Virus record (IMG/VR): IMGVR_UViG_3300049825_000213
Location: 1 to 53,686 of that record
DNA from: a virus
Lineage: Duplodnaviria > Caudoviricetes
Length of the DNA: 53,686 bases
Reading direction: 5' to 3' (one strand)
A program made the position numbers and the translations under genes. The stretch's first letter is position 1. Each line of letters starts with the position of its first letter. This document shows positions 1-53,686 of the stretch, piece after piece. The notes under the pieces were generated by a model. That model did no database searches, was not told the origin of the DNA, and worked only from the letters and a program-made list of their open reading frames with translations.

Positions 1-57
1 TGGCGTCGATGACTGTTGCGCGCACCTTGTGCTCGACATCGGCAATCAAAACCTCAA
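1..57 (+). repeat. Terminal overlap (circularisation repeat), copy 1
   Basis: TGGCGTCGATGACTG...CAAAACCTCAA is identical to 53504-53560. Confidence 0.95.
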
Positions 58-121
58 CGGCGCCGGGCTTGAAGACATCGGCCGGCACCAAAACGTCAAC
101 TTGGATCAGGTCGTTGCTCAT
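1..121 (-). CDS. N-terminus (MSNDLIQVDVLVPADVFKPGAVEVLIADVEHK...) of the coiled-coil protein that continues at 53503 down to 52566
   Basis: ATG at 121 reads in frame across the circular junction into ORF 52566..53552, giving about 352 aa. Confidence 0.8.
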   Translation of the reverse strand, partial: MSNDLIQVDVLVPADVFKPGAVEVLIADVEHKVRATVIDA

Positions 122-335
122 GCTGTATCCCTCTTTGTTTGATCTTTGCTTGCTCTTGGCGATCGACACACCACTTCGCTATTGTCGATCCGATTATTCC
201 ATGATTTTTGATTAGCGACGGCACGTTGATGCAGGCCTCGCTACTAAAAGTTTTGAAGTGCAGCCAAACACCATCTGTACCAACAGATATGGATATGTTG
301 CATTTAAGGATAGGGAGCTTTTTCGATTTTTTCAT
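96..335 (-). CDS. Hypothetical protein
   Basis: 79-aa ORF coupled to the ERF stop in the leftward operon. Confidence 0.55.
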   Translation of the reverse strand: MKKSKKLPILKCNISISVGTDGVWLHFKTFSSEACINVPSLIKNHGIIGSTIAKWCVDRQEQAKIKQRGIQHEQRPDPS

Positions 336-1036
336 ACTACAGCATCTTTCTTGATTGGTTGTGCTCCGGCTATCTTGTCGAGCGCAACCTGATAGCTGCG
401 GGACGGGAGTTCTGCGAGGTTATCAATGCTGAATACTTTGCACAATTGTTCCGGCGTGCGGCCCTTGTCGGCGAGCATCTTTGTCAGCTTTGCGGCCTGC
501 TCGTCTGTGATGAGTTCGCCAACCCCTGCCGCTTTACCGTCGTCATCATCGGATGCGGCAAGCCCGAGGGCCATCACGAGAGAATACCGTTGCAGATAGG
601 TGAGTGTCGATCCGATCGCCTGGATAGCATTCTTGTTCCCGGATACGTCGGCCGGCCCTTCGAGCGTCGTTTCTTCCGAGTGTCCCGCCCGATGCGACAG
701 TATGCATGTGACGATAATCTTTCCGTCCTGCTTCGCTCGAAAACGGTACGACAAACCGTGCTGCGTGATAATTGGATCAACAACTTTTGCGTAAGCCGAG
801 AAGTCGGCGTATTTCTTGCTGTTATGGCCGGTCTTGTTTCGCGCAGCCGGGCCAATCTTAGCTTTGGCATCGGCAACAGCCGCATCAAATGCTTTACGCG
901 CTTGCGTGGCCTCCCATCGCTCCTGCAGCGCCATCAATTGTCCGATGGTCTCGGTAGACATCCCACGCTCCAACGCGCTGGCGAGCAGTGTCATCGGATT
1001 GGTTACCGGGATAGGCATCGACGTGATTTCATTCAT
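332..1036 (-). CDS. erf: ERF-family single-strand annealing protein
   Basis: Motifs KYADF, GLSY and NAIQAIGSTLTYLQRYSLVMALGLAASDDDDG are typical of ERF. Confidence 0.9.
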   Translation of the reverse strand: MNEITSMPIPVTNPMTLLASALERGMSTETIGQLMALQERWEATQARKAFDAAVADAKAKIGPAARNKTGHNSKKYADFSAYAKVVDPIITQHGLSYRFRAKQDGKIIVTCILSHRAGHSEETTLEGPADVSGNKNAIQAIGSTLTYLQRYSLVMALGLAASDDDDGKAAGVGELITDEQAAKLTKMLADKGRTPEQLCKVFSIDNLAELPSRSYQVALDKIAGAQPIKKDAVV

Positions 1037-1194
1037 TTCTGAACTCCAAATTGAGTTGCTTCACTATCCAGGAGCGTGTCAATCTCATGAACTGCGCACC
1101 CGATGGCGCGCAGACAGATGACGGCCAGATGTCTGGATATCCAGCCATCCTTATATTGCTCGATGATATACGATTTGCGTCTCATCGTGTTCAT
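1033..1194 (-). CDS. Small hypothetical protein (MNTMRRKSY...)
   Basis: ATG at 1194 with GGAGGT-like RBS context; stop overlaps the erf start. Confidence 0.5.
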   Translation of the reverse strand: MNTMRRKSYIIEQYKDGWISRHLAVICLRAIGCAVHEIDTLLDSEATQFGVQK

Positions 1195-1273
1195 TTTGCC
1201 ACCTGTATTGCCAGCACTGCGATGAGCAGTGCTATCATGATGATTACGGCAGCGTATGCGATGATTTCGTGGG

Positions 1274-1501
1274 TCATAGCCGCCTCTCTTTCCTGATTTT
1301 GTCCCAGCTCTCCGCAGCGCGGTAATCGCGCTGGTAATCATCCTGCAGCCCGGCCTGCGTTGCTGCAACCCATCGTGACCATATCTGGCCATCCGGCACA
1401 TACAGATGCGGATTGGCAGCCCTGACCTGACGGCTGTATTCGTCCTGTTCTGCCGCCGTCAGGGCGGCATGTTCTGCCTGCGATAGCGAGCGCTGGGACA
1501 T
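1274..1501 (-). CDS. Hypothetical protein
   Basis: 75-aa ORF coupled (TAATG) to the upstream gene. Confidence 0.6.
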   Translation of the reverse strand: MSQRSLSQAEHAALTAAEQDEYSRQVRAANPHLYVPDGQIWSRWVAATQAGLQDDYQRDYRAAESWDKIRKERRL

Positions 1502-1764
1502 TACGCGGCATCCTGCTCATCAACGACAACAGGCTCGCGCCCCTCGACCTCGTCAATGACGGCGTCGATGTTGGCCATGGCGGCGCCGACCTTGGCAAAG
1601 CTTTCGCGGATTTTGTATAGCTGATACAGCAACACCTCGGGCGAAACTTTTCCAGCCATGAAGTGGGCGGCATGGCCCGCACCGATCATTTCTGTGCAAT
1701 GGATTGATGCTGCAACAGATATGTTGCAGATGGTGTCGAGAGACTTTCGTGACAGGTCTTTCAT
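1501..1764 (-). CDS. Hypothetical protein
   Basis: 87-aa ORF with ATGA overlap with the pentapeptide gene. Confidence 0.6.
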   Translation of the reverse strand: MKDLSRKSLDTICNISVAASIHCTEMIGAGHAAHFMAGKVSPEVLLYQLYKIRESFAKVGAAMANIDAVIDEVEGREPVVVDEQDAA

Positions 1765-2441
1765 TTTTCGTTCCTTATTCTATGAAGCTCCATCAGATGA
1801 TGGACGATGGCTAACGACTCCTGGCCGAGGGGAGTCCCACCTCGCTTCTTATTCCAGTATTCGATGGCTGCAGATACCGTGAAATACCTGCAGCCGGCGC
1901 GGATCATGGGCTCGGTGTCGCCGGTTAATTTCATCAGCAGAAATTGATATCCGTCAGACCTTATTGGCCCTTGGATAACCCATTGGGTTCCGAGATAGGC
2001 GCGGGAGAGATTGGCGCCGGTGAGATCGGCGCCGGTGAGATCGGCGCGGGAGAGATTGGCGCCGGAGAGATCGGCGCGGGAGAGATCGGCGCCGGTGAGA
2101 TCGGCGCGGGTGAGATCGGCGGCGGTGAAATAGGCGCGGGTGAGTTTTGCGTCGGTGAGTTTTGCGTCGGTGAGATAGGCGCCGTAGAGATTGGCGCTGG
2201 AGAGATCGGCGCTGGAGAAATCGGCGCGGGTGAGATCGGCGCGGGAGAGATTGGCGCCAGAGAGATAGGCGCGGGAGAGATTGGCGCCAGAGAGATCGGC
2301 GCCAGAGAGATTGGCGCCCGCGCCAATTGCAGATTTGACGGCCAGCCTAAGTCTTACTGAGGCTACAGTATCGTCAGTACAGTCGATTTCCGCTGTCAGC
2401 TGCACATTGCCCGACAGTCTATTTTTGATCTCAAATTTCAT
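1761..2441 (-). CDS. Pentapeptide-repeat protein 1 (about 22 repeats)
   Basis: A(D/N/Y)L(S/T)(G/R/S) repeats between a 42-aa N-cap and a C-terminal domain (RSDGYQF...IRAGCRYFT). Confidence 0.92.
1840..1991. repeat. 152-bp exact direct repeat shared by the two pentapeptide genes (other copy 2617-2768)
   Basis: Identical base for base by eye; flanks carry synonymous and non-synonymous differences. Confidence 0.9.
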
Positions 2442-2447
2442 TTTGCC

Positions 2448-2486
2448 CTCTCCCGTTGCTGTCTCAGTATGTGTATAATAACTGAG
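2448..2486 (-). promoter_or_regulatory. 39-bp -10 box/inverted repeat/RBS leader element, copy 1
   Basis: 36/39 identical to 12383-12421; contains TATTAT, CTCAGT...ACTGAG arms and a GGGAGAG RBS. Confidence 0.75.
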
Positions 2487-2531
2487 TATTCCCGTTTTTG
2501 CCCCTGATCCCCGGGGCCGGGTCGGTCGGAG

Positions 2532-3338
2532 CTAATCGATAGGGCGCACCCGAATGCGCTGGAGTTCCACGAGGTGGTTGATGATTGCTATTGACTCCTC
2601 ACCTAGCTGAGTTCCGCCTCGCTTCTTATTCCAGTATTCGATGGCTGCAGATACCGTGAAATACCTGCAGCCGGCGCGGATCATGGGCTCGGTGTCGCCG
2701 GTTAATTTCATCAGCAGAAATTGATATCCGTCAGACCTTATTGGCCCTTGGATAACCCATTGGGTTCCAAGATCGGCGCGGGAGAGATCGGCGCGGGAGA
2801 GATTGGCGCTGGAGAGATCGGCGCTGGAGAGATCGGCGCCGTAGAGATAGGCGCTGGAGAGATCGGCGCTGGAGAGATTGGCGCCAGAGAGATCGGCGCG
2901 GGAGAGATCGGCGCCGTAGAGATCGGCGCCAGAGAGATCGGCGCGGGAGAGATCGGCGCGGGAGAGATCGGCGCGGGAGAGATTGGCGCTGGAGAGATTG
3001 GCGCCAGAGAGATTGGCGCCAGAGAGATCGGCGCTGGAGAAATCGGCGCGGGAGAGATCGGCGCTGGAGAGATCGGCGCCGTAGAGATAGGCGCCGTAGA
3101 GATTGGCGCCAGAGAGATAGGCGCCAGAGAGATTGGCGCCAGAGAGATCGGCGCTGGAGAGATAGGCGCCAGAGAGATCGGCGCCAGAGAGATCGGCGCC
3201 AGAGAGATCGGCGCCCGCGCCAATCGCCCATTTGACGGCCAGCCCAAGCTTTACTGAGGCGGCAGTATCATCAGCACAATCAACTTCGGCTGTCATCTGC
3301 ACATTGCCCGACAGTCTATTTCTTATGTCTATTTTCAT
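2532..3338 (-). CDS. Pentapeptide-repeat protein 2 (about 30 repeats)
   Basis: Paralogue of 1761..2441 with the same caps; 15-bp tandem units at about 2770-3213. Confidence 0.92.
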
Positions 3339-3441
3339 CTTTATTTTGTCCTCGTATGATAATCATGATCATGATTATTGTTATCCCGACCAAGCATGCT
3401 GCCTGGATGAGGTTCGAAACAATGATTAGTGTCTGCATCAT
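3316..3441 (-). CDS. Small membrane protein ([32 protein letters not shown]...)
   Basis: One hydrophobic helix; first ORF after the leftward promoter; contains a perfect 20-bp palindrome at 3359-3378. Confidence 0.4.
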
Positions 3442-3447
3442 TCGATA

Positions 3448-3535
3448 TTGACATTGTGTCAAAGCGCTGTCAACACAAAAAGTGACAGGATGGCAAAAAT
3501 AATTGTTGACACCGAATTGGCCGTATGCAAATAAG
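3448..3535. promoter_or_regulatory. Divergent early promoter region (PL/PR-like)
   Basis: Back-to-back TTGACA boxes (minus 3468-3473, plus 3506-3511); operator-like palindrome TTGACA-TTG-TGTCAA at 3448-3462; AT-rich. Confidence 0.65.
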
Positions 3536-3539
3536 GAAC

Positions 3540-3761
3540 ATGAACGAAAATCCTCTCTATAAATATCGTGTTGCTCAGGGTGTGAGCCAGACATGGCTGG
3601 CGTCATATCTGGGCGTGGCCAACTCTACAATCGCTCGCTGGGAGTCTGGCGAGCGCAAAATCAGCCCGGACAAAATCCAGGCTGTGGCCAGGCTGACCGG
3701 CATCCAGCCGCGTAAGCTGCGGCCTGATCTATATGGCGCCCTCGAAAGAGTGGCGCGATGA
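3540..3761 (+). CDS. Cro-like XRE helix-turn-helix regulator
   Basis: VSQTWLASYLGVANSTIARWESGERKI HTH and terminal LRPDLY motif; AAGGA RBS. Confidence 0.85.
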   Translation: MNENPLYKYRVAQGVSQTWLASYLGVANSTIARWESGERKISPDKIQAVARLTGIQPRKLRPDLYGALERVAR

Positions 3762-3891
3762 ATTCGGTAACGCCCAGGTGTGCCGCGGTCTAAACCCCGT
3801 GGTTGCTGAGTTACCGGAGGCGTCGAACGCCGGACATATGCTAGGCGTGACTTTCCAGGTGGGAGAGAAACCTGGGTATACAGGAGGACAA

Positions 3892-4434
3892 ATGCCACGC
3901 GTACAGATCGACGAAAAAATGATTAGGATTCCCCAGCGATGGGAAAGGATGGAGCGAAAAAAAAGATTGAACGCGCGGCCAATACCACTGCCATGGGAGC
4001 CAATTTTTATGCCCGAGGCGGTCGATGCCACCACAGAGGAGGCCACGGAGGTGGTCGATCATGAAAAAAAGAACCGGCCAAAATCATCCAAGGTCGTCGA
4101 CTCAGGCGCGACGTGCGATCTGCTTCTCGATGCTGTCCCATCTCTCTACTACATCAAGCGCGTAGTCGCGAAGGCGTATGGCGTCACGATGCTCGACATG
4201 GAGTCCGCGCGCCGCACAGCGAACATAGTCCGGCCCCGACAGATTGCGGGGTATTTGTGCGCCACAATGACACGTCGTTCGCTGCCTGCAATAGGCAGGG
4301 CATTCGGAAATCGCGACCACACCACCCAGTTGCATTCTAAACGAAAGATCGCCGCATTGCGCGCGGCTGATCCAGTATTTGATGCAGAAATAGAAACATT
4401 AAAAACCTCCATTCTGGAGACATTCAATGAATAA
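3892..4434 (+). CDS. Protein with DnaA C-terminal (domain IV) DNA-binding domain
   Basis: RRTANIVRPRQIAGYL...SLPAIGRAFGNRDHTTQLHS matches the DnaA domain IV signature; AGGAGG RBS before ATG 3892. Confidence 0.85.
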   Translation: MPRVQIDEKMIRIPQRWERMERKKRLNARPIPLPWEPIFMPEAVDATTEEATEVVDHEKKNRPKSSKVVDSGATCDLLLDAVPSLYYIKRVVAKAYGVTMLDMESARRTANIVRPRQIAGYLCATMTRRSLPAIGRAFGNRDHTTQLHSKRKIAALRAADPVFDAEIETLKTSILETFNE

Positions 4435-4485
4435 TAATTTGCCCAGCCGAATGCTATTACGGACGCTTCACGCTGGGTGCCCGGC

Positions 4486-4938
4486 ATGAACTGGGATTCC
4501 AAGAGCATGGAGATTGCCCGGTCATTGCGCAATAATGGGAAAACGATGGTCGATATCGGGCTCGTGCTCGGTGTCAGCCGTGGCGCTGTCGCCGGCATAA
4601 TAAGCCGGCATAAGGAATTCTTTGGCATTCATGTGCAGCCGGCGCGGCCCAAGAAGCCCAAGAAGCCCAAGAAGCCAAGGTTCGAGAGGGTCATTAATCT
4701 ATCGCAGCGGCCCAAGCCGAAGGATGTCAAAGTGCAGATACAGCCATCGCCGCCGGCAGTTGAACAATCTGTCACCGGCAAGTCGCTATTGGAGTTGGGC
4801 AACCATGACTGCCGCTGGGGCGTCGGCGAGGAGCCGGTGACCGGCCGGCACCTGTTTTGCGCCGCCTCAGTGGTGGACGGTAAGCCCTACTGCGGGCCTC
4901 ATTTGCGCATAGCATATCGCGAGATGAGGAAGTCATGA
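4486..4938 (+). CDS. gcrA: GcrA cell-cycle regulator homologue
   Basis: N-terminal W...IG..LGVSRGAVAGIISR and C-terminal SLLELGNHDCRWGVG...FCA...YCGPHLRIAY. Confidence 0.88.
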   Translation: MNWDSKSMEIARSLRNNGKTMVDIGLVLGVSRGAVAGIISRHKEFFGIHVQPARPKKPKKPKKPRFERVINLSQRPKPKDVKVQIQPSPPAVEQSVTGKSLLELGNHDCRWGVGEEPVTGRHLFCAASVVDGKPYCGPHLRIAYREMRKS

Positions 4939-5495
4939 AGCCGAAGCTTTCCCACATTTTCGAGCGGGAAACGCACGAACATTATGTGGAACCTTTTTGG
5001 TGCAGTGAGAGACTGTTCCAAGTTGAGAAGTTCGACGGTCCAGTATGGGACCCATGCTGTGGTTTTGGACGTATTCCAGACGCTGCCAGGTTGGCAGGCT
5101 ACACCCCATTTTATTCTGACATCAAAGATCGCGGCTATGATCCCTCGGGAACATGTCCGTGGGGGGATTTTTTTGAATGTACCGAACCAACCGATAACAT
5201 CGTCAGCAACCCACCGTTTGATAAATTTAGCGAATTTGCGAACCACGCGCTCAAGCTCGCCACGCGCAAGGTGGCAATGCTCTGGATCGTCCCGCGCCTG
5301 AATGCCGCGCGCTGGCTCCAGGACACGCCGTTGGCGCGCGTTTGGCTTCTGACCCCTCGACCATCCATGCCGCCCGGGCACGTCATCAGCGCCGGCGGCA
5401 AGGCGACTGGTGGTACACAGGATTTTTGTTGGTTGGTCTGGGACAAATCGCATAGCGGCCAGCCCGAGATGAGGTGGCTGCGGAGAGAGAAATGA
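4935..5495 (+). CDS. Small N6-adenine DNA methyltransferase-like protein
   Basis: WDPCCGFG (SAM binding) and IVSNPPF (catalytic) motifs. Confidence 0.8.
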   Translation: MKPKLSHIFERETHEHYVEPFWCSERLFQVEKFDGPVWDPCCGFGRIPDAARLAGYTPFYSDIKDRGYDPSGTCPWGDFFECTEPTDNIVSNPPFDKFSEFANHALKLATRKVAMLWIVPRLNAARWLQDTPLARVWLLTPRPSMPPGHVISAGGKATGGTQDFCWLVWDKSHSGQPEMRWLRREK

Positions 5496-6466
5496 CATCA
5501 CCACGGCGCCCAGCACTGCGCTGGCATGGCGGAAAATGGCGACTGGCCCCATGGATCATCAGCCACTTTCCGTCTCACCGCATCTATGTCGAGCCGTTCG
5601 GTGGGGCTGCGAGTATTTTGCTTCGCAAAACGCGCAGCTATGCCGAGATTTACAACGACCTCGACAATGAGGCGGTCAACCTATTCCGAGTGTTGCGTGA
5701 CCCTGTTGCCGCATCGAAACTGCTGAATCTGTTATATTTAACGCCATTCTCGCGCGTCGAATTTGTCGCTGCGGCCGAACCGTCTGACGATCCGATTGAG
5801 CAAGCACGACGATTGATCGTTAGGTCCTTCATGGGATTTGGCTCTAATTCATCATCTCGCTCAGTATTAGCCAATTACGCGGCGACCGGGTTTCGCGCGA
5901 ATTCGAACCGTTCCGGTACCATACCGGCACACGATTGGAAAAATTATCCAGATGCTCTGCCGTCCATAATTGATCGTCTGCGAGGTGTGGTGATTGAGAG
6001 TCGAGATGCATGGGAGGTCATGACCGCACACGATGGCCTGACCACGCTGCATTATGTCGATCCGCCCTATTTGCCGGAAACCCGCGGGCAAACGGCCATG
6101 GGCACGACAAAACATCAATACCGTTACGAAATGACCACGGAATCGCACATCAAATTACTCAACCGCCTAATGACATTAAAGGGAATGGTGATTTTGTCAG
6201 GATACCCGAGCCCAATTTATGATTCGCTGTTATCTGATTGGCGCAGGGTAGAGATTTTGGCCCTAGCAGACGGTGCTAGGCCGCGCACCGAATGCCTATG
6301 GCTCAATAAAAAATGTGCATCCGCCTTAGATGGCGAGTGGTGGAAAACCGAAACAGCCTATGACGCACAAGCCGATTTGGGGGGCTCGATCGATCTCGGG
6401 CTCAAGACCATCCGCCTTAGAGCAGTAGCCGGAGGGGAACCATGGGAGAGGAAAGCACATGACTAA
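5492..6466 (+). CDS. Dam/D12-class DNA adenine methyltransferase
   Basis: LRWHGGKW, YVEPFGGAA, EIYNDLD and HYVDPPY motifs. Confidence 0.9.
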   Translation: MTSPRRPALRWHGGKWRLAPWIISHFPSHRIYVEPFGGAASILLRKTRSYAEIYNDLDNEAVNLFRVLRDPVAASKLLNLLYLTPFSRVEFVAAAEPSDDPIEQARRLIVRSFMGFGSNSSSRSVLANYAATGFRANSNRSGTIPAHDWKNYPDALPSIIDRLRGVVIESRDAWEVMTAHDGLTTLHYVDPPYLPETRGQTAMGTTKHQYRYEMTTESHIKLLNRLMTLKGMVILSGYPSPIYDSLLSDWRRVEILALADGARPRTECLWLNKKCASALDGEWWKTETAYDAQADLGGSIDLGLKTIRLRAVAGGEPWERKAHD

Positions 6467-6626
6467 GGAAGAGATCGCAGAGGCAGAAAATACATCCGCC
6501 GCCAGGCTCGCCGCACTGTTCAGCGCTTGCCCGACTGCTAGCGATGGCGTGCATTGCTGGAACTTCACAAAACGCGAGTGTAAATATTGCGGGGCACCAT
6601 TTCCGTATCCGAACGACGACTCATGA
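6459..6626 (+). CDS. Small Cys-rich hypothetical protein
   Basis: Hand-translated 55-aa ORF MTKEEIAEAE...CKYCGAPF, coupled to the MTase. Confidence 0.45.
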   Translation: MTKEEIAEAENTSAARLAALFSACPTASDGVHCWNFTKRECKYCGAPFPYPNDDS

Positions 6627-6687
6627 AAACATGCGGCTGGCGGGCCTGGATGGGAGAGAAACAGCAAATGACACAACAGGATAAACA

Positions 6688-6810
6688 AGATGCACGCCTG
6701 AATTTGTCGCTCAATGTGCGATGTGGATCGACGGAGAATACGATCCAGGAGAGCGGCTACCAACGCCATGCGAACATGCATGGGAAAAGGCTGTGCTCGA
6801 CGACACCTAA
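6688..6810 (+). pseudogene. Start-less remnant paralogous to 48453..48716
   Basis: RCTPEFVAQCAMWIDGEYDPGERLPTPCEHAWEKAVLD versus KCTPEFVASCAAWVDGEYDPGERRPRTCEHVWKKAVLD; in-frame TAA at 6682. Confidence 0.65.
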
Positions 6811-6997
6811 CATGGAGGGCTCATATGAGCAATATTATCGTCATAAAACGCCAGCCACGTCCACTTAGAGTGCGACAGACAACGATGATGGCTGCAACTC
6901 ATATGCCAAGCATGACGCGCACCAAATCGCACATGGTCTAAACCTCTTGGTGCAATATGGAAAAGAAAATCCACCCATTACGAAAAAGTGACAACAG

Positions 6998-7177
6998 ATG
7001 ACAAAAAGATCAGACTTTAATGCCGGCGACCATGTCAATCACCAGACGATGGGCCATGGCGTAGTGTCATCAGTCGGCCCGGAATATACGATGATAAAGT
7101 TCGAAAAGTGGAATCTCCCCGGTGAGTATGACGATCGATGGTTTCAGCTCTACCCATATCACATCACGAAAAAGTGA
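6998..7177 (+). CDS. Small Tudor/SH3-like protein
   Basis: Hand-translated 59 aa, FNAGDHVNHQTMGHGVVSSV pattern. Confidence 0.55.
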   Translation: MTKRSDFNAGDHVNHQTMGHGVVSSVGPEYTMIKFEKWNLPGEYDDRWFQLYPYHITKK

Positions 7178-7181
7178 TCAC

Positions 7182-7610
7182 ATGAAAACCATCCGTCTCC
7201 CTATCCCACCAAGCATCAACAGCGCTTATAGAAACCGCACAGGGGGCAAGGGCAAGGGGCGCCTGTACGCGCAGGCCACTCGGACATGGCTGGCTGCCGC
7301 CGACGCATATACGCTCGCCGCCGGGGCGAATAGGGGCAAGCCGGCAGGACAGGCCACGTGGATTGTCGGCCGGTGGGCGTTAACGATTCGTCTGCCTCAT
7401 GATTTCCAGTACGATATTACCAATCGCATTAAGCTGATCGAAGACGGGCTGGTCAGCCGAGAATTTGTCGAGGACGATAAAAAAAACGACGACTGCCGCA
7501 TCCTGCGCGATCCAGGATTGGGGTTGGTAAATTTCTGCGAGGTCGATATCTATGGTCCGGAGGACGAGTTTGGGGTAGGCGAGCCCTGGATACAGGAAGG
7601 CAAACCATGA
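7182..7610 (+). CDS. rusA: RusA-like Holliday junction resolvase
   Basis: LPIPPSINSAYR N-terminus and DITNRIKLIEDGL...VEDD acidic motif. Confidence 0.75.
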   Translation: MKTIRLPIPPSINSAYRNRTGGKGKGRLYAQATRTWLAAADAYTLAAGANRGKPAGQATWIVGRWALTIRLPHDFQYDITNRIKLIEDGLVSREFVEDDKKNDDCRILRDPGLGLVNFCEVDIYGPEDEFGVGEPWIQEGKP

Positions 7611-7936
7611 ACTGCCCTAAATGTGGCACGGAGTGCCACCGAGATGAAGTCGATGTTGGTGTTGGGATTATTCACGGTCCCTACGGCTGCCCTGGATGTT
7701 GCTGGTCTGCAGACGAGAAATACGATTTTTCTGATGGTCGAAGCCGGATGGACAAAAATGGCGGCGTCAGAGATCAATATGGAGGATACCACCCTGCCGG
7801 GTCAGCAGGAGCTGATGCCTACAAAATCGCAGCGGACGTAGAGCTAAATTGGCACCCCGGCAGGACTGGCAATAAAAGAATGGGTGCAAAAAATGGCGTC
7901 CGCTGGGTCCAGCCTCGCTCATCCAAAAGGGCCTGA
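7607..7936 (+). CDS. Zinc-ribbon hypothetical protein
   Basis: CPKC...DEVDVGVG...GPYGCPGC. Confidence 0.6.
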   Translation: MNCPKCGTECHRDEVDVGVGIIHGPYGCPGCCWSADEKYDFSDGRSRMDKNGGVRDQYGGYHPAGSAGADAYKIAADVELNWHPGRTGNKRMGAKNGVRWVQPRSSKRA

Positions 7937-8236
7937 ATAAATTGGCAGGGCGAGCGAAATGTCTTGGCTTCTAAGGTCATAGGCTCAGTATACCAGATTT
8001 GCGTAAATCTGCAAACTGACCTATAATGCTTGACTAAAATTCATTTCGGTCCATGGGGTTGAATACCAAGTTGAGCGGGAACGAATTAGCGAAGGCTATC
8101 TGGTCCGCAAGCTGGTCCGGTATGGTGAGTCGGAAACCGTGTTCGGGTTTGTGTCCCCTGGGGCAGCCGATGATTGGATTGCGGCAGATCGCGCCACCCG
8201 CCGGCCGGGGCGGAGGAGGATAAAGGAAAAATCAAA

Positions 8237-8443
8237 ATGACCCACTACCAAAAAATGCTATGGATTGACCACCCGAGCCAGGGTTCCCCCGTCAGTATCT
8301 GGCGGTGGTTAAAATACCACATCGGCACATGGATGGTGAGACATGGGAGCCGATTGGAGGATCACGCCCTCTACCCGGACAGGTGCCCGGAATGCGGGGC
8401 AGCAATGCCGCGAGCCGGAAAATGCGATCACATCCCGTTTTGA
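8237..8443 (+). CDS. Hypothetical protein with C-terminal CxxC
   Basis: ATG after AAGGA; ends CPECG...IPF. Confidence 0.5.
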   Translation: MTHYQKMLWIDHPSQGSPVSIWRWLKYHIGTWMVRHGSRLEDHALYPDRCPECGAAMPRAGKCDHIPF

Positions 8444-8450
8444 GGCAAAA

Positions 8451-8475
8451 AACCCCTTATACCCCGTAAGGGGTT
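8451..8475. terminator. Hairpin, probable intrinsic terminator
   Basis: AACCCCTTA-7nt-TAAGGGGTT with an A-run on the left. Confidence 0.5.
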
Positions 8476-8791
8476 AATTGATAATTAATGCTTGAGTATC
8501 GAATACCTGAAACCGACCGACGACCAGATAGCGAGGATGGCCCGCCAGCACCCCCCTTGACATCCGCCACGTGCCGCCGCATATTCGGCGCGTCGACTGA
8601 TCCTCGGCATCAATACGGCGGGCGCTTGTCACGTTGCACCGTGACGGCCCCGCCAATATCTCCGGTGCAACGGAATGAATGACCCCAATCTCATAGCTGA
8701 TTTGATACGCGCTGGCGTTGATCCAGCGCTGGTAAATCGCGTGTCTGTTGTCTTGATGCAGGCATCCGCCAGATTACGGGGAGGGTGGTGA

Positions 8792-9265
8792 GTGAATGAC
8801 ATTGGCCGCCCATGGTTATCCGAGAATCACGACCGCGACCACGGGCGGGAGGAAATCGTTGGGCCGGGCGGGTTCGATCACCTCGCAAACATCGCCGAGA
8901 AAGAAGTCCTGCGAAATAAAAAAGCGCTGGAACTATCTTGCGTATGCGAAAGCCCGATTGAGCTTGAATTAGGATCGTACCTTCTCATCCACCTTAAAGA
9001 CCCAAGACTGACTTTGGTTCCACAGCATCCTTGGCGGGGCTTTCGGATGGACTTTGCTCTCATGCGCGACGGTCTGCCGGTCCTGTTTATCGAATGCGAC
9101 GGTCGTGAGTGGCACTCAACGCAGACACAATTGGAAAGGGATGCGCGCAAAAACGCCGCAGCTGATTCCGCTGGCATTCCGCTGATCAGGTTCACCGGGT
9201 CTGAAATTTTCAAGAACGCGAACGGCATTGCGCGATTGGTCGCGTCCCAGGCACGGCAATCATGA
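8792..9265 (+). CDS. DUF559/Vsr-like endonuclease-domain protein
   Basis: ESPIE, PQH, FRMDFAL, IECDGREWH, RD and IRFTGSEI motifs. Confidence 0.85.
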   Translation: MNDIGRPWLSENHDRDHGREEIVGPGGFDHLANIAEKEVLRNKKALELSCVCESPIELELGSYLLIHLKDPRLTLVPQHPWRGFRMDFALMRDGLPVLFIECDGREWHSTQTQLERDARKNAAADSAGIPLIRFTGSEIFKNANGIARLVASQARQS

Positions 9266-9396
9266 TCAGCCCTGCCGAAATGCAATCGCTTATTTCGCTC
9301 AAACTGACCCCTGAGCAGTTTCAGGGCGTGCTCACGATATTGGCGGGAAGACAAGGTGCCGACGACGCCCGGCGCGCGCGGGGGGCCGTCCAATGA
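9262..9396 (+). CDS. 44-aa ORF, possibly the N-terminal relic of another initiator gene
   Basis: Hand-translated MISPAEMQSLISLKLTPEQFQGVLTIL; ATGA overlaps on both sides. Confidence 0.4.
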   Translation: MISPAEMQSLISLKLTPEQFQGVLTILAGRQGADDARRARGAVQ

Positions 9397-10013
9397 TCTG
9401 GCCGACCCTTCTGCAACTCATCAAGGCGGGCGTAACAGGTGACGCGCTTGTTACGGCAATCCGCGAGATCGAGGAAGGTTCCGTGCCAAAGCGTAGTTCT
9501 GCGGCCGAACGCCAAGCCCAGTACCGTGAACGCAAAGCACGTGACGTAACGTTACGTAACGTTACGTCACGTGACGTAACAAACGTAACAATTCCGCCCT
9601 CTAAGAAAGAAAGTAAGAACCAAGAAACAGGTAAAGAACCTGTTTCTTGCGACGGACCAACGCAGGCTGAGTTGGAAAAAGCGTATTACGCCCGCGGTCG
9701 CCAAGTCTGCGGCAAGCAATCCGGTGGTTTGCTCACAGCCCTACTGAAGGCAAAAGAATACCAAGTTCCGCTCGCCCGCGCCGTGATCGAGACGGCATCC
9801 ACGAAACATGACCCACGCGAATACGTCGCGGCAGCATCCCGGAGCAAAGCCAATGACCCCAAATCAGCCATCGCAGCGGCCGACCGACTCATCGACAAGC
9901 TCGGCGGAATGGAAGCCGCCCAAGCCTACGTCCCCGGTTCTAGCGGACCCACGCCGCTCAGCCTGGATTTCGGCGAAATCTCGCCAAGTCCTAAGCTCAT
10001 ATCGTCGCGATGA
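9393..10013 (+). CDS. Putative replication initiator (lambda O-like position)
   Basis: AERQAQYRERK followed by VT-rich segment encoded by internal iterons; position in the early right operon. Confidence 0.7.
   Translation: MIWPTLLQLIKAGVTGDALVTAIREIEEGSVPKRSSAAERQAQYRERKARDVTLRNVTSRDVTNVTIPPSKKESKNQETGKEPVSCDGPTQAELEKAYYARGRQVCGKQSGGLLTALLKAKEYQVPLARAVIETASTKHDPREYVAAASRSKANDPKSAIAAADRLIDKLGGMEAAQAYVPGSSGPTPLSLDFGEISPSPKLISSR
9538..9590. repeat. Probable replication origin: perfect 36-bp palindrome built from GT(A/T/G/C)AC pentamers
   Basis: CACGTGACGTAACGTTAC|GTAACGTTACGTCACGTG at 9538-9573, then further GTAAC units and an A-rich tract. Confidence 0.7.
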
Positions 10014-10437
10014 CTTCGCTGACCCGGACGGGTTCCTGATCCAGGTTGGCATGGTGTTGGAGCGCTATGCCGACGCGATTATCGATTTTGCAACGCACCC
10101 CGTGACCGGCATTCAGCGCGTGTCGAAGTGGCCGCCATCGATTGCCGAGGTCGTGAGCCATTGCGACACCGAGGTCGCGCGTCTCGACAAGATCAAACAC
10201 TACCGCGAGATGACGCCACTTCCGCAACTTCCGCGACCACTCCTCCCGCCGGGAGAAGACTTCGACGCGATGGTCGCCAAGCACGGCCGCCCGCTCGGGC
10301 CGAATGAACGTGGGACGGTGTACGAGAATTACGCCGGCCGGCAGGTGGTGATGGGTCGCAAGGCTGGCGAGTTCAAGAAATTCACGGTCGAGGATTTACA
10401 GCGCCTCTACGCGCGGCACGACGAGGCGGTTCTATGA
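9853..10437 (+). CDS. Putative helicase loader/initiator partner
   Basis: Follows the initiator; GIQRVSKWPPSIAEV motif. Confidence 0.5.
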   Translation: MTPNQPSQRPTDSSTSSAEWKPPKPTSPVLADPRRSAWISAKSRQVLSSYRRDDFADPDGFLIQVGMVLERYADAIIDFATHPVTGIQRVSKWPPSIAEVVSHCDTEVARLDKIKHYREMTPLPQLPRPLLPPGEDFDAMVAKHGRPLGPNERGTVYENYAGRQVVMGRKAGEFKKFTVEDLQRLYARHDEAVL

Positions 10438-10474
10438 AGACGCCATTCCGGCGCGAAGAAAGTGGAGAATCACT

Positions 10475-10753
10475 ATGAGCGACTTAGCTACTTGGAAATG
10501 TCACAAGATCGTCAAAGCCGGGAAAATTCTCCCGGTGCAAATAGTTAACGACGATGGTGAGGGGACATCAATCGTAACTGTGGAGGATCGCAACGGGGCG
10601 CCATGCGCAATCGCGGTTCGGGGAGGTTTTTTTGCGCGCGGAATGCCAGGCGTCGGCGACTACCTTGTGATCTACGAGGACGGGTACAAATCATGGTCGC
10701 CGGCCAAAGCATTGGAGGACTGGTATGGGCGCCAAGACGGGACTGCGGCATGA
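10475..10753 (+). CDS. Conserved phage hypothetical protein
   Basis: CHKIVKA...GDYLVIYEDGYKSWSPAKALE; GGAG RBS. Confidence 0.7.
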   Translation: MSDLATWKCHKIVKAGKILPVQIVNDDGEGTSIVTVEDRNGAPCAIAVRGGFFARGMPGVGDYLVIYEDGYKSWSPAKALEDWYGRQDGTAA

Positions 10754-10923
10754 CTGAGGATTGCACCATAAGTGACGACATCCTGAGATTCTGGACGCAA
10801 CGGTTCAATACTGTGTCGATTGCCAAGTTTACACAGCTGCCAGAGCACCTGGTGGAGCGGCTGCTCCATGCCGAGATGGAGCGCCGGCGCCAGGAGCAGG
10901 TCAGAGAGGAGACGGTGATATGA
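10750..10923 (+). CDS. Small HTH-like hypothetical protein
   Basis: FNTVSIAKFTQLPEHLVERLL; ATGA coupling. Confidence 0.5.
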   Translation: MTEDCTISDDILRFWTQRFNTVSIAKFTQLPEHLVERLLHAEMERRRQEQVREETVI

Positions 10924-11016
10924 ACAATATTCCTACCGCGCAATGCCGTGGAAGCGCGCCAAAGCTCTCCCGCAACATAGTAACGAGCTTTTTGACGCTT
11001 GTATTCCACCCGCGAA

Positions 11017-11586
11017 ATGGAGAGCGAAATGGGTAAAAAGCGATGGAAGCTCAGGCCTGGCCGGCCCCGGTCAACGACTGCCGTGCGCAATGCGGCTGGA
11101 ACCTACACCAGACAGCCTGAGGCGGTCAGCAATGAGGTTCTGGCCGTCCGCCGCCGCCACGCCGTCGCGGCCGGAGTGCTCGCCAGCGAGGCGCTCAACC
11201 CGTTGGCTGGCTATACGCTGGGACAGATCAAATTGCGAGGCGGCATCAGCGAACGGCAGTTCTCGGTCGGTGAAGCATGGGCCAAGCTCGTGCGACGGCA
11301 CGCATCAGTCATGGGCTACCTCCACCAGGGGCTAAAATCTCCGGCAGCCATCATGGTCCCTGGTATGGCATGCACAGAGGAGATAGACGAGGAGGATATC
11401 ATTGCTGTGCGCCGGCGCTGGTCGGAGGGCTACCGGGCCCTCATGGAGGTTTGCCGCGATCACGGATTTGCGGTGAGGGACATCGTCTATGCCGTATGCG
11501 TCGACGACCGGCCAATCTCACAGGTGTCGGAGGCTGACGTTGCCAACCTCCGAATTGGGCTAAACGCTCTAGGGAGAGTGATATGA
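11017..11586 (+). CDS. Hypothetical protein, candidate late-transcription regulator
   Basis: Basic GRPR N-terminus; near the end of the early right operon (Q-like position). Confidence 0.5.
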   Translation: MESEMGKKRWKLRPGRPRSTTAVRNAAGTYTRQPEAVSNEVLAVRRRHAVAAGVLASEALNPLAGYTLGQIKLRGGISERQFSVGEAWAKLVRRHASVMGYLHQGLKSPAAIMVPGMACTEEIDEEDIIAVRRRWSEGYRALMEVCRDHGFAVRDIVYAVCVDDRPISQVSEADVANLRIGLNALGRVI

Positions 11587-11813
11587 GCGCAACATTTACC
11601 GACGCCGACGTGCGGGACAAGCTGCGTGACCGCCTGCGACTATTGGCAGAGCGTATAGCAAGGGCTCATGCGCATGGCGCCAATGGCCAAATCCACGTTA
11701 CATTTACAGATCACGATGATGTGATAGCCGCCTGCGTGGTCGTCGGGCGATGCTACATCGACGAACCACCGGAGGAATCAGGACCATTCCAGCGCATCGG
11801 CCAGCTTGGCTAA
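11583..11813 (+). CDS. Hypothetical protein
   Basis: 76-aa ORF with ATGA coupling. Confidence 0.45.
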   Translation: MSATFTDADVRDKLRDRLRLLAERIARAHAHGANGQIHVTFTDHDDVIAACVVVGRCYIDEPPEESGPFQRIGQLG

Positions 11814-12029
11814 CCTCGGAGAGGCTGCTATAGGCCGCGTCGGCATGTAGCGCCGACGGGTGGTGTTATAGGCCAAGACTGGATGTTCGGCGAGCAGGGC
11901 GTCAAAATCCTGCGTCGCCATTGACACAGACATCCCGAATGTGCGGGCCACATCCATCCTGGACACCTCTCCGGCGGTACTTAGCCGCCAGAGGATGTAG
12001 TCGCGGCGGAGGGCTGGGAAATAGGTCAC
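11778..12029 (-). CDS. Winged-HTH protein
   Basis: GEVSRMDVARTFGMSVSMATQDF...YNTTRRRY resembles the HTH found N-terminal to WYL domains. Confidence 0.65.
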   Translation of the reverse strand: MTYFPALRRDYILWRLSTAGEVSRMDVARTFGMSVSMATQDFDALLAEHPVLAYNTTRRRYMPTRPIAASPRLAKLADALEWS

Positions 12030-12144
12030 GGGCCATTCCTCTTGCGCCTCAGGGCGGTTTTGCCGGCCTTTCTGCCCCCGAGGCCGGCGCCGGGGTTGAA
12101 TTTGCTCGCGCCCGTGAATAGCGTCGGGCGCAGAGCAACCGCAG

Positions 12145-12378
12145 CTATAAATACTCGGAATTGATATCTATCGTTGTGTTGCCCCAATGCAACACTGTCT
12201 CGTTTGTGTTGCGCCATGCTGTGAGGCATATCAACTTAAATTCTTCCGGAGTGGGTTCATTCCACATCCTATCTTCGTCACCCTCGCTGGCGATTTCAAA
12301 TATTGCCAACGCAATTTCAGGGCTGGTTTCGCGGGTGGACGCGAATGTTGCGATATTAGCTGGTATATGCTTGGCCAT
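12145..12378 (-). CDS. Hypothetical protein (MAKHIPANI...), first gene of a reverse-strand moron
   Basis: ATG 12378 after a GGGAGAG RBS and a strong promoter. Confidence 0.65.
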   Translation of the reverse strand: MAKHIPANIATFASTRETSPEIALAIFEIASEGDEDRMWNEPTPEEFKLICLTAWRNTNETVLHWGNTTIDINSEYL

Positions 12379-12382
12379 CTCT

Positions 12383-12438
12383 CTCTCCCGTTGCCGTCTC
12401 AGTATGTACATAATAACTGAGAGGTCACAAAAAGTCAA
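12383..12438 (-). promoter_or_regulatory. Sigma70 promoter plus copy 2 of the 39-bp leader element
   Basis: TTGACT (12438-12433), 17-bp spacer, TATTAT (12415-12410). Confidence 0.8.
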
Positions 12439-12443
12439 CACAT

Positions 12444-12494
12444 ATTATGATCACAAAGTCGTGATCATAATCACGGAAACGTGAACACTTGACA
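12444..12494. promoter_or_regulatory. Operator-like inverted repeat and -35 box of the probable late promoter
   Basis: ATTATGATCAC-6nt-GTGATCATAAT at 12444-12471; TTGACA at 12489-12494. Confidence 0.55.
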
Positions 12495-12530
12495 GTAGGT
12501 TGAAATGTTGGCAATGTACGTAAATTATAG

Positions 12531-12840
12531 GGTGCAGGAGCCGTCACGGCGCCACAACAACTCCGTCTGCATGGTTAATGATCCGGCCCAATCATGCCAT
12601 GTCATCCGAGTAAATGACCACCAAAGACCTGGTTAGTGGCCAGCCCGCAAGGCCTCGCATGACTACACCATACGAGGTGCCCTTACGGGTGCGGAAACGG
12701 CGCGGAGCCATATCATGTAATCCTAGATGCGAGGAGCCGGCAAGTTCTCGGGAGGTATCTCTACAGGCGAGCAGCGGCGTCTGCCAGATCGTATCGGGCG
12801 GCCTCCCAGGTTCCATACCGCAGTCGATCGACCGCTGCAA
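12531..12840 (+). ncRNA. Candidate structured RNA leader of the late operon
   Basis: Dense nested complementary segments and no convincing ORF (see findings). Confidence 0.45.
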
Positions 12841-12872
12841 AAACACACGTGTGACAAAAGGACGCATGCAAA

Positions 12873-13040
12873 ATGCAGCCAAATGATGTCGTCCGACAGG
12901 GCCACACCATCGCCAATGCCGACCTGCGGTTCATCGAGCGCAATGGCCGGCCCATCCTACAGCAACGATACATCTCAGACGACGACCAGCAGGTCATGAC
13001 ATGGCGCGATGTGCCATTGGCAGATGAGGCAGAACAGTAA
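12873..13040 (+). CDS. Small phage protein
   Basis: Hand-translated 55 aa, LRFIER...ILQQRY...WRDVP; TAATG coupling to terS. Confidence 0.6.
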   Translation: MQPNDVVRQGHTIANADLRFIERNGRPILQQRYISDDDQQVMTWRDVPLADEAEQ

Positions 13041-13525
13041 TGCGGACAGGCAGGCCACCTGATTATAATCCAGGATTGTGTGATAAGGCTAGGAAACTTT
13101 GCGAACTTGGCGCAACTGACAGGGAAATAGCTGATTTCTTTGAAGTTTCTGAGCGAACAATACATCGCTGGAAAATTGAACATCAAGATTTTTGTCACTC
13201 CTTAAAGACTGCCAAGGAGACCGCCGACGAGCGTGTCGAGCGTTCTCTGTACCATCGGGCGATCGGCTATTCGTTCGACAGCGTCAAGATATTCAACGAT
13301 AAGGGGGTTTCGTTGGAGGTCCCATTCATCGAGCACGTGCCCCCCGACACCACGGCGGCTATATTCTGGCTGAAGAACCGCCGGCCCGACCAATGGCGCG
13401 AGAAAACGACACAGGAGGTGACTGGCGCTGATGGCAAGCCGCTCATTCCCGAGCAGACTGCCTCGGACACGGCCCGGCGCCTGGCGTTTCTTCTCTTCAA
13501 TACTCCTGATCCACCAAAGGGATAG
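13040..13525 (+). CDS. terS: Terminase small subunit
   Basis: GRPPDY, GATDREIADFFEVSERTIHRWK HTH, PPDTTAAIFWLKNR, EVTGADG. Confidence 0.88.
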   Translation: MRTGRPPDYNPGLCDKARKLCELGATDREIADFFEVSERTIHRWKIEHQDFCHSLKTAKETADERVERSLYHRAIGYSFDSVKIFNDKGVSLEVPFIEHVPPDTTAAIFWLKNRRPDQWREKTTQEVTGADGKPLIPEQTASDTARRLAFLLFNTPDPPKG

Positions 13526-13530
13526 CTGTC

Positions 13531-13917
13531 ATGAGCGTGAACATTGTCACCATCCCGGTCGTGACATCGGCGGGCGGGGCATTTACGATTGAACTCACGG
13601 TTAGTGGATTCCTGCAGCAATATCGGTATGTGCCGGACGGCGGCACGCCCCTGGACACCGGCGCTGACGTGACGCTGGTGGGCAAGACGAGCGGGTTTTC
13701 TTATCTCAACCTGGTCAATATTGGCACCACGGCATTCCAGCGGCTCCCGCGGCATGCGACATCTGACGAGCAGGGCGTGGCATCGCTGTATGCGGTTGCT
13801 GGCGAGCCGATTGAGGATCGCATGTATTCCGGGCCTGAGATACTCACATTCACCGTCGCGCAGGGCGGTGCCACCAAGCTCGGCACGTTTTACCTATGGT
13901 TTGAGCGGCCTGAGTAG
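13531..13917 (+). CDS. Hypothetical beta-rich, probably structural protein
   Basis: 128-aa Thr/Gly/Val-rich ORF. Confidence 0.6.
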   Translation: MSVNIVTIPVVTSAGGAFTIELTVSGFLQQYRYVPDGGTPLDTGADVTLVGKTSGFSYLNLVNIGTTAFQRLPRHATSDEQGVASLYAVAGEPIEDRMYSGPEILTFTVAQGGATKLGTFYLWFERPE

Positions 13918-14118
13918 CTTTTCCTGGGCTCGCCAGCTTCGCTTTGCGGCTGCCCACTTGGCCTTTCGTCGGGCGCATACTTGGCAGATTTCCGGCTGTA
14001 GAGGCGGGCAAGACTTAGGGTGGTGCGACTTCTCGACTTCTTGGCATAGGGCCATGATGTCGACGTTACGCGGCATTGCTCGCCGGATTCGGGCGATGAT
14101 TGAGAGAATTGGTTCCAT
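13894..14118 (-). CDS. Small basic protein with CxxC and Arg/Lys-rich helix
   Basis: ATG 14118 with GAAAGG RBS; CQVCARRKAKWAAAKRSWR. Confidence 0.6.
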   Translation of the reverse strand: MEPILSIIARIRRAMPRNVDIMALCQEVEKSHHPKSCPPLQPEICQVCARRKAKWAAAKRSWRAQEKLLRPLKP

Positions 14119-14135
14119 TTTATGCCTTTCTGCTG

Positions 14136-14232
14136 TGTCCGGTGGACGCAAACGGCCCGTCCACCGGACAGTATCCGATTTGCGGCGTTTGTCCACCGGA
14201 CAGGTTCAGATAGACGGCCTGTCCGGTGGACA
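14136..14232. repeat. Four-copy TGTCC-N3-GGAC(A) array forming two perfect inverted repeats
   Basis: 13-bp arms 14136-14148/14158-14170 and 15-bp arms 14190-14204/14218-14232. Confidence 0.9.
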
Positions 14233-14289
14233 GGGTAACAGTGCGTACTCCGCCTAGCAACAACAACAGCACGCATATAGGAGACGACC

Positions 14290-14754
14290 ATGCCATCACC
14301 TGCCAGCTATCAGAGTTCAATTCGCGGGAACCGTTTCGGCCTCGACCTTGTGGGCGGGCCGGTATTCCCGTTTCAGACCAGGCCCCCAATCTGGGGCGGC
14401 GGCGCGTTCACGTCGGATGCGACTGCCGGCGCCCGGACCTATACGTCGGCCGAAATCCTCGGTGGCGTGATTGTGCGTGATCCGAATGGCGCGTCCCGCA
14501 CTGACACGCTCCCGACTGCGGCCCTTCTGGTTGCCGCGATCATTGGCGCTCAGGTCGGGGATGTCGTCCGGTGTTACATTGTCAATGGTGCTGACGCGGC
14601 TGAGACCATCACGGTCAATGCCGGGACTGGTGGTACCTATGATACCAACGAGACGGCGGTCTCTCGGCTGATTGGCCAGAATGCGTCCAAGTGGGTACAC
14701 ATTCGGTTGACCAACGTCACCACGGGCGCCGAGGCGTACGCAGTTTGCATGTGA
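14290..14754 (+). CDS. Hypothetical protein, probably virion decoration-like
   Basis: GGAG RBS; TYTSAEILGGVIVRDPNGASRTDTLPTAALLVAAI pattern. Confidence 0.65.
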   Translation: MPSPASYQSSIRGNRFGLDLVGGPVFPFQTRPPIWGGGAFTSDATAGARTYTSAEILGGVIVRDPNGASRTDTLPTAALLVAAIIGAQVGDVVRCYIVNGADAAETITVNAGTGGTYDTNETAVSRLIGQNASKWVHIRLTNVTTGAEAYAVCM

Positions 14755-14767
14755 TGGGTGGTGGGCC

Positions 14768-16390
14768 TTGAATCTCGATGAACTTCGGCTATTGGTCCGG
14801 GAAATGGACCCGAGCAAGCAGGTAGAGTTCATTGAGGCTCGGTTGAAGGCGTTGCCGGCTGAACAGCAGGCGGCTGTCATCGAGGGGGCAAACGAAGCCA
14901 CTGCTGGAATGAGGTGGGTGCCAAATCCGGGCAGGCAGTCAGAGGCGTACCACTCGCTCGCTGATGTGCTGTTGTTTGGCGGTTCACCTGGGGGTGGCAA
15001 GAGCTCTTTAATTCTCGGGTGTGCGTTCAACCAGCATGAACGATCACTGATCATGCGCCGGCAGTATGGGCAACTCGAACGACTGATTGATGACGCGTTG
15101 AAGATTCACGGGTCACGAGTTGGGTTTAACGGCTCGCCGCCGCCGCGACTACGTATCAACGAAAAGAAAATCATCAATTTCCGTGCTGCCGAGCATGTTG
15201 GTGATGAGCAGGCCACAATGGGGCAGGGCCGCGATCTGCTCGGGATTGACGAGGCGACGCACTTTGCCGAGTCGCAGATTCGGTTTTTGATGGGTTGGGT
15301 GCGCACAGAAACGCCCGGCCAGCGGTGTCGCACCATTTTGGCGACCAATCCGCCGCTCACGGCCGAGGGTCTGTGGGTGGTCAAGATGTTTGCGCCTTGG
15401 CTTGACCCTACCCATCCCGATCCTGCCATGCCTGGTGAACTACGGTGGGTTGTGTCGGACGAGGAAGGCAAAGATGAGTGGGTATCTGGCCCTGACGATA
15501 CGCGTGAAATACAGGGCAGGATAATCCGGCCGTTCTCGCGGACCTACATTCCGGCTGAGGTAAAAGACAATCCGTATTATGCTGGAAGCGACTATCAAAG
15601 AACTCTCGACGCGATGCCGGAGCCGTTTCGCTCGCAGCTTCTCGGAGGGTTTCGGACGGCATTTAAGGACGACGACTTCCAGCTCATCCCGACTGCCTGG
15701 ATCGAGGCGGCAATGGCCCGGTGGCGGCCTGACGGACACAAGAATTTCCTGATGACGGCCATGGCGATCGACCCTGCCGATGGTGGCAAGGATGAGCAGG
15801 TCATCGGCGCGCGATATGGGGGCTGGTATGCGCCGCTCAATGTGGCCAAGGGAGAGATCACCGCAGACCCTGCCCGGGCCTTTGGGCATATTATGGCGAC
15901 TCGCCGCGATAACGCCCCTGTTGTTGTTGATACTGGTGGTGGGTATGGCGGCAAGATTTCTATCCGTCTTGGCGACAATCGCGTCCCATTTGTGGCCTAC
16001 AACGGTGCGAACAGTTCCACGAAGGTGAGCCGTGGTAGCAAAATTCCGTATGCCAACAAGCGTGCGGAGGCGTGGTTTGGATTCCGGGACGAGCTCGACC
16101 CTGACCAGCAGGGCGGTTCGGCCATCGCGCTGCCCAACGACGCGGAGCTCAAGGCGGACCTGGCAGCTGTACGATATGATGCTCAAAAGCTGCAGGTTCG
16201 TGGTGTCTATCAGATTGAGAGCAAGGAAGATTTACGAAAGCGTCTTGGCCGCTCGACGGGCAAGGGCGACACGGTTGTGATGTGCCTGACTGAAGGGCAA
16301 CGGGCTATTGAGAAGATGAACCGGAGCAACCCGGCGAGCGTGCCGGCGAAGGCAAATTTAGGTTATGCTAAGCTGAAGGGGCGGCGATGA
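14768..16390 (+). CDS. terL: Terminase large subunit
   Basis: Walker A GGSPGGGKS, Walker B LGIDEA, ATNP, nuclease AIDPADGGKD and C-terminal GRSTGKGD. Confidence 0.93.
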   Translation: MNLDELRLLVREMDPSKQVEFIEARLKALPAEQQAAVIEGANEATAGMRWVPNPGRQSEAYHSLADVLLFGGSPGGGKSSLILGCAFNQHERSLIMRRQYGQLERLIDDALKIHGSRVGFNGSPPPRLRINEKKIINFRAAEHVGDEQATMGQGRDLLGIDEATHFAESQIRFLMGWVRTETPGQRCRTILATNPPLTAEGLWVVKMFAPWLDPTHPDPAMPGELRWVVSDEEGKDEWVSGPDDTREIQGRIIRPFSRTYIPAEVKDNPYYAGSDYQRTLDAMPEPFRSQLLGGFRTAFKDDDFQLIPTAWIEAAMARWRPDGHKNFLMTAMAIDPADGGKDEQVIGARYGGWYAPLNVAKGEITADPARAFGHIMATRRDNAPVVVDTGGGYGGKISIRLGDNRVPFVAYNGANSSTKVSRGSKIPYANKRAEAWFGFRDELDPDQQGGSAIALPNDAELKADLAAVRYDAQKLQVRGVYQIESKEDLRKRLGRSTGKGDTVVMCLTEGQRAIEKMNRSNPASVPAKANLGYAKLKGRR

Positions 16391-16503
16391 TGGCGGATAG
16401 TTCAAAGTCAATTGAACTGCAAAAACGAGGGCGGGAAGCGCGCGCGCGCGGCGAGCCGGAAGTCAACATTGGCTATGCCAAGCTCAAGAGGCTATCATCA
16501 TGA
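16387..16503 (+). pseudogene. 38-aa ORF duplicating the TerL C-terminal tail
   Basis: ...VNIGYAKLKR versus TerL ...ANLGYAKLKG. Confidence 0.5.
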
Positions 16504-16712
16504 ATTTGTTCAAGCAAAAAGTTCCGGCTCCAACACCTGCCTCTCCGATGCCTGATCCAGAGGTGGCTGGCATGGCAGCGCGGCGCGCGGCTGAGGCAGC
16601 TGCACTTGCGCGGGCTGGCCGGGCCTCGACCATTCTGACGGCGCCGTCAACGCGGGACAAAGCTGCGGCGCCGACGTATGACACCTACAGCGCGAAGTCA
16701 TTGGGAACCTGA
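16500..16712 (+). CDS. Small Pro/Ala-rich virion protein preceding the portal
   Basis: PMPDPE...GRASTILT pattern; synteny with podovirus head modules. Confidence 0.7.
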   Translation: MNLFKQKVPAPTPASPMPDPEVAGMAARRAAEAAALARAGRASTILTAPSTRDKAAAPTYDTYSAKSLGT

Positions 16713-18403
16713 TGGCTGACGCGCCCGTTATCTCGAAGGCCCGTTGCCGAGAGCTTGCCGAACAGGGTGACCGCGAGTTCAAGCGGCGTGAGCCTCTGCT
16801 GTCGCTCTGGCAGGAGATGGCGCTCAACTTCATGCCGATGCGGGCGGACTTCACCTCTCCTATTCCGATGGGTGAGGAGTTTGCATCTCATCTGATGACT
16901 GGCCGTCCGTTGCTGGCACAGCGTGATCTCGGTAATGCAATATCGTCCATGTTGCGCCCCCGTGGCAAGCAGTGGGTGCATGCCAGGACGATGGACGATC
17001 GGATCAATACCGATGCTGGAGCACGCCAATCACTGGATGCGATTTCGGAACGGCTGTTGCGCATCTTCAATTTTCAGGATTCCGGCTTTGTGCGGGCTAC
17101 TAAGCAGGGTGACAACGATTTCACCATATTCGGCCAGTGTGTTCTGTCACCCGATGTGTCGCGCAATCGGCGGTTCATTCTCTATCGCAGCTGGCACCTG
17201 CGTGACACGGTGTGGTGCGAGAATGCGGAGCTCAAGATCAAACGCGTTGACCGCGACTGGGTGCTTGAGGCCGTCGAGCTGAAGAAGCAGTTCGGTGATA
17301 AGGTATCGTCGGCAATTGACAAGGCGCTCAAGACAGAGCCGTACAGGCCCGTGAAATGCCGTCACATTGTTCTGCCGGCGGATGAATATGACCTTGGCAA
17401 TTACGGGGAGAAGAAGGTCAACAAGGAGAGGTTTCCGTTCGTATCGATCTACATTGACCGTGAGAACGATGTCATCCTTGAGGAGTTGCCGCGGCGTAGG
17501 CTGGGCTACATCATTCCGCGCTGGGTGACGCCGTCCGGGACGCAATACGCTCACTCACCGGCAACCGTGGTTGGCCTGCCTGAGGCGCGGTTACTGCAAC
17601 AGATCACGTTGACCTTGCTGGAGTCTGGCCAGAAGTCTGTTGATCCGCCGATGAAAGCGACCCGGGAGGCGATTGCAGGCGGGGTCAATCTGTTCGCCGG
17701 TGGGGTGACCTGGGTTGACGCGGAATATGACGAGCGGCTTGGCGGGGCGTTGGAGCCGATATGGAAGTCCAATCCTGACCTCCGATCTGGCGAGCTTCGG
17801 GCGGAAAAGATTGAGCAGCTGCTGGCTGAGGCATTCTACCTCAACAAGATTGCGCTCCCGACCCAGGACAACAAAGAGCGTACCATGTACGAGGTGTCCA
17901 AGCTCTTTGACGATTACGTGCGTGGTGCGCTGCCGTTATTCGAGCCTCTTGAGGTCGAGTACAATGGAGCACTGTGCGAGGAGACGTTTCATCTCGGGAT
18001 GGACAACGGTGCGTTTTCCGATGTTGTGGAAAATCTGCCGGCGGCGTTGCGCGGTCAGGATGTGGTTTGGAACTTTGAGTCACCGTTGCAGGCGGCGGCA
18101 GAGCGCGCGAAGTCTGAAGCCTTCGTGACTGCGATGCAATTATTGACTCAGGCTGTGCAGATTGACCCCGCCGCCAAACGTGACTTCGATGTTTCGAAGA
18201 GTTTCCGGGATGCGGTCGTTGGTTCTGGTGCGCCGTCCAACTGGATTGTGCCCCAGGATCAGGCTGACGCCGCGCGTGAGCAGGATCAGCAGATGGAACA
18301 GGCCATGCAGGCCGGACAGGCTGTTGGCGGGGCTGCCCAGGTGGCGCAACAGGTCGGTGCCGCTGGTCAGCAGTTGCAACAGGCGGGGATGGCTGGGACA
18401 TGA
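16712..18403 (+). CDS. Portal (head-tail connector), T7/BPP-1 type
   Basis: 563 aa; WQEMA...P.RADF, YIIPRW...YAHSPA, VDPPM, RTMYEV, SPL motifs. Confidence 0.9.
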   Translation: MADAPVISKARCRELAEQGDREFKRREPLLSLWQEMALNFMPMRADFTSPIPMGEEFASHLMTGRPLLAQRDLGNAISSMLRPRGKQWVHARTMDDRINTDAGARQSLDAISERLLRIFNFQDSGFVRATKQGDNDFTIFGQCVLSPDVSRNRRFILYRSWHLRDTVWCENAELKIKRVDRDWVLEAVELKKQFGDKVSSAIDKALKTEPYRPVKCRHIVLPADEYDLGNYGEKKVNKERFPFVSIYIDRENDVILEELPRRRLGYIIPRWVTPSGTQYAHSPATVVGLPEARLLQQITLTLLESGQKSVDPPMKATREAIAGGVNLFAGGVTWVDAEYDERLGGALEPIWKSNPDLRSGELRAEKIEQLLAEAFYLNKIALPTQDNKERTMYEVSKLFDDYVRGALPLFEPLEVEYNGALCEETFHLGMDNGAFSDVVENLPAALRGQDVVWNFESPLQAAAERAKSEAFVTAMQLLTQAVQIDPAAKRDFDVSKSFRDAVVGSGAPSNWIVPQDQADAAREQDQQMEQAMQAGQAVGGAAQVAQQVGAAGQQLQQAGMAGT

Positions 18404-18690
18404 GCAAGGCTCCTCGTCGAGGCCCGCCACGCGATCCGTGGGTACCCCCGGCGTATGACGATTTTGACATTGGCACGATCAAGGCGCTCAATGCCGGTCA
18501 TGCCAGTGAGGGCCAGCAGCGGCACGCACTGCGGTTCCTGGTCGAGAAGATGTGCGGAACCTATGACCTGAGCTTTCGGCCTGGCACATTGGATGGCCAG
18601 CGCGCCACGGACTTTGCGGAGGGCCGGCGCTTTGTCGGACTGCAGATTGTAAAACTGATCAACATGGATATGCCAACAAATGCCAAGTGA
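18400..18690 (+). CDS. Conserved small head-module protein (BPP-1 Bbp19-like)
   Basis: TDFAEGRRFVGLQI motif between portal and scaffold. Confidence 0.75.
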   Translation: MSKAPRRGPPRDPWVPPAYDDFDIGTIKALNAGHASEGQQRHALRFLVEKMCGTYDLSFRPGTLDGQRATDFAEGRRFVGLQIVKLINMDMPTNAK

Positions 18691-19666
18691 TACCATCATT
18701 GCTCCGCAAGCTGCCCCTGTCGTTACCCCTCCCGCTGTTGCGGTTGTTCCGCCCATTGTGCAGCCAGGATCGCTGCCTCCGCCGGCAGTGGCCGATGGTG
18801 GCGTTGTTCCGCCGGTAGTGGCTGATGCCTTCCCGGCCAACTGGCGCGACCAGTTCGCGGATCAGACAGCGCCTGGCGATGCCAACTTTCGTAAAAGGCT
18901 AGACCGCTTTACGGCACCGTCTGACGTGGCCAAGAGCTGGCGCGCGCTTGAGCTCAAGCAGTCCTCCGGTGAACTGAAGTCCCAGCTTCCGAAGGAAGCT
19001 ACACCAGAGCAGGTCGCGCAGTGGCGGAAGGACAACGGCATTCCCGAGAAGCCTGAGGGCTATGTGGAGAAGCTGGCTCTGCCGAATGGGCTCGTGCTCG
19101 GGGATGAGGACAAGCCGATCGTGGCTGAATTTGCGGCTGCGGCGCATGAGGATAATATTCCGCCGACTGCGTTCAACAAGCTGGTTGAACGGTACTACAA
19201 GATTCAGGATGCCATCGCGATCAAGCGCGAGGAGACTGACGGCAAGTTCAAACAGGAAACCGACGACAGTCTCCGTAACGAGTGGGGTCCCGACTATCGG
19301 GCCAATATCAATGCGGTAGGAAACTTGCTGGCCCGTATGCCGGCGGGCTTTGATGCACAACTGCTCGGTGCGCGCATTGCGGCGCCAACCAAGGATGATC
19401 CAGGCCGGAGCGTATCGCTCGGCAATCATCCTGCGTTCATCAAGTGGGCGGCTGCGATGGAGCGCGAGATCAATCCGGTGGCAACGCTTCTGCCGTCGCG
19501 CGGGGGCGATCCAGCGGCTGGTGTCAATGCTCGCTTGGCCGAGATCAAGGAATTCAGGTCGAAGAACCCTGACGGGTACGACCAGGACCAGAAGATGCAG
19601 GCTGAAGAGCTCAAGCTCATTGAGGCGCGGGACAAGATGTCAGCGCGCGGTCAGCAGGCGGCGTAG
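18680..19666 (+). CDS. Capsid scaffolding protein
   Basis: Pro/Ala-rich N-terminus, GIPEKPEGY, LRNEWG; upstream of the capsid gene. Confidence 0.8.
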   Translation: MPSDTIIAPQAAPVVTPPAVAVVPPIVQPGSLPPPAVADGGVVPPVVADAFPANWRDQFADQTAPGDANFRKRLDRFTAPSDVAKSWRALELKQSSGELKSQLPKEATPEQVAQWRKDNGIPEKPEGYVEKLALPNGLVLGDEDKPIVAEFAAAAHEDNIPPTAFNKLVERYYKIQDAIAIKREETDGKFKQETDDSLRNEWGPDYRANINAVGNLLARMPAGFDAQLLGARIAAPTKDDPGRSVSLGNHPAFIKWAAAMEREINPVATLLPSRGGDPAAGVNARLAEIKEFRSKNPDGYDQDQKMQAEELKLIEARDKMSARGQQAA

Positions 19667-19699
19667 GAGCCGCGAACATCCTAATTCACGCGCCGCGTC

Positions 19700-19835
19700 G
19701 CGCGCCGGACAACCCTGTAAAGGCCCCGGACCCAGACGCACACACGCCAAAGTTGGCCCTTTAATCGTGACCTGACGGCCCCGCGTTACTGCGGACAACC
19801 CAGACGGCCACGCCACAGGCAACCCGATCAGAGGC
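19700..19835 (+). ncRNA. Candidate structured 5' leader of the capsid gene with a repeated internal-loop motif
   Basis: GG-ACAAC-CC / GG-CC-CC internal loop occurs twice, plus a variant third copy. Confidence 0.55.
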
Positions 19836-19876
19836 AAATCGAAAGGACAAAAGGAACTCTGAAAGGAGCTTGACCC

Positions 19877-20716
19877 ATGCCGGTCGAAGCCCAAGTTATC
19901 CAATATCGCGATGCGTTCATCGACCAGTTCGAAACGCGCGCTTCTGTTTTCAGGACCATGTCGACCAAGGAATCGATGTCGAAGGGGCAGGTTGTGACCT
20001 TCCTCGTTGCCGGTTCTGGCACCGACACCGCGGTGACTCGCGGCGTTAACGGTCTCATCCCCTACGGCAACCCGACCAACACGCAGGTCTCTGCGACTTT
20101 GGTCGAAAAGCATGCGCCGTATGAACTGACCGGGTTCAACATCTTTGCCTCTCAGGGTGATCAAAAGGCGATCATGCGCAAGGCGAGCATGAGCGTGATC
20201 AATCGCGACATCGATCTGATCTGCTTGGCGGAGCTTGCGAATGCCACGATTGATACCGGCGCCTTTGCCACTGCCTCATTGGCCATGGTTGAAAAGGCCC
20301 GTGCCTATCTAGGCAACCAAAGCGTCCCGATCGAGGAAGAGGACAACATGTTTGCTGTCGTCTCTCCGACGTTCCGGGCGCATCTCAACCAGACCACGGA
20401 GTTTTCCTCGGGGGACTTCGTGGACGTTAAGCCCATGGTTGGGCCAATGCGCAAGATGTGGCGTTGGAACGGCATCAACTGGGCCATTTCCTCGCTCATC
20501 ACGGGCATTGGGACTGCTTCCGAGCTGTGCTACATGTTCCACCGGTCGGCATTTGGCTATGCCGTCAACATCGGCGAGGAGTCTATCCAGATTGGCTATG
20601 ACGCCAAGCAGGACAGTTCCTGGTCGCGCTGCACCATCTTCCACGCTGCCAAGGTCTTGCAGAACACCGGCATCGTGCAGCTCAAGCACGACGGTTCGGC
20701 GTCCGGCCTGTCGTAA
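19877..20716 (+). CDS. Major capsid protein
   Basis: 279 aa, AAGGAG RBS, biased codon use, position after the scaffold, TAATAA stop. Confidence 0.88.
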   Translation: MPVEAQVIQYRDAFIDQFETRASVFRTMSTKESMSKGQVVTFLVAGSGTDTAVTRGVNGLIPYGNPTNTQVSATLVEKHAPYELTGFNIFASQGDQKAIMRKASMSVINRDIDLICLAELANATIDTGAFATASLAMVEKARAYLGNQSVPIEEEDNMFAVVSPTFRAHLNQTTEFSSGDFVDVKPMVGPMRKMWRWNGINWAISSLITGIGTASELCYMFHRSAFGYAVNIGEESIQIGYDAKQDSSWSRCTIFHAAKVLQNTGIVQLKHDGSASGLS

Positions 20717-20745
20717 TAACCAATCACAACTGAAAGGATAACGAC

Positions 20746-21009
20746 ATGGCATACGTTCCCGACAATTTGATCCTGGCCGATATTGGCATCGGCGGGATCA
20801 TCCCGCGCGTGTTCTACTACCAAACCGCCTCCGACGCTGACGCGACTATCGTGGGCGCCGGATACTTTTCGGACGGCGTTACCAAGGGGATGAGGGTTGC
20901 AGACCTCGTCATCGTGGTGGCGACCACCGGACCGAAAAAGAAGGAATACCAGGTGGCATCGGTATCCGGCCAGGCGGCTACGGTCGCCGCCGTTACCGCC
21001 ATCACCTGA
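20746..21009 (+). CDS. Small capsid-associated protein
   Basis: IVGAGYFSDG...GMRVADLV pattern directly after the capsid gene. Confidence 0.7.
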   Translation: MAYVPDNLILADIGIGGIIPRVFYYQTASDADATIVGAGYFSDGVTKGMRVADLVIVVATTGPKKKEYQVASVSGQAATVAAVTAIT

Positions 21010-21017
21010 GCTAGGCG

Positions 21018-21045
21018 CCGGGCTCGTGAGCGCTCACGGGCTCGG
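21018..21045 (+). terminator. GC-rich hairpin after the capsid genes
   Basis: CCGGGCTCGTGAG-CG-CTCACGGGCTCGG; no clear U-tract. Confidence 0.4.
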
Positions 21046-21070
21046 TTCCGCTTGAAAAAAGGAAACCAGT

Positions 21071-21541
21071 ATGACTGAACCGACTGCGCGCATGTCGCGC
21101 ATGACAGGCAAGAACTTCGGCCCTGCGACCTACCGGTATAACCAGTGGGACGCGGACCTCGACGAAAACCAGACCATTGAGGATGCGCTCAACCCACGCT
21201 TCTGGGTCGACCAGGCCGGCACCCTTATGGGCCACGACAAGGGCAACCCGAAGGGGCGGGGCGATCTCATCCATTTGCGCAAGATGGATACTGGGATGTA
21301 TGTCAAGCTGCTTGTGACTGAGATTGGTCCTGGGTACGTCAAGGTCATTGTGGTTGAGGGTGCACAGCCGAAGGAGCCGGAAATGCCGGAATCCTCGCCG
21401 TTGACGACGAAATGGAATGTCGGCCGCCGGGTGCACGAGGTTGTGCGCAAGATCGATGGTGGCGTTCTTTCGACCGGGCACCAGACGAAGCAAGGTGCGA
21501 TCGACTGGATTACCGAGCACACCAAGCAGATGGCGGCGTAA
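21071..21541 (+). CDS. Hypothetical virion-module protein
   Basis: 156-aa ORF with AAGGA RBS. Confidence 0.7.
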   Translation: MTEPTARMSRMTGKNFGPATYRYNQWDADLDENQTIEDALNPRFWVDQAGTLMGHDKGNPKGRGDLIHLRKMDTGMYVKLLVTEIGPGYVKVIVVEGAQPKEPEMPESSPLTTKWNVGRRVHEVVRKIDGGVLSTGHQTKQGAIDWITEHTKQMAA

Positions 21542-22174
21542 ATGACGAGCCAGCTCGCGCTATACAATGAATCTCTGGCCTATCTTGGCGAGCGCAAGCT
21601 TGGTTCATTGTCCGAGAATCGCGAGCCCCGGCGCGTGTTGGACGACTTCTACTCCAGCACCGTCAACTACTGTCTGGCGCGCGGGTTCTGGAACTTCGCC
21701 ATGCGCGCGGTTTCAATGACTGCATCTGCGACAATCACGCCGCAGTTCGGCTATACCTTCGCATTTGAGAAGCCGAGCGACTGGGTTCGGACCTTCATGG
21801 TTTCGGACAATGAGAACTTCTACCCATTGTTGGCCAGATACAACGATGAGGCATTCGTGATCTATTGCGATGCAGCGCCGTTGTATTTCAAATACGTGAG
21901 CAACAATGCCAGCTACGGCCTCAACCTGGCGGCATGGCCTGAGACCTTTGCGGACTATGTGGCGCTTCGGCTGGCTTACCGAGCGGCCAAGCGCATCAAG
22001 AATGCAGGGGCTGACGAGGTGGAGTCGTTGATGAAGCAGGCCATCAGGGCGTGTTCTGTGGCTGGCGGAGTGGATGCGATGGACGAGCCGCCGATGCAGC
22101 CTCCGACCGGCACATGGGCGCAGTCGCGCGCAGGGCAGTATCGAGGGCCGCGTAATGTGGCGTGGGGGAGGTGA
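21542..22174 (+). CDS. Tail tubular protein A (adaptor)
   Basis: YNESLAYLG...WNFA...FEKPSDW...FADYVALRLA. Confidence 0.82.
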   Translation: MTSQLALYNESLAYLGERKLGSLSENREPRRVLDDFYSSTVNYCLARGFWNFAMRAVSMTASATITPQFGYTFAFEKPSDWVRTFMVSDNENFYPLLARYNDEAFVIYCDAAPLYFKYVSNNASYGLNLAAWPETFADYVALRLAYRAAKRIKNAGADEVESLMKQAIRACSVAGGVDAMDEPPMQPPTGTWAQSRAGQYRGPRNVAWGR

Positions 22175-22551
22175 TGCAAATCAGTATTCACTGGATTGGC
22201 ATTTCGACCAAATTCCGCCAGGTGCATTCATGTGAGCTACAGACATGGCTGGCCAAGTTTTGCATAGGTGATGCGCCTGAGTGGTATAGGATCGCGCCGC
22301 GAAAGCCTCTTGGTAGAGTTGTGATGGGGCCGTTGCAAACTGACCAATGCCCAGTGAAGATCGTCGAATTTATTGTACAAGAAGATTGCCTGTATGACAG
22401 GACCGGATTGGTTGGAAAAAGATTAATAGTTACTCCGTCCGAATGGTCTCGACTCGTGCTTGACGAGTGGGAGTGTGAGATGTGTAGGATTGGCGTTCTC
22501 GGGATACCTGTATTTGGTAATGTGTCTGAGTCTTTCGGTGCGACGATCTGA
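22174..22551 (+). CDS. Inserted hypothetical protein
   Basis: Coupled on both sides (GGAGG-TGATG; TGATG); more AT-rich than its neighbours. Confidence 0.5.
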   Translation: MQISIHWIGISTKFRQVHSCELQTWLAKFCIGDAPEWYRIAPRKPLGRVVMGPLQTDQCPVKIVEFIVQEDCLYDRTGLVGKRLIVTPSEWSRLVLDEWECEMCRIGVLGIPVFGNVSESFGATI

Positions 22552-25457
22552 TGGCCCGCGTCAACGCGCCCCAGCTTGCCTTTTCTGCCGGTGAGATTTC
22601 CCCCGCCGCATTGGCACGTGTTGATGTTGAGAAGTTGCGGTTGGCGGCGCGTTGTCAGGTCAACTGGGATGCGACAGTCATCGGCTCGATGAGCCTGCGG
22701 GCTGGCCTCGGTTATCTCGGGTCGACCAAGAGTGATGCGGCCGGTCTGCTGTTGCCGTTTGTCTTCGGCACACATGACACTGCGCTATTGGAATTGACAG
22801 CCCTTGTTATGCGGGTGTGGAAGAGCGATGCGCTGATCACGCGGCCATCTGTCGCAACTGTGGTCACCAATGGGGATATGTCGTCATCGGCGGGGTGGAC
22901 ACTGACCGCATCGTCCGGTGCCAGCGCTGCAATATCTGGTGGCAGGCTTACATTGTCTGCCAGTGCGATCGGGTCAACTGCGTTTTGCGAGCGGTCTGTC
23001 ACGGTTGCCGGTGGCGATCAGAACGTGGTGCATGGTCTGCGCATTATTGTTGGCGACACCAATCTGCAGGGCGGGCCGGTCACGTTCCAAGTAGGCAGTA
23101 CGTCGGGAGGGACGGAATATATTTCGCAGACCACGCTGTCGCCAGGCACGCACTCTATCGCATTCACCCCCACCTCATCACCCTTCTATGTGAGGTTCAG
23201 CACTGCGACATGGACGGACAAGATTGTTGACTCGATCACGGTTGAGGCGTCAGGAGTAATGGAGTTACCGACGCCATGGACGGCAAACGATCTTAGCTAC
23301 GTGCGCATTGCGCAGAGCGCTGATATTGTCTATGTCGCGTGTGATGGCATCGCGCAGTATCAGATCGAGCGACGGAATAACGACTCGTGGTCGGTCGTCA
23401 AGTATCGCGCCGACAAGGGGCCGTTTGTCAGCAAGCCGGCCTGGGCTGCGCCGATCACCATGGCGCTCTCGGCGCAATACGGCAATGTGACGCTGACGAC
23501 GGGCGCGAGTTACTGGAAGTCAAGCGATGTTGGATCACTGATCAAGCTTCCAGTGATCCAACAGGATATGGTTCGTCAGATCGGGGCAGCGAACAACTTC
23601 ACGGAAGCATTTCGCCTGCACGGGATAGGCACTAACAACGATTATTCTTGGGTGACGACCGGAACGTGGGTTGGCACGATCAGGTCATTTCATTCATACG
23701 ATTCGGCGGTGGACGGGTTTGCGCGACAGGATTCGGCCACAACGAATACGACAAAGACGGTCACACTCGGCACCGATCACGACAATGTGATCACGTGGGT
23801 TCGTTTTGGATTCGACCGTGCGTCTGACTATACGTCAGGAAACGTTACGGTGACGGTCAGCTATAAGTCATCGCCTGGCGAGGTTGGCGGCTTTGGAATT
23901 GCCCGCGTTACCAGCTATTCATCTGCGACTGTGGTCAATGCCGAAATGCTGACACCGACACGCGATCTGGATATTGAGGCGACGTGGAAGGTTGGAAAGT
24001 GGGCGAGCGGTTTGGGCTATCCATCTGCTGTCGCGCTTGATCAGGGCCGTCTGTGGTGGGCGGGGCGAGACGATATTGATGGGTCGGTATCGGATGACTA
24101 CACGAACTTTGATGATACGGTTGAGGGTGATTCCGGGCCGATATCACGCACGCTTGGTGGCTCAACAGTTGAGATCATCAACTGGATATTGCCGCTTGGC
24201 CGGCTGATGGTCGGAACCGAGGGGGCGGAAGTTTCGGTTCGCTCGTCATCGCAGGATGAGCCATTGACGCCTACCAACGCCATGCCGAAGTCTTCGAGCA
24301 CTCAAGGGTCAGCCAACTTGCCGGCGCTCAAGATTGATAATCGCGGCGTGTTCGTGGAGAAGTCTGGCCGCAGGGTGTTTGAATTGGCTCCGGACCCGCA
24401 GGTCGGCGATTATGTCTCCTATGATCTGACCAAGCTCAATCTTGATATTGGCATTCCAGGCTTTGTGTCGCTCGCGGTACAGCGTCAGCCCGACACCAGG
24501 ATGCACTTCGTTCGCAGCGATGGGCAGGACGCAATTCTGTTGCGCGAACCGCAAGATGAGGTCACGGGCTGGACGCGATCCATGACGTTGGGTGTCATCG
24601 AGCGCGTCTGTGTGCTCCCCGGCAATATCGAGGACAGCGTCTATTACATTGTCAAGCGTACTATCAATGGTAGCACGAAGCGCTTCATCGAGAAGAAGGC
24701 CCGCCGCGACCAGTGTGTAGGGGCGAGCCTCAACTATCAGGCTGATGCGTATGTGAGCATATCCCAGGCATCGTCGACCACGATCACTGGGCTGTCGCAT
24801 CTCGAAGGCGAAACGGTCGTGGTTTGGGCCAACGCCAAGGACCTCGGAAGCTATACGGTTTCTGGCGGGCAGATCACGGGGGTTTCCGAGGCGGTGACTA
24901 CGGCCATTGTGGGCCTCGGTGGTATGACGTTTTCCTATGATTCGACGGCTGCGGCGACAATTGCTGTTGGCACAAAATACAATGGCTATCCGGCTGAGGT
25001 CTTTGCAAATCGATCAACGGGCGGCAAGCTGCGCTATATCGGGACTGTGACTGTAGCATCCGGCGTGGTGACGCTGCCGAATTCCAAGACGGCAACCAGA
25101 ATCATCGTCTATCTCGGCTACTATGCACCCTTTGTGTCGGCCAAGCTCGCCTACGGCGCGCAGATGGGCACAGCTTTGAATCAGCGAAAGAAAATCAACG
25201 CCATTGGGCTTATTGCGGAGAATATGCACCCTCAGGCACTGTGTGTTGGGCAAACATTCGAGCAACTGGATGATCTGCCGCTGATCGAGGAAGACTTTGC
25301 CGGCAGCCAGAATGAGATTTGGGATGAATATGATAACGATGTCACGACCGTTCCGGGGGAGTGGGACACTGATGCAAGATTGTGTATGCTGGCGGCGGCG
25401 CCCCGGCCGGTGACTTTGTCGGGCGTGGTGGTATCAATAACGACTCACGAAAAATGA
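22551..25457 (+). CDS. Tail tubular protein B (nozzle)
   Basis: AFSAGEISP...RVD N-terminus, AQSADIVY, YPSAV...QGRLWWAG, PRPVTLSGV C-terminus. Confidence 0.88.
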   Translation: MARVNAPQLAFSAGEISPAALARVDVEKLRLAARCQVNWDATVIGSMSLRAGLGYLGSTKSDAAGLLLPFVFGTHDTALLELTALVMRVWKSDALITRPSVATVVTNGDMSSSAGWTLTASSGASAAISGGRLTLSASAIGSTAFCERSVTVAGGDQNVVHGLRIIVGDTNLQGGPVTFQVGSTSGGTEYISQTTLSPGTHSIAFTPTSSPFYVRFSTATWTDKIVDSITVEASGVMELPTPWTANDLSYVRIAQSADIVYVACDGIAQYQIERRNNDSWSVVKYRADKGPFVSKPAWAAPITMALSAQYGNVTLTTGASYWKSSDVGSLIKLPVIQQDMVRQIGAANNFTEAFRLHGIGTNNDYSWVTTGTWVGTIRSFHSYDSAVDGFARQDSATTNTTKTVTLGTDHDNVITWVRFGFDRASDYTSGNVTVTVSYKSSPGEVGGFGIARVTSYSSATVVNAEMLTPTRDLDIEATWKVGKWASGLGYPSAVALDQGRLWWAGRDDIDGSVSDDYTNFDDTVEGDSGPISRTLGGSTVEIINWILPLGRLMVGTEGAEVSVRSSSQDEPLTPTNAMPKSSSTQGSANLPALKIDNRGVFVEKSGRRVFELAPDPQVGDYVSYDLTKLNLDIGIPGFVSLAVQRQPDTRMHFVRSDGQDAILLREPQDEVTGWTRSMTLGVIERVCVLPGNIEDSVYYIVKRTINGSTKRFIEKKARRDQCVGASLNYQADAYVSISQASSTTITGLSHLEGETVVVWANAKDLGSYTVSGGQITGVSEAVTTAIVGLGGMTFSYDSTAAATIAVGTKYNGYPAEVFANRSTGGKLRYIGTVTVASGVVTLPNSKTATRIIVYLGYYAPFVSAKLAYGAQMGTALNQRKKINAIGLIAENMHPQALCVGQTFEQLDDLPLIEEDFAGSQNEIWDEYDNDVTTVPGEWDTDARLCMLAAAPRPVTLSGVVVSITTHEK

Positions 25458-25825
25458 TCGTAACGATCCGGCCATCCACTCCAGAGGATATTCGTCACGT
25501 CATTGGTGAGCCGCTACCGTGGCGGGTCCGGGCGCTCACTGGTGAGATTGCCGGCCGGGTTATTGCGGTGGGCGGCCTCACATGGTTGCCGGGTGGCACG
25601 ATTGCAGCCTTTGCGGCACTGACTGATGAGGCGAGGAAATACAAGGTGTCGCTACACCGTGCGGGGCTTCGGCTCATGCGAGAGGCCAAGGAATCCGGCA
25701 TCAAGAGCGTTGTTGCGTCGGCGGACAGCGGGTCTGATCCGGCGCTGCGGTGGCTGTTACGGCTTGGGTTCAAGCCGGTTGAAAGCGATAATGAACGAAC
25801 AACATTTGTGTGGCGCAGCGAATAG
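25454..25825 (+). CDS. GNAT-fold protein (T7 gp13-like position)
   Basis: TIRPST.ED and ALRWLLRLGF; follows the nozzle gene. Confidence 0.7.
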   Translation: MIVTIRPSTPEDIRHVIGEPLPWRVRALTGEIAGRVIAVGGLTWLPGGTIAAFAALTDEARKYKVSLHRAGLRLMREAKESGIKSVVASADSGSDPALRWLLRLGFKPVESDNERTTFVWRSE

Positions 25826-25834
25826 GGGAGGCCG

Positions 25835-26410
25835 ATGACTGACGACGAGCCCATTTCGATCGGCGCGAGCCTTGCGGCATTGGCCACCACAGCTGCAGAG
25901 GCTGCAGGTGCGACCATTGCTGGGACGACGCTATCCGGTACCGCGGCGACGTTGTCTGGCGCTGGCGCAGTAGTGGGCGCCGCGGGTCAGCTGATGGCTG
26001 GGGCGGCGACGAAGGAGTCGGCCGAATATCGGGCACAGCAACTCGACATGGCCGCGACGGAAAGCAGGGCTGCATCACAGCGCCAGGCTTACGAACGGCG
26101 CCATGCTGCCAAACTGACGTTGTCGGCATTGCAGGCCCGCGCGGCGGCAAGTGCAGGAGATGCTTCCAACCCTGGCATCATCAAGCTGGGTGGCGACATT
26201 GCCAGCCGTGGGGAATATCAGGCGCTGTCGGAACTCTATCTTGGAGAAAACCGGGCGCGCGGCCTGCATGACGAGGCGACCGGCACCAGGATAAGCGGTG
26301 CGGCGGCGCGCACCGGTTCGTATTTCTCTGCCGCCGGAACGTTGGCGAGCGGATTTGGTTCGATGCTTAGCACCTACGGCAAGATGAACCCCGGACTGGT
26401 CAAGGCATAA
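25835..26410 (+). CDS. Internal virion (ejection) protein, gp14-like
   Basis: Ala/Gly-rich hydrophobic N-terminus, QARAAASAG. Confidence 0.72.
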   Translation: MTDDEPISIGASLAALATTAAEAAGATIAGTTLSGTAATLSGAGAVVGAAGQLMAGAATKESAEYRAQQLDMAATESRAASQRQAYERRHAAKLTLSALQARAAASAGDASNPGIIKLGGDIASRGEYQALSELYLGENRARGLHDEATGTRISGAAARTGSYFSAAGTLASGFGSMLSTYGKMNPGLVKA

Positions 26411-29070
26411 TGGCAAAGCTTCCGGACTCCACAGCATTAGGTGGCATTCCGAACCTCAATTCCGGCCGCCCCATTGCCAATATTGACCAGAGCGGGATCG
26501 GCAAGGGCGTTGCCGCGCTTGGCCAAGGCCTTGGCAATCTGGGCGAGGGGGTGGCTACTTACGCGCGTGCGCAGGACGACTTTGAGCTTGCCAAGCGTAT
26601 GTCGGCATTCGAGACCCAGCGTGTTGGCTTGGATTCCGGGTTCGACCAGGACCAGGATTTTGCGACCAGGGAAAAGCGATACGCTGATGGGCTGACCAAG
26701 CTTCGCGCCCAGGTGATTGAGGGCGCCTCGCCGCGGGTAGCCGAGCATTTTAACGTTCGCGTCGATCCGATCGCAGCCAAGGCGGTTGAGCGGCAGAAGG
26801 ACATCGGGTTCAAGCTCAAGACCGACAACGACATTGCGTCACTACATACGGACGGCAATGCGGCTGCCGGGGCTATTGTGGGGTCTACGGACCGTGATGC
26901 CCGCATCCGGATGATCGAAATCCAGAAGGAAAAGGTTAGCGCGCTGGTACGGCAAGGCTCGATGAGCCAGACCCAGGCCGTGTCCTATATGGAGCAATGG
27001 GGCCGCAAGGTTGGTCTCGCTGATGGCATGGCGCGTGCTGACAATGGCGATGCCGAGGGCGTGATCAACGATGCTCGTGCCGAGCCAGGCTCAATGTCGG
27101 ATATTGCCAACCGCGTGATTCATATCGAATCAGGCGGCGACCCGCGCTCACGATCCAAGACCTCATCGGCATTCGGCGCGGCACAATTTCTCGCCACGTC
27201 CAAGAGTGACCAGACATGGCTGCAACTCGTCAAGGAGTTTCGGCCCGATCTTGCGCAAGGCAAGAGCATTCCCGAGATCGACGACATGCGCGCCGATCCG
27301 AACCTGTCGAAAGAGATGCTCGGCAAGTTGTTGGAAAAGAACAAGGGCATTCTTTCGCGCCAGGGTGTAGAGCCGACGCCGGCTGCGCTCTATCTCTCGC
27401 ATTTCCTCGGACCAAAGAGCGCCATCGCGGTGCTCAAGGCCAATCCGAACCGTGCGGTATCTGATGTTCTTGGTGAGGCTGTAGGCCCGGACTTTGCCCG
27501 CCAAATGGTCGAGGCTAACATGAGTGTGCTCGCCGGCAAGCAGGCGGGTTCTGTTGCACAATGGGCGGCCACCAAGATGGGCGGCGCGGATCGCGGATCG
27601 ATCTATCGCATTCTCGGCCCGGAAGAAAAGCGCCAGCTCATTCACTACGCGGAAGGCGTGCTGCACAAGCAGACGGCCAATGACTTCACCGACTTCAAGC
27701 AGCGCATCACTGATACCGAGACAGAGGCCGGCGTTACCGGCAATGTGCTCAAGCCAATCGGGCAATGGGAATTCATTTCCAGGCTCGGGTTCGAGCAAGG
27801 AAAGCAGGCATTCGAGCGCCACGCCGCCAACGTCCAGCTTGGCCAGGATGCGGCGACCATCGCCAATATGGACCAAGAGCAGCTTGTTTCTCTGGTCACG
27901 AAATACACGCCAAAACCAGGCGAGCCCGGCTTTGCCGATCAGGAGAAGCGCCAGGAAACGTTGATCAAGGCGGCGCAAAAGATCGCAGCTGAGAAAAAGC
28001 ACGACATCGCCCGCTTTGCCGAAACCCGCCTTCCGGCCGTCCAGGAAGCGCGCAAGGCATTCGATGAGGCCAAGAGCTTTCCGGACAAGCAGAAGGCAGC
28101 CCGTAATCTTGCCGATCTCTCGCTGATGGAACAGGCCCGCATTGGCGTGCCGCCGGCAGAGCGCCGGATCGTATCGAAGGACTACGTTGACGGGCTGATT
28201 TCAGACTTTGCCAATCAGCCGGCGGCAGGCGGGCCGTCCAATATCGTGGCCAAAATCGAACAGGCCAGGCACCTGTGGGGCGAGGAGCATTGGCCGGACG
28301 TGTATCGGAGCCTTGTAGAAAGCAAAGTGGCGCCGGTGGTCGAAGTCATCGGTTCGGATATCAAGCCGGACGCCGCGAAGATACTGGTCGATAATCAGGC
28401 AATATCGCCCAGCAAAATCCTTCGCGTGGACGAAACCGATGTGAAGCTGAAGGACGTGAACATGGCGGTGCGAAGGGCCATGGAGCCGTTTGCAAATTCA
28501 ATGCTCGGGCACAATGGCCGGTCCAGGACGCTTGAAGTGTATCAGGGTCAGATCGAGAAGCTTGCCGCGCATTATGTCGCCAATGCCGACATGACGGCCG
28601 ACAAAGCGGCTGAAACCGCATACGAGAAGGTTATTGGTTTCAAGTACGATTCGCGCGATTCCTACCGCGTGCCGAAGTCGGCCGGGGTTGACATCAATGT
28701 GATATCGGCCGGCGCCTGGCATGCCAAGAACCTCATTAAGGAAGGCAAGTTTGCGATCGAACCAGCCGTTGATGAGAGGCAAGGTCTGAGCAAGGACTAC
28801 CTTACCAAGGAATTGGAACGCGGCGTTGCGCGCGATGGAGTATGGGTCACGGCTCCGAAAGAAACCGGGCTGATGCTCATCTATAACGGCCGGCCAGTCC
28901 CCATGCGAGACGGTCAGCCGTTGGTACTGTCGTGGAAGGACTTGGCTGACATTGCCGAAACTTCACCGTTGCGCACCCGGGGGCCGAACGAACGCCGTGG
29001 TACGTCTGGCGCGATGCGCCGAACAATCCGCGGGGATGCTGGACCGTTGCCGAACGAGGCTGCGCCATGA
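26410..29070 (+). CDS. Internal virion protein with lytic transglycosylase domain
   Basis: IESGGDP...SSAFGAAQFL...TW...LYLSHFLG lysozyme-like motifs. Confidence 0.8.
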   Translation: MAKLPDSTALGGIPNLNSGRPIANIDQSGIGKGVAALGQGLGNLGEGVATYARAQDDFELAKRMSAFETQRVGLDSGFDQDQDFATREKRYADGLTKLRAQVIEGASPRVAEHFNVRVDPIAAKAVERQKDIGFKLKTDNDIASLHTDGNAAAGAIVGSTDRDARIRMIEIQKEKVSALVRQGSMSQTQAVSYMEQWGRKVGLADGMARADNGDAEGVINDARAEPGSMSDIANRVIHIESGGDPRSRSKTSSAFGAAQFLATSKSDQTWLQLVKEFRPDLAQGKSIPEIDDMRADPNLSKEMLGKLLEKNKGILSRQGVEPTPAALYLSHFLGPKSAIAVLKANPNRAVSDVLGEAVGPDFARQMVEANMSVLAGKQAGSVAQWAATKMGGADRGSIYRILGPEEKRQLIHYAEGVLHKQTANDFTDFKQRITDTETEAGVTGNVLKPIGQWEFISRLGFEQGKQAFERHAANVQLGQDAATIANMDQEQLVSLVTKYTPKPGEPGFADQEKRQETLIKAAQKIAAEKKHDIARFAETRLPAVQEARKAFDEAKSFPDKQKAARNLADLSLMEQARIGVPPAERRIVSKDYVDGLISDFANQPAAGGPSNIVAKIEQARHLWGEEHWPDVYRSLVESKVAPVVEVIGSDIKPDAAKILVDNQAISPSKILRVDETDVKLKDVNMAVRRAMEPFANSMLGHNGRSRTLEVYQGQIEKLAAHYVANADMTADKAAETAYEKVIGFKYDSRDSYRVPKSAGVDINVISAGAWHAKNLIKEGKFAIEPAVDERQGLSKDYLTKELERGVARDGVWVTAPKETGLMLIYNGRPVPMRDGQPLVLSWKDLADIAETSPLRTRGPNERRGTSGAMRRTIRGDAGPLPNEAAP

Positions 29071-32000
29071 TCTTCACTGATGGCGCGACCGCCGAACCTA
29101 TTCCGATCTCGGAAGTAGGTTCCGGCTATGGCGGATATTTTGGTGCCAAGGTGTCAGAGGCTGCGGCTGAATGGCCGATCCAGCGCGGCGTTGATATCGT
29201 CGAATTGAACCGTGCCAGCGGTCGGAGACCTGTTGGCGGCGCGGTCGGAAGCGCGTTGAGTGCGGTCGGGTTGAATGATGAGCGACCCGTACCTGAGGGC
29301 GCGAAGATGCTCTCGCTCGCCGAAGCCCGCGACAAGCTTAAGTCCGAAGGCGTCGACCACCGCGAACTGCACATCACGAACGAGGGCGTCTCATCGGCCG
29401 CGCTCGATATTATGACGGCGCGGCTGAAGGCAAGGCGGGAACGGGAATCGACCATTGAACGTGGGCCGGATCACATCTGGACCGGGGCGCTTGGAGTTGG
29501 GACATCGTTTCTGGTTGGCGCGGTCGATCCGCTCAATCTTGCATCTGGGTTCATTCCAGTTGTCGGGCAGGCCCGTTATGCCAACATGATGGCTGGCGCC
29601 GGCATGTCAACGGTCGCACGCGCGGCTGTCCGGGCTCGGGTTGGTGCACTGGAAGGCGCTGTCGGCCAGGCCATGCTGGAGCCAATTGAGGTCTACGCCA
29701 CCTCGCAGGAGGGCGGCGACTACACGATGGCGAGCGCCCTGCATTCGATCATGTTTGGCGCAGCACTTGGGTCCAGCCTACGCGCCGGTGGTGGGGCGGT
29801 TGCGGATGTGATACGCCAACGCCGCGATCGGCCGCTGTTTCCGTTCGACATTGGCGAGCCGGGGAGCAATCATCCGGAATTCAAGGACCTGTCGACGCTC
29901 AAGCCGCAAGAATCGCTGGCGGCGCGACCCGAAAGCCCGTTCCTGCCAGGCCGCACGGCACCGTTCGAGGACGTTCTGAAAGCTGGCCGCGACCTGTGGA
30001 AGCGCGAGCAGGCAGAAGCCGCCATGAAGGCGCCGGATACCGTCAACCCCATGGATTGGATTGCGCAGGACAGGGCTACCCGTGAAGCCCGGCAGGAAAG
30101 CATTGTGCCATCCCCGCACGTCGAAGCCCTTAATGACCTCCCGCCACGTGCGAAGGAGGACTTGACCCGCATTGCCATCGCCAATTTGCACGACGGCCAG
30201 CCGGTCAAAGTTGGTGAAGTGCTGAATGCAACATCGTCCGATCCGCGTATTCGGGAATCGCTCGATCTTGTCAGCCGGCCGGAAGTCCGTTCATCGGCAA
30301 GGCGCGTTGGCGATGATGTTTCTGACCAGCTCGTGGCGGCTGGAGTTAGCGCCGACGAAGCCAAGGTCAATGCCGCCCTGATGGCTGCCCGCTATGCGAC
30401 CCGCGCGCAGAGGCTCGGTCGCGATGCGCATGAACTCTACCAGGCGGATGGGGTGGCGGTGCGGAAGGGTGAGACGCCGGCTGGCGCGGGTCGCTCATTC
30501 GATCAGTTCCGCTCCACAGCCCCAACCTTCTACTCCGCAGTCCTCCGCACCATTGAAGCCGGAAAGATTGCCAAGGGCTCTCCCGACCAGTGGTTGGCCA
30601 CCATCCGCAACACGCCCGGCGTCAAGCCGGAAGAGCTTGAATGGTTGGGCCTCGCCGAATGGCTCAAGGCTCAGAAGGGCGCCGTCACCAAGGAACAGGT
30701 GGCGGAGTATGTGCGAGCTAATCAGATAGAGGTGAAGGAGGTTAGCAAGGGGGCTGCGCCGCAGGTAGTTGTCATTGACCGGGCGCGCGAGCTCGCGCAC
30801 GAGGAAGGATTCAATTGGGATGATCTATCGCCGCATGAGCAAGGTATGTTTCGTGGCAGGGGCATGGACGAAAATGGCAGAAACGACACCAAATTCTCCA
30901 ATTACCAACTCCCCGGCGGCGAGAACTATCGGGAACTGCTGCTGACGTTGCCGCCAGCGAAACTCTCAGGCGAGGCGGCGGGCAAAAATCTATATGATAA
31001 TTTCATCCGGCGCGGCGGTGGCCAGACGTGGGAACAGCTCGCGCCTGAAACTCGGCATGAAATGGTCGGACGCGCGACCGAACAGGGCCGTGGGCAGGAT
31101 TACAATTCCAATAAAATGTTCCGTTCCTCCCACTGGGACGAACCAAACGTCCTCGCCCATGTGCGTTTCAACGACCGCACCATCGACGGCAAGCGCACGC
31201 TCTTCGTCGAGGAAATCCAGAGCGACTGGCATCAGCAGGGCAGGACGAAGGGTTATAGCAGACCTGTAGACAGGCAGGCGATGCGCGATCTTGAACTGGC
31301 GCGTGACGCTGCTCTAAAGCGATGGGAAGAACTGAGCGACAAGCGCGACGATGCCGTTGCGGAAGCCTTCCGCGCTTATCAAGTTGCCGATCGCAGTTAT
31401 GCGGACTACAGGATCGCCCGAGATCAAGGCGTTCCAGACGCCCCCTTCAAAACCACGTGGCCGGAACTCTTGCTCAAGCGCATGATCCGCTACGCGGCCG
31501 AGAACGGCTACGACCAGGTCGCTTGGACCCCCGGCCACGTGCAGGCGGAGCGCTACGATCTGAGAAAGCAGGTGAATGCGCTCCACATTACGCGCGATGT
31601 TGGGAATGGTAATTTTCATATCGAGGCTACGACGACCAACGGCAAACAAGCCGATATCGCGAATAATGTCGCGCCCGAGGGGCTTGGGGAATACATCGGC
31701 AAAGACCTCTCCAAGAAAATTGCGGAGGATTTTGGCGATAAGAAGGGCGGCAAGAAAACCTATTCCGGCCTCGACCTCAAGGTAGGTGGTGAAGGCATGA
31801 GCGGCTTCTACGACAAGATACTCCCTGCCGCCGTGAACAAGTTGGTGAAGAAGTACGGAACGAGGGTGGGGAGTGAACACGTCGGTGTGCCACATAAGGA
31901 TGGTAAGCAGGGTATGGATATTGACGTCCACACCCTCGCCATAACCCCGGAACTTCGCGCCGCAGCCATATCCCAGGGCTTCCCATTGTTCCAACGCGCT

Positions 32001-32999
32001 GGCGAAGGCGATCCTCGCGGTCGGATCACCCTATCCGAAAACCAAGCCATCATCACCCTGTTCCATTCCGCCGATAAATCCACCTTTTTGCATGAGTCCG
32101 GGCATCTGTTCCTCGACCAGCTTGCGCGTGATGCACAGCTGGAAAACGTGCCACAGGCGCTAAAGGACGACTTGGGCACGGTGCTGCGCTGGTTGGGTGT
32201 CGACCGGGTTGAAGACATCGGCGTGCCGCAGCATGAACAATGGGCGCGTGGATTCGAGCAATACCTGATGAGCGGCAAAGCGCCATCAAGCGCATTGGTG
32301 AAGGCATTCCAGGCCTTCAAAGAATGGCTTGGTGCGATCTATCGTTCATTGAGGGACCTGGGCGAGCCATTGCCCGATGAGATTCGCGGCGTCATGGACC
32401 GCATGCTTGCGACCGATGCGGAGATTGCCGATCGCGCACCGAAGACCAAGGAAGAGGCATGGGCCGCGCTGTCAAAGCGTGAGCCAGAGCCTACACCACC
32501 GACGCGTGGTAAGCCAGAGCATCCGGCATCGCTTCAGCCGCAGGAAATCCCGGAAGGGCTGGCGAGAGAGGTTCAGAAGGCCGATAAGGGCGAAGCGTTT
32601 CCAAGCGAGCCCGTAGAGCGCCCGCTGGTGCCTGTTTCGGCATCGGCCAAGGCTGCGGCCAAGGCTGAGGCCATAGCCAAGCAGGAATATGATGCATTGG
32701 TTGCTGCGGGCGAGATCGCTCCGGAGGCCAATGTGGCGCTCGAAGCAGCACTGGCTGCGATCGACACTGAGGCATCATTGCGCGCACGCGTCATGCGTGA
32801 GGGCGCCGGCTGCCTGGCGGGCGGGTTTGGGTTTGCTGCGGTGGCTCCGCAGGCCAAGGCGGCAACAGCCGGCGTCAAGATAGCGCTGCCCCGCGACGGG
32901 ACTGGGCGCATAGCCGGGGCCCAACTCGCGGGTGGCACCAAGATGACATTCGAGCGCGATGCAGCAACCGGAATGATTTCCGGCGTCAACATAGGGTAG
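29067..32999 (+). CDS. Large multidomain ejection/polyvalent protein
   Basis: 1310 aa; DPLN membrane-like region, EEIQSDWHQ domain, STFLHESGH zincin-like motif. Confidence 0.8.
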   Translation: MIFTDGATAEPIPISEVGSGYGGYFGAKVSEAAAEWPIQRGVDIVELNRASGRRPVGGAVGSALSAVGLNDERPVPEGAKMLSLAEARDKLKSEGVDHRELHITNEGVSSAALDIMTARLKARRERESTIERGPDHIWTGALGVGTSFLVGAVDPLNLASGFIPVVGQARYANMMAGAGMSTVARAAVRARVGALEGAVGQAMLEPIEVYATSQEGGDYTMASALHSIMFGAALGSSLRAGGGAVADVIRQRRDRPLFPFDIGEPGSNHPEFKDLSTLKPQESLAARPESPFLPGRTAPFEDVLKAGRDLWKREQAEAAMKAPDTVNPMDWIAQDRATREARQESIVPSPHVEALNDLPPRAKEDLTRIAIANLHDGQPVKVGEVLNATSSDPRIRESLDLVSRPEVRSSARRVGDDVSDQLVAAGVSADEAKVNAALMAARYATRAQRLGRDAHELYQADGVAVRKGETPAGAGRSFDQFRSTAPTFYSAVLRTIEAGKIAKGSPDQWLATIRNTPGVKPEELEWLGLAEWLKAQKGAVTKEQVAEYVRANQIEVKEVSKGAAPQVVVIDRARELAHEEGFNWDDLSPHEQGMFRGRGMDENGRNDTKFSNYQLPGGENYRELLLTLPPAKLSGEAAGKNLYDNFIRRGGGQTWEQLAPETRHEMVGRATEQGRGQDYNSNKMFRSSHWDEPNVLAHVRFNDRTIDGKRTLFVEEIQSDWHQQGRTKGYSRPVDRQAMRDLELARDAALKRWEELSDKRDDAVAEAFRAYQVADRSYADYRIARDQGVPDAPFKTTWPELLLKRMIRYAAENGYDQVAWTPGHVQAERYDLRKQVNALHITRDVGNGNFHIEATTTNGKQADIANNVAPEGLGEYIGKDLSKKIAEDFGDKKGGKKTYSGLDLKVGGEGMSGFYDKILPAAVNKLVKKYGTRVGSEHVGVPHKDGKQGMDIDVHTLAITPELRAAAISQGFPLFQRAGEGDPRGRITLSENQAIITLFHSADKSTFLHESGHLFLDQLARDAQLENVPQALKDDLGTVLRWLGVDRVEDIGVPQHEQWARGFEQYLMSGKAPSSALVKAFQAFKEWLGAIYRSLRDLGEPLPDEIRGVMDRMLATDAEIADRAPKTKEEAWAALSKREPEPTPPTRGKPEHPASLQPQEIPEGLAREVQKADKGEAFPSEPVERPLVPVSASAKAAAKAEAIAKQEYDALVAAGEIAPEANVALEAALAAIDTEASLRARVMREGAGCLAGGFGFAAVAPQAKAATAGVKIALPRDGTGRIAGAQLAGGTKMTFERDAATGMISGVNIG

Positions 33000-33002
33000 C
33001 CC

Positions 33003-33350
33003 GTGGAATATTCAGAACACGTCAAGAATGCCCGCATGAAGGCTACCATGGATGCGCTTTCGGGCGGTCGCCTTGAGATAGGCACTGTCGGTATGAGCAG
33101 CGTTCTGGTGTCAATGTCCTTGGGCCGTGGACATATCAGCGGCAGTCAAGTGGTTTGGGCAGTCGAGGAGGCAATCGCAACTGGTGAAGGTACGGCGCGC
33201 GCCGCGCGTATTCGTACGGCGAATGGCATTGCCGTCACTGGCTTTACTGTCGGGGAACGAGGCAGTAAGTCGACGATTGAGCTCGGCACCACTCGTATTC
33301 TTCCGGGTACCGTCGTGATGCTTTCTGAATTCGCGATTGAGCACAACTAA
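33003..33350 (+). CDS. Cassette 1 opener (paralogue of 37470..37835)
   Basis: YSEHVKNARMKATMDALSGGRLEIGT. Confidence 0.75.
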   Translation: MEYSEHVKNARMKATMDALSGGRLEIGTVGMSSVLVSMSLGRGHISGSQVVWAVEEAIATGEGTARAARIRTANGIAVTGFTVGERGSKSTIELGTTRILPGTVVMLSEFAIEHN

Positions 33351-33364
33351 AAGGAGCGCGTGTC

Positions 33365-33793
33365 ACGGCCGCATACACAAAGTACGAAACGTTTGTCGAA
33401 AATCTCTGCAACAAGGTCCTGGACGCGTTCGGCGCAACCGAAGTCTGGAAGGCCGTCATTCACACGGATGCGCCAGTGGTGGCGACCGACAATGTGCTAG
33501 CTGATCTCACCCAGATTGCAGGCAACAACGGATATACCACGGACGGTAACGACATCACATTCAATTCGACGCGCACCGGCGGCACTGTGACTGCCACTGC
33601 GGTTGATGTGGTGTGGACAGCCTCAGGCGGTAACCTGGGGTCAAGCACCACAGGGCGCTACGTGACCTACTACGACAGCACGCCGGCAATAAAATATCTG
33701 GCAGCGTCGTGGGATTATGGATCGACATTTACGGTGGCGGCTACAGAAACATTTACTCTGGACTTCGGGGCCTCGCTTTTCACTTTAACCTGA
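33365..33793 (+). CDS. Structural beta-rich protein with probable ACG start
   Basis: AAGGAG 8 nt before ACG; open frame (M)AAYTKYETFVENLCNKVLD...DYGSTFTVAATETFTLDF. Confidence 0.7.
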   Translation, partial: TAAYTKYETFVENLCNKVLDAFGATEVWKAVIHTDAPVVATDNVLADLTQIAGNNGYTTDGNDITFNSTRTGGTVTATAVDVVWTASGGNLGSSTTGRYVTYYDSTPAIKYLAASWDYGSTFTVAATETFTLDFGASLFTLT

Positions 33794-33807
33794 TAGGTTG
33801 CTAACTA

Positions 33808-34200
33808 ATGACTCCGCATTCTCTCGGCACAATTTCCATCGAGAACAACAAGACGCCAGCGCAAAAGGCGCTCGAAGCCGGCTGGGCGGCGCGTCATGGC
33901 ATGCACTGGGCAAAGGGCACTGTGCTGCCAGAAACGCAGGTCCCTGCCTGTCCGCGCGTGAAGGTGGCTGATCTGCCGGAAGTCTTTCTGAAGAAAAGCC
34001 ATATTGAGCATCTGGAGCAAAACCAGAAAATCAACTCATGTTGTAGGCACCCGGAGAATCATGAGATTGAGGCGCGCAAGTCGCACCCAGATGAGCAGGC
34101 GCCGGATATCTATATCTTCCACTGCACATGTGGGCGTAAGCATCGGTTTTTTTGTGTTGGCATGACTGATGACAAGCGTCCAACGTGGAGCGCAGGCTAA
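33808..34200 (+). CDS. Cys/His-rich hypothetical protein
   Basis: CCRHPENH...HCTCGRKHRFFC. Confidence 0.65.
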   Translation: MTPHSLGTISIENNKTPAQKALEAGWAARHGMHWAKGTVLPETQVPACPRVKVADLPEVFLKKSHIEHLEQNQKINSCCRHPENHEIEARKSHPDEQAPDIYIFHCTCGRKHRFFCVGMTDDKRPTWSAG

Positions 34201-35090
34201 TGGCTAAGCTCTTCAACCGAGTTAGAATGACAGTATCTGGCACGCCGGGTTCTGGCACCATTACGCTTGCGGCGGCGTTCTCGAATGCCTACTGCTCGTT
34301 TTCTGAATCTGGTGTAGCCAATGCTGATGTGGTAGCATATTTTGTCGAGGACGGCAACGACTTTGAGATCGGTATCGGCACCTATACATCGGCAGGAACA
34401 TTGTTGTCGCGTGACACGGTGGTGCTGTCTAAGATTGCTGGGGTATCTGGAACCACCAAGCTGACACTGACGAGCGCGGCGGTGGTGTATCTGTCGCCAC
34501 GTAAAGAGGATTTGTTGTCGATATCTGAAACCCAATTGGCGAACAAGGTACTGGCCGGACCAACAAGCGGTGGCGCGTCGGCTCCAACATTTCGATCTCT
34601 CGTAGCGGCAGACATTCCAAGTGCTGGAGCCGTATTGCAGGTAATACAAGCCACCTATACAGCAAACGCGGACTTAACTGTTGGAATACCATTTGACGAT
34701 ACAATCCCAACGAACACCGAAGGAACTCAAATAATCTCACAAGCAATAACACCAGCTAGCAGTGCTAACAAAGTCTTATGTAGTGTATCTGTTTGGGGTC
34801 ATGTTGTTGCAGGCGTTCAAGGCGATGGTTTTGCAGTTGCTTTATTTCGTGGTTCTACCTGTATTCAGGTTGCGTTTACATCGGCTATTGACGACAATGG
34901 TACTTCACCAACACAACTATTTCAAAACGTTTCCTTTGAGTTTCAAGACAGTCCGGCTTCAGCAAGCGCTCAAACTTACTCAGTTCGAGTGGGAGGGAAC
35001 GCATCCACCATAAGATTAAACGGATCGACAGCAGGTCGTAAGTTTGGTGGAGCATCATCGAGCGTTTTACGACTGATGGAGACAACGTGA
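34200..35090 (+). CDS. Tail-fibre-like protein
   Basis: NRVRMT...GTITL...FEIGIGTY N-terminus; VLAGPTSGGASAPTFRSLV linker; VLQVIQ...TYSVRVG C-domain. Confidence 0.7.
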   Translation: MAKLFNRVRMTVSGTPGSGTITLAAAFSNAYCSFSESGVANADVVAYFVEDGNDFEIGIGTYTSAGTLLSRDTVVLSKIAGVSGTTKLTLTSAAVVYLSPRKEDLLSISETQLANKVLAGPTSGGASAPTFRSLVAADIPSAGAVLQVIQATYTANADLTVGIPFDDTIPTNTEGTQIISQAITPASSANKVLCSVSVWGHVVAGVQGDGFAVALFRGSTCIQVAFTSAIDDNGTSPTQLFQNVSFEFQDSPASASAQTYSVRVGGNASTIRLNGSTAGRKFGGASSSVLRLMETT

Positions 35091-35353
35091 TGTTGAGGAT
35101 TATATCGGCTCAATGGGGTAATGAGAATCACACCTCTGCTGTCATCGTCACGGACGAAGCTGGCGCTGTGGCGATCAGTGCGGTGGATACGCCTCGGGAA
35201 TGGGCAGAGTTTCAGGAGTGGATGAAAAGCAATGTTGTGGCTGATCTTCCTGCCGCATTACCTCCGGCCACGAAGCAACAAAAGTTTGACCGGTGGTTGG
35301 CCGGAATAGGCGCTACGCCAGCTGAGATCAAAGCGATGCTGGGGGTCCCATGA
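35087..35353 (+). CDS. Possible fibre-assembly chaperone
   Basis: 88-aa ORF immediately after the fibre gene. Confidence 0.5.
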   Translation: MMLRIISAQWGNENHTSAVIVTDEAGAVAISAVDTPREWAEFQEWMKSNVVADLPAALPPATKQQKFDRWLAGIGATPAEIKAMLGVP

Positions 35354-35622
35354 CTACGCCGGGTTATGTCCAAGTTCCAGCCGATAGTAGCGGGAAAAAG
35401 GTCGACACGTCCGAGCAGGTGCGCGGCACTGACGGCGCCACTGTTGAGCGGCAGAACGTCGTCATCTCTGATCCGACTGATGAACTCGGTAGGGCCAAGG
35501 TGTTAGGCGAGGATGGTCGTGGCGCACTTGCCGTCAGTGGTGATATTGATGGCCTGCTTCGGTCAATCGATTACAGCCTGAAGCAAATCGTTGAGTTTCT
35601 ATCAATCGAAATGAGCAACTAA
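35350..35622 (+). CDS. Hypothetical protein
   Basis: YVQVPADSSGKKVD...RQNVVISDP. Confidence 0.6.
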   Translation: MTTPGYVQVPADSSGKKVDTSEQVRGTDGATVERQNVVISDPTDELGRAKVLGEDGRGALAVSGDIDGLLRSIDYSLKQIVEFLSIEMSN

Positions 35623-35631
35623 GGAGATGAT

Positions 35632-36306
35632 ATGCTGATTAAAATCGCCGGCCGCGTGCGAGGGTTATTCGCCGGGAACTATCCGGAAAACAGAGAAGAC
35701 GAGCAACTTCACCTCAATAATCGAGGTGATCAGATCATGGCTCAGGGGTTGCCGCCGCTGACGGAAATCGTCCGTCTTGGCGAGAGTTGGCAGATCAACG
35801 CAACAACAGGTCAGGCCGCATTGACGGCGCTGCCAACGACGACCGCTGGTCTCACGCTGGTCAACGGCGAGTCCGCGATCGGAAAGTGTTATGCCATTGA
35901 TAGCTTTGGCAGCGCCGAAGAAGTCATCGACGCCACACAAACGAATGTCACGGCGTTGTTTGCGATGATTAACAAGCGCAATTCAACGGCGCCATCGGGC
36001 GGGACTGTTGAGACAGTGTATATCTCGCTCAGTGGTCGACCTACTTATGCCGGTAGCGGCACGACGCGGCGCGGCGCAACTGTCACCAACGATGGTTGGA
36101 CGCCACACGGAACGCCGGGCGCACAGATTGCGCCTGTCGCGGCTGGCGCAAACTGGAAGGTGAATGAGGCGTTGGTTGGCGGACTATATCTTGTCCCGCC
36201 TGGCGGCGCGTTCTCAATCCAAACCGTCAAGGCGGCGGCGGCGGCGGCTGCACAGCAGTTCTTCTTCATTCGCTGGCACGAAGTGCTAGTGATCTGGAAG
36301 ACCTGA
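35632..36306 (+). CDS. Hypothetical beta-rich protein
   Basis: 224 aa, AAGGAG RBS, ends LVPPGG...IRWHEV. Confidence 0.65.
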   Translation: MLIKIAGRVRGLFAGNYPENREDEQLHLNNRGDQIMAQGLPPLTEIVRLGESWQINATTGQAALTALPTTTAGLTLVNGESAIGKCYAIDSFGSAEEVIDATQTNVTALFAMINKRNSTAPSGGTVETVYISLSGRPTYAGSGTTRRGATVTNDGWTPHGTPGAQIAPVAAGANWKVNEALVGGLYLVPPGGAFSIQTVKAAAAAAAQQFFFIRWHEVLVIWKT

Positions 36307-36335
36307 TCATAACTACACCGTAGCAGGGGACCGCG

Positions 36336-37448
36336 ATGCTTCTCGCGCTATGGTCTGGGTTCTGGAATGGTACCGTCTGGCGCGGGGCAGGGACAGAAAC
36401 CGGTAATGCTAGGTTTCTACTCGGCGGCGCGACGCTGGGCGAAGTTCCGATTACGGCTATCAATGGGCTGGCCGCCAAGACGCTGACTGCGGCGTCCGGC
36501 TCGTATTCGTTCACCGGTACAAACGCATCGGTCCTGCACAAGTGGATCGATACGGCAGGCGTCGGAAGCTACACCCTGACGGGGGCAGTAGCCTCTCCGC
36601 TGCACAAGTGGATCGTTACTGCGGCGTCCGGCTCGTATTCGTTAATAGGAACTGCGGCGGCGGTTCTACATGGCTGGCGCGTTACCTCCGCTGCTGGCAG
36701 CTATGTGTTTACCGGAACGGCTGTCTCCGTTCTGCATCAATGGAAGGTTACAGCTGGCGCCGGGTCCTATGTCGTAACAGGTGCACCTGCCAGTTTGTTG
36801 CATGCATGGCGCCTGACGGCTGCGGCTGGCTCCTATACGATCAACGGCCAAGCTGCGAGTTTGCTGCACAAATGGCGTTTGACGGCGGCCGGCGGGTCAT
36901 ACGCGATAACAGGATCAGCGGCAACCCTTACGGTTTCTAGCGCTGCCTCTACAGGCAGTGGTATTCGGTATTATCAATCCGGGCTGCCGCTGATCGCGTT
37001 ACGGTTTGGGTTCAAGCCGCTTGGTTCGCCAGCCGCCGCCGCCTCGGTCGTCAGGCACCGGGCGCAATACTCAGGCATCAGGCCGGCCAAGAAGCACAAG
37101 GGGAAGAAGGGCGCGGTCGTCGCGCCGATCGCACAGGAGCCGGTCGCGCTCCCGCCTCTGGTTATCGGGCGGGGCCGCGCGCGCGAGACCTTTGCGGATG
37201 CAGCACATGGCCTTGGTCATGTCTGTGTCATCGGTCTTGGCTGGGAACGCGAGGACGGGCGCGGGCGGGATATATGTCACGGAGCTGGCATTGTCGCAAT
37301 CTATGGTGTGGCCAGTTTCCGTGAAGACTTTGATGAGGATATGGCATTTGCGACGGGCAGCATTCGCAGCGACGAGGACGAGGCTATTGCGGCTTTGACT
37401 CAATTCATGCCATTCATGCCGTGGACGAATATCAAGGAAGACGCATAA
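36336..37448 (+). CDS. Cassette 1 closer: 22-aa repeat protein ending SDEDEA
   Basis: About 7 repeats of TAxxGSYxxTGxxAxxLHxW, then RFGFKPLG, a Lys-rich patch and RSDEDEAIAAL..FMPF. Confidence 0.75.
   Translation: MLLALWSGFWNGTVWRGAGTETGNARFLLGGATLGEVPITAINGLAAKTLTAASGSYSFTGTNASVLHKWIDTAGVGSYTLTGAVASPLHKWIVTAASGSYSLIGTAAAVLHGWRVTSAAGSYVFTGTAVSVLHQWKVTAGAGSYVVTGAPASLLHAWRLTAAAGSYTINGQAASLLHKWRLTAAGGSYAITGSAATLTVSSAASTGSGIRYYQSGLPLIALRFGFKPLGSPAAAASVVRHRAQYSGIRPAKKHKGKKGAVVAPIAQEPVALPPLVIGRGRARETFADAAHGLGHVCVIGLGWEREDGRGRDICHGAGIVAIYGVASFREDFDEDMAFATGSIRSDEDEAIAALTQFMPFMPWTNIKEDA
36949..37078 (+). repeat. 130-bp direct repeat, copy 1 (copy 2 at 41121-41250)
   Basis: 117/130 identical by eye, last 76 bp identical; same reading frame in both genes. 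Confidence 0.92.
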
Positions 37449-37469
37449 CTTTATGTTTTAAAAGGATAA

Positions 37470-37835
37470 ATGATGCAGTATTCTCTCGAAATGAAGAATA
37501 TCCGCATGGCGGCCATGCGCGACGCGCTTGTGGGGGGTAGTCTCGAAATTACTACTTCCACGGGGCAGGTCCTTGTTTCCTTGCCCATTACGAGCGGGCA
37601 GGTTGATAACGCTGTGCTTACCATGTTGGCTGTGCCAACGGTTGCGGCAGCGGATGGTGATGCTGCTTGGGGGTATCTGCTCAGTAAAGATCGAACGGTT
37701 TTTATCGACGTCCTTCGAATTGCGGGTGCGGAAACGCCTGAGGCAAAGTCCGCTGAAATTGTTATAGCCACGACGCGGATTGGTCGTGGCGGTGTTGTAA
37801 CGCCGGGCGCGATGACGATCGGACATTCTCAATAG
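37470..37835 (+). CDS. Cassette 2 opener (paralogue of 33003..33350)
   Basis: YSLEMKNIRMAAMRDALVGGSLEITT. Confidence 0.75.
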   Translation: MMQYSLEMKNIRMAAMRDALVGGSLEITTSTGQVLVSLPITSGQVDNAVLTMLAVPTVAAADGDAAWGYLLSKDRTVFIDVLRIAGAETPEAKSAEIVIATTRIGRGGVVTPGAMTIGHSQ

Positions 37836-37847
37836 GGGCCTATGTAA

Positions 37848-38729
37848 ATGAAACTAATTAAAGCTATCGGCGCGACATCCGAGATATGGCAAATTTTCAT
37901 CATGGACTCGTCAAGCTCGACGGGTGCCGGGCTTGCAGGTCTGGTGTTCAACTCGGCTGGTTTGACAGCCTATTATCATCGCGACACGGACACGACCGCC
38001 ACGGCGATCACTCTTGTTACGATGACCGTTGGGACATTCACATCGTCGGGTTTCAAAGAAATCGATGCCACCAACATGCCGGGCTGGTATCAGTTCTGCC
38101 CGCCCAATGCGGCGCTGGCGTCCGGCGCGAAATCATGCGGCTTCCATCTCAAGGGCGCGACCAACATGGCCCCGCTGCCGATCGAGGTGCAGTTGGTGGC
38201 GTACAACCCAGAGGACGCTGTTCGACTTGGGCTCACGGCATTGCCTAATGCGGCGGCAGAAGCTGCGGGCGGGCTTTATACACGAGGCACCGGAGCGGGC
38301 CAAATTAACCAGCCAGCCAACGGGAATATCGACGCCAATGTCAAGACCTGGCTTGGTGGCACCATTCCTGCTGTTACAGTTACGGGCGTTCCTCTCGTCG
38401 ACGTGAAGTACATACTCGGCACAATCAGTCCAGCGCCTGTCGGGTCCGTTGCGGTCAGTTCAAATATCAAAAAGAACGCATCCGGCCGCATTACATTCGT
38501 GATGACCGACTCAACCACGCACGCACCCAAGACGGGCTGTACCGTCACGTCACAGGTCTCGCTTGATGGGGCGGCTTTGGCATCGTGCACCAATAGCGCA
38601 TCCGAAATTGGTAGCGGGCTTTACACGCTGGTCCTGGCGGCGGCTGACACAAATGCCAACGAACTCGCATATCGGTTCACGGCATCATCCGCCGATGATC
38701 TTGTCATTGAGCGGGTAACCCAGCCATGA
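37848..38729 (+). CDS. Structural protein with two related domains
   Basis: EIDATNMPGWY and EIGSGLY motifs, reminiscent of BppU-like baseplate domains. Confidence 0.6.
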   Translation: MKLIKAIGATSEIWQIFIMDSSSSTGAGLAGLVFNSAGLTAYYHRDTDTTATAITLVTMTVGTFTSSGFKEIDATNMPGWYQFCPPNAALASGAKSCGFHLKGATNMAPLPIEVQLVAYNPEDAVRLGLTALPNAAAEAAGGLYTRGTGAGQINQPANGNIDANVKTWLGGTIPAVTVTGVPLVDVKYILGTISPAPVGSVAVSSNIKKNASGRITFVMTDSTTHAPKTGCTVTSQVSLDGAALASCTNSASEIGSGLYTLVLAAADTNANELAYRFTASSADDLVIERVTQP

Positions 38730-39514
38730 GTCTGAGACGCGGAGGGTTGGATGGTTTGACGCTCGATAGCATGGGATACTTTTCGGGCGGCGCGGCGGCA
38801 TGGACGCCAGCCTCTCTTAGCGGGTTAAAACTATGGCTTGATGCAAGCGTGAGCGGGAGCATCACTCTTAGTGGTAGCGACGTTACACAATGGGATGATC
38901 AAAGTGGTAATGGTAATAATGTCGTGCAGGCGACTAGCGCCCGGCGGCCGACATATAGCGCAACGGGATTTAACGGCAGCAAACCAGGAATTACTTGTGT
39001 TGCTGCTAATTCTCAATTTTTGAGGAATACATCGATAGGGTTCAATTCGTCGACCGGGTACATTTTTGTTGTTCAAACGAATAGTGACAGCAATCCAAGT
39101 AACGGCGGAATTATCTGTTTTGTTGGTTCATCTGCTACGAATGATTTCGGATTCGATCAGTCATTTATATTAGCTGTAAACGGGTCGTCTCCAGTTAAGT
39201 ACAGGATGACGAGCAACGCATACGATGATGCTCAACAAACTTCGACATTAAACACACCACAAGTCATTGGTTGGATATTTAATGGGGCGAGCACAACAGG
39301 ATATCTTGATTTTTCTGCTGACACAGCAGGAACGAAGAGCGGCGCTCTTGGCAATACGACGGCCGATATCGCCCTTGGCTCACGGCCATGGAATGGCAAC
39401 ACACCGTCATTTGACGGTGTATTTGCAGAGATCGTTCTTGGCGAGGGGGTGCCCTCTGCGGGAGATTTGACGAGTTTCCACTCATACTGTCAAGCCAAAT
39501 GGGGAACTTCGTAA
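38726..39514 (+). CDS. Concanavalin A/LamG-like lectin-fold protein
   Basis: WTPASL...LWLDAS...VTQWDDQSGNGNN...FDGVFAEI...KWG. Confidence 0.7.
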   Translation: MSLRRGGLDGLTLDSMGYFSGGAAAWTPASLSGLKLWLDASVSGSITLSGSDVTQWDDQSGNGNNVVQATSARRPTYSATGFNGSKPGITCVAANSQFLRNTSIGFNSSTGYIFVVQTNSDSNPSNGGIICFVGSSATNDFGFDQSFILAVNGSSPVKYRMTSNAYDDAQQTSTLNTPQVIGWIFNGASTTGYLDFSADTAGTKSGALGNTTADIALGSRPWNGNTPSFDGVFAEIVLGEGVPSAGDLTSFHSYCQAKWGTS

Positions 39515-40960
39515 GTGACAACTTTCAATTTCGTCACCGACTGCGGCGCTCCGACGAACGGGACAAGCGATGCCTCTCCAGCTGTTGATTACTGGCTGGC
39601 GAATGCGGCTGATGGTGACACTCTGTTCATGCCGGCGTATAGTTATAATTTCGCATCTACCATCACTCTGACAGCAGGTTTGAAAAATATTACGGTCAAT
39701 GGAACTGGTGCCATAGTCAGTAACCTATACATTGGCCATCAGAACTTGTTGATCCAGGACTACGTTCACAGCGCTCGAATTCAAACTGTCGCCGCGACCG
39801 CTACCAGCGCAACCCTTGTGACAGGTGCGCAGATTTCAAGGTTTTCGGTTGGGCAGTATATTATGATCGCGGGTCTAGGACTCCAAACACCGAACAGCTT
39901 CCCGCCGAACTTTCAGTATGTTGAGTTTCGCCAGATCACTGGGATTGCTGGCTCAACAATAACGTGGATCGAACCTCTCAGGTTTGCCTACAAGTCTACA
40001 TGGCCGTTGGTTGATCCTGGCGTAACTGCATCATACGACATGGGTGGACCGGCGACGGCTTACGCGCTGTCGGAGAACTTTGACTGTCAACAGACTTACC
40101 GCGGCCTTACCGTGACAGGTTCGCCCGGGGTTGGCATCAGTTGTGCAGCTGGTAGGAGCCTTATTCTAGATGGGATGACATTCACTTCAAATAATGGGCC
40201 ATCGATTAGTTTTGGCAAGACTATATCGGTCAGAAATAGCGCCGTTGGGGCACAGAACGAGATTGATAAATGCATTGAAACTGCCGAATACATCAATTGC
40301 ACAGGAGCGCAGCTGTATATGGCTAGCGCGTGTCCTGGTGTGTTGACAGTCAAAAACAACTGCCGAATCGACGCAATAAACGGAACTGGCTACGACACCT
40401 TCATTCGTGATACTTGCTCGATTGGGCTCATGTTTATTGGATCGGCAGGCTTTGGTCGAAGTAATCGTTTGATCGTCGACGATACCGTAACTATTGCTGT
40501 TTCTGGCTCTGGGCTGAATACCGGAACGGCAAAGCATGTTACTGCGTTATCCTCAATGACATTCAGTGGCGGCGTATTTACGATCGCAAATGCTGGCGAC
40601 CTATACAACAATCTTCGACTATTCGTGCCTGGATTCAAGTATGCGGTAGGCTACGACTCTGGCGACGGCTCAATCAACATCGTCGACAATCTTGGAGCTA
40701 TTACCTATTTCACTGTGACGGACATGACCCAGGATGCATCAAATACGTACATTGCAACGGACCTCGTGGCGATACCGGGCGGGACGTACGTAGGCCATGC
40801 GGCCAATGCGATTTACGCCTATGGGGTGAAATCATTGCAGCCGTCGTCATCGTTTATGGCCAGCCTCACGGCGGCCGTAGAACCTGGCGGCGCTGTTCCG
40901 GCTGTAACAGTCAGCAACATAAACAAATCGAGGCACTATCCGCACCACGGCGGGCACTAA
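39515..40960 (+). CDS. Beta-helix tailspike/depolymerase-like protein
   Basis: FVTDCGAPTNGTSDASPA...TLFMPAYSY pectate-lyase-superfamily N-terminal motif. Confidence 0.65.
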   Translation: MTTFNFVTDCGAPTNGTSDASPAVDYWLANAADGDTLFMPAYSYNFASTITLTAGLKNITVNGTGAIVSNLYIGHQNLLIQDYVHSARIQTVAATATSATLVTGAQISRFSVGQYIMIAGLGLQTPNSFPPNFQYVEFRQITGIAGSTITWIEPLRFAYKSTWPLVDPGVTASYDMGGPATAYALSENFDCQQTYRGLTVTGSPGVGISCAAGRSLILDGMTFTSNNGPSISFGKTISVRNSAVGAQNEIDKCIETAEYINCTGAQLYMASACPGVLTVKNNCRIDAINGTGYDTFIRDTCSIGLMFIGSAGFGRSNRLIVDDTVTIAVSGSGLNTGTAKHVTALSSMTFSGGVFTIANAGDLYNNLRLFVPGFKYAVGYDSGDGSINIVDNLGAITYFTVTDMTQDASNTYIATDLVAIPGGTYVGHAANAIYAYGVKSLQPSSSFMASLTAAVEPGGAVPAVTVSNINKSRHYPHHGGH

Positions 40961-41557
40961 ATGATCGGGCTGGTCTCAACCATACGATTCGGGTTTGCTC
41001 CGCTTGGGATACCGAATACAGGATTGGGCTCTAGCCAGAATAAGACCCAAGGCGGACTTCCGCAAGGTGCGATCAGGTTTGGGTTTAGACCGCGCGGGAC
41101 GGCAAGCAGCGGTGTTGTCGCTACAGGCAGCGGTGTTCGGCATTATCAATCCGGGCTACCGCCCGGTGCAGTCAGGTTTGGGTTCAAGCCGCTTGGTTCG
41201 CCAGCCGCCGCCGCCTCGGTCGTCAGGCACCGGGCGCAATACTCAGGCATTGAACTACCCAAAAGCAAGAGAAAGAAAAAAAAACAGCTTGTCGAGATCA
41301 CGCTGGCGCTCACTGCGATCGAGCGTGGTGCAGATAGTGCTACGTGTCGTGTAGGTTACGAGATTCCTGTCGCGTTTCTGTCGGCTGAGCATTGCGGCGA
41401 TGTCTTGGTTCCGTTTACAATGAGTATCGCTTATCCGTTGGCGTTAAACTCCCGCGAGACAGGTGACGACACTGCCCAGATGACTACGACCTACCGCAGT
41501 GATGAAGACGAGGCGATGGCAACATTGTTCAACCTCATGCCATTTCTTGGCAAATAG
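40961..41557 (+). CDS. Cassette 2 closer ending SDEDEA
   Basis: Three RFGFxPxG motifs, a Lys-rich patch and RSDEDEAMATLFNLMPF. Confidence 0.75.
   Translation: MIGLVSTIRFGFAPLGIPNTGLGSSQNKTQGGLPQGAIRFGFRPRGTASSGVVATGSGVRHYQSGLPPGAVRFGFKPLGSPAAAASVVRHRAQYSGIELPKSKRKKKKQLVEITLALTAIERGADSATCRVGYEIPVAFLSAEHCGDVLVPFTMSIAYPLALNSRETGDDTAQMTTTYRSDEDEAMATLFNLMPFLGK
41121..41250 (+). repeat. 130-bp direct repeat, copy 2
   Basis: Matches 36949-37078; offset 4172 bp. Confidence 0.92.
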
Positions 41558-41569
41558 GGATTCTGTTAA

Positions 41570-44179
41570 ATGGCCGAACGCGATGATTGCGTAGACAGGG
41601 TTGTGAGGGCTTCGGGTGGCCGGCTGTCGCGTGAGAAGGCTATGGACTTCCTCGAAGAGATAGACGCACGGGCTGAATCGGCAGGTCCAAGCTCTGCGGG
41701 AATGGGGGAAAAGCTGTCCAAGGCTGCGGCAGAGCTTGAAGACAAATATGCCGAGGCCGCTGCAGTAGCGCGCCGCAAAGCGCGGGTTGAGGCCATAAAG
41801 GAAATCGACGCAAAAAAGTATATCAAGCGCGCGCCAACTGTGGCGCAAGGGTTGGAGGCACTGTTCGGCGGCGTCAATACGCCATTTGCGGGCAGTCGGC
41901 TGTCTGTCGATGCACAATACAACAGCCTGAAACGAGAGCTTCTTGGCGGCATGATGGCTGAGATGCAGAGCACCAAAACTCCGGGCCTGCCGGATGGCGG
42001 TCTTGAAAAGCTGTTCCTGTCCCAGTCTATTGAACGAAAATGGATGAAAGAGCTTCACGAGATCAATAAGCTGTCTGGTGGAAAGCCTGGCGTCACGGGC
42101 GACAAGGAGGCGTTAGCCATTGCAGAGATTATTCAGCGTTGGCAAGGGCGCTCGATCGAGCGAATGAATCAGGAGGGGGCTTGGGTCAAGAGCTATTCTG
42201 GATATATCACGCGGACCTCGCATGATTCAGATCGCATTCGCCGTGCCGGAATGTCTCGGTGGATCGATGATACAATGAAGCATCTTGATGTTGAGCGCAC
42301 ATTTGGCAGCGCCGATCCAGCCGCAGCACGCAAGCATCTGGAGACTCTATATCCACAATTTGTGACTGGTGATCACTTGGATTACTCGCACATATTGGAC
42401 GATGCAGACTCCATTTTGCTTGATGTCGATTTTGCCAAGAAGGTGTCTGCGCATCGAGAACTGCATTGGAAGGACGCCGATTCGTGGGCCGATTACAATC
42501 AGGTCTACGGAAGATTTTCACCAACCTTCGCCATCACTCATGCGCTTGAAAATGCTGCACGAGTTACCGCTTTGATGGGGCGCCTTGGCCCGCGTCCAAC
42601 CGAAATGCTTAACAGAATAATTCGAGACCTCAAAGGAGAGTTGCGCGACAAAAATTCGGATGGATATCGAGAACTTGCAAAGAAGGAGCAATTTATCCGG
42701 AATCTTCTTGCACAATTTGATGGTACAGCAGCTATGCCTGTCAATGCCACCATGGCTACGATCGGAGCTGATATTCGGGCGGTCGGGTCCATGTCGAAGC
42801 TTGGTATGACCCCCTTTGCAATGCTTGCCGACCTCGCCACAAAAGCATCCGAGCTTCGTTATCAGGGTATGTCGTTTCCGGAGCGGTTCGGCGCCGCCAT
42901 GGTTGGCTACGTCAAGGAAATGCCTGACGAGATGGGCAGATCAGTTGCTGCGTTGATCGGCCACAGTATGGAAAGCGAGATAGGTCAGATCAACCGGCAA
43001 CTCAGTGTAGGAGGCAATGAGCTCCCTTCTGGACGAGGATGGGAGAAGGTTCACAACGCAATCTCCAGAGCCGAGAAGCAATTCTTCAGGCTGACGCTGA
43101 TGAACGCGATGACGTTTAACCAACGTCACCACGCAGAGCGCGTGATGGCTGAGCACTTCGGCGGGTTGCGCGGCACTGCTTTTGACGCACTTCCCGAGGC
43201 CGAACGCCGCATGATGACGGTCTTCGATATCGGTAAGCCAGAATGGGATGCTCTTCACAAGGTCGAATGGAATGATGTTGGAGGCACGACATATTTCACA
43301 CCTGATATTGCAAAGCGTCTGAGCGACCAGGACGTGAAAGCATACCTCATTGAGGCCGGACGACTGCACAAGAACGCAGGCACCGGAGAATATGTGGACT
43401 TCAGCGTAAAGAAGGCGCGCGACGATCTGAGCCTAAAAATTGCGTCATACTTCGCGGATCGTGGGCAATATGCTGTGCTTGAGCCTGGGGCGCGTGAGAA
43501 GGCCATGTTGTTCGGCGGCGCCGGGCGTGACTGGGCACGCGGAACCGTCAAGGGCGAAGCGTGGCGAATGTTCATGCAGTTCAAGACATTTACCGCAACC
43601 ATGCTGATGAAAACCTGGGGGCGCGAAATATACGGCGGACAGGGCACGGCTGGGGCGGCGGCCGGGGTTGCCGAGTTCGTGGTCTATGCGACCGCCCTTG
43701 GCATCATGGCCAATGCGATGAACCAATTGGCCAAAGGGCAGGACCCGACCAGCCGATGGAAGGAGCAACCAGGCGGGGCGATCCTGGCCGGCTTTATCCG
43801 AGGTGGCGCCGGCGCGATCTACGGCGACTTTCTCCTGGGCGAATGGTCACGACATGGTCAGTCGCTTCTTGGAACCCTGGCAGGTCCTACATTTGGGCAA
43901 CTTGAAACGGCCGCCACGATATGGTCGGACATCACCCATGCCAAGGATGGTCATTGGAAGGCCGGACATGCGACGGCTGGAACTGCACTGAAGCTGGTGC
44001 GCGACAACACGCCATTCGCCAACATGATCTATACGAAGTACGCCGTCGATGCGCTGATCTATTGGCGTATGGCGGAATGGATTTCCCCCGGCTTTTTGGA
44101 TCGCCACGAGCGCACCATGAAGGACAAGCAGGGAATCAAGTATATCGACGAACTACGTCCCACACGGGTAGCGAGATAA
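41570..44179 (+). CDS. Internal virion (ejection) protein, gp16-like C-terminal part
   Basis: GTVKGEAWRMFMQFKTF, GGAGAIYGDFL, LAGP and TPFANMIY motifs. Confidence 0.8.
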   Translation: MAERDDCVDRVVRASGGRLSREKAMDFLEEIDARAESAGPSSAGMGEKLSKAAAELEDKYAEAAAVARRKARVEAIKEIDAKKYIKRAPTVAQGLEALFGGVNTPFAGSRLSVDAQYNSLKRELLGGMMAEMQSTKTPGLPDGGLEKLFLSQSIERKWMKELHEINKLSGGKPGVTGDKEALAIAEIIQRWQGRSIERMNQEGAWVKSYSGYITRTSHDSDRIRRAGMSRWIDDTMKHLDVERTFGSADPAAARKHLETLYPQFVTGDHLDYSHILDDADSILLDVDFAKKVSAHRELHWKDADSWADYNQVYGRFSPTFAITHALENAARVTALMGRLGPRPTEMLNRIIRDLKGELRDKNSDGYRELAKKEQFIRNLLAQFDGTAAMPVNATMATIGADIRAVGSMSKLGMTPFAMLADLATKASELRYQGMSFPERFGAAMVGYVKEMPDEMGRSVAALIGHSMESEIGQINRQLSVGGNELPSGRGWEKVHNAISRAEKQFFRLTLMNAMTFNQRHHAERVMAEHFGGLRGTAFDALPEAERRMMTVFDIGKPEWDALHKVEWNDVGGTTYFTPDIAKRLSDQDVKAYLIEAGRLHKNAGTGEYVDFSVKKARDDLSLKIASYFADRGQYAVLEPGAREKAMLFGGAGRDWARGTVKGEAWRMFMQFKTFTATMLMKTWGREIYGGQGTAGAAAGVAEFVVYATALGIMANAMNQLAKGQDPTSRWKEQPGGAILAGFIRGGAGAIYGDFLLGEWSRHGQSLLGTLAGPTFGQLETAATIWSDITHAKDGHWKAGHATAGTALKLVRDNTPFANMIYTKYAVDALIYWRMAEWISPGFLDRHERTMKDKQGIKYIDELRPTRVAR

Positions 44180-44183
44180 TCAG

Positions 44184-45701
44184 ATGGCAATTACTGATCG
44201 TTCTGGCGGCGTTGTTGCGGCCGGCAATCCGACCATGACCGACCGGCGTACTGGCATCATTGCAGGAATCGCTTGCAAGGCGCCGTGCCGCGCGGCATCG
44301 ACGGCCGCCATTACGCTCTCCGGACCGCGGACAGTCGACGGGGTTTCCTGTGTTGCCGGCGACCGCGTACTGGTCAAGGACCAAGCATCTACCGCATTCA
44401 ATGGTATCTATGACGTTGCAAATGGCGCGTGGACGCGCTCGACGGACTTTGACTCGATTGACGAGATTGCTCGCGGTACCATGGTGATCGTGGCGTCTGA
44501 AGGGGCGACAAATCCAAATTCATTGTGGTTTGTAACATCAGCAGACCCGACCGCTATGGACACTTCTCCGATCACGTTTTCCAACTTGCTGGTCGTGTTG
44601 TCTGGAACGCCTACCCTAACCGGCCTTACGCTCACATCGAGTGATGCTGGCGCCGCTGTTGGGCCTTCGCTCGATAATTTCCGTGACAGCGCAAGTCCGG
44701 CGGTCAGTGATTTCATTGGTAGTTTTGATTTCAACGGCCGTGATTCGGTTGGCAATAAGCAGCTTTATTCGCGGCTTATGTCGCAGATCACTGATCCTAT
44801 CTCGACAACAGAAGATGCTACCATCTTGATGCAGACCGTTGTGGCCGGCACGCTGACCACTATTCTGTCGTTGGCCGCGGCTGGGGCAGCTATTACTGGC
44901 ACGCTGAGTGCGACCGGCAAAGCAAGCTTTACCAACACGACGACAGGAATCGCATTACCCGGCTCGACTACTGGCAATCGTTCGGGAGGGCCTACGGCGG
45001 GGGACATCCGCTATAATACCACCCTCAATGGGCTGGAATACTGGAACGGCACAGCGTGGATCGTGCTGGGGCAGGCGCCGACGATTCAGAAGTTCACAAG
45101 CGGAACAGCGCAGACCTACACAGCGGCTTCCGGCGTGGTGCGACAGCGCGTAACCATAGTAGGGCCCGGCGGTGGCGGCGGTGCAACTATCACTAACAAC
45201 GGGGCAAATGGATCAGCAGATACGTCTTTTCAGGTAAATGGCACTGGAACGGCATGGACAGCTGTCTTTGGGCAAGGTGGGGCAGCCGCTGCGGGCGGGC
45301 CAGGTGGGCAAGGCGGGACTGGCGGAACAGACGGGTCAACTGGAACGCTGGTCGATCGCATAGCTGGAAGCCGTGGGAGTGTTACAAGCCACTCCGGAAC
45401 GAGCAATGTTTCAGGAGGGGACGGAGGCGGAAACCCACGCGGTGGCAATGGTCGCGGCCAGAAAGCCGGCAATGGGGACAGCGCACAACCAAATACAGGA
45501 GCCGGAGGTGGAGGTGGGGCCGCCACAAACATTAATGCTGGGGCGGGCGGCGGCGCTGGTGAATATGTCCAGTTTTTGGTCACGGGACTGACTACGGCCA
45601 CTTACACGGTGGGTGCGGGCGGCGCGGGCGGCGCAGCTGGCACGTTCGCCGGCGGCAACGGTGCGGCTGGGATCATTTTGGTTGAGGAATTTTACTCTTG
45701 A
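44184..45701 (+). CDS. Tail fibre protein with Gly-rich C-terminal domain
   Basis: ITLSG..TVDGV...GDRVLVKDQ...NGIY...WTRSTD; GDIRYN; GGGGG repeats ending GIILVEEF. Confidence 0.8.
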   Translation: MAITDRSGGVVAAGNPTMTDRRTGIIAGIACKAPCRAASTAAITLSGPRTVDGVSCVAGDRVLVKDQASTAFNGIYDVANGAWTRSTDFDSIDEIARGTMVIVASEGATNPNSLWFVTSADPTAMDTSPITFSNLLVVLSGTPTLTGLTLTSSDAGAAVGPSLDNFRDSASPAVSDFIGSFDFNGRDSVGNKQLYSRLMSQITDPISTTEDATILMQTVVAGTLTTILSLAAAGAAITGTLSATGKASFTNTTTGIALPGSTTGNRSGGPTAGDIRYNTTLNGLEYWNGTAWIVLGQAPTIQKFTSGTAQTYTAASGVVRQRVTIVGPGGGGGATITNNGANGSADTSFQVNGTGTAWTAVFGQGGAAAAGGPGGQGGTGGTDGSTGTLVDRIAGSRGSVTSHSGTSNVSGGDGGGNPRGGNGRGQKAGNGDSAQPNTGAGGGGGAATNINAGAGGGAGEYVQFLVTGLTTATYTVGAGGAGGAAGTFAGGNGAAGIILVEEFYS

Positions 45702-45770
45702 ACGTCATAGTTGTTTGGCCTTTTGGGTCTTGTTGGTGTCGTGACAGCAATGAAAACTTGCCACCTCCTC

Positions 45771-45866
45771 CTAACCAAACACCCAGACGATAGCCGCGCA
45801 GACTCCTGCGCCGGTCAGGAATACAAACCAACTCGGTATATACACGTCCTCGATCCAGTCTTGCAT
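45771..45866 (-). CDS. 31-aa single-helix membrane peptide
   Basis: GGAGGA RBS; MQDWIEDVYIPSWFVFLTGAGVCAAIVWVFG. Confidence 0.55.
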   Translation of the reverse strand: MQDWIEDVYIPSWFVFLTGAGVCAAIVWVFG

Positions 45867-45929
45867 CGTATCCTCCATAATGTGGCCAGAGCTACTGAGT
45901 AGTACCAGTAGCTCTGGATGTTATTAAGT

Positions 45930-46006
<77 letters not shown>

Positions 46007-46016
<10 letters not shown>

Positions 46017-46282
46017 GGCGCGGCCTCCCAGGCCTTGATGGCAACGGCGGTCACATCGGTGACTGACGTGACATCTCGCAACTTAATATCGGCGGCGGGG
46101 CCAATACGGCATGTTTTGCTGGGTCCAGACGCGGCAAGTCCGAGAAACCCATGCATGTCGGCACTCCAATACACACAGTTGCGGCCGGCGCGGAGTTTTA
46201 TCGTCGTTCCGCTGGTGTCCTCGGCATAGCCGAAGAACACGCCACGGTGGGCCGTGGTAACGAGTACTGGTCGTTCTGTCAT
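46007..46282 (-). CDS. Conserved phage protein (DUF6948-like)
   Basis: VLVTTAHRGVFFG...CVYWS...GFLGLAASGP; AAGGAGG RBS. Confidence 0.75.
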
Positions 46283-46313
46283 TCAAAACCCTCCTTGTGT
46301 TGTTGGAAAAACT

Positions 46314-46342
46314 AGTGTATTACGGCGAAATGAGAAAGTCAA
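46314..46342 (-). promoter_or_regulatory. Sigma70 promoter for the reverse-strand moron
   Basis: TTGACT, 17-bp spacer, TACACT; overlaps the RHH start codon. Confidence 0.7.
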
Positions 46343-46542
46343 CGGCTGTAACACAGATAACCAGAGGGCGCTCGGCCGCGGGGGAAACCCCGGTGCATAC
46401 GGTCCGATTGAGCCGGCAGTTGCTGGCGGAAATTGATGCTTGGTGCAGCAAACAGGTCGATCGTCCGACGCGGTCCAATGCTATCAGGAGATTGATAACG
46501 TGTGGGTTGAACTACAGTTCGGCGGGGGAGAGGGGGATATGA
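46330..46542 (+). CDS. Ribbon-helix-helix (CopG-like) regulator
   Basis: TVRLSRQLLAEIDAWC...PTRSNAIRRLI. Confidence 0.75.
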   Translation: MRKSTAVTQITRGRSAAGETPVHTVRLSRQLLAEIDAWCSKQVDRPTRSNAIRRLITCGLNYSSAGERGI

Positions 46543-47045
46543 GCAATTTCGATAAATGTTTGAAACAGGCCGAACTCAAGAAGCATCTATTTTACGACCC
46601 AGAAACGGGGATTTTTACTTGGCTGCGGAATGCAAATAACCGCTCACGCTTAGCCGGCGATAAGGCGGGAGGACTCTCTTCGAGAGGCTATGTGCGAATG
46701 AAGTTGCTCGGCATCGAAATGCTGGCCCATCGACTTGCATGGCTATACGTTTATGGAGACTGGCCGACACTTACAATAGATCACATCAATGGCATTCGAT
46801 CTGATAATAGAATATCCAATTTGAGGCAAGCAAATGCTATTGAGCAGAGAGCAAATGCGAAGCTGAATCATAACAGCACATCCGGATTTCGAGGTGTTTA
46901 CTTCAACAAACGACGGGGCAAATGGCGGGCTCATATCCAGCACGAGCACCTCGGATATTTTGAAACAAAGCAACTCGCCGCCGTTGCCTACTCGATCGAA
47001 TTTGACCACCGCTTCGGTGCAGCGTTTAAGAGGGAAACCATATGA
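46539..47045 (+). CDS. HNH homing endonuclease with AP2-like C-terminal domain
   Basis: YDPETGIFTW, AHRLAWLY, IDHINGIRSDNRISNLR, TSGFRGV, HLGYF. Confidence 0.9.
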   Translation: MSNFDKCLKQAELKKHLFYDPETGIFTWLRNANNRSRLAGDKAGGLSSRGYVRMKLLGIEMLAHRLAWLYVYGDWPTLTIDHINGIRSDNRISNLRQANAIEQRANAKLNHNSTSGFRGVYFNKRRGKWRAHIQHEHLGYFETKQLAAVAYSIEFDHRFGAAFKRETI

Positions 47046-48169
47046 ATGAGAATTGGGAGTCTTGCCTCAAGAACTTATTACAGCATGAAGGAATGAACGA
47101 TGATGATCCGCAAGACCCAGGCGGGCGCACCTCGCGCGGGATCACACAATTCGAATACGACAACTATCGGGACCGCCATGGGCAGCCACGCCGTGACGTC
47201 TGGACTGCAGACGATGCGGAGGTTCGTGATATTTACCGAACCAAGTATTGGGATGTTCTGCAATGCGATCACCTGCCCGCTGGGGTCGACTATGCCGTGT
47301 TCGACTACGGGGTGAATTCAGGGGTGAGTCGGGCGGCCAAGGTACTGCAGCAGATCATAGGGGCAGCCATTGATGGCGAGATCGGGGTAGAGACGATCGG
47401 ACGTGCCAAGTCGCTGCCATCCGACAGCATCATTCGCGCGATGTCTAGCGAGCGCCTAGGATTCCTGAAGCAAGTGAAAACGTGGCCGCGCTTCGGCAAG
47501 GGCTGGTCGCGTCGCGTGGCAGAGGTTCAGGCGCAGTCGCTGAAGATGGCTGAGGTGCCGCCCAGTCAGCAGGTTCCAACCCCTGGTCAGCCGGCTACCA
47601 GTTGGCTTTCTGCCGTCATCGGGGCACTTATGGCGCTTTTCCGTGGACGCTCCGGCGTCTCGCCGCCGGTTCCTGTGCCTGCCAAGCAAGCCGAACCGCC
47701 GTGGATGACATGGGCAAAAAAGGAGGTTGGATTTCATGAAATTGGACAAAATAGGGGAATCGAAAAATACATCAGCCTGGGGAAGTGCGGCAGTGTCGGT
47801 GATCCATGGTGCAGTATATTCTGCAACGCCGCTCTTGAATCCTCCGGCGTACGGGGCAGCCGTTCAGCCCTGGCAAGAAGTTTCGAACGTGATCCATTTT
47901 TCGTCAAACTGGACGGACCCGCACTCGGAGCAATAACGACCATGTGGCGGGGCTCGATCGGGTCTGGCCTGGGCCACGTTTTCCTGTACGCCGGAGAATC
48001 CGAGGGCGGTCGCGTGCTGGCGCTTGGCGGCAATCAGTCTGATCAGGTATGCCTGCAATACGAGCCGCGCAACCGCATCGTCGGCTACTGGTGGCCAAAA
48101 TCCGTACCCCTGCCGAAGATTGGCAAAATCATCGTTGACTCGACCGCAGGAGAGGGAACTGAAACATGA
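47042..48169 (+). CDS. Endolysin: GH108 lysozyme fused to a TIGR02594/NlpC-P60-like domain
   Basis: HEG...DPGGRT..GIT, FDYGVNSG, FGKGWSRR; then PWCSIF...GHVF...LGGNQSD. Confidence 0.88.
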   Translation: MNENWESCLKNLLQHEGMNDDDPQDPGGRTSRGITQFEYDNYRDRHGQPRRDVWTADDAEVRDIYRTKYWDVLQCDHLPAGVDYAVFDYGVNSGVSRAAKVLQQIIGAAIDGEIGVETIGRAKSLPSDSIIRAMSSERLGFLKQVKTWPRFGKGWSRRVAEVQAQSLKMAEVPPSQQVPTPGQPATSWLSAVIGALMALFRGRSGVSPPVPVPAKQAEPPWMTWAKKEVGFHEIGQNRGIEKYISLGKCGSVGDPWCSIFCNAALESSGVRGSRSALARSFERDPFFVKLDGPALGAITTMWRGSIGSGLGHVFLYAGESEGGRVLALGGNQSDQVCLQYEPRNRIVGYWWPKSVPLPKIGKIIVDSTAGEGTET

Positions 48170-48456
48170 AGTTTCGCAAGAAGCCTATTATTATCGAGGC
48201 CATGCAGTTCGTGACAAATAACGAGCTCGGCGACAAAAACATGAAAGAAATTGTCGCGTGGATTAATGATTGCAGGCGGGTTGATAAACCGCTTGGCCCT
48301 CACGCATGGCACAACGGAACCGATATTATGATTCCGACGCTTGAGGGCGAAATGAAAGCAAACTGCAAGGATTGGATTATTCGCGGGGTCGCAGGCGAGT
48401 TCTACCCCTGCAAACCCTACATATTCGAAGCGACCTATGAGGCTGTAACAACATGA
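48166..48456 (+). CDS. Conserved phage hypothetical protein
   Basis: FRKKPIIIEAMQF...IPTLEG...DWIIRGVAGEFYPCKP.IFEATYE. Confidence 0.8.
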   Translation: MKFRKKPIIIEAMQFVTNNELGDKNMKEIVAWINDCRRVDKPLGPHAWHNGTDIMIPTLEGEMKANCKDWIIRGVAGEFYPCKPYIFEATYEAVTT

Positions 48457-48716
48457 TCCAAGACGCGCAAGAAGAGATTCTGGCGGCGGCATGTAATGTG
48501 CTTGACAAGGCGCATGAGATGCTGAGCTTTATTGTTCGACATAACGGCAAATGTACGCCGGAATTTGTTGCATCTTGTGCTGCGTGGGTGGACGGCGAAT
48601 ATGATCCAGGCGAGCGTCGGCCACGCACGTGCGAACACGTATGGAAAAAGGCAGTCCTCGACGGGTCTGTTTGGTGTACGCGCTGCAATGTTCGCAGTGC
48701 AGTGGATTGTCAATAG
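48453..48716 (+). CDS. Cys-rich hypothetical protein
   Basis: 87 aa; paralogous remnant at 6688-6810. Confidence 0.6.
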   Translation: MIQDAQEEILAAACNVLDKAHEMLSFIVRHNGKCTPEFVASCAAWVDGEYDPGERRPRTCEHVWKKAVLDGSVWCTRCNVRSAVDCQ

Positions 48717-48743
48717 AGACTCATCAGAAATAGGAACCGAAAT

Positions 48744-49064
48744 ATGAACCTAATCCTGACTACCGTTGTGTTTGCGATTCCGGCCTATATGGCATTCTGC
48801 ATCATCCACGGCTACATGACAGCTACGGGTTCGATCTGGCAACGACTGGTCGCGGCGTTCCGCGGCTCGGCTACGATCCTCTGGGCGCGGCTCAATGGCA
48901 TGAGCATTGCGGCAATCGGCGCGGCTGGCGAGATATCCACGCTCGTCGGCGCGCCAGGTGTCAAGGAGGCTATCGCGCCGTATCTCGCTCCCGAATATAT
49001 GGTCGCCTACACGCTATTCGTGTTGATCGGGGCCGAGATCGCACGCCGGAGGACGCTGGCATGA
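48744..49064 (+). CDS. Membrane protein, holin candidate
   Basis: Three hydrophobic segments; lysis module. Confidence 0.6.
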   Translation: MNLILTTVVFAIPAYMAFCIIHGYMTATGSIWQRLVAAFRGSATILWARLNGMSIAAIGAAGEISTLVGAPGVKEAIAPYLAPEYMVAYTLFVLIGAEIARRRTLA

Positions 49065-49237
49065 CAACCACTGCATGGATATTCGGCGTGCTGCTCTTGG
49101 TGGCAGCCGCGATCGTCGTGTGGTTTGTCATCGCGTTCGCAGGGTCGAAGTAGCACTATGAAGAGCAACATCGCCGTTATCATAGGGCTGACACTCATTG
49201 CCATCCTGTTCATATTATTGGTCAAGGGGTATCCATA

Positions 49238-49630
49238 ATGCTCGGCATGATCCTTGGATTCCTGGGTGGCCCCCTGCTGTCAAACTTGGCAGCTGCATAT
49301 AAGGCAAAACTGGAATCAGCTGGCGCGCAGGACAAGCTCGCGGTCGATCTGGCCGTGAAGGAGATCGAGGCGGAAGTCGCCGCGCGGGCGGAAGCCACAA
49401 AGGTTATGGTTCTCGAAAATGGCCTATGGTTTACTTGGATGCCTCGCGCCATCGTGCAATGGTCGTTTGCGCTGTTCGTCGGCAAGTGCGTGGTGTGGGA
49501 CAACATGCTTGGGCTTGGCACCACAGACCCGCTGCAAGGCGATATAGCTACATGGAGCGGATGGGTTATGATAACCTGGTTTTCCGGCCGATCCCTTGAA
49601 AAAATAGCACAGGTATTTGGGCGGAAATGA
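49238..49630 (+). CDS. Holin-like membrane protein
   Basis: Hydrophobic segments; WFSGRSLEK motif. Confidence 0.65.
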   Translation: MLGMILGFLGGPLLSNLAAAYKAKLESAGAQDKLAVDLAVKEIEAEVAARAEATKVMVLENGLWFTWMPRAIVQWSFALFVGKCVVWDNMLGLGTTDPLQGDIATWSGWVMITWFSGRSLEKIAQVFGRK

Positions 49631-49633
49631 TTC

Positions 49634-49852
49634 ATGGTTGACCAGACAAAAAATGAGGTGGCACTAGCCGTTCTCGACCTCAAGATGACGCAAATGCAGG
49701 AATCACATGAGGAGCTGAAAGGTAAATTCGACGCATTGAACGCCAACTACAACTCGCTTATAAACAGGGGAATGGGCGGGTTTCTGGTCATCTCTACGCT
49801 TGGCGCTGCATCTGGGTATATTCTCGCAGCACTCAAGAAGGTAGGTCTGTAA
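49634..49852 (+). CDS. Coiled-coil plus transmembrane small protein
   Basis: 72 aa; lysis-module position. Confidence 0.6.
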   Translation: MVDQTKNEVALAVLDLKMTQMQESHEELKGKFDALNANYNSLINRGMGGFLVISTLGAASGYILAALKKVGL

Positions 49853-50307
49853 TGACAACGACAAAATTCCTCGTAGTCGGTTCTATCATCGGGCTGTTTG
49901 GCGCTGCCTCGACGCTGTCGTTTCATGCTGCCGCCCCGCCGCCGCTCCCGCCGCATGAATTGCATGGTGTTCGGATCGAGCCGAATGTTGTTGCACCTGG
50001 CCCAGACGGCTACGTGAACATGGTCGTGTACACCGAGGCGATTCGGCGAAAGGGATGCAAAGCCACCGTGATGAGGCTGGTGGCCAATAGTGATGGCGAT
50101 GTGGTCTATTTCACGATGGCAGGTGCCAGTCGCGTTCCTCCGGACGGAAAGAAGACCGAATTTCCGGTCCATATTCGCATCAAGGCCGACAAGGTACCGG
50201 ACGGCCAATATCTCTATCAAAATGTTGTGATTAACAAGGACTGCCCGGGCCTAGCCGAGGCCATCATCGTGCCTGGTGATAGCGCCACATTTGAGGTCAA
50301 GAGGTAG
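49852..50307 (+). CDS. Signal-anchored protein, last late gene
   Basis: N-terminal hydrophobic segment, Pro-rich linker, two Cys. Confidence 0.6.
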   Translation: MTTTKFLVVGSIIGLFGAASTLSFHAAAPPPLPPHELHGVRIEPNVVAPGPDGYVNMVVYTEAIRRKGCKATVMRLVANSDGDVVYFTMAGASRVPPDGKKTEFPVHIRIKADKVPDGQYLYQNVVINKDCPGLAEAIIVPGDSATFEVKR

Positions 50308-50452
50308 ATTTCTCACGTCCAGTTTAATATCAAAATTCGCGGCGAGTGGGCGGGGCGCGATCCCCGCATTGTGTCGTCCCTAGAGCGAGTGCCAAAGAGC
50401 CGGTTTTTAATCGGCATCCTACGCGTCGCTGGGCTATTCTCTGCTTTGCCCT

Positions 50453-50656
50453 TCATTCATTCGGAGGCCGTTTCCGTCGCTCTATTGAGCAGTACGGGCC
50501 ACACTCGACGTTTCCTAGATATGGCATTCCTGGATACATTGTGTCAATGATCTCCAGTTCACAATCATCGCAATACCAGCCTCCGTCAGTTCCTGTCGCG
50601 CGATCGGTAGGCTCATAGGAATAGCCAATGTAAGCATCACATTTTAGGCAGTTCAT
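50453..50656 (-). CDS. Small Cys-rich protein
   Basis: CLKC...CDDC...CGPYC. Confidence 0.55.
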   Translation of the reverse strand: MNCLKCDAYIGYSYEPTDRATGTDGGWYCDDCELEIIDTMYPGMPYLGNVECGPYCSIERRKRPPNE

Positions 50657-51039
50657 GGTTCCACATCCTCATTGGCATGTCTTCCCTCCGCCTTCGCGAT
50701 CGCGGCGCGCGCCATGCCTATCACGCTTGTTGGCGTTGCATCTCCGTTCCATCCAGGATGTTTGACTCTCATGTGCGCCTCCATGCACAAAATAGAGAAT
50801 TTGAGCGCCGTTATTAGTTCGGCGTTTACTTCGGTCAACTGCTGTATTTCTTTCGACAACCGCGTGACTATTTCGCTGGTCCGTAGTTCTTCGACGTCGT
50901 CATCAACATAGCCAGCGGCTGCTATGGCGTTTTGTGCGGTCTCTTCAGCGTCGCGCAGGTCACCACTCCAGTACTCAGTCCTCCATATTTCATGTCCCAC
51001 CACCTCGATCATTTTCTGTGTCGGTTTCATGATGACCAT
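50653..51039 (-). CDS. Hypothetical protein
   Basis: Ends ARAAIAKAEG, a common phage early-gene motif. Confidence 0.65.
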   Translation of the reverse strand: MVIMKPTQKMIEVVGHEIWRTEYWSGDLRDAEETAQNAIAAAGYVDDDVEELRTSEIVTRLSKEIQQLTEVNAELITALKFSILCMEAHMRVKHPGWNGDATPTSVIGMARAAIAKAEGRHANEDVEP

Positions 51040-51090
51040 CCGGTCGGCTCGGTTATGACGTAGGGCGTGGTTATGGTGTTGCTCATTTTG

Positions 51091-51438
51091 TTAGCGTTGT
51101 TGCGCCCATCGCGGGTTCCCGTTCATCTTGCGCCATCCGCAAAATGTGGCCTTCTTTTTGATTCCAGTGACTCGACGCTGGATTCTCTTCACCTTTGCAA
51201 TCGCTGGAATATCGTAATCAGATGTTTTTTTCTTATGGCATGGTACACATAGACATTCCGCATTGTCGAGTTCGTTCGACCCGCCCATGGCGTCGGGAAT
51301 GACATGATCGCAGTGCCAGCGGCCTGCGCGCAATCTTTCCCCGCACCGCTTCTCGTCAACAATTCCTTGGCAACGGCCACCGCATCGCTCGAATGCCGCA
51401 ACCTTCGTCTTTACGGAAAATTCTTGGCGATGACTCAT
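51091..51438 (-). CDS. HNH endonuclease
   Basis: RCQG...CG...DHVIP...GGSNELDNAECLCVPCHKKKT. Confidence 0.85.
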   Translation of the reverse strand: MSHRQEFSVKTKVAAFERCGGRCQGIVDEKRCGERLRAGRWHCDHVIPDAMGGSNELDNAECLCVPCHKKKTSDYDIPAIAKVKRIQRRVTGIKKKATFCGWRKMNGNPRWAQQR

Positions 51439-51947
51439 GCTGACATTCCCGCGTTTTCCTCAAGTTTTACTCTGGTCGTCTTCGCCATCGCGGCGATGAC
51501 GTCGAGTACCTTGGTTTTGGACTCCTGAAACAGCTTATGTCCCATTGTCTTGACGCTCTGGCTGTGCGGCGTCCACACTGTTACCACGCGTCCATTGATG
51601 CTGACAATGCGGATTTTCGCGCCGCCCTTGGCGATCACGGCCGCGCGAATTGCATCGTCGCTCGACGCACAATTGATCGCTGTCTTGTCGGCGTACCCCG
51701 CCTTGACGAGCGCCCATGCGCGCAGGTGCTCGCTGGTCGGCAACTGATCAGTATATTCCTCCGACAAATTCAGCCACGCCTCATGCACACATGCGAAATA
51801 GTGCCTGTGTGATTCGGGGGAGCGGGCCTCCTGTGCGACCATCGGGTAGACGTGTCCGACGACGAATTGCTTAGCTGCGCGATCAAGAAACGCGCGGCTT
51901 ATCGGCGTCATGGTGGCGCCATCCCATTTCATGGCCACTGGGTTCAT
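51435..51947 (-). CDS. NinB/Orf-like recombination accessory protein
   Basis: RSPESHRHYFA...SEHLR...SQSVKTM; lies between the exonuclease and the HNH. Confidence 0.55.
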   Translation of the reverse strand: MNPVAMKWDGATMTPISRAFLDRAAKQFVVGHVYPMVAQEARSPESHRHYFACVHEAWLNLSEEYTDQLPTSEHLRAWALVKAGYADKTAINCASSDDAIRAAVIAKGGAKIRIVSINGRVVTVWTPHSQSVKTMGHKLFQESKTKVLDVIAAMAKTTRVKLEENAGMSA

Positions 51948-52585
51948 GGCGCGGCCTCATACCGCTTGCGAAGGTCAGCAACGGTCGCGTCGACTTCTGC
52001 CAAGAATTTGATGACCTCGCGTTCAAGTTCGGCAATTCTGGCATCGTCGCGTTCAATCCGTTTGACGAATAACCGCATGGATTCCGGCATGCGGTTGTCG
52101 TAGCTTACGAAGTCGCACCAGGCACGACCGGTGCATGCAAGTTGCCATTGGATTTGCGTGATGTATTTCCCGGGCACCGAAGCGCCTAGAAGCGTTTCGA
52201 TGTGGGTAGCGACGATTGGGCATTTTATCTCCACCATGCCTTCGTCATCTGTTAAACCGTCCGGACTGCATCCGGTCATGGCGATTGTCGGATGAGCGAC
52301 GAAGCCAACCTCGTGGACCGTTCTTCCTGAGAAAAACTCATATGTGCGGCGGGCCTCAGGTTCGGTTTCCGTTCCATGTTGCATTGCGGCATTGGTGTAA
52401 CTTTCCTGAACATTACCAGTCAGGCGTTCGGCCACTATTTGCGCGGCGTAGTTTGCGCGGCTGGTTGACGGCCCGGTCTTGGTTTTGGCGATGACATCGG
52501 CCACGCGTGATGCTGTCACCTTGCCGCAGCGCGCGGCGAACCATAACTCACTGCCTTGTATGACGTTAATATGAGATTCTGACAT
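51944..52585 (-). CDS. YqaJ/lambda-exonuclease-family recombinase
   Basis: QGSELWFAARCGKVTAS, MQHGTETEPEAR, GCSPDGL, EIKCP, QIQWQL. Confidence 0.92.
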   Translation of the reverse strand: MSESHINVIQGSELWFAARCGKVTASRVADVIAKTKTGPSTSRANYAAQIVAERLTGNVQESYTNAAMQHGTETEPEARRTYEFFSGRTVHEVGFVAHPTIAMTGCSPDGLTDDEGMVEIKCPIVATHIETLLGASVPGKYITQIQWQLACTGRAWCDFVSYDNRMPESMRLFVKRIERDDARIAELEREVIKFLAEVDATVADLRKRYEAAP

Positions 52586-53503
52586 TCGATACCTTCCCGC
52601 CAGCAATCGCGGCGACTACGGCTTGCGCCTGTTTTTTGGTGAGTTCGGCAAAGTTCACGAGGTCGTCCACCGCAGCGGTATTGAATTTTCGCCGATGCTC
52701 GATGTCGGCTTCCCGGCGCTTGGCTTCGGCCTCTTCGTCTGCTTTGACTTTCGCCGCGCGGCGTTGCTCTGCCTCGACGGCTGCGGCCTTTTCAAACTCT
52801 GCGCGGGCCTCGGCCGCAATACTGTCGCGTTCGGCCTTTTCTGCCGCTGCCTTGGCATTGGCCTCGGCCTGTGCGGCGTGGGCTATTGCGGCCAGTCGCT
52901 CACGCTCGGCGACCTGAGCGACGGCGGCGGCGCGCTCTTCGGCCTCCTGTTTGGCGCGTGCGGCGATACGATCGTCGCGCTCGCGCTGCTCTTGTTCGTG
53001 GGCCGCCTTGATGGCCGCGACTACGCGTTCAGCTTCCGCCTTGCGCAGCCGCTCAAGTTCGGCGCGCTCTTGGTCACGTTTAAGCGCATCCTTTAGGTCT
53101 ATATCTAGTGAATTATTGACGACTACAAGCATGTGTTCTGCTTGTGGTTGATATTCTTCCCATTGACGGCCCGGCTGGAAATGCCGCAGAGCTTCAATTC
53201 TGGCATACACTTCGGCGCCAGTTGGAATTGCTGTAAATGTTGCCAGCGACTGCAGCTCCATCAACATGCTCGCGTGCCCATTTTTCCGGGCCTCTTCCTT
53301 GGCCTCATATTCATCCACAGGCCTGCGGACCTCATCCCGGAGCGCGTCGAGACGGTCGCGGATGATGTGCCGGTCGGCATCAACCACACCAGCGGCACGC
53401 TTGAGCTCCGCGACGAAATTCTTTCCCATTTCGTCCAAGGCCGTTTTCGATCGCGCGACCTTGAACGCCAAGGAGGATGCTTCTTTGCGTCCGCCAGGCG
53501 TGC
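52566..53503 (-). CDS. Coiled-coil early protein (starts at 121 across the junction)
   Basis: SLAFKVARSKTALD...RDEVRRP; Ala/Glu/Arg-rich; ends VRISY. Confidence 0.8.
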
Positions 53504-53560
53504 TGGCGTCGATGACTGTTGCGCGCACCTTGTGCTCGACATCGGCAATCAAAACCTCAA
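53504..53560 (+). repeat. Terminal overlap, copy 2
   Basis: Identical to 1-57. Confidence 0.95.
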
Positions 53561-53686
53561 GTCGCTCACGCTCGGCGACCTGAGCGACGGCGGCGGCGCG
53601 CTCTTCGGCCTCCTGTTTGGCGCGTGCGGCGATACGATCGTCGCGCTCGCGCTGCTCTTGTTCGTGGGCCGCCTTGATGGCCGCGA
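53561..53686 (+). other. 126-bp exact duplicate of 52895-53020, probable chimeric contig end
   Basis: Breaks the ORF that continues cleanly at 58-121. Confidence 0.8.

Follow-up and report, generated by a model that had tools for sequence, protein, structure and literature searches.

Two stacked candidate accessory-fibre cassettes, each with a bead-like opener and a repeat-protein closer, in the late operon of a podovirus

Phages of the K1-5/SP6, CBA120 and G7C types carry several host-binding proteins side by side with small attachment proteins, and rely on anchor domains at the N-terminus or on a branching domain like that of T4 gp10; we know of no system of this type that has both a bead protein and a disordered repeat protein. 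Garlands, whiskers, and bead-on-rope chain-like fibres were described between 2023 and 2026, and the features given here are those in the cited passages of these accounts (PMC13730344, PMC12609058, PMC12796354). The chain-like fibres of GP4, VP1, and A1002 consist of bead dimers on a rope; the GP4 rope is encoded by a separate gene and its fibres dock onto the capsid, and podophage A1002 has two paralogous bead genes (gp40/gp41) beside the rope gene, the rope being part of the nozzle protein (PMC13730344). The whiskers of Bas63 and Sf14 are located on the myovirus neck and have an N-terminal helix and an incomplete beta-sandwich; they are dimers strung on a collar rope, which an Ig-like collar protein supplies as its N-terminus (PMC12609058). 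The garland protein of Agrobacterium phage 7-7-1, gp014, forms homodimers bound to tail fibres (PMC12796354).

Here we describe an 8.5-kb insert of 13 genes inside the structural operon of IMG/VR record IMGVR_UViG_3300049825_000213 (53,686 nucleotides, referred to as the window), positioned between nozzle/ejection genes and a tail fibre gene. An earlier note on this DNA proposed two tandem units of about 4.4 and 4.1 kb with one layout, and this is confirmed: unit 1 (33003-37448, 4446 bp) and unit 2 (37470-41557, 4088 bp) lie back-to-back, each beginning with a small gene (the opener) and ending with a gene for a repeat protein (the closer), with cargo genes between them. The features are as follows.

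29067..32999, + strand: upstream flank, internal virion/ejection protein, 1310 aa (phrog_9880, phrog_3003).
33003..33350, + strand: opener 1, phrog_3758-family bead (garland/whisker-like), 115 aa (phrog_3758 E 5.4e-4).
33365..33793, + strand: phrog_644-like small protein, ~142 aa by homology, first gene of the GSY cassette.
33808..34200, + strand: Cys-rich protein, 130 aa, second conserved GSY-cassette gene (from GSY-locus homologs).
34185..35090, + strand: cargo, 301 aa, fibre-like N-terminus, GC3 0.42 (phrog_29834 E 6e-5).
35087..36306, + strand: cargo, three genes of 88, 90, and 224 aa (gene-length layout as in locus L136).
36336..37448, + strand: closer 1, 370 aa (paralog of closer 2, E 2e-27).
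37003..37078, + strand: 76-nt tract, copy 1, inside closer 1, identical to 41175-41250.
37470..37835, + strand: opener 2, putative bead protein, 121 aa (AF2 model pLDDT 95.8).
37848..38729, + strand: cargo, 293 aa (weak phrog_1084 match, E 0.0055).
38726..39514, + strand: cargo, virion structural protein family, 262 aa, GC3 0.45 (phrog_10356 E 1.6e-21).
39515..40960, + strand: cargo, orphan protein, 481 aa (candidate for the 'beta-helix spike' of the earlier note).
40961..41557, + strand: closer 2, predicted disordered, 198 aa (Atlas model pLDDT 0.40).
41175..41250, + strand: 76-nt tract, copy 2, inside closer 2, identical to 37003-37078.
41570..44179, + strand: downstream flank, internal virion protein, 869 aa (phrog_684 E 6e-140).

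The segment from 33003 to 41557 is an insert, because homologs of the flanking ejection-protein genes (29067-32999 and 41570-44179) are immediate neighbours in all four relatives examined, Pseudomonas phage Ab31, Vibrio phage 1.182.O, Stenotrophomonas phage BUCT708, and podovirus MW202510; the earlier note had placed the block between two such genes and suggested this comparison. The N-terminal ~250 aa of the 29067 product are homologous to Ab31 gp15-type proteins, and its BLASTP matches in these four phages are encoded directly before the homolog of the 869-aa protein, which itself has tblastn matches in 92 phage records. All 13 insert genes are on the + strand and closely spaced, with -16 to +29 nt between neighbours when the 33476 gene is taken in its extended form (see below); promoter- or terminator-like sites are not in excess in the insert. 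A separate tail fibre gene is present at 44184, as was originally observed. When 17 genes (26410-45701) are compared all-against-all by BLASTP, the sole mutual matches are the opener pair (E 3e-10, 46% over 48 aa; 35% identity in the full alignment) and the closer pair (E 2e-27, 43% over 165 aa), bearing out the proposed paralogy of both bookends and showing that the cargo is unrelated between the units, as had also been proposed. The cargo is compositionally foreign, with GC3 of 0.42-0.54, well below the 0.60-0.69 of the flanks.

The openers belong to a described family. A two-opener profile recovers 149 cluster representatives at E<=1e-3; opener 1 matches the opener HMM at E 4e-34 and has BLASTP matches to 78 IMG/VR opener homologs, and 43 of 50 aligned family members match phrog_3758 ('virion structural protein'; best E 1.9e-20), with opener 2 by itself having no PHROG match. 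The window holds only two opener-family matches (33003-33350 and 37470-37835). The family profile matches PDB 9rkv_A at E 4.6e-6, and the AF2 model of opener 2, with a helix at residues 6-20 and then strands, aligns with the same chain at VIA Z 13.0 (rmsd 2.0, 116/121 residues, 22% identity). It also matches the Felixounavirus whisker chains of Bas63 (9mt4_L, Z 9.2) and Sf14 (9c39_K, Z 9.1) at 10-11% identity; these three matches cover 99-116 residues and are well above the unrelated VIA rows. Foldseek gives E 1.9e-4 for the model. We infer that 9rkv_A is the 7-7-1 garland protein, as the chain has the length of gp014 (141 aa) and the opener profile matches the gp014 ORF identically. These profile and model comparisons place the openers in the phrog_3758 family with a predicted garland/whisker bead fold. 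The locus had been put forward as an undescribed system, and at the opener level this is not so, because beads on ropes, garlands, and whiskers are already described. We note that the openers are not filed under Pfam PF23140 (Gp80, the GP4 fibre monomer), because 0/50 family members match it at E<=0.1; apart from an Atlas feature lead of 0.85 nothing links them to it, and GP4 is absent from the listed Foldseek and VIA matches of opener 2.

The closers are predicted to be mostly disordered repeat proteins. Closer 1 has an N-terminal segment of 45 aa, seven 22-aa GSY repeats (present as 66-nt repeats in the gene), RFGFKPLG, a Lys-rich patch, and an SDEDEA acidic-hydrophobic tail, and closer 2 has three ~33-aa RFGF repeats followed by a similar patch and tail; common to both are RFGFKPLG, the Lys-rich patch, and RSDEDEA..MPF. 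The repeat part of closer 1 has 64 homologs and its N-terminus is 79% identical to P0202, and for the C-terminal half that the closers share, the databases searched yield one homolog (P0002, on a 979-bp contig), with no match among IMG/VR, JGI metagenome, or GTDB genome sequences. The combination of acidic-hydrophobic tail and basic patch occurs in 8/83 repeat proteins versus 9/1603 other ORFs (p 4e-7). As to possible homology between the closers and ETGxD-repeat proteins (see below), hhalign gives a probability of 1%, and a repeat-unit HMM and a tail HMM miss the closers when run on 524 window ORFs; only the forward closer HMMs match repeat proteins, the majority of which have high compositional bias. 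The 76-nt exact repeat sits within a 135-nt stretch of 89% identity, the remainder of the closer genes is strongly diverged, and at this tract P0002 differs in protein sequence. An identical tract amid such divergence indicates gene conversion and shows that the closers still recombine with each other.

The cargo of unit 1 can be partly placed by homology. The ORF listing gives the first gene as 33476-33793, but the frame is open from 33341 and homology puts the start near 33365, where there is no canonical codon and an ACG aligns with the ATG of the homologs. In the six best-matching loci its counterparts of ~142 aa share 69-82% identity with it and match phrog_644. Homologs of the 33808 gene (<=78% identity) follow the phrog_644 gene directly in 36/78 GSY loci, and its product has no PHROG or Pfam match. 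Residues 4-117 of the 34185 product match proteins at the same cassette position in four loci; the protein from L122 (506 aa) has a further match to the tail fibre at 44184. The genes at 35087-36306 have no PHROG match and no Pfam match above the curated cut-off. Some cassette genes look non-structural, including that for the Cys-rich 130-aa protein and a gene at the counterpart position in L136 that matches a methyltransferase PHROG.

In unit 2, the phrog_1084 family of the 37848 product also adjoins an opener pair in locus L040; its single-sequence AF2 model has a pLDDT of 32, and for BppU (baseplate upper protein, Pfam BppU_N), a candidate identity for it, there is no Pfam match at E<=10. 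The 38726 product has tblastn matches to 13 phage records, annotated as virion structural protein or hypothetical, and the 39515 product has no PHROG, Pfam, PDB, or phage tblastn match. The suggested labels 'BppU-like', 'lectin fold', 'beta-helix spike', and 'chaperone' are not confirmed, the cargo genes having no Pfam match even at E<=10.

Cassettes leading from a small protein to a repeat protein recur in IMG/VR in two types. Among 51 opener loci with at least 4 kb of downstream DNA, 35 carry, on the same strand and no more than 4 kb downstream, a gene with 22-24-aa ETGxD repeats, compared with 0/46 loci having one upstream (Fisher p 2e-14). The second type, the GSY cassette, has a phrog_644-like gene upstream and on the same strand of a gene for a protein with at least three 22-aa GSYxLTGxxA repeats; homologs of the 33476 gene are present in 58/78 GSY-repeat loci, and in 52 of the 56 where both genes were placed they are upstream on the same strand. 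Unit 1 from 33365 to 37448 has this arrangement, with its first two genes up to 82% and 78% identical to those elsewhere, and by sequence its core is a member of this widespread type. The closer architecture of 22-aa repeats, basic patch, and acidic-hydrophobic tail likewise recurs at the downstream end of small-protein-opened cassettes. However, a phrog_3758 gene lies upstream of the GSY-repeat gene in 0/78 loci (and anywhere in the locus in 1/78), so GSY repeats do not generally need this bead. The expectation that opener and closer would act as brackets elsewhere therefore holds for the general architecture and not for the exact pair, which was found nowhere else. Adjacent bead paralogs occur in 9/78 opener loci, and no tandem pair of whole cassettes is present in the 158 loci fetched.

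We favour, at a probability of roughly one-half, the reading that a podovirus of the Ab31/pelagiphage type has two stacked accessory-fibre cassettes in its late virion operon, specifying bead-on-rope appendages. The closer would be an extended tether ('rope') fixed to the particle via its tail, and its repeats would be gripped by bead dimers through beta-strand augmentation, as in GP4, VP1, A1002, Bas63/Sf14, and 7-7-1. The cargo proteins, encoded by unrelated and compositionally foreign genes between bead and closer and presumably surface-exposed, would assemble on or beside this scaffold. Unit 1 would then be a bead gene placed in front of a cassette of phrog_644, Cys-rich, variable, and GSY-repeat genes, and unit 2 the same bookends around other cargo. 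The earlier suggestion of an accessory appendage with bookends as assembly adaptors gains from the fibre/assembly fold predicted for the opener (Z 13.0).

This arrangement has partial counterparts in the described systems. Like A1002, the window is from a podovirus with two paralogous bead genes, and like GP4 it has a candidate rope encoded separately, a periodic protein that would be extended (PMC13730344, in the passages cited). The bead genes of A1002 are adjacent, whereas 4.4 kb separates those of the window and further genes come after each of them, although bead and candidate rope are on the same strand in the same unit. Opener 2 has its best structural match in 7-7-1 gp014 (PDB 9RKV), likewise a small protein, whose gene neighbours one for a tail fibre; 7-7-1 also encodes a paralog of it, gp012, at a distance of two genes, a parallel to the two openers. 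The 7-7-1 phage is a myovirus in which the garland rings the baseplate fibres, in contrast to a podovirus with openers between ejection-protein genes, and the cited passages on 7-7-1 describe no closer-like repeat protein (PMC12796354). The Bas63/Sf14 counterparts (PDB 9MT4, 9C39) differ in their neck location and in their collar-protein rope (PMC12609058). Other IMG/VR cassettes follow the portal gene or head genes, or neighbour tail fibre genes. The window mixes elements of the two cassette types, has two units in tandem between ejection-protein genes, and spaces bead and closer by 3-6 genes versus 0-3 typically.

It is conceivable, if somewhat unlikely, that the modules work in the same way but build head or neck appendages such as capsid fibres, whiskers, or collar decoration. 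In 6/11 annotated opener loci (L058, L064, L038, L079, L020, and L034) the module comes right after a portal or head-morphogenesis gene or is separated from it by a single small gene, and in L035 and MW202496 (L010) it follows a head-protein gene and head genes, respectively; the position directly after portal in several loci means that the appendage may belong to the head or neck and not to the tail. The whiskers of Bas63/Sf14 are neck structures and GP4 fibres dock on the capsid (PMC12609058, PMC13730344, as far as the cited passages go). Against this, the insert is among tail and ejection genes near the tail fibre, and the closest structural match, the 7-7-1 garland, is a baseplate structure. 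We regard as improbable a dedicated, stackable exchange system in which the bookends are homology arms and phages trade receptor-binding cargo as whole units. The 76-nt tract in otherwise diverged closers, the low GC3 of the cargo, and the recurrence of cassettes with conserved ends and variable middles are in its favour, as is L136, which has the gene-length layout of unit 1 with middle genes that have no BLASTP similarity to those of the window at E<1e-4. However, the opener pair has no long identical DNA in common, so only one 'arm' shows exchange, the closer C-terminal half has its single outside homolog and none in the three contig collections, and no locus was found in which these bookends enclose other cargo. 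Tandem paralogs can undergo gene conversion with no special system. Of the homology-arm proposal, recombination between the closers holds up, with nothing that shows dedicated cargo-swapping over ordinary gene conversion.

Two further explanations carry little weight. The tandem could be false, with two one-unit strains co-assembled through the closer repeat: the Logan contigs of run X1, the one run that contains the sequence and probably its source, break exactly at the 76-nt repeat, and depths are 15.2 in unit 1, 20.6 in unit 2, 15.8 downstream, and 46.1 in the repeat. This is quite improbable, as a 4156-nt contig (37049-41204, 0 differences) covers the unique 3' part of closer 1, opener 2, and the whole of cargo 2, reaches into closer 2, and physically links closer 1 to opener 2, this linkage coming from contigs of a non-independent run and not from raw reads; a two-strain model would instead join closer 1 to the 869-aa gene, and the only alternative graph path is a 4.1-kb circle. 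More improbable still is that the late operon has taken in a non-structural moron, or an island for defence or counter-defence. Ten of the 13 insert genes lack a significant PHROG match, 0/13 match Pfam above the curated cut-off, and there is a small Cys-rich protein and foreign composition, but PADLOC models match 0/13 at E<=0.01, the predicted opener fold is that of a virion protein, the 38726 product is in a virion structural PHROG, and related cassettes are inside structural modules.

With accessory bead-on-rope fibres as the preferred reading, this podovirus would carry two extra host-binding appendages in addition to its own tail fibre (44184), with cargo proteins that may contact receptors, and the appendages most likely serve host finding.

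The window is a whole IMG/VR virus record of 53,686 bp (estimated completeness, 98%), and PHROG scans delineate the + strand late operon of a podovirus, with two tandem gene units between the genes for a 1310-aa ejection protein and an 869-aa internal virion protein.

Features of the late operon (window positions; PHROG scan assignments, with the 1310-aa protein gene and the two units given by position)
13040, + strand, small terminase
14768, + strand, large terminase
16712, + strand, portal
19877, + strand, major capsid protein
21542, + strand, adaptor
22551, + strand, nozzle
between the nozzle (22551) and 26410, + strand, two small internal virion proteins
26410, + strand, 886-aa internal protein with transglycosylase
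29067-32999, + strand, 1310-aa ejection protein, upstream neighbor of the 13-gene insert
33003-41557, + strand, 13 genes of the two units
41570, + strand, 869-aa internal virion protein (phrog_684, E = 6e-140)
44184, + strand, tail fiber, 3′ of the 869-aa protein gene
3′ of the tail fiber at 44184, + strand, HNH gene and endolysin

Among cultured phages, 92 records contain a distant homolog of the 869-aa protein, including those of pelagiphages, Liberibacter phages, and Pseudomonas phage Ab31; an IMG/VR search with this protein returned no close relatives of this phage, and megablast of 29000-46000 against cultured phages gave no match. The adjacency of the flanking genes in relatives, a point raised in the earlier note, is seen in all four examined (Ab31, Vibrio phage 1.182.O, Stenotrophomonas phage BUCT708, and podovirus MW202510), where a homolog of the N terminus of the 1310-aa protein is followed directly by an 869-aa protein homolog, which makes the intervening 8.5 kb an insert. 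The 1310-aa protein exceeds its homologs (about 570 aa) more than twofold in length, and only its own first ~250 residues align with them; its remainder matches phrog_9880/phrog_7348 and has an HExxH-like HESGH motif. Promoter and terminator scans of 28000-47000 yield counts equal to chance expectation. We note that a strong terminator-like hairpin at 45886-45917 adjoins an 18-nt GCCGTAGCCGTCGCCGTA-type tandem repeat (45918-46229) just 3′ of the tail fiber gene, that repeated 25-mers form a dense family at 1800-3200, and that the first ~100 bases (1-100) and last ~200 (53500-53686) have 25-mers in common, as might arise from a terminal repeat or an overlap of circular ends, though the record is classed as linear.

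The tandem layout claimed for this region is found at 33003-37448 (unit 1) and 37470-41557 (unit 2). The first genes of the units, here called openers (33003-33350 and 37470-37835), are paralogous, coding for 115 and 121 aa (E = 3e-10; 35% identity over the full alignment), and they are the only opener-type genes in the record. The last genes, the closers (36336-37448 and 40961-41557), code for 370 and 198 aa and are paralogous over the C-terminal 165 residues (E = 2e-27), both carrying an RFGFKPLG motif, a Lys-rich patch, and an RSDEDEA..MPF tail. When the 17 genes of the region are compared all against all by BLASTP, the opener and closer pairs are the only matches, and the genes between them, the cargo, are thus unrelated between units, as had been proposed.

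The stretch was found in one sequencing run, probably the source sample, and the contigs considered here come from this nonindependent run. They leave 32500-35350 uncovered and end exactly at a 76-nt repeat, but a single 4,156-nt contig, with zero differences, joins the unique 3′ part of closer 1 to opener 2, cargo 2, and part of closer 2, and units 1 and 2 are therefore physically linked. Contig depth across 32500-42500 is 15.2 in unit 1, 20.6 in unit 2, 15.8 downstream, and 46.1 on the 76-nt repeat; it is too coarse to interpret, and the unit 2 value may reflect copy number or strain heterogeneity.

The earlier note saw here its best candidate for an undescribed system, but the openers are of a known kind, belonging to the phrog_3758 family with the garland/whisker fold. 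A profile of both openers finds 149 cluster representatives (E ≤ 1e-3), nearly all stand-alone proteins of 110 to 135 aa, and 43 of 50 aligned family members match phrog_3758. The sole solved chain matched is 9rkv_A (E = 4.6e-6), whose 141 aa equal the length of gp014 of phage 7-7-1; as the profile matches the gp014 open reading frame identically, we infer that the chain is gp014. The gp014 gene adjoins the long tail fiber gene of 7-7-1, with a paralog, gp012, two genes away. The opener 2 model (pLDDT 95.8, from an alignment of 50 sequences) superimposes on 9rkv_A over 116 residues (Z = 13.0; rmsd 2.0), and on the Bas63 connector chain (Z = 9.2) and Sf14 neck chain (Z = 9.1); a Foldseek search with the model gives E = 1.9e-4. 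None of the 50 family members matches Pfam PF23140 (Gp80), and GP4 (8JOU) is not among the listed fold matches; we therefore file the opener with the garland/whisker fold and not with Gp80. Two loci returned for opener queries (L008 and L011) have no opener detected by HMM and are not opener loci.

In solved relatives, proteins of this fold are dimeric beads on an extended strand, or rope. Work on podophage A1002 published in November 2026 describes chain-like fibers of 11 dimers from the paralogous adjacent genes gp40 and gp41, which attach through beta-sheet augmentation to a rope belonging to the nozzle protein; the GP4 rope is encoded separately (PMC13730344). Adjacent or nearly adjacent bead paralogs occur in 9 of 78 opener loci (L040, L078, L090, and L019 among them) and in phage 7-7-1 (L013, 1387-2765), and one locus (L101) has a similar pair of phrog_644 genes, recalling the two-bead fiber of A1002.

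The closers are of a different character. Closer 2 is predicted to be disordered (Atlas model pLDDT 0.40), its N-terminal part consisting of three ~33-aa RFGF repeats, and closer 1 has seven 22-aa GSYxLTGxxA (GSY) repeats ahead of the C-terminal half common to both. A word-based search finds one homolog of the shared half (database protein P0002, on a 979-bp contig), and single-protein and alignment scans find none in IMG/VR, JGI metagenomes, or GTDB genomes, with no usable match in the Atlas. The GSY repeats have 64 homologs, some also with Laminin_G_3, BNR, or beta-helix domains, and the first 45 residues of closer 1 share 79% identity with the protein P0202, whose HFIGKF repeats resemble RFGF. 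The 76-nt repeat is a perfectly identical tract within the closers (37003-37078 and 41175-41250), with strongly diverged DNA on both sides. The P0002 protein sequence differs from the closers midway through it, and recent gene conversion, not protein constraint, therefore accounts for the identity.

The cargo labels of the earlier note (chaperone, BppU-like, lectin, and beta-helix spike) find no confirmation, Pfam having no match for any cargo gene. Among PHROGs, the gene at 38726 matches phrog_10356 ("virion structural protein"), and the matches otherwise obtained are weak ones to families of unknown function; four cargo proteins compared with the PDB by sequence gave nothing meaningful, and a single-sequence fold model of the 37848 product has a pLDDT of 32, too low for use. 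The cargo GC3 is 0.42 to 0.54, compared with 0.60 to 0.69 in the flanks. The phrog_644-like protein encoded next to opener 1, considered as a second bead type, has no PDB profile match and an hhalign probability of 3% against the opener family. Its gene (33338-33793) has no ATG, GTG, or TTG at the start position of its homologs; the frame is open from 33341, with AAGGAG at 33351-33356 and an ACG (about 33365) aligned with the homologs' ATG, which could reflect noncanonical initiation, a mutated start codon, or an error in sequencing.

Cassettes with conserved ends and variable middles recur in viral metagenomes as anticipated, but not with this particular pairing of opener and closer. The bead family is confirmed in 296 IMG/VR stretches, of which 80 loci were fetched (L014-L093) and 78 have an open reading frame found by the opener HMM. 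A LAATETGADT-type (ETGxD) repeat protein, with 2 to 16 copies of 22 to 24 aa, is encoded no more than 4 kb downstream of the opener, in the same orientation, in 35 of the 51 loci whose downstream DNA reaches at least 4 kb, compared with none upstream in the 46 whose upstream DNA does (P = 2e-14); with identical openers removed, the count is 27/41, and control loci have none (0/78). These repeat proteins belong to no PHROG or Pfam family and are candidate ropes of chain-like fibers.

A second set, 78 loci fetched from at least 513 IMG/VR stretches, was found through the GSY repeat. No opener lies upstream of the repeat gene in any of them, and the opener is thus rejected as the companion of GSY-repeat genes. 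Homologs of the phrog_644-like 33476 gene are present in 58/78 and of the Cys-rich 33808 gene in 36/78, always on the same strand, and where both genes are placed they lie 64 to 3,476 nt upstream of the repeat gene in 52 of 56 loci; the small 33476 homologs match phrog_644. One locus (L136) reproduces the unit 1 layout, with genes of 142, 130, 304, 85, 241, and 221 aa ahead of a 242-aa GSY protein, although sequence similarity is confined to the 142-aa, 130-aa, and GSY genes. Unit 1 thus amounts to a bead gene ahead of a widespread conserved-end, variable-middle cassette. Across the GSY loci (L094-L171), the cassette consists of a phrog_644 gene, often a Cys-rich ~130-aa gene, zero to four variable genes, and a GSY-repeat protein of 242 to 1,510 aa whose nonrepeat part is variable. 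The phrog_644 family also occurs upstream of opener homologs, directly so in L015 and at a distance of a few genes in L090. Related backbones (phrog_2941 ... phrog_3287; L112, L099, L035, and L010) have a phrog_644/GSY or a phrog_3758/ETGxD cassette in the slot that follows the head/connector genes, and these look like interchangeable alternatives.

Homology between closers and ETGxD-repeat proteins is not established: forward closer HMMs match 3 and then 13 repeat proteins, mostly compositionally biased, hhalign gives 1%, and reverse HMMs of the repeat unit and tail have no match. We treat them as sharing an architecture. Of 83 distinct repeat proteins, 11 have a closer-like acidic-hydrophobic C-terminal tail (one ending ..DEDEAIAVLL), compared with 39 of 1,603 other open reading frames (P = 1.6e-5), and the tail together with a basic patch is present in 8/83 compared with 9/1,603 (P = 4e-7).

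The most likely reading is that the insert comprises two stacked accessory-appendage cassettes expressed alongside the virion genes. From its fold and family, the opener would be the bead, a dimer that clamps an extended strand; for this strand or tether, the closers are the best candidates because they are disordered and periodic with a recurrent acidic-hydrophobic tail, and the low-GC3 cargo would provide host-binding parts. A complex prediction of two opener 2 chains with closer 2 residues 1-100 scored 0.00 with an uncertain closer fold, and speaks neither for nor against binding. The occurrence of GSY repeats elsewhere without this bead is a caution on the bead-tether reading. A defense island is an unlikely alternative to appendage cassettes, as none of the 13 insert genes has a PADLOC match. 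The appendage may sit on the head or neck and not the tail, since opener modules elsewhere follow portal or head genes: six come directly after a portal/head-morphogenesis gene or with one small gene between (L058, L064, L038, L079, L020, and L034) and another after a head-protein gene (L035), with two (L090 and L015) among tail fiber-like genes. The proposal that the bookends are dedicated homology arms for cargo swapping goes further than the data, for which ordinary recombination between similar bookends suffices.

A bolder reading, with a probability of roughly 30%, is an undescribed class of portable appendage cassettes common to tailed phages. Each would have a 5′ small beta-protein gene (phrog_3758 or phrog_644), freely variable surface-protein genes, and at the 3′ end a disordered tether of 22-aa repeats that bears a basic patch and docks by an acidic-hydrophobic tail. 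Such cassettes would be stackable, with varied landing sites in the structural operon (after portal, after head genes, beside tail fibers, or between ejection genes) and conserved ends serving as recombination tracts for cargo exchange; this phage, with its recent 76-nt conversion tract, would be the first case of stacking. Bead-on-rope-type fibers are reportedly also described in the GP4 and VP1 papers. Full-text searches of the openly available literature return only single-phage structural papers, none of which appears to describe a recurrent gene cassette, a partner family of repeat proteins that share a tail, or the stacking of units. Bead-on-rope fibers, garlands, and whiskers are already published, with the first cryo-EM views dating from 2023 to 2026 and coming from a few cultured phages (PMC13730344, PMC12609058, and PMC12796354).

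Our data suggest that the bead family is common and that the bead is usually accompanied by a downstream repeat protein, which would be the rope, with a second pair of small protein and repeat protein (phrog_644 and GSY) in equivalent positions. Should the repeat proteins be tethers that share a docking tail, accessory host-recognition modules could be located in uncultured phages by a simple rule, and the proteins would also be a natural scaffold for the exchange of receptor-binding cargo. Stacking within an ejection-protein operon shows how such modules multiply and spread.
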